A stretch of 59,109 nt of DNA from Octopus bimaculoides. Its lineage: Eukaryota. Made by a program: the position numbers and the translations under genes. Every line of letters begins with the position of its first letter. Positions within the stretch are counted from its first letter, which is position 1. Below the pieces are notes generated by a model. It was given only the letters and a program-made list of their open reading frames with translations, was not told the DNA's origin and did not search any database. The stretch spans positions 10,184,708 through 10,243,816 of the forward strand of contig NC_069008.1 in assembly GCF_001194135.2 (NCBI RefSeq), written 5' to 3'. Positions 1 to 59,109 of this stretch are shown here, piece by piece.

Positions 1-21
1 TCTGTTAAAGTCTGTCACACC

Positions 22-65
22 GGCCATGATGAAATACCACAAGGTATAGAAAATACGTATTCGCC
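22..65 (+). ncRNA. Degenerate minimal type-I hammerhead ribozyme-like motif
   Basis: ggc-C(A)TGATGA-a-atacc/acaa/ggtat-a-GAAA-atacgtat-TC-gcc: core with one extra base after C3, 5-bp stem II, palindromic stem III (aatacgtatt), UUC triplet, 3-bp stem I. Confidence 0.5.
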
Positions 66-350
66 TTTATATATTTATATATTTAATCCTTTATATTGAA
101 CACTCAATATTTCATATATTCAATAAGACATATTCCATATATTCAATAAGACATTCAGTACTTCATTTCATTGTACCATCCATTTTTATATTATATATTA
201 TATATTGCATATTCTATATCCCACATTAATTTTACAAGAATATAAATAGCACATAAAAAACAGACAGAGTTGGAATTCTTTTAAATAAAATAATATATTC
301 CTCTATACATGATCATACAAAGCCCCTTTTTTGTATTTATTTTTACTCAC

Positions 351-384
<34 letters not shown>

Positions 385-398
385 GTGTATATGTTTGC

Positions 399-598
399 GT
401 GTCTGTGTTTGTCCCCCCCAACATCGCTTGACAACCGATGCTGGTGTGTTTACGTCCCCATAACTTAGTGGTTCGGCAAAAGTGACCGATAGAATGAGTA
501 CTAGGCTTACAAAGAATAAGTCCTGGGGTCGATTTGCTCGACTAAAGGCAGTGCTCCAGCATGGTCACAGTCAAATGACTGAAACAAGTAAAAGAGTA
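399..598 (+). mobile_element. SINE-like interspersed repeat (3' part)
   Basis: gtttgtcccc..cttgacaaccgatgctggtgtg..ccagcatgg..gactgaaacaagtaaaaga recurs at about 15045-15245, 19720-19945, 26820-27020 and inverted at 40075-40440. Confidence 0.8.
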
Positions 599-836
599 TC
601 TATAATACATCAAAAGTCAGTTTGAATCTTGCTTGCAATGTTACCCAGCCAAACTGGCACATAATGGGAAAATACTATGAATTAAGTTAACACTGAAATG
701 TTAATACAAACGGAATAAAACAAATTTTGCATAAATCAGACAAGTAGGTTTAGAGATAATAGAGGTCATGAGTAGTCTAGCACATGATAAAACTTAGCGC
801 TCCATAAATAGGTATAAATGATACACTCATGATTTT

Positions 837-2660
837 TCATCGCTGTCCTTCTGCAGATTTCTCGGTTTCAATATTTGCCCTCTTCATGGACCACTGAGCT
901 TCACTGACAGTTGACATAAGTTTGCTTCGATGGGGCAAGAAAAGTGTAGAGGTTTTGTTTTCATCCAACACCTGTATTTTTTCAAGGAACAAGGCATCTT
1001 TATTAACCTGGTCATCACTGCTGATTCCTACAAAAGAGATAAAGCTTCTCATCATCATGTTTGGCCAACCATACTTTTGGCTTCTGCAAAACCTCCATAG
1101 GGATTTCTCCAGATGTGTCAGTCACCTTCCAGATGACTTGCTTTTTTCTTTCAGCAACTTTTTCCTCAATGCTGTCACTATCAAATAGTTCTGAGCCTTC
1201 AATATTGTTTGCATACTTGTCCCCTTTCAGTGGAATTAAGTTCTTAATAACTCTCTGAACAGTATTTGGACAGGGTTTTGACATCATCTCTAGACGAAAC
1301 TCTCACATCGATGGACCAATGAGGTGCATGATTTGGTCTGATACCTTATAATCTTCAGAGCCATCGAAAGTTTTTGTGGCCCACGTCTACTTGAAAGCAA
1401 CTTTGACATCAATCTTGTAATCTGCATGTGCTTGATGTTGCATCTGCATTATCTCAGATCGACTGGGCGTGGGTATTTTATTCGGAGTTTGAAGTAACTT
1501 TTCTAGCATCTTTGCTTTCTCTATTCTGTGATATTTTGCTTTCAGTTGTTTGTGCAAGTGCATGTTGTTAACTTGAACAAATCCAGTGATACCACTGCTG
1601 ATGAAGACTAGCACATAACCACTTTTCCAGAGGGCATCTCTCACCTGCAGTGTCAAATGCACCATGGAATCATCAAGCACATAAATGGCAAAGTTTGCAT
1701 GTGAAAACATATTGAATCAGTTTGGAAGGTTTTCAATAGTACAGAGCAGCTGTTCTAATCTATAAGAACTTTTAGGAGACCATTGATATTTCATTGTAGA
1801 CAGGGTGGTCGTTTTCCAGTTCCTTTCAATACAAACTCTGGGATAAGATTGATTTTGGTATCATTGCTAACTTGGGTGAACACTGTGTTACCCTAGACAA
1901 ATGGTGGTTTTCTTTGACAAACATATTTTGATTTCTCAATTATACTTTCATTCCAATGCAAGGGCATTTGATCTCCATTGATAATAGGAGGATCTATGCC
2001 AAATTTGTCAAGAAAATAATGACATACATTCCTTCTGTTCTTCAAATAATCCTGAATGCACTTAACACATTGTTCTTTGGAGATTGAAATGCATTTGTTT
2101 GGAAATTTCAGTGACACCCCATACTCTTTTTGCCAACCTTTCATACAGCTTTTTGAAAAACAAAGCTTTTCCTCAGTTGATGTGTCTGGGTGTTGGCAAA
2201 TTCTCTCCTCATAAAATTTCTCAGCCTGTAATAAGAAAAGAGCTTGTAGTAATCTCACATGCAGTAATGTTCTGACATCCACAAACCATTCAAACAAGGT
2301 TTGTTTTACAACCTCCTCCAGTGACTCTGAAACATTCCTTTTCAGTGCTGTCAAGTTTGCCTTTCAGATATTTTTCATAGCAGCATTTGATTACTATAAC
2401 AGCAGAATCAAATAGTCAATCAGAGTTTTTGACAGTGGCCAAATTCAAGTAAAACAAATGAACTGCTTTGGCGAGATGTCCCTGTTTCGGGGTGTCTGGG
2501 ACATGGCATTTCCTTTGAACATCCCAATGAGTTTTCCCTTTCATTTGCTCTAATTCAGTATCATACTCCTCTTTGCAATAGCAAGTGCTTGTTTTTCTTC
2601 TATAGATTAATTTTCATTTCCAATTTTCACATCATGAAATACTCTTTTCTCTGCCATGAT
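837..2660 (-). mobile_element. Degenerate pogo/Tigger-family (CENP-B HTH + DDE_1) transposase
   Basis: ORF fragments LFEWFVDVR..FSKSCMKGWQKEYGVSL..IINGDQMPLH and YVLDDSMVHL..ISSGITGFVQVNNMHLHKQLKAKY resemble pogo transposases; broken by stops and frameshifts; TIRs not located. Confidence 0.75.
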
Positions 2661-3106
2661 GTTATGAAAAAAAGTTCAAAGAGAAATTACCTGAGTCGTG
2701 TTGATGTTAAATCCTTATTCTGTAAAAAGCTTGTCCTGTAAGGATAAACAGTTCCTCTTTGAAGTTCTTAGTTTCCATGAAATTTGTGTTGGTGATTGGT
2801 AGAGAAATCGTAGAGAAATTGAAAATGAAGATTTTTTGACTACAATGTGGAGTAGCAGTAAACTCATGCATACGTTACAGACTAGGGCAGTTGTCCAGCC
2901 TCAAGTTTTTATAAACTCTGGCTGGTTGTAAAGCATATTTTCAGACAGCAATTTCCTTGTTTTCAATGTGTCCTGAAGCAGGTGTAATGTGTCTCAAAAT
3001 GATTGAACTTCTTAGGGTTGAAGATTATCAATGCCCTTATAATGGGAAGCAAGGTTCTGGATATCAGTTGAATATCGCCTTTCTCCCATTAATTTCTTAT
3101 TCTTCA

Positions 3107-3518
3107 TGTTGCTAAGGCTCCAGCAGTTGAGTAAAGAAGTATTAGGCAAAACGCAGGTTCCTCGTTAGTTTTATTTACAATATATATACAAAGGTGTGGT
3201 ATGTTGCTCTTTTGCAGTCATCTCATGCGGTATGAATTCGTCGTTCTCCATTACGTGGGCCATTGCCTCAGTAGATGTGACAAGCAGACTAGCCTAGAGG
3301 CTCAGCCAGTGAAGTGTGTTCTGTGAGCAGTCGCAGATAAAAGAGAAAAAGATCGAACCTTGTGGCTTCTTCCTTTTATGTAGTTTGCCATTGCAAGCCT
3401 TGTTGTCAGCTCACGCATGGCAAATGGATGCAGGTGAGATCTCACTCCAGTTTCAGAGATGGCAAATGGCTGCCGTGAGATCTCATTTGGTATGGCGCTG
3501 ACTGCTTGTGCTGCTACA
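3107..3518 (-). repeat. 3' LTR, preceded by polypurine tract agggggagccct (3519-3530)
   Basis: Minus strand begins TGTAGCAG directly after the PPT; 3385-3518 matches 7324-7441. The left boundary (tgttgct at 3107) is tentative and no TSD was found. Confidence 0.65.
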
Positions 3519-4806
3519 AGGGCTCCCCCTTGAGTGCAGCAATGCAAAAACAGAATAATTGGAGCAGGCACAAGAAAGAGTAAGGATGGCAACTGATAGC
3601 AACCAACAAGATATGGTACAATAATGTGACAAGTCAAATAGAAAAATAATTGCAAGAAATATAAATGGGCATGCACAAAAATTTGACAAAATGTTCAATG
3701 GCAGAGTATAGGAACTGTCCAGTAACACAAGAAAGCAATTGTCTGTCACAGGAAAACACAGGAAAACAGGATTGTCAGATATAAATAGTTTTAATGAGTT
3801 TTTTGGGCCAGTGCACAGTGTGGCCTGTCCTGGTGATATAGGGTTTGTTTGTGTTAGGTTGTGGTGACAAAGGTGGAGGTGTAGGTGATGGTGTGGTCAA
3901 AGGTGCATGTGAGGGTGGTTGTAAAGGATCAAAGGTGGGCATGTTTAGGATGTCATCGAAGGGTGTGGACACCTCAAAATGTGCCCTTTTAAGTCTGTCG
4001 ACCGACACGGTCTTTGCCCGCCCATTGATGGCGAGACTAAAAGTTTTGGGTGTGCACGATAGCACACGAAATGGTCCCTTATAAGGAGAAACGAGAGGTC
4101 CTCTGACAGAATCATCCCGAACAAAAACATGAGTCCATTTGTCAATATCCGGTGGGACGTGAGAGGGAATAGACTGGTCACGTGGATGCAAGGGTGGAAG
4201 ACTTGAGAAATACAAGTGAAGTCTGGTAACATATGACGTTGGATCAGTTGTCTGGTGCTAACATTGTGCCAGGGTGGTACCATAAAGGAGTTCAGCTGAA
4301 GAGAAACCTAAGTCTGCTTTAACACAGTGCAACAACCAAGAAGAACGATAGGCAGGAATTCTGTCCAAGACTGTGGATCAGAAGTGGTGCGTAGAACGGC
4401 CTTCAGTTGCCTGTGAAAATGTTCGACCATCCCATTGGAGGTTGGGTTGTAGCTGGTCGTACAAATGTGATGAACGCTTAGGATTCGTGACAATTCACGA
4501 AATAGAGAAGCCTCGAACTGGTGTCCGCGATAAGTGGTTATTTTAGCTGGGACACCAAAGCGAGCAATCCAGTTAGAAATGAAAGCTCGAGCAACAGACT
4601 CAGCGGAAATGTCCACTATTGGAATGGTCTCTGGCCAACGAGAGAATCAATTGATGCATGTCAATATGTAAGAGAAACCGCGACGGACAGGCCATGGTCC
4701 AACCAGATCAATGTGGACATGGCGAAAGCGAGTCTCCAGAGGAGAAAACTGTCCAAGAGGAGCGCGAATATGCCTGTGGATTTTAGAACGCTGGCATTTT
4801 ACACAA

Positions 4807-5485
4807 NNNNNNNNNNNNNNNNNNNNNNNNNNNNNNNNNNNNNNNNNNNNNNNNNNNNNNNNNNNNNNNNNNNNNNNNNNNNNNNNNNNNNNNNNNNNNN
4901 NNNNNNNNNNNNNNNNNNNNNNNNNNNNNNNNNNNNNNNNNNNNNNNNNNNNNNNNNNNNNNNNNNNNNNNNNNNNNNNNNNNNNNNNNNNNNNNNNNNN
5001 NNNNNNNNNNNNNNNNNNNNNNNNNNNNNNNNNNNNNNNNNNNNNNNNNNNNNNNNNNNNNNNNNNNNNNNNNNNNNNNNNNNNNNNNNNNNNNNNNNNN
5101 NNNNNNNNNNNNNNNNNNNNNNNNNNNNNNNNNNNNNNNNNNNNNNNNNNNNNNNNNNNNNNNNNNNNNNNNNNNNNNNNNNNNNNNNNNNNNNNNNNNN
5201 NNNNNNNNNNNNNNNNNNNNNNNNNNNNNNNNNNNNNNNNNNNNNNNNNNNNNNNNNNNNNNNNNNNNNNNNNNNNNNNNNNNNNNNNNNNNNNNNNNNN
5301 NNNNNNNNNNNNNNNNNNNNNNNNNNNNNNNNNNNNNNNNNNNNNNNNNNNNNNNNNNNNNNNNNNNNNNNNNNNNNNNNNNNNNNNNNNNNNNNNNNNN
5401 NNNNNNNNNNNNNNNNNNNNNNNNNNNNNNNNNNNNNNNNNNNNNNNNNNNNNNNNNNNNNNNNNNNNNNNNNNNNNNNNNNNNG
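4807..5485. other. Assembly gap (one of about 20); ORFs spanning N-runs are artefacts
   Basis: N-runs, also at about 6269-7038, 11217-11785, 40764-41162, 49759-50683, 52232-52976 and several 10-N gaps. Confidence 0.99.
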
Positions 5486-7323
5486 GCCAAGTTGGAGCAT
5501 GTGCTCAAACTTGGACCTAGCCTTCTTAAGACGGTCAGGAGCAAGTCGCCGCAGGCGTGAACAGACAGGTGGCCCAGTGGTGGTAATATAGTGGAGGGTG
5601 GAGTGAGTAGGTTTTGCCATTTGGAATCGCCGATCCACCATCTCTGGGAAAGACGCTAAGAGTGAATGAAATGCATCACCAGCAGTGGCAACAAAAAATG
5701 AAGGACTGAGAACAGCATTGGTAGTGACCTTTGCAGGTGTAGACAAAGACATAGANNNNNNNNNNAGCATTGGTAGTGACCTTTGCAGGTGTAGACAAAG
5801 ACATAGAACCGTTGACGAGTCTCTGTCACCTGACATCTACCAATAGGTTAAAATTGTTAAAAAAGTCCGCACCCAGAATAGGATGTGGGAGATCAGCTAT
5901 AACAAAAACCACCTAAAATCCCGATGAAGATTAATGTCAATATGTAAGGAAACTTGACTGTAAGTTGCAATGGGAGACCAGTTGACTGCGTGCAAGGTGA
6001 TCTTTGAACGCTTTGGCTTGTCTGTAGCGAGACTCAAAGGCCAAATAGAGCAACTAGAACCTGTGTCAACCATAAAACGCTTTTCCAGACACACGATCCT
6101 TTTAAAAAAATGCACGATTTGATGAGAATTGGTCAGAAGTGTTTGACGTGCTCAAACCCTCCGCTGGGCATTTTTTGACGATTGAAAAGAACAAGGCTGA
6201 ATGGAGTGGTACCAACAAAGACCGGGACTAGAGGAAAAAGAATTGGTCGAGCTCCGACTGTGGCGGCGNNNNNNNNNNNNNNNNNNNNNNNNNNNNNNNN
6301 NNNNNNNNNNNNNNNNNNNNNNNNNNNNNNNNNNNNNNNNNNNNNNNNNNNNNNNNNNNNNNNNNNNNNNNNNNNNNNNNNNNNNNNNNNNNNNNNNNNN
6401 NNNNNNNNNNNNNNNNNNNNNNNNNNNNNNNNNNNNNNNNNNNNNNNNNNNNNNNNNNNNNNNNNNNNNNNNNNNNNNNNNNNNNNNNNNNNNNNNNNNN
6501 NNNNNNNNNNNNNNNNNNNNNNNNNNNNNNNNNNNNNNNNNNNNNNNNNNNNNNNNNNNNNNNNNNNNNNNNNNNNNNNNNNNNNNNNNNNNNNNNNNNN
6601 NNNNNNNNNNNNNNNNNNNNNNNNNNNNNNNNNNNNNNNNNNNNNNNNNNNNNNNNNNNNNNNNNNNNNNNNNNNNNNNNNNNNNNNNNNNNNNNNNNNN
6701 NNNNNNNNNNNNNNNNNNNNNNNNNNNNNNNNNNNNNNNNNNNNNNNNNNNNNNNNNNNNNNNNNNNNNNNNNNNNNNNNNNNNNNNNNNNNNNNNNNNN
6801 NNNNNNNNNNNNNNNNNNNNNNNNNNNNNNNNNNNNNNNNNNNNNNNNNNNNNNNNNNNNNNNNNNNNNNNNNNNNNNNNNNNNNNNNNNNNNNNNNNNN
6901 NNNNNNNNNNNNNNNNNNNNNNNNNNNNNNNNNNNNNNNNNNNNNNNNNNNNNNNNNNNNNNNNNNNNNNNNNNNNNNNNNNNNNNNNNNNNNNNNNNNN
7001 NNNNNNNNNNNNNNNNNNNNNNNNNNNNNNNNNNNNNNAAAAAGGAAAAGGACCAAGAAAAAAAAAAAACCGACAAAAGTGTTGTTGGAAATAGTAGCGT
7101 GTGTGAGAAAAACATTTTCCTTACCAAAATTTATGGAATTGTGTACTGTATGCACAAATAAACAAAAGAAAAATTTTCGTCACCAAATCTGTTTTTTTTT
7201 TTTGTGTGTGCTGAAAGAAAACAAAACAAAAAGGCAAAACACTTTGAATGGATGTTTGCTGAACCAACAACGGTTGGTTTTTTTTTTTCTTCTTGTGTTC
7301 TTTCTTTTGTGTTTTTTTTAAGG

Positions 7324-7441
7324 AGTTTGCCATGCGCAAGCCTCATTGTCAGCTCGTGCAGGGCAAATGGATGCAGGTGAGATCTCGCTCCAGTCTCAGA
7401 GATGGCAAATGGCTGTGCTGACTGCTTGTGCCACTGCTACA
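7324..7441 (-). repeat. 5' LTR fragment
   Basis: Same TGTAGCAG start and shared ggcaaatggatgcaggtgagatctc..cagagatggcaaatggctg with 3385-3518. Confidence 0.75.
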
Positions 7442-8120
7442 CCCTAAAATAGTGAAGGTTCACCCGTATGAACGTGCATAAATATTTTTCTTCCATGCAA
7501 ATAAAACACTCCAGGTCCTCTTCCCATTCTTGTCATGTTTTTTTTTTTTTGTCATACTGATTCACAATTTGTATCAGTCAAAATAATAATGAATTACCCA
7601 GTGTTTGTTATTTTGTACGAGTAATAGGAATCAGTTTAATCGACTTTCCCCTTCCCTTTAAATTGCTGCCCTTGTGCCTAAGCATTGGGCAATGTGCCTT
7701 GCAGCATAAAGTTATGGACAATTATGTTCTGTGTTCAATCCCACTGAGGTTAGCTTTCTCTTTCATCCCTATGGGGTTGATAAAATAAAGCACCAGTAAT
7801 GTACTGGGCTGCTTTAATTCACTTGTCATTCCCCACAAATTGTTGGCCTTGTGCCTAAATGAGAAATCCTTATTTAAAATTTTCTAGGCTGTCACCCTTG
7901 ATTTATTTTTAAACCAGAATTAGTTATTTAGTTTATTTATTTTATAACATATGGTATTACTTGTAATGTTCTTTTCTTTTTTTTTTGTCTTGTTATGTAT
8001 ATATATACAGTAATCCTTCGCCATATCGCTGTTTATCATTTAACCTTATGTCGATTCCTCTGTGGTGTTGTTTTGCATTTATAATAAAATAAATATATAC
8101 AACTTATAAAAATAATAATT

Positions 8121-10025
8121 AACAAGAGTACTCAGAGAGCGCAAACCTTGCCAAGGCAACACCAATGTCCTCTCAACGATTAGCTAGAAATGATTTTTAA
8201 AATGAGAATATCAGAAATAAACCCGATTGCTCTCACAAATAAGAATGCTAAAAATGAACCCGACCGCCCTCAAAACTGAAGTAAAAAAAAATAGGAAAAA
8301 TAATCCAGAATCTTTGTCTGGTACTGGATCAATCCCAAAATCTAATCTGTTCAGGAGCAAAAATTAATCGGGAAAAGTCGGTTGGCTTACAACTCGGCAC
8401 CTGGAGGGGCAAATCGATGCCTTCGAATAGCATTGTAGGACGCTGGACGGAGGACCCGATTAAGTTGCTAGGAATCTGGGTTGGCCCAGATCTCCAGATA
8501 GAAAAGAACTGGTCGCAGGTTTCGATCAAGGTGACCCACATAGTCAGGACCTGGTCTTGGCGGTGGCTATCCTTGAAAGGGAGGGCGGAGGTGGCCAATG
8601 TGTTTATCGCATTGGTCATCATTTACCGCCTTTCCGTCATGCCTTGCCCAGATTCATGGTTAAACAGGTTGGAGAGGCAGATCTTTCGCTTTTTGTGGAA
8701 GAACTCCGCTCCACTTGTAAGACGTTCTGTTTGCTGTCTAAAGCCGTTAAAGGGTGGGTTAGAGATGCCTTGGTTGTTGATGCGCAAGCACAAGCTGAGG
8801 CTAAGGCATCTCTGGCTCTACCTGGATGGTAAACGGGTGTGGTCTCTGCTTGCTAGACAGATGTTCCCCAGCTTTACTAGTTTTGATGGTAGAGAAAACT
8901 GGATCCGCCGAAGATCGAAGTTGGGTACCTGGCATACAGAGTGCCGCAAGGCGCTTCTCCAGTTCTGTAACTCAGGCAATGCCAGTGGTTTCGGTACCAC
9001 CATGGCTTTCTATAGTGGGTTGGTAGAGGCTGGAAATGACGATGCCCTGGGAAGGACCCTGGGTCTCGATGATAACCAGTTGGACAGCCTGTTCCGAAGA
9101 ACGTTCGGGCCTAAGACACTGGATAACTTCCAAAAGTCTTTGGCCTGGCAGTGTTACCGAGGAGCCCTACCCGTTCGGGATAAACTCAATAGACACGGCC
9201 ACCCTGGGCTGACGGCCTGTCCAAGATGCGGGCAGGGCTGGAAACCGTCCTGCACGCTGTTGTTCAGTGTCCGGGTATTTCAGAAGTATGGGTTTATGCG
9301 GAACAACTGTTGTCTGATGGAAGAAGAGTACAGCTATCGTCTGAGTCAATTGTAAAGATTAACCCACCGGATTTCTTGACGAAAGAAGGTGAGAATTGTT
9401 TTCTTGTAGTAGTAGCAATTGCGAGGGAGGTGATATGGAAGTCGAGAATGAAAGGTATCGTGACACATACCTGCGTCTCCGGCCTCGCCCTCGTGAAAAT
9501 GTTCACTTTTCACTTGAAAAGGAAGGTGGGGCTGGAAAAGAGGTGTTTGTCAGAGAGTGAATTTTAAAAAACGTGGACGCGTGTAGCACGCATGTTGGGG
9601 GTGAAAGACACTGCCTGAACACGATTGAGGGATTACCAGTAAGTCGGTGCTAAAGACAGGGCTCGTGGGGTCGGAGCAAACCTGTTTTGAACACCTCATC
9701 ATGTGATTTATTGTTTGTGTTTTGTGACTTATTCTTTGTGATTTATTGTTTGGGATTTATTGCTTGTAATTTATTGTGTTGTAATTCATTTTATTTCATT
9801 GTACATGAAAATCTTATATCATTCGATTGTATGTGACCCCTCTATGTTAGCCCGCATGGGTAATAAAAAATCAGATCCCAAAATCTAATCAGTTTGTACC
9901 AGGTCAAACATCTCTGAAAGTTTCATCCGAATCCATTCAGTGGTTCTTGAGATATCTTGTCCACAGACAAACCAACAAACAAACATGACTGGAAACAATA
10001 CCTCCGCCTTCGCTAAGGTGGGTTT
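8121..10025 (+). mobile_element. Helentron/HINE-type non-autonomous element (middle layer), split by Tx1
   Basis: 5' aacaagagtactcagagagcgcaaacct(t)gccaagg and 3' acaatacctccgccttcgctaaggtggg hairpin-like end; the two halves rejoin across the Tx1 TSD. Family assignment is from recalled HINE architecture. Confidence 0.55.
8348..9874 (+). mobile_element. Tx1/L1-clade non-LTR retrotransposon, 5'-truncated (RT C-terminus, zf-RVT)
   Basis: IKLLGIWVG..WSWRWLSLKGRAEVANVFI..FRFLWK..ALPVRDKL..CPRCG..ETVLHAVVQC; A-rich tail at about 9862-9870; 16-bp TSD atcccaaaatctaatc at 8332-8347 and 9875-9890. Confidence 0.9.
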
Positions 10026-10920
10026 AAAATAGTCAGTACAGTACTGTTTCTACTTCACGGATTTTCACCTATAGCAGGGGTTTTGGAACGGTAACACCTG
10101 CAACAGTCGAGGGATTACTGTATAATAAAATAAAATTATTAGATTTTCCAGCTGCTGTATCAATATTGATAGCTTACAATAAAATTTCACTTGAGATAGA
10201 TTAGCAAAATTTAATAAGGTGGGAGGGCTGGAATAAAAGCGATGAGGGGGGGGATATCTTAAAAATTGATAAGCAGTAGGGTGAAAAAAAATCTGAAAAA
10301 TTAATAAGTGGTGGGGACAATTAGTCAGGACCCCAGAGTAACTCTGCAACTTGTGGAGGTGGAAAAACACTATGGCTGACCAATTGGTTATTAGCAAAAA
10401 AGAAAAAAAAGTTATTGAGGACAGGTTGTCTCCCCTGGACCGTCGATTATTGGAAGTGGAGATCTATTTTGTAAGGCCTCTTACAAGCCTAATCAGTGAA
10501 CAGAGAATCCCGATATTGCAGGAAGTAGCGCTTGAAATGGACACTATTTCTTTACGAGTGTTCAGCAAGCCAGGCTTAGCATAGTTTATAAGTATTTTGG
10601 CTCGCTCATTGATGCAGATTTTTGCAGCGCCTGCTCCTATTAACATAGGGGCCTGATTGTTTTAAGATCTTCTTCCTGATATCATATAGGGTTCCTTGAT
10701 CTTTGAGACATCACACGTGTTGCCAGGGACGTACCAAAACATTTTTCTGGGCCCCTGAAGGATGACTGGTGGGTGCAGAAGTGTCGCTTGAAAGGTGTGC
10801 TGTCTGATCCAACAGAGTATTCTTTCACTTGTTTCAATCATTTGACTGTGATCATGCAATTTAAATCAGTGGCCTAGCATACTGAAAAAATGTCCAAAGA
10901 CTATGAATTATATGACATAT

Positions 10921-11166
10921 ATAAATAAGAGGAAAAGCCACCAAGGTGGATTCCTAATACACTAGAAGAAGACGCCAAATGGCTTTACCTCAAATACTAT
11001 ATTCTCAAAAGTTTTAGCAAATGCCAGAATGTATGTGAGCAAGACAAATTTCCTTGCTCACATACATTCTGGCGTTTGCTAAAATTTTTGAGAACATAGC
11101 ATTTGTGGTAAGGCGAATGGTGTCTTCTTCTAGCATATTAGGAATTCACCTTGGTAGCTATTCCGC

Positions 11167-11174
<8 letters not shown>
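10921..11174. repeat. Imperfect fold-back element at (TA)n (about 123-bp arms, 9-nt loop)
   Basis: 10921-11043 is roughly 85% reverse-complementary to 11053-11174; innermost 21 bp perfect; right end runs into (TA)n. Confidence 0.9.
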
Positions 11175-11216
<42 letters not shown>

Positions 11217-11876
11217 NNNNNNNNNNNNNNNNNNNNNNNNNNNNNNNNNNNNNNNNNNNNNNNNNNNNNNNNNNNNNNNNNNNNNNNNNNNNNNNNNNNN
11301 NNNNNNNNNNNNNNNNNNNNNNNNNNNNNNNNNNNNNNNNNNNNNNNNNNNNNNNNNNNNNNNNNNNNNNNNNNNNNNNNNNNNNNNNNNNNNNNNNNNN
11401 NNNNNNNNNNNNNNNNNNNNNNNNNNNNNNNNNNNNNNNNNNNNNNNNNNNNNNNNNNNNNNNNNNNNNNNNNNNNNNNNNNNNNNNNNNNNNNNNNNNN
11501 NNNNNNNNNNNNNNNNNNNNNNNNNNNNNNNNNNNNNNNNNNNNNNNNNNNNNNNNNNNNNNNNNNNNNNNNNNNNNNNNNNNNNNNNNNNNNNNNNNNN
11601 NNNNNNNNNNNNNNNNNNNNNNNNNNNNNNNNNNNNNNNNNNNNNNNNNNNNNNNNNNNNNNNNNNNNNNNNNNNNNNNNNNNNNNNNNNNNNNNNNNNN
11701 NNNNNNNNNNNNNNNNNNNNNNNNNNNNNNNNNNNNNNNNNNNNNNNNNNNNNNNNNNNNNNNNNNNNNNNNNNNNNNNNNNNNNNTATATATATATATA
11801 TATATATATGAAATTAATAAAAACAGTTGTTTGCAACGTTATACTGTAAAGGAAAATTATAGCCATCAACTAAACT

Positions 11877-12254
11877 TGACTAAGGATGTGAATAACAACT
11901 ACATTGCTAGAAATAGGAGCTAAAGTGCACCAATGCTGTTACAAAGCACATGAACATATGCTCTGCTCTAATAGGGGCTGCAATTGCCCCAAACACCTGT
12001 TTTTATTAATTTTTTGTATACACATCAGCAATCTGCTAAATCATCCATAGATTTTTATGGTGAATATATGTACTCCGATAGTTGAGCTAGCCTGGAATCA
12101 ACCAAACGAGCTAGCCTTACTGAAGATGGCTATTGAAATAGCCAAAACTGGCCGGCCAATTTAAGGAATTCTTGGTTCAGTGATTGGGATGATTGCATTG
12201 GAGCATTTTAGCTCCTATTTCTAGCTATGTAAGTGTTTTTCACACCCTTAGTCA
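11877..12254. mobile_element. Inverted-repeat element (60-bp arms) containing a hammerhead motif; Penelope pLTR-like
   Basis: 11877-11936 is reverse-complementary to 12195-12254; (TA)n on both sides; internal HHR-like motif. Confidence 0.65.
12115..12166 (+). ncRNA. Minimal type-I hammerhead ribozyme, probably inactivated
   Basis: cctta-CTGAAGA-t-ggcta/ttgaaa/tagcc-AAAA-c-tggccggcca-ATT-taagg: stem I cctta/taagg, stem II 5 bp, palindromic stem III; G12>A and a C.A mismatch at 15.2/16.2. Confidence 0.75.
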
Positions 12255-12270
12255 GGTATATATATATCAA

Positions 12271-14310
12271 CATCGTCATCATCATCATCATTGTTTAATG
12301 TCTGCTTTCCATGTATGCATGGGTTGGATGGTTTGACTGAAGACTTGCAAGCCAGGAGGCTGCACTGGGCTCCAATCTGATCTGGCAAGGTTTCTTCAGC
12401 TGGATGCCCTTCTTAACACCAAGTACTCCAAGAGTGTAGTGGGTGCTTTTTATGTACCACCAGCATAGGAGCCAGTTAGGTGGCACTGGCATCAACCATG
12501 CTCAAATGGTGCTTTTTACGTGCCATGGGCACAGAAGCCAGCTAGGCGGCACTGGCATCACTCATGCTTAAATGGTGCTTTGTACATGCCTCCGGCACAG
12601 GTGCCAGTCAGGCAACACTGGCATCAGCCATGACTACAATTTCCCTTGACTCAACAGGTCTTCTTAAGCACTACATATTGCCCAACAATTGAAGGGTACT
12701 TTTTAATGGGCCAGTTATGCGACACTGGCATTGGCCACAGCCACGATGTCACTTAAGCACAACATATCTCCAGAGGTCTCAGTCACTTGTCATTGCCTCT
12801 GTAAGGCCCAATGTTCAAAGGCCATGCATCACCACTTTGTCCCATGTCTCCCTGGGTCTACCTCTTCCACAGGTTCCGTCTACTGTTAGGGTGTGACACT
12901 TCTTCACACAGCTGTCCTCATCCATACATAACACATGACCAGCTCAGTCATCTCTCTTGCACACCACATCTGATGCTTCTTATGTCCAACTTTTCTTTCA
13001 GGGCACTTATACTCTGTCAAGTATGCACACTGACATTACACACCCAGCGGAGAATACTAGCTTCATTTCTTTCAAGCCTACACATGTCCTCAGCAGTCAC
13101 AGCCCATGTTTCACTGCTATGTAGCATGGCTGTTTGCGCATATGCATCATTCAGTTTACCTTTCACTCTGAGCGAAAGGCTCTTTGTTACCAGCAGAGCT
13201 AGGATCTCTCTGAACTATGTCCAGGCTATTCTTATTCTAGCAGCTACACTTTCAGAGCATCCACCCCCACTACTGATTTGGTCACTTAGGTAATGGAAGC
13301 TATCAACTACTTCTAGTTTTTCCCCTGGCGTGTGATGGAATCTGTTTTCTGTACATCTTTGGTGTTTATTACCCCTGTGCATCTGCCATACACAAAAACT
13401 ATCTTCCTAGTTAACCTTCCTTTGATATTGTCCATAACTTACACTGGATACGTCTTAAGGAGTGCCTTTTCTACAAATCGAGCTGGGCTATCTACCTGAA
13501 GGGATTTGTGATTTGTCTGCCTTCCTACTTACTAAGACTTTGGTTTTTGCTACATTGACTCTAAGGCCCTTCGATTCTAATCCTTGCTTCCACACCTGAA
13601 ACTTCTCTAGTTCTGGTAGTGACTCAGCTATTAGAGCAAGGTCATCAGCATAGAGGGGCAGCCTCTCTTCAATCCCTCTGTTATTGCTTGGAGGACTATG
13701 ATGAATTAGAGGGGGCTGAGGACTGATCCTTGGTGAGCCCCTACTTCTACCCAGAATTCATCACTAGTTGCCAATGCTCACCTTACTGACAGCATCCCTG
13801 TACAGGGCTTGTACAGCTCTCACCCACCACTCACCTATCCCTAGTTTCTGCACTTACCACCAGATAAGGGATCAGGGGACTCTGTCAAAAGCTTTTTCCG
13901 TGTCAACAAAAGCCAAGTACAGAGGTTTATCTTTGGCTAGGAATTTCTCTTGCAGTTGCCTTACCAGAAATATAGCATCAGTAGTGCTTCTCCCTGGCAC
14001 AAACCCAAACTGCATCTCATCTAAACTAATTCTCTCCCTAATTAGTTGGGTTATGACCCTCTCTATGACTATCATCACCTGATCCAACAATTTGATACCT
14101 CTGTAATTATTGCTATCTAATGCATCACCTTTACCTTTGTAGCAATTGATTATGGCAATTGACTATGGTGCTGCTACACCAGTCATTGGGTATGATGCCT
14201 TCATGTATCAACTGGTTGACTAGACTATAGCCCACACCACCAGATATTTTAAACCTCTCAGCAGTGATTCCTGATGGGCTGGGGGCTTTCCTTGTCTTCA
14301 TCAATAATAT
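12271..14310 (-). mobile_element. RTE-clade LINE, 5'-truncated, (GAT)n tail
   Basis: DEMQFGFVPGRSTTDAIFLVRQLQEK..AFVDTEKAFDRVP, YADD region; (CAT)n at 12271-12290 is the 3' tail. Confidence 0.9.
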
Positions 14311-15044
14311 TTTTGTACGTACCTGACGCACATGTCACGCTTAAGAGAAAGAAATTGTTGAAAGAAATTTTGTTGCTTAAATAAAATTTTTTAACTTGTA
14401 ATTTCTGAAAGAGATTAACACTCATGCCTACTGGTCCACTGAAGCAGCAACGATCTTAACAGGAAAATTAAGATACTTAAACTTAACATGTTTGTTGAAC
14501 AAGGGGGAGAGGAAGTGAGAAAGAAAGCGAGAGTGAGAGGAAGTGGCTGAATTCCTTTCAATTCCTTTCTATGATTGAAATGAAATTGACCCCTGGCTAT
14601 TAAAGGCCCAACCATACACACACGCAACACACACACATATTTGTTTTACGTCTTCTACCCATTTGAATTCAACCATACACCAGNNNNNNNNNNNNNNNNN
14701 NNNNNNNNNNNNNNNNNNNNNNNNNNNNNNNNNNNNNNNNNNNNNNNNNNNNNNNNNNNNNNNNNNNNNNNNNNNNNNNNNNNNNNNNNNNNNNNNNNNN
14801 NNNNNNNNNNNNNNNNNNNNNNNNTTCCAATTTCTTTTTTCTTGTATCAAGTAATGGATGAAAGCATTAAAAAAAATTAAATTCATAGAGCCGAACAAAA
14901 TCAAAAATATTAATTCTATTTTTTTCCCTTCCCTTAATACTAACAAGAGCATAGTATGAGAGAGATTTGGATGTTATTTTTAACAAATTGTTGTTGATTT
15001 GTATAAGTAAACAAAAACTGAACACATACACACATATATATGAA

Positions 15045-15245
15045 TGTGTTTGTATTTGTCCCCCCCCCCAACCCCATTGCTTGACGACCGATGTTGGTGC
15101 ATCCCTGTAACTTAGCTGCTCAGCAGAAGATACTGATAGAATAAGCACCAGGCTTACAGGGAATAAATCCAAGGGTCAATTTCTTCGACTAAACAGTGGT
15201 GCTCCAGCATGGCCTCTGTCAAATGACCGAAACAAGTAAAAGAAT
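15045..15245 (+). mobile_element. SINE-like repeat
   Basis: Same family as 399-598. Confidence 0.75.
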
Positions 15246-15915
15246 ACGAGAAAAACGTTCCTTACCACTAAACCAAGTTGGTTCTCTGAATATGTACAAT
15301 GTATTCTTAGGTTAAATAGTAATTCCGTTTACGTTTGTGTATCTGAGATATTTTGGCTGGATTATATAGTTATCAGTTTTACTCTTCTTTCTATATTCTG
15401 TAACTATCACAATATACTTTTCTACTATAGGCACAAGTTCTTGAAATTTTTGTCGGGAGGGAGCCAGTCAATTAGGTCGACCCCAGTATGCAACTGGTAC
15501 TTAAGTCGACCTCAGCAAAATTTGAACTCAGACTATAAAAACAGACAAAATACCGCTAAGCATTTCACCTGGCATGCTAACGATTCTGCCAGCTCACCAC
15601 CTTTAATTGTCACAATATAAAAACATTTCTCATGGCATCAGCACACAATTTACAGACGCTTACATTTTTTATATTTTCTGTGAAATTTTCACAGGTTCAC
15701 CTAGTATCTCATAATTGCTTTATCTACCAAGGTACTGCTAATTCAAATCCCAGGTCCCTCTGTTGGTTTGAAATTTGGCAGACACTCTTTCTCCCATTCT
15801 TTTCATTTCGCAACCTTTCATAGTGGCATCTCCAAGTCTCTCGCTTTGCAGTATATATAGATGTGTGTGTGTGTGTATATGTGTATATACATATGTATGT
15901 GCATATGTGTGTGTG

Positions 15916-15946
<31 letters not shown>

Positions 15947-16050
15947 ATGTGTGTATTTATAGATTTATACCAAAATTTGGTAAAAATATTGTATCTGTTA
16001 TCAAACATAGCAAAATTCTCACATGTAAGTTTTTGTATGTATATCACTTA

Positions 16051-16342
16051 AAATAAGAGCTAAAAGATGATCCATTGTAAAAGCTTTATTATGACCTATG
16101 ATCATTTCGATGCAATATCCAGACCAATTCATGCATATTATAAAATATGGAATATTGTATCTCTTCAGGGTCAGATTAATTCATAGCAGACAGATAGTAC
16201 TGTCTGCTATGAATTAATCTGACCCTGAAGAGATACAATATTCCATATTTTATAATATGCATGAATTGGTCTGGATATTGCATCGAAATGATCATAGGTC
16301 ATAATAAAGCTTTTACAATGGATCATCTTTTAGCTCTTATTT
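16051..16342. repeat. Perfect 142-bp inverted repeat with 8-nt spacer
   Basis: 16051-16192 is the exact reverse complement of 16201-16342; spacer gatagtac; followed by a long (TA)n. Confidence 0.97.
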
Positions 16343-16344
16343 AA

Positions 16345-16432
<88 letters not shown>

Positions 16433-16739
16433 TTTATATACTGTAGAGCTTTGGCAACCAATGAACAATTCCCTGTGGCCAAGATTGCTGAACTAAAGAA
16501 ATTAAAAACATGTGCAACTGATAAGCAGGTAGGTGCCAAGCCATTATTATTGTTGTTGTTATTGCTGTAAAATACCTGTCAAACCGGGTAATGAATGGCT
16601 GTGTGGTTAAAAGATTACTTCCTAATCACATCTTTCAAGATTTGATCTGTGTGGCAAATGGGGCAAGTTCCTTGTACTAGAGCCTTGGATTGTGAATGGA
16701 ATTTAGCAGGCAGAGACTGTACAAAATTACCATATATAT

Positions 16740-16950
16740 GTCATCATCACCATTTAATGTCCATACTCTATGCTGACATGGGTTGGGCAGTTTTAAAGGA
16801 TCCAATAGGTCTAAGAACTGCTTTATGCTTCTGTGTCAACTTTGTTATGGTTTCTACAGGTGAATGCCCTTCCTAATACCAACCACTTTACAGTATGTAG
16901 TGAGTACTATTTCTGTGCCACACTACTAATGAGGTCACCATGTAGCTTGG
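16740..16950 (-). mobile_element. RTE LINE 3'-end fragment
   Basis: catcatcaccatttaatgtcc..tgcccttcctaataccaaccact, same as the 12271 tail region; similar fragments at about 19960, 28130-28700, 38590, 39790, 42950, 49300, 57520. Confidence 0.75.
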
Positions 16951-17749
16951 AACACTACAAAACCTGAGGTGGATAGAAAGAAGACAACTTTATGTTAGGA
17001 GAGGAGGGGTTAAAGTATGTGAAAGTGGAAGAAGCAGGTTGTTGTTGTAGTAGAGCTACATGGCCATTCACAGAGGAGAAGAGTGAGGATGTTTGGTAGG
17101 AGCAGCAAAGAGATAAATATAAATAGAAGTGTTTGGGTGTCCAGGTGGCTCTTCGAAGTACAAGGTGAGTAGATGTGAATGGGGACAGAGGAACTAGAAG
17201 TATGGTTGTTTGTATCATATGTACATGCATATGTATGTATGTAAATATATATGTCTGTATGTGTATATGTGAATGTTTACATTCAGTGATGTCTACACAT
17301 GAAATTACTGGAGTAAATGCAGTAACATTATGTTAACAATTCCTATAGCTTCATGTTTTTTGGAAACCTATTGAATAAAAATCCCTTATTTGCAACGCAA
17401 ATAAGAATTTGTGACAATAGAAACATCCAGCTGTAAAATAATGCCTTAATATGATTTTGTCTCGCTTATGCTAGAATGGAACAACAGGTGTTTTGCAAAC
17501 AAGTTATATACAGAGTTTCAGGTTCAGTTCTTGAGCAACTTGCTTCTACTAAAGCTCTGAGCCAGCAAATACCTTGTGAATTAATTTCAAAAAAAGAAAA
17601 CAGTGGAAGCTTGTTGCATGTGAGTGTGTGTATAGAGAGAGAGAGAGAGTGTGTGTGTGTGTGTGTGTGTGTGTGCATGTGTGTATTAGCATTATTTAGT
17701 ATCCCCTTTTCTATCTTGCATGGTCTGACAGAATTTATCAGCAGATTTT

Positions 17750-18660
17750 TTGACAACTGAGGTCCGTCAGGGTTGTGTCTTGGCTCCCACTCTGTTCAGT
17801 ACCTGCATGGATTAGATATGTGACCAAATGGTGGCTCAATCAAGTTGTGATGCACTCATTGGTGAAACTAAGATTACAGACCTATATTTTGCTGATGACT
17901 CAGTTATTTTTGCTGAGTCTCTGAATGTCTTAAGGAACACTCCCTTTTCACTGAGTGAGAACCACTTGTCAAATTAAAATAAGAAATCCAGTCCTTCTTT
18001 GGCTTCTTGGAGGACTCCACCTCGTCTATGTTGTCGGTGAAATTCTTGAAGTTGTTGACCAGTTCACTTATTCTGATCTTGGCAGTGAGATTCATATCAG
18101 CTTTAGTTATGAATCTGAAGTCCTTAAAAAACTTGGACAAGCCAGTACAGCTGTGGAGTCATTGGACAAGGATGTTTGACACTGCCAATATCTGTGCAGG
18201 AGGACAAAGTTTCAGGTCTTTAGATCTCTAGTCCTCCCTGTCCTGCTCTATAGTTGTGAGATTTGGATACTGTTTGAGGACTCTTGGGTTTCTCCTGAAC
18301 TCCTTTGGTACCAGGACACTTCATATAATTATGGGTTACCATTGGTCAGATTTCATATCCAGCCAACAAGTCTACTCAGAAACTGTGATGCATCCAGTTA
18401 CTTGTATGATTCAGCAGCACCAGCTCAGACTGCTTGGACATGTTGTTTGATTTTCCAAGTTAGACGCTGCTTACCATATTCTCTTCACTGAGGATCCAGC
18501 TCAGTTGACAGCCACAGGGTCATGGTAGATGATGAGATGTATCATGGAGATGGGGACTGACTTGGACTCTGCTCAACAGGTCAGTCACCAGTCAGGACCC
18601 AGGCTACACCAACAAATTGTGAATGTAGCAACACACTGCAATGGCACATATCCCCACAGC
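17750..18660 (+). mobile_element. Degenerate RTE-like LINE (second family), RT C-terminal part
   Basis: QGCVLAPTLF-like, DLYFADDS and FTYL/SDLG motifs and QLRLLGHV; many stops. Confidence 0.7.
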
Positions 18661-18904
18661 TGATCTCACCTGTTTCCAAGCAAAGTAATGTTTCCTATGA
18701 CCAGACATGTTTCCACAGAAGATTGGAAATGAAGAACACTGCTTGCAAGACATTAACATTCTAATTAGTTATATTCAATATATATATTCTTTAAATATTT
18801 AAATTGAAATGTTTTTGCTTTTCTTTTTAGAAAGGAAAATTACATCGAAATGTTACCTGAATGACTTAAAATTAAAAAGAATTCTTTTAATTCTTCTGTT
18901 GCAG

Positions 18905-19301
18905 CAGCTACCAAATGCCAAAGTGGCAGAGCACCTAGTGCAAAGTCTACAGGAATGTTCCAGTATGCAGGAAATAGTGCAGACAGTCTACAAATGTGGG
19001 AATGAGATCTCCGAAAGCAAGATACGTGAATTTGAGATTGAATTTGAACGCCTGAATAGCAAAATTGATCACTGGAGATCTCAGTATGGACTGTTGGCAT
19101 TAAACCTGGAGGAAAGCAAGACCCTTACCGACCGACTAAGTGTGCTCATTGGCAAGTATGAATCAAACAACACAGCACTCCAGCTGGCCATCAACTACTC
19201 TGATCAGGCAATTGAGGCATGTGAGGTGTTGTGTGCTGTTATGGAGAGTGAACATGGTTTCAATCTGGCTAACTTTCACGCCAGTGGTCTTAGTGGTTTT
19301 G
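18905..19301 (+). CDS. MCC: MCC / USHBP1-family coiled-coil protein, internal exon
   Basis: QLPNAKVAEHLVQSLQECSSMQEIVQTVY..ESKIREFEIEFERLNSKID..GKYESNNTALQLAINYSDQAIEA closely matches recalled human MCC VAEHLAHSLQDCSNIQEI..ESKIREFEVETERLNSRIE..GKYESNATALRLALQYSEQCIEA; acceptor ttgcag|cag, donor g|gtaagt (phase 1). Confidence 0.93.
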
Positions 19302-19551
19302 GTAAGTTTTGTTCTGTTGATTCTGCTATTGTGGCTGTTGTTTAAACCCAGGTCAGTCCTGCTCCAGCAGTTGTATATTCAAATGATATGTGGGGGGTTC
19401 TCTGGGATTGATCATGTAATGTAGACAGTTATGATGACTACAACAAGGGTTAACAATCTATTAAAGCTGTTCATGATTTTTTCAGTCCATGAAGAAATAG
19501 TTTTGATCTGTTTGTATGACTACTTTAAGGTTTACATATATATATATATGT

Positions 19552-19945
19552 GGTTCAGGCATGGCTTGTGGTAAGACTCTTGCTTCATAACCACATTGTT
19601 CCGGGTTCAGTCCCACAGCATGGCACTTTTGGCAAGTGTCTTCTACTATAGCCTCAGGCCTTATGAATGGATTTGGTAGATAGAAACTGGAAGAAGCCTG
19701 TTGTGTGTGCGTGTGTGTGTGTATCTTTGTGTTTGTCCCCTACCACCACTTGACAACCGGTGTTGGTATGTTTACATCCCTGTAACTTAGTGATTCAACA
19801 AAAGATTCCAATAGAATAAGCACCAGGCTTGGCAAAAAAATTAGTACTGGGGTTCAATTCATTTGACTAAAAATTCTTCAAAGCAGTGACCCACCATGGC
19901 CACAGTCTAATGACTACAACAAGTAAAAGACAAAACATAAAAGAT
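19552..19945 (+). mobile_element. tRNA-headed SINE
   Basis: A-box-like tggcttgtgg and B-box-like gggttcagtccc at the 5' end; body as in 399-598. Confidence 0.75.
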
Positions 19946-20452
19946 ATATAATCACTATCATTAACATCATCATCATTATTTAACATCTGTTTCCCACGCT
20001 GACATATGTTGGACAGTTTGACAGGCACCAGCAGATCAGAAGACTGCACCAAGCTCTACTGTCTGTTTTCGCATGGTTTCTATGGCTGGATACACTTCCT
20101 AACACCAACCACTTTAAAGAGTGTGAATGTCTACAGTAGCAGTGAGGGCAACCAATAGCTTATAAGAGAGGATTCCTCAACAAAGGGGTATTGAAGGAGG
20201 TGGCTTTGTTCCAAGTGAGGAAAAGTTAAAGTATGAACCTAGAGAAAGAAATAGCTGTCTTGCAATAAAGGAGATACATGGCCGCCTCAGTTGGAGGGTG
20301 TAAGAGAGAGAAAAAGAGGATCAAAACAGTAAAGATGTGATGGGGGTCACACTTATGTTACAGGGAAGTGCATGTAAGTGAAGTGTAACCAAGGATAGGA
20401 TAGGTTGAGTGGATAGGTAACTTTACAAGATTATTAAAGGTGCAATATATAG

Positions 20453-20483
<31 letters not shown>

Positions 20484-20555
20484 GCATATATATATATATA
20501 TATACATGTGCATATATATATATATATACATGTGCATATATATATNNNNNNNNNN

Positions 20556-21014
20556 TCAAACCTTCGCAAACATATACTATTTCAGTGAAACACATTCACT
20601 GATTACAAAAATTAGAAATAATACATTTCTAAATCTCTTAGAGAGACTTACGCAGTAGTGATGTGATAAAGTAGTTGTATACTGCCAACTTAACGTGACA
20701 GTCCCAATAAGGGAATATACGGGAATATACTACTGCTATTTAGCTCTAGGAAGCTGGACCGCTTCCTGTCGGCGTTGACACATTTCCTGTGTCCTTATGT
20801 TTGCGAGGGAGAGACAAACTCCTCCACACAGCCTAGCCTGCATTCAGGGACATGTTTCTGAGTCTTTGCTTGTCATCAGCCTGAAGTAGCATGACCAGCT
20901 GGTTGAAAAGGTCTGTCAAACCTTCGCAAACATATACTATTTCAGTGAAACACATTCACTGATTACAAAAATTAGAAATAATACATTTCTAAATCTCTCA
21001 GAGAGACTTAAGCA
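20556..21014 (-). repeat. 360-bp tandem unit (about 1.3 copies visible) carrying a hammerhead ribozyme; retrozyme/pLTR-like
   Basis: 20556-20650 repeats at 20916-21010 (1 mismatch in 95); HHR inside the unit; array cut by the N-gap at 20546-20555. Confidence 0.75.
20843..20885 (-). ncRNA. Minimal type-I hammerhead ribozyme with intact catalytic core
   Basis: Minus strand: ttcagg-CTGATGA-caagcaaagactca-GAAA-C-AT-GTC-cctgaa: 6-bp stem I, palindromic stem III (ACATGT), GUC triplet; stem II weakened. Confidence 0.8.
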
Positions 21015-21119
21015 GAGAGACTTAATACATTTAGAGAGACTTAATGCATTTAGAGAGACTTAATACATTTAGAGAGACTTAATACATTTAGAGAGACTTA
21101 ATTCATTTAGAGAGACTTT
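20998..21119. repeat. 19-bp minisatellite (agagagacttaatacattt)n, about 6 copies
   Basis: Direct tandem repeats visible; the unit joins two motifs present in the adjacent 360-bp repeat. Confidence 0.9.
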
Positions 21120-21289
21120 GAAATCCTAAAAATGCACCCCAAATGACCTAGACTTATGGATGTAAAGAATTGGATAACGAATGAGAAAGTAGAGGTATCC
21201 ATATTGCAGAAAGTAAGGTACATGGAAAGAAAGCTGCTTCATTGTGAAAAGCATCATCTCTAATGTTTGGGCAGACTGCACACTTCAAT

Positions 21290-23600
21290 ATATGTTAAGT
21301 GAAGCCGACAATGCTTCTGGGTAAACTATGTTTTGCGTAAGCCCAGTGTTGGTAGAATAAATATACAAGTCATCTGCATTGCTAACTCAAGAGCATGCGA
21401 CATACAGTTGTCCATGAAAAAAAGCAGCGTAGATGTAAATTGAGGCCCACAATTTTTAAAGTTTGACCCTGAACTTTGTTGATCATCATAGCAAAGCACA
21501 ATTGCACTGGGAACTGGAGGCGCTTGAAATGAAATGGCATATTTGAGGGAATAAGGGGCATGCATGGAATGTATGCAAGCTCTCCTTCATGGCAACCAGC
21601 AATAATGGTTGCTTCTAGGACATGACTTGTCATTGTAGTTATAATCAATCTTGTACCATTGCAAAGTCATGATGGTTCCAAATTCCTCAAGTGCATGATA
21701 GATGCACCTTTCTTTAGGAACAACGTATGTGGTGGCAGTCCTGTGGGTTGTAGAGAGTTGAGAAATTCAACTGGATTCTCCACAGCGGCATGTTCGTTAT
21801 TAGTATCAATGGAGACAAACGTTGAAGCATGTCCAGTTAGAATGTGGAGGAGTTCATGGTTTACTTTATCAACGCTTTCATTCCGAGGTGCTAAAATAGC
21901 TCTCTCTGCAAACCATGCTATGTTTTTGAAATTGTCTTGCAATGTGGGAAATACCTTTTCTTTAAGCTCAGCCAATATAGGCACCATGTGCCCACATTAC
22001 AGTACATGCTACATTCAAAAGTAAGGTGCCATTTCCAATTTGTAGAAGTTGATCAGAGAATTCCTCTGCTAAGGGGTCGTTGTAGAGATGATCTCGCATA
22101 TTCTTGCTTAAGACTTTAGACATGCATAGATCTCATCAGCTCATGCACCCCGTGGTATGACTGGTAATATTTGATGGAAATCCCCTACAAGTACAACATT
22201 TAAGCCCCCATAATGGCAGTACTGTTTCTAATATCCCTTACTGGCCTATCTAGGGCTTCTAGTGCACCATGGAGTTCCATCATGCATTCATCCCAGACAA
22301 TAAGTGTAGTTTGTTAGCAGAACTTCCACTGTCAGTGATCATTTTGAAATACTGCACATTTGGGCATCCGTTGAAGTCAAATTGAAAGGTAATTTGAACA
22401 TTGAGTGAGCTGTTCGTCCACCTGTTAACAAAGTTGCCGCTATCCCTGATGATGTGACAGCAATCACTATGTTTCCCATCAACCTTATTTTTGCCACAAG
22501 TAGGTTAAGTAGAAACATTTTCCCCATTCCTCCTGGTGCATCAGTGAAGAAAAGATGTCCTTCTCCTTGCAATGTAGACACTACTATTTCATTGTAAACA
22601 GACCTTTGCTCAGCTTGCAATAATGGTTTACTTTCATCAAGTTGCCTTTTCAGGGCATCCAAGTTGTATGCTCTTTCTCGAATGACTTCTCTTGAAAGGC
22701 CGTGATGTTCAGCTGAAGGTGTTGGAATGCCGTAGTTGGATAAGCTTTTGGCCCCAATGGAATTAAGCATGTCTTCTAAATGCAATAATGCTTCGGTGTA
22801 TATAACCTCCAAGTAGGAGATACTTAGCCCATGCAACCGTCCAGCTCCATGAAGGATGTCATCAGATAAGCTGTCTTTGTGGCTTTCCCAAAGTTGTAGT
22901 GGATTCAGTAAATCGCAATGGCACAACATGATGGCAAAGAATCATCTTAGTTGGTAAGCTGTGCATGCGGTTGCTACGTCAGAAAGTGCTAAACTCTAGT
23001 GACTGCCATCTTTGAGAAGACCTTGTAGTTGGCAGGCTTGTTGAAATGTTTCGCAAATCAAGGAGTTTATCATTTTAAGGTCTTTGAATGACATTGGTCC
23101 AGCAACTTTGTGGAGGAGCATCCGGAGACAGTAGCATTCAAAGTTTTTGGGGTGGACTATATAAACTCGACCTGGAGCATTACTTTTTTTTATGTGTGGC
23201 TACTCTTCGATGGTTACACCAAGCTTTCTCCTCTTCCACTTCTTAACATGGTTATTCCAGGCGTAATACTTCAGTACGTCTGAGTAGAAGATAGTCACAG
23301 CAAATGCATCACATCTACACAGGTCAAAGAATGCTGTGAAAGTCATCACATCTGAAAGGCCAAAGACAGCCATGTCAGACCCTTTGTTTATATATTTGCA
23401 TGCATACTTGATGGAGAGAACAGAATTGCAAAATTCCACATCAACGTGTGCCTTAAAATCTCGTAGCAATAGAAGACTATATGGAATGATCCATCTGTTG
23501 TCTACAACAACTGGACTTTCTTGTGGTCGAAGAATGAAATGGAATCCACCGTCTCCCAGTTTGCATCGTTTGTATGTTGGATATCCATCATGTCCAGTGT
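21290..23600 (-). mobile_element. Degenerate Helitron Rep/Pif1-helicase
   Basis: GYPTYKR..GG, DNRWIIPYS..AHVDVEFCNSVLSIKYACKYINKGSD (Rep); DAPGGMGKMF, SSGIAATLLTGGRTAHSMFKLP, RAILAPRNESV, LPPHTLFLKKGASIMHLRNL, QFPVQLCFAMMINKVQGQTL (helicase). Confidence 0.92.
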
Positions 23601-35759: not shown

Positions 35760-38550
35760 GAGTGAGTGGATCTGAGTGGAGTAGTAATCAGGTTTTAGGA
35801 TGGGTTGTTATGGAGAGGAGTTTTGGAGAAATTTTTATTGATTAAATTTGGGATTTAGAATTTATTTATGCATATAGAGCTTTATAAGCAAGTGTGTATG
35901 TTTGCGTGTGTCCCTTTTGATGTGTTAGTAGTTTAGTTATATTTTGACTAAGTGGATTTAATCTTTTACTTTGACAATGTAAATGTCAAAGATACAGAGT
36001 CCAGTATTTAAAACATCAATAAGCTGATGTGTAAACTATTTTGTAATGGAATTTTTTTAGGGGTTTGCAAAGAACATAAGTAAATCCTGTTTTAGCTGGT
36101 CAATTTATTTACTTGTTATTGTTGAGCATTTCCTATTTTTATTAGGACAGTGTTGGTTATTAGTCAGGCATGCTATGGTGTTGTTAGTATAGAAAATTGT
36201 TTCTCTTGTGCTTTCATCATCATCCAGTGTTCTAAATCAAGTTTTGTGCCCATTAACGGGGGGTGGTCAGATCTACCTCAATGCCATAGAAACCACCCTC
36301 AAACCATCTCACCATTTTGCCTGGTTTTGGGCATCCTCCTTTTTCAAACCAACCCTCCCAATCTCCTCCTCCACCTTTTTCTCTGTCTACCTCACTTTCA
36401 CACTCCATTTACCTCAAATGCAATCACCCTCCTCAGAACAAGCTCTTCATCCCTCCTCAATACATGCCCATACCACTTCACTCCATTCGCCCTTGCCAGC
36501 TGATACACCAATTCCTCCAATCCCAGCATTCCCATCAAATCCTCAGTGCTCCACTGGTTCCACCAGCCCTCCAGCTCCTTTCTCACATCTTCCACAAACA
36601 AACTCTCTCGCCAGTCTTGGGATCACCTTCATTTTCATATATCTACCATGAATCCATTTCCCACATCTCATACATAACACTGCATTTGCCATTACCCTCC
36701 TCCCACATACACCACATGGATCCACCTTACTCACCAACACTTCTCCTTCCACCCCACTCACCATCACCTTTGTCTTCCCGCAGTTTACCTTCAAACCCTT
36801 GCTTTCAAATGCCTCCTTACATTTCCCAAACTCTCCCCTCAATCCCTCCATTGTCTCACTCATCAGAACAAGCTCATCCACATACAGTATCTCCATTATC
36901 AATCCCTCTCTCGCACTCTCCATCACCACATCAGCCACTATCACAAACACCAACTTTCACTGCAAACTCCTCCGACAGCTCTCATCCAATTCTAACTCTT
37001 GTATTTACCCCCTCATACAAACTCATCACTAACCTCGATGTTCATGAAAGGATTTGGTTAGGTGTAGAGGTTGATGATCTGTATGTTTCTCTCGAGGGGC
37101 TCATTGAGCAATTTCATTAATATATGAAGATTTTAACCCATGTGGAGGCAGTATTTGTGAGCTATGTGCTTATAAATATTTCTCTCATTCTGTTTCAGAA
37201 GTAGTATTTTATAATGTGTTATTTTGGGCCCCTGGATATATGCACTATAAAAGGGGTGTATATATTCATGTATATAAAAAATATATATTAAAAAATTGAA
37301 AATATGACAATGTAAAATTTAAGAAAGAAAAGGAAGAAAATAATTAAAAGAAGGAAAAGAGTGTGTATGTAGGTAAACTTTTAATTTGTAGAGTACTAGT
37401 TTAGTGTAAAGATGTGAAAATGTATTTTTATTGAATATTATTATGGTGGTAGTTTATAGGGGAGTGGTGTTGGTGAGAAATTAATGTGTAAAGCCATCAG
37501 AAAAAAATTATTGGTTTGAAATGTTTTAGTATTTTAAAGATTTTGTGCTTCCATAGAAACTAGCTCAGAGTTTGGTCCATGAATATTAGAATGTGGTAGG
37601 ATTCATTAGTACAAAATTGGCATGTGAATGTACTTTCTAATTTGGATGGGGTATTTTTTAAATTTTAATTTGGATAGGGAGTGCCATATCATTTTTCCTG
37701 TTTGGGTTGCATGTGTGTTGTATTGTGTCTTAGACTGGTTTGCTATCAATCCTATATATGGTATTGTGTTTGTGGTTACTGTTGCACTTCATACAAATTT
37801 TTTTGAGAGACAGTTTCCTTCTAGAGGGCAGGATGAAGGCATTCTAAATTTGCAATTGTTATTATGTATGTTTTAGGTATTCTCTTTTAGATAATTTTTG
37901 GTGGTTGTAATTGGCTACAATTTTTTTTTAATAACAATTTTTTGCTGTGTTTGTTTATTAGTTTGCAGTATTTGTGATTGGGGCTGGAAGTGTTTTTGCA
38001 AGATTTTGAAAAATAATTTAGCTATTGATGTGGAGATTTGTATGTTGAAAGGGGGATTAAACCTGATGATTTCTTTTGTCTATTCTTACATTTTTTATTA
38101 ATTGTGTGAGGTTTGTTGTTTATATATTTTGTTTTTCCTCTTGTAACTGCTGTTGTTTGGAGCTTTGTTATATGGGATTGCTATTTTGTTTTGTAGTTTT
38201 TCATTTTAAGATAAAGAGGAAATCCTAGAAATTCTTTACTGGGTTTTGATAATGTTTTTGGGATGGCTGGATAATTTTTCATTATCTTGTAAGTCGATGA
38301 TAATGTCTAGAAAGTTGACTGACTTTAGTTATGTTTCCACTGTAATAGAGAAACCCATGTCTTTGAAGTTCCTTCTTAAATTTATACGACTGTGTACTTC
38401 TCCTAAGGAACCACATCACGCAAAAAAAAAACTGATAAATACAAAGTTGCTTACAATACCATAACCCCAAATTTAATCAATAGAAATTGCTCCAAAACTT
38501 CTCCATAACATCCCACCCTAAGATTTAATTACCACTCCACTCAAAACCAC
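35760..38550 (-). mobile_element. Penelope-like element (RT C-terminus + GIY-YIG), with inverted terminal repeats, interrupted by an RTE
   Basis: Minus-strand relics KSVNFLDIIIDL..SSHP..IIK, PPFNIQISTSIAKLFFKILQKHF, SCPLEGNCLSK; about 35765-35865 is inverted relative to about 38460-38550. Confidence 0.65.
36213..37035 (-). mobile_element. RTE-like LINE 3' part with a PHD-like Cys/His cluster
   Basis: EILYVDELVL..GLKVNCGKTKVM..DPCGVCG..LCMRCGKWIH..FVCGRC; WYGHVLRR; (GAT)n tail at 36213. Confidence 0.82.
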
Positions 38551-39012
38551 ACACCAAAGGAAAATTTTAACCACACTCCAATTGTCACTTGTGGCATGGT
38601 TTCTATAGCTAGATGCCCTTGCTATTGATAACCACTTTGCTGTGTGCTGGGTGCTTTTTACATGCCACTGGTACAAGTGCATTTATGCAGCACCAACATG
38701 AGTGCATTTCACATGGTACCAGCATGGAGGCTTGTATGTATGCATTTTAGTTTCTGCTTATTGATAAGATTTTGGAGGGGTTTCTTGGTGATTTTTTTTT
38801 TTGTTTTTGTTTGTTCTTTATATATGACATTGCAAGTTTTTTTGGTTTTTTTTTTTTTTGTATATTTCCCTAAGTCCATCATGCGTTCCCTAAAGATCTG
38901 CAGTGTGTTACTGCCATCACTCACCTAGGAGTGCATCTTTGTGATTTGTTAACCATATACAGCCATGCCTCTATCCAGTTATGACATTCATATATTCTTT
39001 CTTTCATTGCAG

Positions 39013-39093
39013 TTGCGTCAAAATGAGAATCGGCCAGCATTGCCAGATGACAAGACTCATGCTGCTGCCTCTACAAATGAGACATCCCTATAG
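39013..39093 (+). CDS. MCC: MCC terminal coding exon with PDZ-binding C-terminus
   Basis: ctttcattgcag|TTG.. phase 0, LRQNENRPALPDDKTHAAASTNETSL*; human MCC ends RPHTNETSL. Not in the ORF track in this frame. Confidence 0.9.
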   Translation: MRQNENRPALPDDKTHAAASTNETSL

Positions 39094-39301
39094 CAACACA
39101 CCACACACCCACTCCCAATCCCTTCTCCTACTACTACTCCCTTTTGAATTCCATGGCAGCCCATCCTCTCTCCACCATTATCACTAGCCTGCCCACCACC
39201 AACAACGCCTTTATTTATTTCAAACTACTTTTTACAACTTATTACTCACCCCACTCCCTTTACACACATTCAACACATATTTTTCGCTTGTTTTATATAA
39301 A

Positions 39302-39360
<59 letters not shown>

Positions 39361-39729
39361 CGTAATTATGTAATATATGTGTATATTTGTGTTTGAACAC
39401 ACACACACATATTCTTTACCGGTTTCAGTCATGCTGGAGTACTGTGCTGAAGAGATTAAGTCAATCATATCATCTTCAGTGGTTATATCAGAGTAGTGTC
39501 TGACAGGTTAAGTTACCTTTTGATATGAAGGGATGCAAAACAAGTCAATCTACAAACAAATTACAAATATACACTCATAAACACACACACTTACACACAT
39601 ACATATACACACTCATATACACATACATGTATACACACTCATAGATAGAGGTACCTTTTCTTTTCTATTACTTTTCTCAGTCATCGGATTGCAGTAATGC
39701 TGAGGCATTGCCTTGAGGAATTTTAGTTG

Positions 39730-39790
<61 letters not shown>

Positions 39791-41297
39791 TTTAACATGC
39801 AGTTTTCCATGCTTGCATGGGTTAGATTTTTTTATACCTGGATGTCCTTCCTGTCACCAAACCTCACCTATTTCCAAGCAGAGTGACATTTGCCCATGGA
39901 CAGACTTATTTTCATAGAATATTGGAAATGAATGACACTGCTTGTATGAACAAGAGTCACATTCATTTACAGCTACCACATGATATGAAAACAAAGAAAG
40001 ATATACATACACTCATACATGCACAACTAGCTTCTTTCAGTTTTCATCTACTAAATCCACTTATACTAATATCTTTATTTACTTGTTTCAGTCATTAGAC
40101 TGCAGCCATGCTGGGGCACTGCCTTGAAGAACTTTTAGTTGAACAAATTGACCCTGTTACATAAAAAATTTTTTAGCCTGGTACTTATTTGATCGATCGC
40201 TTTACTGAACGCTAACTTACAGGAACATAAACACACCAACACTGGTTGTCAAGCAGTGCTAGGAGACAAACACAGGCACAAAGACACACACACATATATA
40301 TATGAAGGGCTTCTTTCAGTTTCTGTCAATCAAATCCACTCACAAGGCTTTAGTTGTTCCAAGGCTATTGTGCCATACAGTGGGACTGAAGTGGAACCAT
40401 GTGGTTGGGAAGCAGCAAGCTTCTTACCACACAGTCATGCTGTACCATTATCACATTTACTGTAAAGTTGTGATAACCACTACACAAAGTTAATATCACA
40501 ACTTTGATTGTACAAATTAGCTGAGATTACACAACTCAGTGGTCTCCTGTCAGAGTGGATCACAGTATCATAATATGATGTTATATATAACATCATAATA
40601 TAGAAAGCAGAAATATGTTTTATCTTTCTTTTATCTTTTATTTGTTTCAGTCATTGGACTGCAGCCATGCTGGGGTACTGACTGGAATGGTTTTGTCCAG
40701 GGGTTCTCAATCATTTTTTATCTATGGATCCCTTTCATTACTTTTTTTTTTTTTTTTTTTTTTNNNNNNNNNNNNNNNNNNNNNNNNNNNNNNNNNNNNN
40801 NNNNNNNNNNNNNNNNNNNNNNNNNNNNNNNNNNNNNNNNNNNNNNNNNNNNNNNNNNNNNNNNNNNNNNNNNNNNNNNNNNNNNNNNNNNNNNNNNNNN
40901 NNNNNNNNNNNNNNNNNNNNNNNNNNNNNNNNNNNNNNNNNNNNNNNNNNNNNNNNNNNNNNNNNNNNNNNNNNNNNNNNNNNNNNNNNNNNNNNNNNNN
41001 NNNNNNNNNNNNNNNNNNNNNNNNNNNNNNNNNNNNNNNNNNNNNNNNNNNNNNNNNNNNNNNNNNNNNNNNNNNNNNNNNNNNNNNNNNNNNNNNNNNN
41101 NNNNNNNNNNNNNNNNNNNNNNNNNNNNNNNNNNNNNNNNNNNNNNNNNNNNNNNNNNNNNNAACTCAATTGCTAATCCCTTATATTTATGATGATAAAT
41201 GGTCTTACCGATAAAGGTTTATTTCATACTGAACTACTTGGCAAAATTGTTAATTGTTAATTCTATTATTAATTGACGATTCCCTGCCCTCATTTCT

Positions 41298-41330
<33 letters not shown>

Positions 41331-41335
<5 letters not shown>

Positions 41336-41719
41336 AGCAGGCCAAGTGCTTCAAGGGTTAAGCTTGGGAAAGGACCAGGAAAACACTGGTGGTGTAGAGA
41401 GGGAAGAATCATATTTATTGACAAACTGCTAGTCCTCCTGAAAAAACCTTGTGCAAGCCTACACTTTGGAGAAGATCATTTCAGAAAAAGAGGGACAAAG
41501 AGAGTGTGAATGTGAAGATAGGGGAGAGCAACTGCTATATGTCTAGTCAGACTTTGGATCTGCATCTGAAATGATCTTCTCCAAAGTGTAGGCTTGCACA
41601 AGGTTTTTTCAGGAGGACTAGCAGTTTGCCAATAAATATGATTCTTCCCTCTCTGCACCACCAGTGTTGTCCTTGTCCTTTCCCAAGCTTAACCCTTGAA
41701 GTAGTGGGTCTGCATAACT
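41331..41719. repeat. (TA)n-adjacent fold-back element: 137-bp near-perfect arms, 79-nt spacer
   Basis: 41349-41485 vs 41565-41701: 4 mismatches, no indels; weaker pairing extends to 41331/41719. Confidence 0.93.
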
Positions 41720-43687
41720 CTTAGGCAGAGGACTGTGTAACACTTGTTTGGAGGGCAGCCTTCTTTTGAGCTCTTATAGACCTTAGATACAGGACCATCT
41801 CTTAATATATAACTGAGGCCTACTCCTGAATGCAATTTAATGTTTTGTCCAAGATATATATTTGTTGCTTATATTATTCAAAAATTCTGGGTTTACCTAA
41901 GTTATCCCACTTGTGTGCTTGTGTGTGTGTGTGTGTGTTATATACACACACACACACACACTATATTTTTAATGTAGTGGATCAAAAATCAAAAACTTGA
42001 TGATGTGAGATTATATATGTGTGTGTAAAACTGCTCCTGCCCTCCTTTGGCATGGCTGTCCTATTCTAACCCACAACTCCTCTATATGCAGCACACACTT
42101 ATGTCTGCTTTCCACTTTCACTAATGATGTATATAAACAATCACTCCTACCTTAACACAACCTCCCTCTCTCTCTCTCTCTCTCTCTCCCTCCCCTTATT
42201 ATCACCACTGGACTATATATTAATACAACCATCCACTTTTCTCTCTTTCTCTCTCATTGCTGTACTACTACCTCTTCTGCTCTCTATGCATGCAACCCTC
42301 TCTTTTCTGACAGCTATCCCACCTTCTCTATTAGTCTATAAGCAGTAGCACAACAACCACTTCTATCTCCATCTCACTTGTTGAGATAAACTCAACTACC
42401 AGCACTACTACTTTCCCTACCCCCTTCTCTCTCTCTCTCCTATTCTAATCTTTGTCCTCCCACTGCCTCATTTCTTCATATTTGTAACATTTATATAAAA
42501 AGAAACTTGCTTAAAAATACAATAAAACAAATAAGAAATTGATGGTTTTGTTGTTCTTTGTTAGAAACCTAAATGTGTGGGGTGGGGTCAGTGAGTCTGT
42601 ATATACATCTGTTTATTTGTAGTTTGTCTTATGCTTGTTCCATGCTATGGAGACAAAAGGAGATAGTATTAGGTGTCTTTTATGTCACCAATCCTTACCT
42701 GTTTTCAAATGAGCTTATTTTTCTTTCTTTTTTTATTCCACTGGTCTTTGAAAACCAAGAACTAGAAAACATTTTTTACTAGGAATTAAAATATGGCATC
42801 ACAGCATCATGTAAATATGTAGAATGCAAGCATTGAGGCACATACATAAACACACACCATGCACGCACACATACACACATAGATGTCTATGTGTGTATAT
42901 ACCTAAACTATGTTCTACAGGCTACTGCGATCTTTTCTGCTTGGCTTCATTTTTTTAAATTTTGGACTACAGCTGCGATCTCACTTTATTTGCCACGTCT
43001 TCTCAGTCATAGCATATCTCCAGAGGTCTCAGTCTTTTGTCATTGCTTCTGTGAGGCTCAGCATTCGAAGGTCATGTTTCACCACCTCATCCTATGTCTT
43101 CCTAGGTCGCCTTCTACCATGGGTTCATTCCACTGTTTGAGAGTGGCAATTCTTCACACATCTCTCCTCATCCATAATCTAGTATGTCCTTCTTCATTTT
43201 ATGACGCTAAGATGTTCTTTGAGAGGAGGTTTTCAATTTCTAAATCAAGAGGTTAAATGTGTTGGCAACAAATGAGTAAGCGGAATACACAACAGCTTGG
43301 TTTGTTACTATGGAAAACAGGCAGCTATGTCTGTGGTTTTCGATTGGCTGAAATTACTCAAAATTTGAAAACTTCAAAAGCTATTAAACTCTTCTGCTTA
43401 TTACTTTAAGGCAAAATTTTCAAAATGTGGTTGCAAACCAAATTCCTTACCACACAGCCTCGTCTGGAAAGTGCATGTGTGATGAGAAAGAAGGCAGTTA
43501 TTCATTTTATAACGTCAGGGTCACCAAATATAACGGAGTGGCTACCAGAATGTAATGGGTGCTGTTTATGTTGAAGATGAAGATGATATCATTGACTCCA
43601 GGAATGAAAGACAGCAGCTGAAGTTGTAGATAACATATTTATTTCTCTATTATGTATAATCATTTCCTAACCACGATGGGTAGGTGT

Positions 43688-46566
43688 CATCATCATCATC
43701 ATCATTTAACGTCCGTTTTCCATGCTGGTATGGGTTGGAAGCCAGGAGGCTGCACCAGGCTCCAATCTGATCTGGCAGTGTTTCTACAGCTGGATACCCT
43801 TCCTAACACCAACCACTTTGATAGTGTAGTGGGTGCTTTTTAAGTGCCACCATCGCCGGGGCCAATGGGGACTGGCATCGACCATGTTTATATCGTGCTT
43901 TTATGTGCCACCCGCACGGGAGCCAGAAGAGGCTGGCNNNNNNNNNNNNNNNNNNNNNNNNNNNNNNNNNNNNNNNNNNNNNNNNNNNNNNNNNNNNNNN
44001 NNNNNNNNNNNNNNNNNNNNNNNNNNNNNNNNNNNNNNNNTCATGTGCCACTGGTGCACAGGAGCCAGTTGGGGTGAGGGGCTGGCATCAACCACATTTG
44101 GATGGTGCTTTTTACGTACCACTGGCATGGGGAGCCAGACAGGCAGCGCTGGTATCAGCCGCAACTACAATTTCCATTTAATTGTGGTTTGATTTGATTT
44201 TCATGTTAATGTACTTGACTCAATAGGTCTCCTCAAGCATGGCATGTTGCCCTACGATCCAAAAGGTACTTTTGCGCAACACTGGCATAGGCTACAGCTG
44301 CGATCTCACTTTATTCATCACGTCTTCTCAGTCATAGCCTATCTCCAGAGGTCTCAGTCTTTTGTCATTGCTTTTGTGAGGCTCAGCATTTGAAGGTCAT
44401 GCTTCACCACATCCCATGTCTTCCTATGTCTCCTTCTACCATGGGTTCATTCCACTGTTTGGGCATGGCATTTCTTCACACATCTCACCTCATCCATCCT
44501 TAGTACATGACCATACTAGCGCAGACGTCTCTTTTGCACGCCGCATCCAATGCTTCTTATGTCCCACATTTCTCTCAGGGTACTTACATTCTGTCATGTA
44601 TGCACATTGATATTACACATCCAGTAGATCATGCTAGCTTCATTTCTTTTGAGCCTACGCATGCCATCAACAGTCACAGCCGTGAAGCATGGCAGTTCAC
44701 ACACATGCATCATACAATCTACCTTTCACTCTGTGTGAAAGACCCTTTGTCGTCAGTAGGGGTAGAAGCTTTCTAAACTTTGCCCAGGCTATTTCTAGTT
44801 GTAACACTTTCTGAGCAGCCCTCCCCCCACTACAGACACCTAAGTAGTAGAAGCTATGGACTACTTCTAGTTTCTCACCCTGGCATGTGATGGAATCTGT
44901 TTTTTTGAGCATCTGTGGTGATTATTGCTCCTGTGCATCTGCTGCACATGAAAGTTATTTTCACAGTTAATCTTCCTTTGTACCTTTTATCTGTCCATAG
45001 CTTACACTGGGTACATCTTATGGAGTTTCTACCTACACCTTTTCTACAGATTGAGCAGGGCCGTCTACCTGAAGTGGTGTGTGATGTGTTTGCCTTCCTA
45101 CTTACTAGGACTTTGGTTTTTGTGACATTGACTAAGGCACTTCGATTCTAAATCTTGCTTCCACACCTGAAATTTCTTCTCTAGTTCCGGTAGTGATTCT
45201 GCTATGAAGGCAAGGTCATCCACATAGAGGAGCTCCCAGGGTCAACCTGTTTTGAATTCCTCTGTTATTGCCTGGAGGATTATGATGAATAAGAGGGAGC
45301 TGAGGGCTGATCCTTGGTGGACCTCTACATATACCCGGAATTCTTCACTCATTGCCAACCCTAACCTTATTAATGGCACCCCTGTATAAGGCCTGTACAG
45401 CCCTTATTAACCATTCGTCAATCCCTAGTTTCCGCATCGCCCACCAGATAAAGGATAGGAGGACCCAGTCAAAGGCTTTCTCCAAGTCCACAAAAGCCAA
45501 GTACAGAGGTTTATCTTTGGCTAGGTATTTCTCCTGCAGTTGCCGTACCAGGAATATAGCACCAGTGGTGCTTCTACCTGGGACAAAACCAAACTGCATC
45601 TCATCTAAGCATACTCTCTCCCTAATTAGTTGGGCTGTGACCTTCATCACCTGATCCAGCAGATTGATACCGCTGTAGTTATTTCTATCTAAGGCGTCAT
45701 CTTTACCCTTGTAATAGTGACTATGGCGCTGCTACGCCAGTTATTGGGTATAACTTCACTATGAACTACCTGGTTTACAATATGGGTGACTAAACCATAA
45801 CAATGCCACCAGATATTTTAAGCATCTCAGCAGTGATTCCTGATGGGCTCAGCAGTGATTCCTGGCTTCATACCCTTAATTGCTTTATCTACCAGGGTGC
45901 TGTCTATTCGGATAGCTGGTCCCTCTTCTGGGTCAACATTTGGCAGGCTTTCCTCCTCCTATTCATTCTCCACATTCAGCAGTCTTTCATAAGTGCATCT
46001 CCAAGCCTCTTTCTTTCCAGAATCATTAAATGCAAGGGCACCATCATCCATGCGGACACATTTTTCTCCTGTGACATCACAATTTTCTCTCACACATTGT
46101 CTTGCAATCTGAAATACTTCAGTTCTTTGGTCCTCACGTTGCTGGACATTGGCAAAATACTTATCTGCTTCTCTCTTGGCTATGTATACCTGTCACCCAG
46201 CCCGTTTCTTTGCTCTAATGGCTTTATCTACTGTATTATTCCACCAACACATTACTCTAGGTCTGGAAGGAACTTTGTACCATCCACAAAATTGGTTTGT
46301 AGCATTTAGTAAGCTGTCGCGTAGGAATTTCCAGTTACCCTCTATGTACATGCATCACAGAACTCCATTAGCCTGGTTCCCTCTTCATTTCGGCAACCAA
46401 TACCATGAGCCCCCGTGCACACCAGTGAAGATACCGGATTGCCGTCCAACATGCCCATTAAAATCTCCAGCCACAAAGATGAGGTCATTGCCACTCATCT
46501 TTGAGGTAGCTTGTAGGGGGGTATCATAAAAACGGTCTTTCTGATCATTTGGTAGGCCTGCTTAAG
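43688..46566 (-). mobile_element. RTE LINE from 3' (GAT)n tail to the APE end
   Basis: catcatcatcatttaacgtcc tail; RT motifs at 45345-45650; AGDFNGHVG at about 46450. Confidence 0.9.
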
Positions 46567-47679
46567 GGAATTCACGAAAGATAACAAATGTCAAGGAAAA
46601 TGTTTGGCTAAAATTAACGGCCAAAACACTTGACCTTCGACACCATAAATCAAGAGAACGCTAGCCAGACATAGATCTTTTCTTTTGTCACTCCCATTAT
46701 GTTTCTTTTTCTTGACATCAACACCCACGTTTTCTGCTACAACAATAGATCAAATTATTTGTTTTTGTGTCAGCGCTGTGACCACCAAATATTTTAAATA
46801 GAGAGACATTTAGCCAAGAAAACAGAGTTGGTGGTACGGCCGCATACGCTACGCAAGAACGATTATCGGTCTAATTAAGACATCCTTGACTGCTGACTAC
46901 TACAACTAAACCAAGAGTTGTATAACAACTGTTATACAAGTAAGGTTTTTTTTGTACACACACGCTTTGTCTCTTCAAACACGCGAAAACACATAGATAC
47001 ACAAACAACAATTTATACATCACAAATACCACAACTGCATTTGTTTCTTGTAAACATTTTTTTCATTTATAATTGTTTACCTGCTGTGATATAGCAAATG
47101 TTACCATTTTAATAACGAACTTATAACGCATTCTAAAAGTTTTGTCAACTTAATTCTCTACACCTGATTATAAACAAGCGAGACACCAAAACAGTATAGT
47201 CAGCAAACACGTAAATTAAACATTGGCTTCCTCCGTGGCAGAATCCAAATACCTTATAAATGCACCATCATTTGGCGACTGGGCAAGAATACGTAGAGGG
47301 AGCTGCATGTAAACAGAACAGAACGGAAGGGAGCACATGAGGCAAGAGTTTTAAATAGATAAGCTGCAACCAGAAGCAAAGTTTAATTTGGGGAGATGGT
47401 ACGAGGAACAAAGAGAGAGATACTGGGAAGATAGATTGGTTTATGAGACAAGCAATTGGTAAAAAAAAATCTAATATGCTGCAGCTGCTAACACTAAATT
47501 AACGCTACAACTAATACTATTATGATAGCACAGGTATCTGAAGCCCAACTACCACCCTTACCACTGCACCCACCCATACCACTATACCCACCCACGCTAC
47601 TGTTGCGAGTGCTGCAACCACATAAAAACAATAATATCAGTGATATCAGTGATGATAATAATAATAATAATAATGAAAG

Positions 47680-49260
47680 GAAATGGGTGAAGGCTCCTCC
47701 TCCTCTTCATGAGCTGATTAATGATACATCTAGTGATGGTGTCAAAATAAAAACACTGGTAATTGCACAACCTAATAAGTGACAATGAATAAACAAAATA
47801 TTGTGAATAACGGTGGTAATGAAACTGAAGCCAATGATGGTGACAGCGTTACACCTAGTAGGCTCGGAGATTCTGGTCCGGCTCCAGCCTGGCGATATCC
47901 AGTAAGAGACACACGGCGTAGATTGAGCAAGCAAATTCATGCTGTGGTCATGGAGTGTTATTACCTGAGCAGCCCGGTAGAAGAAAATGGTGCTCAAATT
48001 AGAGAGAAAAGGGATTGTTTCAACTCACGGAACAGAGACTATATGATCAAGCTAGAGCAATAAGGAAAAATTGTTGGTTTACACAAGTAGAGCACGAAGC
48101 TATCAAAAGACGGGTCATGGAAAATAGCAGCAGAGATAACAATGAAAATACAGTTCTTACTAATTAGAGTAATCCCATACCACAGGAAAGGAGCAGTGGT
48201 AGTTTACTTGATGAGAGACAATAAGACAATAAGACTAATAGTGACATGACAGATGAACAAAAGGCAAGACTACAAGAGAATGATAGCGACATTATTTGCA
48301 TCCTTAAAAAGGTTGATCGATGGAAATTGAAACAAGAAACGAAAAATGTCAATGAAATTCTGAAATTCTGAACAAGCAACATCACAAAAACAAATAATTT
48401 GATCTATTGTTGTAGCAGAAAACGTGGATGTTGATGTCAAGAAAAAGAAACATAATGAGAGTGACAAAAGAAAAGATCCATAGTGGAAAAGAAGAATCCA
48501 GGCAGGGTTAGACATGCTCTCAGAGGAAATCTGTGTTAGACTGAAAAGAGAAAGGGGAGTTTAAAAGCGAACAAAAATACAGGGCGCTGAAACGAAGAAC
48601 TGAAAAATCGCCTCGTTGCAAAGAAAGCAAAGATACAACCAAAGAATGAAGGGTTACCAGCAGAATAGGTTATTCAGAGTAGATCAGAAGAGATTCTATA
48701 AAGAAATAAATGGAGAGTGTACAGATGAAAAGTTGATACCAGATAACATTGAAAGTCAAAGGTTTGGGAGTGACATCTGGAGCAAAGACAAGGAGCACAA
48801 GAAGGATGCTGAATGGTTGCAAGAACTGAAACAAACAGTAGTCTGTCCAAAACAGGCAGGACATATCCGTTAAGGAAGTGAAGGAAATCAGCAAAAAAAT
48901 GAGCAACTGGAAGACCCCCGGGACTAAATGGAGTTGAAGGCTACTGGATCAAAAGATTTGGTGAATGTCATACACAAATAGATGCGCAACTCAGCACCTC
49001 GTTAAATACCGACTAAGGAACACCAGAGTGTTTGACATTGGATAGGACAGTGCTGTTCCTGAAAAACATCAAAAAAGGCAATATGGTAGACAATTACAGG
49101 CGGATATCCTGTTTGCCACTTATGTTCGTACATTGACTCTACATTATGTTCGTACTAGATGTTCAAGTCAATGTACGAACATCTGGTAAAAAAAATGGAG
49201 TCCTGCCACATGAGCATAAGAATTTTGTTAGAGTCGGAAAGAACATTCATGTTTCCAAAT
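47680..49260 (+). mobile_element. R4/Dong-like (RLE-clade) non-LTR element, 5' half, decayed
   Basis: [66 protein letters not shown]; begins just after an (AAT)n tract. Confidence 0.7.
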
Positions 49261-50699
49261 GATTACTCGCTTGTAATCTGAGAGAACTGTATACTGCATA
49301 CATTATCATCATCATCGCACCAGCCTCCAATCTGATCTGGCAATGTTTCTACGGGTGGATGCCCTTCCTCACGCCAACCACTCCAAGAGTGTAGTGCGCG
49401 CTGTTTAAGTGCCATCAGCATGGGAGCCAGTCAGGGGACACTAGCAACGTTTCTGCATTGACCACCAGTTAAGGGATCAGGGGACCCTGTCAAAGCTTTC
49501 TCCAAGCCAAGAAAAGCCAAGTGCAGAGGTTTATTTTGAATAGATATTTCTCCTGCGGTTGCCTTACCAGAAATATAACATCAGTGGTGCTTTTGCCTCG
49601 CACAAAACCAAACTGCATTTCATCTAGGTTAACTCTCTCCCTAATCGGTTGGGCTATGACCCTCTCTGTAACTTTCATCACCTGATCCAATAATTTGATA
49701 CCCCTGTAGTTATTTCTTTTACCTTTGTAGCAGCTGACTATGGTGCTGTTACACCAGTNNNNNNNNNNNNNNNNNNNNNNNNNNNNNNNNNNNNNNNNNN
49801 NNNNNNNNNNNNNNNNNNNNNNNNNNNNNNNNNNNNNNNNNNNNNNNNNNNNNNNNNNNNNNNNNNNNNNNNNNNNNNNNNNNNNNNNNNNNNNNNNNNN
49901 NNNNNNNNNNNNNNNNNNNNNNNNNNNNNNNNNNNNNNNNNNNNNNNNNNNNNNNNNNNNNNNNNNNNNNNNNNNNNNNNNNNNNNNNNNNNNNNNNNNN
50001 NNNNNNNNNNNNNNNNNNNNNNNNNNNNNNNNNNNNNNNNNNNNNNNNNNNNNNNNNNNNNNNNNNNNNNNNNNNNNNNNNNNNNNNNNNNNNNNNNNNN
50101 NNNNNNNNNNNNNNNNNNNNNNNNNNNNNNNNNNNNNNNNNNNNNNNNNNNNNNNNNNNNNNNNNNNNNNNNNNNNNNNNNNNNNNNNNNNNNNNNNNNN
50201 NNNNNNNNNNNNNNNNNNNNNNNNNNNNNNNNNNNNNNNNNNNNNNNNNNNNNNNNNNNNNNNNNNNNNNNNNNNNNNNNNNNNNNNNNNNNNNNNNNNN
50301 NNNNNNNNNNNNNNNNNNNNNNNNNNNNNNNNNNNNNNNNNNNNNNNNNNNNNNNNNNNNNNNNNNNNNNNNNNNNNNNNNNNNNNNNNNNNNNNNNNNN
50401 NNNNNNNNNNNNNNNNNNNNNNNNNNNNNNNNNNNNNNNNNNNNNNNNNNNNNNNNNNNNNNNNNNNNNNNNNNNNNNNNNNNNNNNNNNNNNNNNNNNN
50501 NNNNNNNNNNNNNNNNNNNNNNNNNNNNNNNNNNNNNNNNNNNNNNNNNNNNNNNNNNNNNNNNNNNNNNNNNNNNNNNNNNNNNNNNNNNNNNNNNNNN
50601 NNNNNNNNNNNNNNNNNNNNNNNNNNNNNNNNNNNNNNNNNNNNNNNNNNNNNNNNNNNNNNNNNNNNNNNNNNNNNNNNNNNAAATGAATAGTGGATT

Positions 50700-51252
50700 T
50701 TGCTAAAATGAAAACTATCTAAAAGTGTCAAATAAAGACTAGAAATCACGAAATTCGCATTTTCCAGTTTTGTTGGTTTTTCATGGTTATTTGCAATATT
50801 TTAGGAGTTTGAGTTTTGTGAAAATGGTTGTGAATTCCGTGAACTCTGATAAATATAGCGTTTTCATCAACCATCTAGCCAATATTAACCCAATAGACTT
50901 CAAAATGAAAAGTGGTTTTTGCAAAAATGTTAACTCTCTAAAAGTGTCAAAAAACGACTGCAAAACACGAAATTCGCATTTTCAAGTTTTATTGGTTCTT
51001 CATTGTTTGCAAAATTTCGTGAGTTCCAATTTTGTGAAAATAGTTGTGACTTCGGTGAACTCTTTGATAAATATAACGTTTTCATCAACCATCTAGCCAA
51101 TATTAATCCAATAGACTTCAAAATGAAAAGTGGTTTTTGCAAAAATGTTAACTCTCTAAAAGTGTCAAAAAACGACTGCAAAACAGTTTCAGTTTTGTGA
51201 AAAAGGTTGTGACTTCAGTGAACTCTTTGATAAATATAATGTTCTCATCAAC
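50700..51252. repeat. About 218-bp tandem satellite-like unit, about 2.5 copies
   Basis: agtgtc anchor at 50724, 50943, 51161 (spacing 219, 218). Confidence 0.85.
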
Positions 51253-52090
51253 CTGTACAGCTCTTACCAACCACTCATCTATCCTAAGTTTCTGCATTGA
51301 CCACCAGTTAAGGGATCAGGGGACCCTGTCAAAGCTTNNNNNNNNNNNNNNNNNNNNNNNNNNNNNNNNNNNNNNNNNNNNNNNNNNNNNNNNNNNNNNN
51401 NNNNNNNNNNNNNNNNNNNNNNNNNNNNNNNNNNNNNATCCATACCCTATCCCAATGTCTAAAAGTGAAAATGAACGGCTGTTTTGTTCTCACTGTCCAG
51501 TTTTTGTTACCACTTTCACCCTCCGCAAAAAATCCCAAATGTTATTTAATTTGCTTTGTGGGAAGGACTGTTTTAACGAAGTCGCTTATTGTCCTTACCT
51601 TCGAAATGCAGAGAAGATAAGACAGGGGACAATTGATGAAGGGAATGTTCTTTATGCTGCATGTCTCATTTTTCTGTTTGATTTTTTCTGTTGTTCGGAA
51701 AAAAGTTCGTTTTCTATGTTTTTGTTTTTTATGTTTTCGTTTCTCATTGTGTCTGCATTTTTTTGATATCCTGTACCCATATATGCATGTATATATACAT
51801 ATATGTGTAGGTATGTACATATATGTAAGTATATATGCATATATTAATATATTATTTATATTATATATATAGAGAGAGAGAGAGGGAGGGAGGGACAGTT
51901 ACTTACTGCATGTTTGGAACTGTGTCGTTCTTTGAGCTGATGCTGTAGTTCCTTGATTTCATTGTTCAAATGGTCAATCTGGAGACGATAGGCCTGACCC
52001 TGGGACTCCTTGTCACTCATCCGAAGATCTAAGGCCTTTTTCTCCTTCTCTAGTAGGTAGTTCTGAGATTTCAGTTCAGCCTTTTCTTCC

Positions 52091-52140
<50 letters not shown>

Positions 52141-53189
52141 AAATCTATTATAACAATGAGCTTGTTTCTAAGTTTGTCCAAAATCACACAATGAAAGAGT
52201 AGCAGAGTTAAGTAAGAGTAAAAAACGAGATNNNNNNNNNNNNNNNNNNNNNNNNNNNNNNNNNNNNNNNNNNNNNNNNNNNNNNNNNNNNNNNNNNNNN
52301 NNNNNNNNNNNNNNNNNNNNNNNNNNNNNNNNNNNNNNNNNNNNNNNNNNNNNNNNNNNNNNNNNNNNNNNNNNNNNNNNNNNNNNNNNNNNNNNNNNNN
52401 NNNNNNNNNNNNNNNNNNNNNNNNNNNNNNNNNNNNNNNNNNNNNNNNNNNNNNNNNNNNNNNNNNNNNNNNNNNNNNNNNNNNNNNNNNNNNNNNNNNN
52501 NNNNNNNNNNNNNNNNNNNNNNNNNNNNNNNNNNNNNNNNNNNNNNNNNNNNNNNNNNNNNNNNNNNNNNNNNNNNNNNNNNNNNNNNNNNNNNNNNNNN
52601 NNNNNNNNNNNNNNNNNNNNNNNNNNNNNNNNNNNNNNNNNNNNNNNNNNNNNNNNNNNNNNNNNNNNNNNNNNNNNNNNNNNNNNNNNNNNNNNNNNNN
52701 NNNNNNNNNNNNNNNNNNNNNNNNNNNNNNNNNNNNNNNNNNNNNNNNNNNNNNNNNNNNNNNNNNNNNNNNNNNNNNNNNNNNNNNNNNNNNNNNNNNN
52801 NNNNNNNNNNNNNNNNNNNNNNNNNNNNNNNNNNNNNNNNNNNNNNNNNNNNNNNNNNNNNNNNNNNNNNNNNNNNNNNNNNNNNNNNNNNNNNNNNNNN
52901 NNNNNNNNNNNNNNNNNNNNNNNNNNNNNNNNNNNNNNNNNNNNNNNNNNNNNNNNNNNNNNNNNNNNNNNNNNNNGATTTTTGGCAATTTTCCAGAACC
53001 TCTGTATCCAAAAATAGGGGTTTTTGGCAAAAAAAATTTTTTAAATAAACAAATTTGGGAGAAAATGGGGTGGGGGACAGGCGGAAGTCTTTCCTCTTGT
53101 AAGTGTGTGTGAAGAGACAGAGAGAGTAATGTTGCTGGTATGTGTGTATGTGTGAAAGAGAGAGAGATAACTGAAATTTTTTCCAAAGA

Positions 53190-53800
53190 ATTCTAGGTAT
53201 TACTCTATTATCAATTCGCACACATTTAGGATTGGTTTTTTCCAACACAAAAAATCTCTTACAAATTATCTCCTCACATAATATTAGCCTGTTCAATAAG
53301 AATACATTTACTAATACTAACATTAATTTAGCTAATATCATCCATGCCCCTAGAAATATTAATAACAAGGTTATTGTCTTTGAAGTCAATTCCAACAGAA
53401 TTAAGTTTATGTCAAGTAATTCTAAGATGAAAAACTCTATATACCAGTGTAAAATAACTTCAGGTGCCGATGTCTTTTTTTATACAGGTAGTTCTTCATC
53501 TCAGTTATCTAAAAGAATTTCTAATCATTACTCTACATTTAGGGATAGGAATAAATGTAACAGTACAGGGCTTAGTAAATTAATTTGGTATCTAAAAGAC
53601 CATAATAAACAATTTAATTTAGATTGGTTGATTTTCTCCATTTTGTTCTCTTATGATAAAGGCAAGGAATTTTGTCTTCTCTGTAATTGTGAACTATTTT
53701 TTATTCTTTTTCTAAAAATCCCCTTGTAAACACGGTTATAGAGTGTGCTTATCAATGTAAACATGGGTAGAAACACACCTTTAGTTCATATAAGTGATAT
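53190..53800 (+). mobile_element. Penelope-like element, GIY-YIG endonuclease fragment
   Basis: SIYQCKIT..YTGSSSSQLSKRISNHYSTFR..NSTGLSKLIWYLK..W..CLLCNCE is the PLE-type GIY-YIG C-terminal domain. Confidence 0.8.
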
Positions 53801-53821
53801 CTACCCTAACCCTAACCCTAA

Positions 53822-55440
53822 CAAGGGACCTTAGTTCACTAGAAGTGAACTAAGGTAACACCCCTTATTTTTTGAGCACCATCCGGAGTATTCGAGCGGT
53901 TCCAAGCAGTGCTGTTTTCAGCAAGTGCTCTATCCTTATTGCAGTCCTTATTTGTTTCATGTATGTCTCAAGATTTTTACTCACTGTTCCAAGGGCTCTG
54001 ACAATTATTGGTACCACTACCACTTTTTTCATCGACCACAACTGCTTAACCTCCCAAGCTAACCTGTCATATCTACCGACTTTTCTTTCTTCCTTATCAC
54101 ATACCTTGTCGGCTGGGCATGCTATATCTATGATTCAGCATCGTTTGATTTCTTTCTCAATTAACACTGTCTGGCTTCCTATTTTCTGTCTCATGGTCAC
54201 ACTGAATCATAAAATCCCATAGGATCTTTGCATTATCATTTTTGATGAAGCCTTCAGGTTTGTTCGTACCTCTTTTTTGTTCTTTCAAGTCCATACTTGT
54301 TGCAAAGTGTCCAGTGGACAATCCTTGCTATATTGTCATTATGTCTCTTATATTCTTTCTGGGCTAGTGGTGTTCATTGACTATTTGACCATTTTGTCCA
54401 CAGATTCTGCACTTATCACTTTCTGATGTGTTGTCTATTCTGTATTTGATGTAATTCGTTCTTAGTGCTTGCTCTTGGGCAGCACAGATTAGAGCCCCTG
54501 TTTCGGGTTTTAAATCCCTTTTAGTCATCTTCAACATCTCTATGAAATTGTCCATGCATTCTTTTTTTCATCCACCTATTTTCAGTTTCATTCTCAAATG
54601 CTTGTATAGTGCTTTATCTTTGCAATCTTCAATCCTACACAAGCCTGACCTTTTTACTTCCAATGATAGTGGTCCTGTGGCATTTTTACATACCATGCTA
54701 TATTGTTTTCTTCTGCTCTAACGCTGTGTTTGCATCCAATCAGTCCTCTTGCCCCTCTTTTTCTTGGTACATACAGTCTGTCTGTGTCCCTTTTTGGGTG
54801 GAGCATCCCATATCTGGTCAGCAACTTTGTCTTTCTGTCTAAACTGTTTAGTTCATCTACTGTCCATGCGATTACCCTTGCTCCATATCTAAGGAGTGAA
54901 ACTGCCCAGGTGTTGATAGATTCAATTGTATTCCATCTGTTTAATTTTGACTTAAGGATCAGTCTTAGTCTGTGCAAGTATTCCACCTTAAATTTTTCTG
55001 TCATTTCTTTCTCCATCAATTTATTCATTTCCAATATCCCCAAGTACTTATAACCCGTCTCTTCTATCTGCTTCATAACCTCTCCCAACAGTATCGCTAG
55101 CCCGTCCATACATTTGATTTTTGCCTCTCTTCAAGACCACACTTTTTCAGTCCAAACTCCATTCTGATATCAGTACTGAAAGTATACACTGTATCAACGA
55201 GGAAACTGACTTGGGATTCATCTTCACCATAAAGTTTGAGGTCATCCATGAATAACAAATGGTTGAATTTTTGTTGGTGGCTTTTGAATACATACCCAGC
55301 CTTTGCTTCCCACAGAATCAGTTTTAGTGGTATTATGCACAGTACAAAGATCAGTGGGGATAGACAGTCCCCTTGGAAGATGTCTATTGTCTCTAAACTT
55401 CTTCCATATGCTGTCAGTTCCATCCTCCACTTCGCCATAC
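53822..55440 (-). mobile_element. R4/Dong-like non-LTR element 3' half (RT, CCHC, restriction-like endonuclease)
   Basis: IFQGDCLSPL, HLLFMDDLKLY, YKYLGILE, AAQEQALRTNY..CRICG, KPD..IIDIACP (PD..D RLE motif), KTALLGTARIL; 3' end abuts (CCCTAA)3. Confidence 0.85.
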
Positions 55441-55446
55441 TAACCC

Positions 55447-57085
55447 TCAATATACTATCATAATGTACACTGACATTGGATGTTCAAAAGAGCATACCAC
55501 CTTCATTCCTCTCTGGTCTTCTTTGTGTCCTCTGCATTTCACTACCATGTAGCATTGCTTTTTGTACACAAGCATCATACAATATTCCTTTCACTCAGAG
55601 AGAAAAAGACCTTTGGTTGCCAACAGAGGTAAAAGCTCTCTATTTTCTGTATCCTATTCTTATTCCAGCAATTATACTTTCAGAACAGCCTCTTCTTCTG
55701 CTAATTAGGTCACCTAGGTAACAGAAATTATTTACAGCCTTTAGAGAGCTTCTAGGGCATTTGAGAAAATCAATTTCTTGCATATCTTTATGACTCCTGT
55801 GCGTTTTCAACATACAAACATTACTTCCTCCATTAACTATCCACTGCACCTCTTGTGTGTCCATAGCTTGCACTGGGTACGCGAATGGAATTCCTGCCTA
55901 TACCTTTCCTACATATCAAGCAGGGCCATTCACCTGAAGTGGGTACAGTCCTGTCTGTTTTCTTGCTTACCTTAGAACCTTGGTCTTTGCTAAGTTAACT
56001 TTAAGGCCCTTCAATTCTAGGTTTTGCTTCCACACCTGGAATTGATTTTCTATTTCTATTACAGATTCTGCTATGATAACAAGATTTCCCATGGGCAGCC
56101 AGTCTTAAACTTTTCTGTTATGACCAGGAGAATGATGTACTCATAGCTAGCTCTTATCTTATTAACAGCAACCCTACATATGGCTTGTACTGCTTTCACA
56201 AGCCATTTGTCTACCCCTAGCCTCCTCAGACACCACCATGTCACAGAGTGAGGTACTCTGTTGAAGGCTTTCTCCAGCTCAACAAAAACTGAGTACAATG
56301 GTTTATACTTCTCTTGTTACTTCTTTTGCAGTTGCCTGACCATGATAAAACATCAATAGTGCTTCTCTTCAGCACAAAGCCAAACTGCATTTCATCTAGG
56401 TTAATACTATTTCTAATTAATTGGGGTATTACTCTTCCAGGACCGGGTCATAACCTGGTCCAGTAATTTAATACTTTTATAATTACTTCTATTTAAGGCA
56501 GTGGTTCCTGAACATTTTCAGGGTGCCACATTCCTAGGGCCCCTACGACACTCACCATCAGAAATGTAGATAACTTTCTGAAGCAAGTTCAAAGCAACTG
56601 TATTTCACAAATAAAACTTAATCTAATTAACCATTTATTTTGTTATTTTTACATCCATCACCCCGCTTTTGGCCACCACATTGTTGCCCTACTTTTCTTC
56701 AACACCCCTCCTTATCTCCCCCTACTTCAGAGGAAAGTGACACTTGCTTTGGGAACCACTGATCTAAGGCATCTTCCTTACCCTTGAAACAGCTGACTCT
56801 AATGCTGCTACACCAGTCACTGGGGCTGAAACCTTCCTAAATAATCTGATCAACTATACAGGTGACAAGACTATATCTTACTCTACCAGATATTTTAAGC
56901 ATCGCAGCAATAACTCCAGATGGATCAGAGGCTTTCCCTGACTTCATGTTCTTTTCTCCCAATCATTCTCCACAATTAATACCTTTCATAGTAGCATTTC
57001 CATGCTCATTTCTTTTCAGAATTACTAAGTGCAAGCACACCATTATCCATATACTTCTCTCTCACAACATCTCAATTCCTCTGAC
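55447..57085 (-). mobile_element. Older RTE LINE fragment
   Basis: VELEKAFNRVP..WWCLRRLGVDKWLV, DEMQFG, NFCYLGDLIS. Confidence 0.8.
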
Positions 57086-58827
57086 ACACACATATCTATA
57101 AAGTCCTGGAAGGATTAAAAGGTAAGGTATTTTCCAAACCAGTACTCAACCGGAGCTTTAAGCTTTTTAAATTGTAGTTTTAAGTAAGACTGGAATTCTT
57201 GTGTAGAAAAGCCAGATGTCACATCAGTGAAATCAGTGTGTGGGTTTAGCAAAGAAAGTGTTTATCACATCTTTAATGACCAGCTACAATTGTGCATCTG
57301 TCAATACTTGGCAGATGCACAATGTAAGAGCACACTTTTGATACAAGTCTAATGAGGTGCCATTCTAATGTTAAAAAGCTATAAATATGTAACTTCACAC
57401 AGAGAAGTTTTGCATGAATTGACTTTAAAAACAATGTTGGTACAGAAACAATTGTAACTGGTCATTAAAGATGTGATTAACTCATTCTTTGTCTTCTTAT
57501 TCACATGACACACACACGCACACATCATTTTAGTATCCAGCTTGCATGGTGCAGATGGAATTAGTTGAAGAAGAATTCTTTTGGTTGGATGCCTTTCCTA
57601 CTGCCAGCCATCATCTGTTTCCAAGCAAGGTAATATTTCGTTGTGGCCAAATATATTTTCATGGAACACAAAATGACAAGCAACATGTGTATGATGATGA
57701 TGCTTATTTTATAACTTTTGTATGATATCAAGCCAAGGAAAACACACACACACACACACACATGAAGGCTGACCTTAGGATGTTGAGCCTCACAGAAGAG
57801 ATAACAAATGACTTAGATAACAGGCAATTTTCTGTGCCTGATAAAACCTGCCAATCCAAGTAAAAATAAGGATCTAAAAGCATATAATTTTGTCCATGCT
57901 CCTGCATTTAAGTTATCCCCAGAACACATCTTTCAACACCCACACCTCTATCACTCTTCAAACTAACTCAGCTGCTGTAATTATGAGAGCAAAGATGAAC
58001 ATATTCCATCTGTCACATTCTTGTGCTCCTGCATTTCCCCTTCCCTGGAGCCACCTCCCTGTGTCTCTCATTTTGCATTTTTGCTATCATTTCATACCAC
58101 TGTTGAACACAATTTCATATTAGCACCATCCTCCAATCCACACTTTTTCATCATTCCCTTTATATTCACTGCTACATGCACCAAGTCTCTGTTTTTGTAC
58201 TAAGTACCCTTCTCTCTACCATCACTTTTCAGGCTGCCCTCCACCACACCACTTATTTATTGCTACTTATCACCTTCATCTTCCTCCAAACTAATTTTCT
58301 CCATTGACCATACCAATTTCTCCATTTGTTGTTCACTGCACCACCTATATTTCTATATTCCCTACCTCAATCCATCTGTCAGTAATTTCACACTCTTGTG
58401 AACTTCCTTCATTTTCTGCTAGGGTGGCCATGTATTTCATCTAACCGTCTACCATACTCTTGCTTCTTAACACATATGATAAGCTTCCTTCCTCAGTCAA
58501 AGGATCTGGTCTTGTGAGCTACTTTGCAACCACACTAGTAATTGTAAGGCAAAAAAGCACTCAGTACACTCTGTAAAGTGGTTGACATTTGGAAGAGCAT
58601 TCAGCTGTGGAAACCATGCCAAATCAGACATTGTCAGATCTGGTCAAATTGTTCAGCCCATTTCAGCATGGAATATGAACACTAAATGATGATGAAGATG
58701 TGTGTGTGTTTATTATACATGTATATAGGATGGGCTTCTTTCAGTGTCCAAATCTGCCAAATCTGCTTACAAGGGTTTGGTCAGCTCAAGACACATGTCC
58801 AAGATGCCATGAAGTGCAACTGAGTCC

Positions 58828-58906
<79 letters not shown>

Positions 58907-58907
<1 letters not shown>

Positions 58908-59109
58908 TAGCAGTATAACCCGACCTTGTCCGGGTGTGACTTATTATGCCATCTACGATAAGTCTTGCTAGCTGAAAATCAACTAAAAAAGAAAGCCTTA
59001 CAACGAAAAAACCCTTATGATGTAAATATGTTCATAATTCAAAAGACGATGAAATTAATAGGGAAAGTCTGAAGGCTGTTTTGCGTAAAATTATTAAGCA
59101 TACGTAAAT
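58907..59109 (-). mobile_element. Helitron-type 3' terminus inserted at (TA)n
   Basis: Minus strand: cccggacaaggtcggg hairpin (58919-58934), 8 nt, then CTAG (58907-58910), then (TA)n. Confidence 0.65.

Follow-up and report, generated by a model that had tools for sequence, protein, structure and literature searches.

The window analysed here is a 59,109-nucleotide stretch of Octopus bimaculoides DNA (GCA_001194135.2, CM046628.1) carrying the MCC/USHBP1-like gene region. An inverted-repeat scan of the kind suggested in an earlier note on this DNA was run on the whole window and returned eight non-microsatellite structures, versus none in each of 20 dinucleotide shuffles. The five long-armed inverted structures that the note had described, here E1 to E5, are all real and lie essentially where it placed them. 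They measure 254–389 bp, with arms of 61–155 nt that are 87–98% complementary. E3 and E4 sit within introns; E5 is located 3′ of the gene. All five are N-free and contig-internal, and four lie 43–169 nt from an assembly gap, the exception being E3, which is 1.2 kb from any. Elsewhere in the window at least one small contig is demonstrably misplaced, and an ORF at 53232–53729 has a weak GIY-YIG match (E=0.039).

Five fold-back elements beside TA runs

E1 (10921–11174) is a near-complete palindrome of 254 bp, its arms of 124 nt (10921–11044) and 121 nt (11054–11174) being 87.6% identical and separated by a 9-nt spacer. The (TA)n run at its right end (11172–11216), of at least 45 bp, enters an assembly gap at 11217–11786 that has TA runs at both edges and sits between E1 and E2. 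The run beyond the gap (11787–11809) ends 63 nt left of E2.

E2 (11873–12257, plus strand, 385 bp) has arms of 64 nt (11873–11936) and 63 nt (12195–12257) with 87.3% identity around a 258-nt spacer. A TA dinucleotide lies within ~1 nt of either end, and the right end meets a (TA)5 run of 11 bp (12257–12267), next to which is the apparent (ATG)n tail of a minus-strand SINE. Within the spacer, 11990–12014 is an inverted copy of the left flank (11810–11833, 22 of 23 nt matching), and this segment and its flank partner interleave with the main arms. The hammerhead that the note had assigned to one element reduces to a degenerate, hammerhead-like three-helix motif in E2 (12115–12166, plus strand), reading CCUUA/CUGAAGA/helix II/AAA-A/palindromic helix III/U/UAAGG. 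In this motif AAAA replaces GAAA, which puts an A at catalytic G12, and there is one additional U. It is the sole window hit of a post hoc descriptor that gave any hit in one of 200 shuffles. Rfam returned no hammerhead at gathering score, and none at E≤10 on the region, E2 alone or E3 alone.

E3 (16043–16348) is a 306-bp palindrome with arms of 151 nt (16043–16193) and 149 nt (16200–16348), 98% identical across a 6-nt spacer. The inner ~141 nt match without exception; all three mismatches fall within the outer 8 nt. Its right end abuts an 84-bp (TA)n run (16349–16432), which stops 16 nt upstream of the coding exon at 16448–16528.

E4 (27585–27895, 311 bp) has arms of 67 nt (27585–27651) and 61 nt (27835–27895) that are 93% identical with a 10-nt indel, and a spacer of 183 nt. 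A 29-bp (TA)n run at its left end (27556–27584) starts 27 nt after a 10-N gap (27519–27528) that separates an exon from E4, and the right flank reads TATATATTTATATATA. One element had been said to hold captured local DNA, and the interior of E4 (27670–27844, plus strand) is indeed a same-orientation copy of 28863–29037, with 88.7% identity over 177 nt. This stretch, 1.2 kb downstream on the plus strand, is the likely source; it joins the 3′ portion of a SINE-like repeat to 133 nt (28905–29037) with no further copy in the window.

E5 (41331–41719, 389 bp) is found 2.2 kb 3′ of the last coding exon and its stop codon. Its 155-nt arms (41331–41485 and 41565–41719) are 94.2% identical across a 79-nt spacer, five of the nine mismatches falling in the outer 18 nt. 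A (TA)16 run of 32 bp (41300–41331) meets the left end.

The abutment of all five elements on TA microsatellites holds, with one end of each set against an uninterrupted TA run. These runs are one-sided and 11 to more than 84 bp long, on the right in E1–E3 and on the left in E4 and E5. At the far end of E1, E3 and E4 there is no more than a short TA patch, and TA lies directly outside both termini in E1–E4. When the enrichment at (TA)n was tested within the window, five of seven clean inverted-repeat elements touched a (TA)≥5 run, while 200,000 random placements never gave as many as four. The reported lack of shared sequence was also borne out, with pairwise local alignments among E1–E5 scoring no higher than shuffles. 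Arm divergence varies between 2% and 13%, implying that the events were separate and spread over time. No protein relatives of E1–E5 were found and the elements are non-coding.

Proposed TA-inserting transposons and their precedents

The explanation to which we lean, with roughly even confidence, is that E1–E5 represent a number of mutually unrelated families of short, non-coding DNA transposons of fold-back (MITE-like) build, with long terminal inverted repeats and with TA or (TA)n as insertion sites. It is favoured by the anatomy (254–389 bp, imperfect inverted arms of 61–155 nt and TA outside both ends in E1–E4), the non-coding nature of the elements, a TA association far beyond chance and their mutual unrelatedness. 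It is favoured further by a TA-inserting cut-and-paste mariner in a like TA-docked position in a second octopod. There, the orthologous gene region contains a mariner with an internal deletion (Mos1 match, E=2e-11), flanked by (TA)8 and (TG)n(TA)36. DNA transposons predominate in cephalopod repeat content, and Tc1/mariner elements are abundant in this group (PMC6962438).

Such transposons would find numerous targets, or a preferred DNA structure, in a TA run and hence accumulate there, with the target-site duplication concealed within the TA repeat. The flanking run could then grow or shrink independently on each side, leaving one long flank and one short. Interrupted gap repair with template switching may have remodelled some copies in situ, and the locally copied filler in E4 (direct, from 1.2 kb away) and E2 (inverted, from its own flank) would stem from such repair. 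The elements would be mobile and multi-copy, and their superfamily may be Tc1/mariner-like, in which case TA is duplicated, or Mutator/Foldback-like, in which case the duplication is 9–10 bp. TA runs may attract the elements or may themselves arise from the insertions.

Several observations count against TA-inserting transposons. No second copy of any of E1–E5 was found in the window or beyond it, which is uninformative for a search that covered ~54 kb of octopus DNA and metagenomes free of octopus sequence. No autonomous element sharing their inverted repeats was seen, the CAGT motif usual for Tc1/mariner is absent from the termini, and the arms of E1–E5 have no Foldback-type tandem sub-repeats. 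The right end of E5 has no TA, and the long TA run is one-sided in all five. Finally, the structure of E2 goes beyond a simple inverted repeat, and its interleaved pairs and hammerhead-like relic are more of Penelope type.

Of the two origins offered in the earlier note, the better supported is a varied set of elements that target (TA)n, for which there are plant precedents that the note did not name. The closest are MuTAnT (Medicago), TAFT (maize), Micron (rice) and SaTar (guayule, rice, sorghum and citrus), which are non-autonomous Mutator-like fold-back elements. They resemble the octopus elements in their size of 200–1700 bp, imperfect terminal inverted repeats of 40–250 bp and near-complete palindromes (PMC4486113, PMC5907723), as well as in (TA)n position, unequal flanks, many unrelated families per genome and end-to-end, un-nested stacking on one microsatellite. 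MuTAnT is 292 bp long, has inverted repeats of 144 bp and lies within (TA)n, flanked by, for example, 25/6, 8/111 and 13/2 repeats (PMC4486113). SaTar comprises 15 unrelated families of 380–1700 bp with inverted repeats of 40–250 bp, 62–95% microsatellite-flanked and forming un-nested arrays (PMC5907723). The order E1-(TA)n-gap-(TA)n-E2 resembles a SaTar array. With TA runs on both edges of the gap at 11217–11786, the spacing and adjacency of E1 and E2 are provisional. The plant elements have tens to thousands of copies per family, 9–10 bp duplications off microsatellites and a mudrA-type autonomous partner, and the strictly one-sided long TA run sets the octopus elements apart. Landing in TA repeats by such elements is known in plants, and no cephalopod description was found in the literature searched.

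Tc1/mariner MITEs (human MADE1, plant Stowaway) and deleted mariners share the TA target, a 2-bp TA duplication and short palindromic non-coding derivatives. The octopus arms are nevertheless longer than typical mariner inverted repeats, lack a CAGT-type terminal motif and, at one end of E5, lack TA; on reading by eye, the termini showed no likeness to the inverted repeats of the second-octopod mariner. Animal Mutator/Foldback elements (Drosophila FB, nematode Tm1, Phantom) offer long inverted arms, short MITE-like derivatives and host-sequence capture (PMC3169594). Tm1 has asymmetric outermost motifs (PMC3169594), and E3 and E5 likewise have mismatches clustered at their outer ends. Tm1, however, makes 9-bp duplications without target preference, and its arms consist of 13–15 bp tandem sub-repeats that the octopus arms lack.

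Alternative retroelement, repair and assembly origins

A retroelement origin is a distinctly less probable alternative, in which the fold-backs are head-to-head, 5′-truncated copies of a Penelope-like 3′ end or of a non-autonomous, retrozyme-like derivative. A GIY-YIG endonuclease would, in this unlikely course of events, nick (TA)n, and the reverse transcriptase would copy the RNA and switch onto its own cDNA. Such a switch would make the arms identical at birth, with the 3′ ends outward against the TA run, and the arms of E3 are identical save for the outermost 8 nt. Penelope-like elements (Naiad, Neptune, Penelope/Poseidon) and animal retrozymes share the (TA)n bias and inverted 5′-truncated copies; the Naiad and Neptune types are strongly biased to (TA)n, heavily 5′-truncated and often have an inverted truncated neighbour, and canonical Penelope clades carry hammerhead ribozymes in pseudo-LTRs (PMC8557442). 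The E2 motif, with its palindromic helix-III loop, is in sense and ~90 nt from the TA-touching end, and the E2 arms are unequal (~64 vs ~320 nt), as two differently truncated copies would be. The weak GIY-YIG match at 53232–53729 hints at Penelope-like relics in the window. However, no reverse transcriptase or endonuclease ORF lies next to any of E1–E5, the arms match no protein, and Rfam does not recognise the E2 motif with its A at G12. E1, E3 and E5 are nearly symmetrical with spacers of 6–79 nt, tiny in E1 and E3, and would need the same truncation point in both copies. Moreover, cephalopod Naiads are reported as old remnants, whereas E3 is very young.

Somewhat less likely still is break repair with no mobile element, in which snap-back priming and template switching at a fragile (TA)n edge copy the native flank in inverted form. 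Copying would end where a TA-rich patch anneals to the TA run across the break, so that, on this doubtful account, one arm is ancestral and the other new. Repair of this kind accounts for the absence of shared sequence among the five, for the long one-sided TA with a short far-end TA patch in E1, E3 and E4, and for arm identity that peaks near the centre. Locally templated insertions at two loci (11810–11833 into E2 and 28863–29037 into E4) also agree with it. A self-complementary TA break should, however, give a TA-centred palindrome, and none of the five elements has TA at its centre. The fold-back synthesis at TA cruciforms put forward in the note fails in its simple form on the same prediction, as the TA runs are outermost. 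Snap-back tracts of 60–155 nt are long for end-joining polymerases, and a very high rate would be needed for five independent events, differing in age, to fall within 31 kb. The same anatomy is explained by known transposons, a real mariner being so placed in another octopod.

An assembly artefact, in which a short-read assembler makes palindromes at contig ends near TA runs, is very improbable: four of the five elements are close to gaps, at least one contig in the window is misplaced and the E3 arms are perfect over ~141 nt, but the arms of E1, E2, E4 and E5 are 6–13% divergent with indels where an artefact of folding back would leave no mismatch, E3 is far from any gap with outer ends that differ, a graph error at a TA run would centre TA in the palindrome, and gaps beside TA runs are expected anyway.

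Double-stranded RNA potential

The elements had been proposed as a source of intronic double-stranded RNA (dsRNA). Folding supports the dsRNA potential, and the intronic setting applies to E3 and E4, is only putative for E1 and E2, and does not hold for E5. The predicted RNA folds reach −167.5 kcal/mol for E1 (z −23), −245.6 kcal/mol for E3 (z −42) and −287.6 kcal/mol for E5 (z −36), and contain perfect helices of 143 bp (E3), 64 bp and 42 bp. On transcription, every element would give a near-perfect RNA duplex of 60–150 bp. This potential fits published octopus data, in which octopus and frog have the highest local dsRNA potential among species (PMC5625713). A palindromic Harbinger MITE of Xenopus tropicalis resembles the octopus elements in being a palindrome by itself that needs no partner copy to form dsRNA; it is a heavily hyper-edited ADAR substrate (PMC5625713), although its superfamily and target site are unlike theirs. 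If transcribed, E1–E5 would yield long double-stranded RNA.

Fold-back elements beside (TA)n tracts

Five hairpin-forming fold-back elements, E1–E5, are present in the window free of N, each lying against a (TA)n tract as the earlier note had described. They span 254–389 bp and are bounded by terminal inverted repeats of 61–155 nt with 87–98% identity. The arms of E1 (10921–11174) measure 124 and 121 nt and are 87.6% identical around a 9-nt spacer, and those of E2 (11873–12257) measure 64 and 63 nt with 87.3% identity and enclose 258 nt. E3 (16043–16348) has arms of 151 and 149 nt that are 98% identical, their three mismatches confined to the outer 8 nt, and a spacer of 6 nt. E4 (27585–27895) carries a 183-nt spacer between arms of 67 and 61 nt (93% identity, one 10-nt indel), and in E5 (41331–41719) two 155-nt arms, 94.2% identical with five of nine mismatches in the outer 18 nt, flank 79 nt. 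A blastn-based scan for inverted repeats with partners within 1.5 kb recovered eight non-microsatellite inverted repeats in the window vs. none in 20 block-wise dinucleotide shuffles. The five-element observation is real and statistically solid within the window.

Docking at TA runs also exceeds background at this scale, as had been suspected. The window contains 24 perfect (TA)≥5 runs totalling 530 bp, and five of the seven clean inverted-repeat elements end within 10 nt of one, whereas four or more did so in none of 200,000 random placements. The long run is one-sided in every case, lying to the right of E1 (≥45 bp, running into a gap), E2 (11 bp) and E3 (84 bp) and to the left of E4 (29 bp) and E5 (32 bp). 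The opposite end has a short TA patch in E1, E3, and E4, a single TA in E2, and none in E5. TA is found directly outside both ends of E1–E4, within or beside TA repeats, where a 2-bp and a 9–10-bp duplication look alike; E5 has TA on one side and CT at its other end. The arrangement E1–(TA)n–[570 N]–(TA)n–63 nt–E2 resembles an un-nested array on one microsatellite, with a join that passes through an unread gap. (TA)n/(TG)n runs also lie directly at the ends of SINE copies (351–372, 12257–12267, 19536–19549, 58871–58906), which suggests that TA runs are general landing or break sites in the window. The short run at 12257–12267 is common to E2 and the apparent (ATG)n tail of a SINE. A compound repeat at 20454–20545, in which (TA)n blocks are interrupted about every 32 nt by CATGTGCA, enters a 10-N gap. 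The interval 39298–39794 was rejected as a further element, being merely (TG)n(TA)n facing (TA)n(CA)n.

Besides these five inverted repeats at TA, two further clean elements, E6 and E7, lie away from it. E6 (23600–24476) has 157-nt arms, 86% identical, around 563 nt including a gap. Fifty nucleotides of its arm recur with 100% identity 27 kb off at a contig edge (51438–51487), followed by abrupt divergence. Its left arm begins at the end of an ORF that by eye resembles a Helitron N-terminal relic and has no Pfam match. PIF1-like helicase ORFs at 21382–22929 (−) (Pfam PIF1, E=5e-25; PF21530 on the annotated 106-aa product) are probably Helitron-derived, and the adjoining ORF at 23200–23679 has no Pfam match. 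E7 (57250–57491) is 242 bp long with 44-nt arms of 91% identity and a TA run at neither end.

The five TA-docked elements share no obvious sequence, as first noted by inspection, and the best local alignment scores of all ten pairs fall within shuffle distributions. Terminal motifs spotted by eye as shared between E1 and E3 (AAATAAGAG) and between E1 and E4 (GGAAAAG.ACCAAGGT) are attributed to chance, given pairwise scores at shuffle level. No tandem sub-repeats occur within the arms, no ORF exceeds 70 aa, and no second copy of any element is found in the 54 kb of readable window sequence. Two database searches, with the translated E5 arm and with concatenated ORFs of E1, E3, E5, and E2 against 1.84 billion representatives, returned no protein relatives; as a proxy for copy number these searches are uninformative, as O. 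bimaculoides is represented in the collection by its annotated proteins only. When ten window ORFs were looked up exactly, one was found, in a single-member cluster. Metagenome scans gave no matches for an E5 20-mer and none even for an abundant octopus SINE, indicating a collection without octopus DNA. A LINE reverse-transcriptase search yielded only proteins sharing 57–76% identity with the query, and no copy from octopus was closer. One protein in NCBI (P0069), which comes from a contig of 586 bp and is labelled Escherichia coli 'RNA-directed DNA polymerase, partial', shares 73% identity with the octopus LINE reverse transcriptase; the bacterial record is probably contaminated with eukaryotic sequence.

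Affinities and rival origins

The favoured reading, held with about even confidence, is that E1–E5 represent several families of fold-back MITEs that target TA or (TA)n. It is preferred because the anatomy matches that of TA-targeting elements in plants and because a mariner is docked at TA in another octopod. MuTAnT of Medicago is 292 bp long with 144-bp inverted repeats 'spawning a foldback' and is embedded in (TA)n; its two flanks differ greatly in repeat number, and empty sites carry about nine repeats (PMC4486113). The SaTar elements of guayule comprise fifteen unrelated families of 380–1700 bp with inverted repeats of 40–250 bp; 62–95% have microsatellite flanks, and the elements form end-to-end stacks in which none is nested (PMC5907723). 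MuTAnT and SaTar are non-autonomous Mutator-like elements (PMC4486113, PMC5907723). The (TA)n flank is a likeness to MuTAnT, TAFT, Micron, and SaTar, as one end of each of the five octopus elements adjoins a run of 11 to >84 bp. The animal Mutator/Foldback element Tm1 has asymmetric outermost motifs (PMC3169594), similar to the clustering of E3 and E5 mismatches at the outer ends. No Mutator-like ORF, as an autonomous partner of the mudrA type would carry, was seen among the window ORFs scanned.

E1–E5 also resemble generic MITEs in their short length, non-coding sequence, and terminal inverted repeats. A Tc1/mariner TA duplication would be compatible with E1–E4; in E5 one end reads CT in place of TA. 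The termini of the five elements (AATAAG, AACTTGAC, TCACTT, GTTTTAGGG, and GTTAAGC) include neither CAGT- nor mariner-type ends. Nor do they fit Helitron or hAT termini. The orthologous region of another octopod (L002; ENA ERZ21867824) holds an 829-bp element at 11091–11919 with 43-nt inverted repeats, between (TA)8 and (TG)n(TA)36. Its coding sequence covers the catalytic C-terminal portion of a Mos1-type mariner transposase (PDB 4mda, E=2e-11; weak HTH_48 and DDE_3 matches) and, judged from these matches, is an internally deleted Mos1-type mariner. By reading, its inverted repeat GGTGCATACAATAAGTTTCC shows no likeness to the termini of E1–E5. A bona fide TA-inserting transposon holds the same TA-docked position in this octopod. 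In the window, ORF 1387–1710 (−) has a sub-threshold Pfam DDE_1 match (E=0.021) and may be a pogo-like transposase relic. A literature search did not find a TA-homing fold-back habit described for animal DNA transposons or for cephalopods. The earlier interpretation was partly right and corresponds to a known kind of element, the (TA)n-targeting fold-backs; its proposal of a hammerhead ribozyme in one of the five fails.

That proposal bears on an unlikely alternative, in which the elements arose as Penelope-type snap-back insertions. Penelope-like elements prefer (TA)n, are 5'-truncated, and are frequently joined to an inverted truncated copy (PMC8557442). E2 fits best, having unequal arms (~64 vs. 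~320 nt), TA on its 3' side, and a hammerhead-like motif at 12115–12166 (+). Read by hand as CCUUA-CUGAAGA-U-GGCUA(UUGAAA)UAGCC-AAAA-C-UGGCCGGCCA-AU-U-UAAGG, this motif has the three-helix hammerhead topology, the CUGAAGA segment, and, as in Penelope-type ribozymes, a palindromic loop on helix III. Against the core CUGANGA ... GAAA ... UH, however, it has AAAA for GAAA, replacing the catalytic G12 with A, and an extra U after A9. Rfam hammerhead models gave no match at gathering score across the whole window, nor at E≤10 on 10500–42500 (32 kb), E2 alone, or E3 alone. A descriptor composed after the motif had been seen matched only 12115–12166 in the window and found any match in one of 200 shuffles. 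The motif is probably a relic rather than noise; it is a hammerhead by no defining test. A second candidate in E3, CUGAAGAG...CGAAA, was rejected as it has neither helix I nor a fold signal. The Penelope origin is further opposed by the symmetry of E1, E3, and E5 and by the lack of a recognised ribozyme and of any reverse transcriptase or GIY-YIG endonuclease ORF in or beside the five elements. An ORF 11 kb away (53232–53729, +) has a weak sub-threshold Pfam GIY-YIG match (E=0.039) and may be a Penelope-like relic.

Break repair at fragile TA runs, by snap-back priming and template switching, is quite unlikely as an origin, although it accounts for the one-sided long TA run with a TA patch at the far end and for the local templated copies. 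The interior of E4 (27670–27844) matches 28863–29037 in the same orientation with 88.7% identity over 177 nt. The first part of that source is a SINE-like repeat with another copy at 15466–15602, and its last 133 nt are single in the window. For this reason local capture, as initially claimed for one element, appears the simpler reading of the E4 interior than a nested 5'-truncated copy of a longer repeat. In E2, 11990–12014 is an inverted copy (22/23 nt) of the left flank at 11810–11833, and this pair interleaves with the main arms, meaning that E2 is not a simple palindrome. Simple break repair would put TA in the middle of the palindrome, where E1–E5 do not have it. Under the favoured transposon reading, the locally copied segments of E4 and E2 would represent filler DNA left by interrupted gap repair following excision.

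A further snap-back origin, to which we give only a slim chance, is that octopus (TA)n tracts are sites of repeated replicative snap-back synthesis making new hairpins from arbitrary local or transcribed sequence. Synthesis could fall to a repair polymerase or to the reverse transcriptase of a retroelement, with TA self-complementarity helping to resolve the intermediate. On this view the hairpins would reflect a mutational process and not a collection of transposon families, and that process would seed unusually dense long dsRNA substrates for ADAR in coleoids. An assembly artefact is highly improbable, as fold-back artefacts cannot yield arms that differ by 6–13%, despite four of the five elements lying 43–169 nt from a gap.

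Gene context and assembly gaps

The window falls in an MCC/USHBP1-like gene (PF10506) on the + strand, as identified by translated exon search and exact look-up (CM046628.1 of GCA_001194135.2, near 10.19 Mb). Mapping of the annotated protein gave credible coding exons at 16448–16528, 18902–19300, 27363–27506, and 33338–33460 (+), with the last exon, at 39010–39090 (+), ending in ETSL. The intronic location first ascribed to the elements applies to E3 and E4 but not to E5, which lies 2.2 kb beyond the stop codon, while E1 and E2 are upstream of the first mapped exon. E3 and its 84-bp TA run (16349–16432) end 16 nt upstream of exon 16448–16528, so that the branch-point region (16349–16447) consists of a TA repeat beside a 143-bp perfect hairpin. 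E4 lies ~80 nt past a splice donor, a distance that spans the 10-N gap at 27519–27528 between exon 27363–27506 and the element. Alignment of the window with the second octopod locus, in which an orthologous empty site was sought, is confined to exons.

The window has a G+C content of 38.9% and 15 gaps. The 570-N gap at 11217–11786, between E1 and E2, has TA runs at both edges. That four elements lie so near gaps is to be expected if assembly from short reads fails at TA runs and palindromes, and in practical terms assembly gaps coincide with E1–E5 and their TA runs. An MCC-like coding exon (EEKAELKSQNYLLEKEKK...) is found on the minus strand at 52089–51910, in a 794-bp contig (51438–52231) flanked by two gaps. 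In the other octopod this exon, EEKAELKS..., is on the + strand between exons matching the window at 18.9 and 27.4 kb, which puts the octopus minus-strand copy 18 kb downstream of the orthologous position. The 794-bp contig was probably misplaced or misoriented during scaffolding. The annotated O. bimaculoides protein (P0063) omits the misplaced exon and includes SINE- and LINE-derived stretches at 28625–28900, 29684–29788, and 31138–31254, and its gene model is unreliable.

Predicted double-stranded RNA and its significance

As RNA, E1–E5 have predicted folds of −102 to −288 kcal/mol (z −9 to −42), with unbroken predicted helices of 143 bp in E3, 64 bp in E5, 42 bp in E1, 23 bp in E2, and 21 bp in E4. 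The centres of E1 (11002–11094) and E3 (16142–16252) were rejected as miRNA precursors; their matches to the plant models MIR2600 and MIR9486 (53.5 and 65.8 bits) fall short of the gathering scores and reflect generic similarity among long hairpins. According to Porath et al., an exceptional share of octopus loci form long, almost perfectly paired local dsRNA, the hyper-editing signal is likewise exceptional, and a palindromic repeat is editable without a partner copy; their study was made without octopus repeat annotation (PMC5625713). In light of those findings it is plausible that E1–E5 act as a source of dsRNA for ADAR editing.

E3 and E4 are near splice sites in a conserved gene, so any effect on splicing can be tested directly. 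If the five elements are TA-homing fold-back transposons, a targeting habit documented mainly in plants (MuTAnT, TAFT, Micron, SaTar) would reach an animal, and they would offer a concrete sequence class behind the published, unexplained dsRNA density and exceptionally strong hyper-editing of O. bimaculoides (PMC5625713).

Follow-up and report, generated by a model that had tools for sequence, protein, structure and literature searches.

Does a short, hairpin-rich repeat beside an assembly gap in the octopus genome derive from a ribozyme-bearing retroelement, or does it only resemble one? We analysed a window of 59,109 nucleotides of Octopus bimaculoides DNA (assembly GCF_001194135.2, contig NC_069008.1, positions 10,184,708 to 10,243,816, forward strand; coordinates below are those of the window). 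An initial annotation had described a 360-nt repeated unit with a hammerhead core on the minus strand, and had proposed that it belongs to an Octopus retrozyme-like family. The window is AT-rich (38.9% GC) and repeat-rich, and it contains 15 runs of N, several of them exactly 10 N long. Our analysis suggests, with a probability of roughly 0.6, that the region represents a dead copy, a partial dimer of at least 1.27 units, of a non-coding, highly self-paired repeat of ~360 nt, of the type of animal non-LTR retrozymes, whose minus strand contains a type-I hammerhead of the canonical metazoan kind.

A type-I hammerhead motif on the minus strand

The minus strand from 20885 to 20843 reads UUCAGG CUGAUGA CAAGCAAAGACUCA GAAA CAUGUC/CCUGAA, where the slash marks the predicted cleavage site between 20849 and 20848. 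This type-I hammerhead motif was recovered by a descriptor scan, by direct reading of the sequence and by alignment with the Rfam family Hammerhead_HH9. Its parts are the 5′ strand of helix I (20885-20880), the core CUGAUGA (20879-20873), the region of helix II and loop 2 with the arms CAAG and CUCA and the loop CAAAGA (20872-20859), GAAA (20858-20855), helix III (CAUG) with U16.1 and C17 (20854-20849), and the 3′ strand of helix I (20848-20843). The conserved core, consisting of C3 U4 G5 A6 N7 G8 A9, G12 A13 A14, the A15.1-U16.1 pair and H17, is complete and has the correct order and spacing, with CUGAUGA, GAAA and GUC all present between 20879 and 20849. Helix I (UUCAGG/CCUGAA) contains six Watson-Crick pairs and is flush with the core. 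Helix III is minimal (GAAA-C-AU-G-UC), and two copies of its ACAUGU palindrome are predicted to pair into a duplex of 6 bp (-6.0 kcal/mol). The core, the 6-bp helix I, the ACAUGU helix III and the position of the cut all agree with the initial annotation.

Hammerhead_HH9 (RF02275) aligns with positions 20894 to 20826 of the minus strand over all 77 model positions, so that the UAC internal loop and the outer helix are covered, and scores 19.4 bits against a gathering threshold of 52. We note that 81 nt were submitted with laxer filters, and that the E value of 0.006 holds for that search, while the same score against the window and all families corresponds to an E value of about 4. The HH9 score by itself lacks significance. 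Rfam returned no match for the whole window at the gathering threshold, and no hammerhead match for an 801-nt segment at E ≤ 10. In the alignment, UAC is located directly 5′ of the 6-bp helix I, and an outer helix follows past loop 1. Among the loop positions relevant to the tertiary contact, UAC corresponds to UUAC in the HH9 consensus, and loop 1 has one U in place of UAC on its 3′ side. The 14 nt from CUGAUGA to GAAA fall into a 4+6+4 register, and loop 2 reads CAAAGA, compared with CAAAAA in the consensus.

These features can be weighed against chance. Among 400 dinucleotide-shuffled versions of the window, the core combined with GAAA, UH, a stem I of 6 bp or more and a short stem III occurred 0.0125 times per window, a figure for which helix II was not required. 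When the UAC beside helix I and the loop-2 pattern CAAANA were added, the analytic chance estimate was below 1e-6 per window. In canonical metazoan type-I hammerheads, helix I has 6 bp, helix II has 4 bp, and helix III has 1-2 bp with a small palindromic loop (PMC4209133). The octopus motif resembles HH9 and the type-I hammerheads of Schistosoma, newts and amniotes in its core, the UAC 5′ of a 6-bp helix I, the 4-bp register of helix II, the C-AAA-N-A loop and the outer helix. It differs from HH9 in its score, which stays at 19.4 of the 52 bits, in two of the four helix II pairs, which are A·C, and in a helix III cut down to C-AU-G. Because the alignment has the canonical layout and the chance estimate is below 1e-6, the sequence of the minus-strand motif is very probably that of a genuine homologue of canonical metazoan type-I hammerheads.

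The opposite view is that the motif is a hammerhead-like string that arose by chance in duplicated, palindrome-rich DNA beside the 3′ end of a Helitron, or captured by it. The 360-bp period would then be a DNA-level duplication, and the sequence would never have been a ribozyme. The absence of helix II and the sub-threshold Rfam score are compatible with this view, and a core-only motif occurs in 1-7% of shuffled windows. However, the match to the type-I layout continues well past the core, into UAC, the 6-bp helix I, the 4+6+4 register, CAAAGA and the palindromic mini helix III, and it is to this joint layout that the estimate below 1e-6 applies.

Defects in helix II and predicted activity

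Helix II of this copy (20872-20859, minus strand) forms two of its four pairs, A-U and G-C. In the HH9 alignment, the other two are the mismatches C10.1·A11.1 (20872/20859) and A10.2·C11.2 (20871/20860), and the 14-mer is predicted to have no structure (0.0 kcal/mol). The weakness of stem II, which had been suspected at first reading, is thus confirmed, with no predicted stability left. Both mismatched A's sit in CpA dinucleotides (TpG on the plus strand, at 20871-20872 and 20859-20860). The observed-to-expected ratio of CpG is 0.32 in the window and 0.51 in the unit, and that of TpG+CpA in the window is 1.31. When both A's were reverted to G, the helix II hairpin had a predicted energy of -2.6 kcal/mol, and the MFE fold of the domain held helices I and II. 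The reverted helix II would close with a C10.1-G11.1 pair, unlike the usual G-C.

Since both A·C mismatches lie in CpA and the window is depleted in CpG, the simplest explanation suggested by the sequence is that an ancestral CGAG/CUCG helix II was lost through two CpG-to-CpA transitions. The defects amount to two A·C mismatches, both of the transition type and both at CpA, which also argues against a chance origin of the motif. As A·C mismatches occupy the two positions of helix II closest to the core and only one hammerhead is assembled, the copy as found is predicted to be inactive.

Coleoid cephalopods show RNA editing on a massive scale, and an A opposite a C inside long double-stranded RNA is a favoured substrate of ADAR. 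A-to-I editing at the minus-strand A20871 and A20859 would produce I-C pairs and restore helix II, and the hammerhead could then be an editing-dependent, conditionally active ribozyme. We regard this as highly improbable, and CpG decay explains both mismatched A's more simply.

The repeat unit and its assembly

Two direct repeats, at 20556-20655 and 20916-21015, have an identity of 98%, with mismatches at 2 of 100 positions, and are spaced by 360 bp, which bears out the period proposed in the initial annotation. They delimit one complete unit of 360 nt (20556-20915, minus strand) and a second, partial copy, block A′ (20916-21015, minus strand). The assembled repeat thus contains at least 1.27 copies. 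This number is a lower bound, as the left copy is truncated by a 10-N assembly gap (20546-20555) and opens at the first base past it. TRF was silent on the repeat, for which it needs more than about 1.8 copies. The complete unit is non-coding and hairpin-rich, with a GC content of 41.7%, under 50%. Its longest ORF has 40 aa, consistent with the earlier remark that the unit has no ORF, and the three hairpins described before (tcagtgaa/ttcactga, 20582-20602; tagaaat/atttcta, 20613-20631; aggaagc/gcttcct, 20748-20767) are all present and appear in the predicted folds.

The gap raises the concern that the 360-bp period is an assembly artefact, with ~100 bp placed twice beside the 10-N run, in which case the unit would be single and not tandem. 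The first base of the left copy directly follows the gap, the gap adjoins a microsatellite, and exactly 10 N is a recurrent length among the 15 gaps of the window. However, the two copies are found together in uninterrupted sequence to the right of the gap, with 2 differences in 100 positions and dissimilar sequence on their right-hand sides. We therefore consider such a misplacement very unlikely, and the hammerhead itself would be unaffected by it.

Accepting the 360-bp period as real, we find only one hammerhead assembled in the repeat. One period away from it, the sequence is the tail of a Helitron on one side (~21245-21203) and the microsatellite on the other (~20525-20483). BLAST and nhmmer searches of the window with the unit and the hammerhead domain gave self-matches only. 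No copy of the unit was found by BLAST in ~20 kb of Octopus sinensis DNA (two near-identical records from the same assembly), and dispersed repeats of 67-86% identity are common to this DNA and the window. A six-frame translation of the unit, aimed at spurious ORFs on other copies, had no match among 5.8 billion predicted proteins, and a scan of metagenome contigs for the hammerhead pattern with any helix II gave 0 matches. The BLAST search for tandem copies that had been suggested along with the initial annotation thus yielded the partial copy A′ and no other in the window or the ~20 kb of O. sinensis DNA. The proposal of an Octopus retrozyme-like family is thus supported in part: the properties of the unit and the homology of its motif to type-I hammerheads fit a retrozyme-type element, whereas the locus contains one hammerhead in at least 1.27 units, and no further copy came from the window, the O. 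sinensis DNA or the indirect searches.

Both flanks of the repeat are themselves repetitive. Across the gap from the unit lies a (TA)n-rich microsatellite, (ATATATACATGTGC)n, at 20445-20545, which is a possible insertion target. Rfam matched mir-297, mir-466 and mir-3149 below threshold on either strand of this TA/TGCA microsatellite, and we discarded these matches as low-complexity artefacts. On the other flank, a 19-bp minisatellite (AGAGAGACTTAATACATTT, 5.5 copies, 21014-21118) is derived from the end of block A. The minisatellite shows that DNA-level slippage has taken place at this locus, and therefore the 360-bp duplication could equally share that origin, instead of going back to a multimeric or circular RNA that was reverse-transcribed.

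Fold of the unit

The minus-strand monomer, read from the cleavage site, has a predicted MFE of -122.5 kcal/mol (z -6.7), and none of 100 shuffled sequences was as stable. The circular fold of the unit has a predicted energy of -116.7 kcal/mol. In the predicted fold, helix I is extended, past a UAC/U internal loop, by an imperfect stem of ~45 bp that closes the whole unit, and the hammerhead is located at the tip of a branched rod. A long imperfect hairpin that extends helix I (20796-20934, minus strand; arms 20934-20898 and 20832-20796) was detected as an inverted repeat, in the MFE structures and as a reverse self-match. The plus strand of the unit has an MFE of -109.1 kcal/mol (z -4.56). 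A strand bias in G-U pairs was sought as RNA-level evidence, and none was found (8 versus 10). The fold therefore gives no evidence of selection on one RNA strand, and DNA-level palindromy could suffice to explain it.

A decayed Helitron adjoins the unit

The neighbour of the unit, which the initial annotation had overlooked along with the probable intronic, antisense position, is a decayed Helitron Rep/helicase ORF (21285-23679, minus strand), recognised by the Pfam domains PIF1 and Pif1_2B and by its homologues. The ORF contains 13 in-frame stops and at least one frameshift, and its stop codon is at 21287-21285. There are 299 homologues with Helitron_like_N and PIF1 domains, the best with 47-49% identity. 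Exact look-ups with fragments of this ORF, aimed at a second assembly that spans the gap, matched no record. The Helitron, with the Rep Y-motif and the PIF1 helicase, possibly reaches the gap at 23968. Downstream of its stop codon, the minisatellite starts after 167 nt and the unit after 270 nt.

Of the four closest Helitron relatives, three were compared, and in all three a CCGGG-type hairpin followed by CTAG/T is located 155-220 nt past the stop codon, in TA-rich targets. The conserved 3′ ends of these relatives lie at ~4640-4690 in L001, ~4050-4090 in L002 and ~6380-6400 in L003, in TA- or TAA-rich targets from unrelated samples. Downstream of the stop codon at 21285, no convincing terminus of a hairpin plus CTRR was recognised. 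The AGGAAGC...GCTTCCT hairpin followed by AGAGCTAA (~20767-20738) looks similar to a Helitron end, but it lies inside the repeat and no T comes after it. The unit is also unlikely to be the Helitron's own 3′ tail, since the relatives end at most 220 nt past the stop codon and no hairpin plus CTRR is found beyond the unit. Because the relatives terminate 155-220 nt past the stop codon and the unit starts at 270 nt, this comparison suggests that the unit probably lies outside the Helitron. The copies of the repeat diverge by 2%, and the decay of the Helitron ORF, estimated from its stop-codon count, is ~10-15%. The unit is probably a separate insertion, younger than the Helitron.

This neighbourhood also bears on the view that the hammerhead is a chance string. 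The region in question is 170-730 nt downstream of the Helitron ORF and on the same strand, Helitron-family elements with tandem repeats are known from molluscs (PMC7492417), the adjacent minisatellite comes from the same sequence, and the fold is without RNA-strand bias. The locus is similar to the mollusc Helitron/Helentron tandem repeats (PMC7492417) in that short tandem repeats and hairpins adjoin a Helitron-family element. It differs from them in that the unit begins past the expected terminus, which in related Helitrons is at most 220 nt from the stop codon, and in that it bears a hammerhead, which is no known Helitron feature. Weighing these observations together with the layout of the motif and its helix II defects, we consider a chance origin unlikely, and we continue with the reading of the unit as a retrozyme-type repeat.

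Comparison with animal retrozymes

Animal non-LTR retrozymes are 170-400 nt long (350-390 bp in mussels), have GC contents below 50% and are highly self-paired, and their hammerheads are of the canonical type, in contrast to the minimal, atypical ones of Penelope-like elements (PLEs) (Cervera & de la Pena 2020, PMC7229834). As the size, GC content, non-coding nature and self-pairing of the octopus unit match those of animal non-LTR retrozymes, we infer that it probably has its origin in an element of this type. Further similarities are the canonical helix sizes, a helix I that opens into the rest of the molecule, and a length of more than one unit. Unlike these retrozymes, the locus has a single hammerhead in at least 1.27 units, and its helix II is broken. 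Retrozymes have been counted as active when two consecutive units each contain a complete hammerhead (bioRxiv 10.64898/2026.07.22.740005), and with only one hammerhead and at least 1.27 units assembled, the octopus locus falls outside that definition. It is worth noting that Xenopus retrozymes are reportedly depleted from introns, whereas the octopus unit is apparently intronic and antisense.

In a working family, according to the published model, the tandem units would be transcribed, and each hammerhead would cut after C17, here between 20849 and 20848. Cutting would probably require two neighbouring hammerheads to pair with each other through a helix III of 6 bp, since within one copy helix III is merely an A-U and a C-G pair around a 2-nt loop in the ACAUGU palindrome. 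The resulting monomers of ~360 nt would be circularised by a host RNA ligase, and the circles may then be copied back into DNA by the machinery of Penelope-like elements.

Penelope-like elements and other carriers

The initial annotation had reported relics of PLEs in the same window, and this was not substantiated. A Pfam search of the window gave no match to a PLE domain, neither GIY-YIG nor a PLE family. Reverse-transcriptase relics with RVT_1 matches are found on the minus strand at 13875-14162, 30960-31406, 45348-45731, 55100-55483 and 36546-36956, one of them with a PHD finger, along with an integrase-core relic at 4311-4646 (minus strand). Judged by their motifs, these relics look LINE- or LTR-type, not Penelope-like. 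A 184-aa ORF at 53175-53726 (plus strand) has a GIY-YIG-like sequence pattern. It was not confirmed as the relic of a PLE endonuclease, as it belongs to no Pfam family and has two homologues only, a Logan protein without annotation and 'uncharacterized protein DDB_G0288805-like [Octopus sinensis]' (65% identity), the latter being the one named relative of any ORF in the window. In the literature, cephalopod PLEs are represented by remnants of Naiad only, which are without hammerheads.

A genuine hammerhead could also have been brought to this locus by a carrier other than a retrozyme, such as a Penelope-like pLTR (solo or partial), a SINE-like element with a hammerhead, or capture by a Helitron tail. 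PLE pLTRs contain hammerheads, and for the most part hammerheads are single, dispersed motifs (PMC4209133). Retrozymes and pLTRs are related according to the literature. The locus has a single hammerhead and no true array, and its A-B-A′ layout, in which direct repeats of 100 bp flank 260 bp, is reminiscent of a partial tandem or of a pLTR-like structure. In addition, the 3′ end of the Helitron was not located. Like the minimal hammerheads of PLE pLTRs, the octopus motif is type-I and would probably dimerise through helix III, and it is found in a retroelement-type repeat flanked by (TA)n-rich sequence. PLEs are reported to target (TA)n for insertion (PMC8557442), and the flank is compatible with PLE-type insertion and with a Helitron alike, as Helitrons also favour AT-rich targets.

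However, the dimensions of the helices are those of the canonical retrozyme type. In the minimal hammerheads of PLE pLTRs, helix I has 4-5 bp, helix II has 7-8 bp and helix III is missing, and an RT/GIY-YIG ORF flanks the repeat (PMC4209133), while in the octopus hammerhead, helix I has 6 bp, the register of helix II is 4 bp and helix III is present. No RT or GIY-YIG ORF adjoins the unit. In addition, the 360-nt unit closes on itself through the extension of helix I, as expected for a circular monomer. A non-retrozyme carrier is thus an unlikely explanation, and a decayed copy of a retrozyme-type repeat remains our preferred reading.

Genomic context and significance

Matches to the USHBP1/MCC PDZ-binding domain (PF10506) were found in two exon-like ORFs on the plus strand, at 18803-19342 (E 4.9e-19) and 27300-27503 (E 1.9e-9). 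These ORFs are probably exons of one MCC/USHBP1-like host gene. Since they are located on both sides of the unit, the unit is probably intronic and antisense to this gene.

Short tandem repeats that contain type-I hammerheads have been described before in many phyla of animals, bivalve molluscs among them. The octopus relic would therefore widen the known distribution, with no new kind of element involved, and we found no report of cephalopod hammerheads or retrozymes in the literature. The locus itself appears to be dead. If intact 360-nt arrays exist elsewhere in the genome, they would be predicted to give rise to abundant small circular RNAs in a lineage with extensive RNA editing, and the 360-nt sequence would be a direct probe for such RNAs.

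Other repeats were observed in the window. A 218-bp tandem repeat at 50684-51185 (2.3 copies, 88% identity) directly follows a 925-N gap, and the descriptor scan found no hammerhead in it. Two identical 82-nt segments are inverted relative to each other and 46 nt apart (16092-16173, minus strand; 16220-16301, plus strand). Their matches to a relaxed hammerhead descriptor were rejected as false positives, as they contain CUGAAGA and a 53-nt 'helix II'. A 66-bp repeat is present in 2.9 copies at 12442-12632, and a 39-bp repeat in 2.2 copies at 28753-28836, the latter being tRNA-/SINE-like (GTTCAAATTCCGCC). Interstitial telomere-like repeats are located at 33882-33946 (TTAGGG, 10.5 copies) and 53803-53822 (ACCCTA, 3.3 copies).
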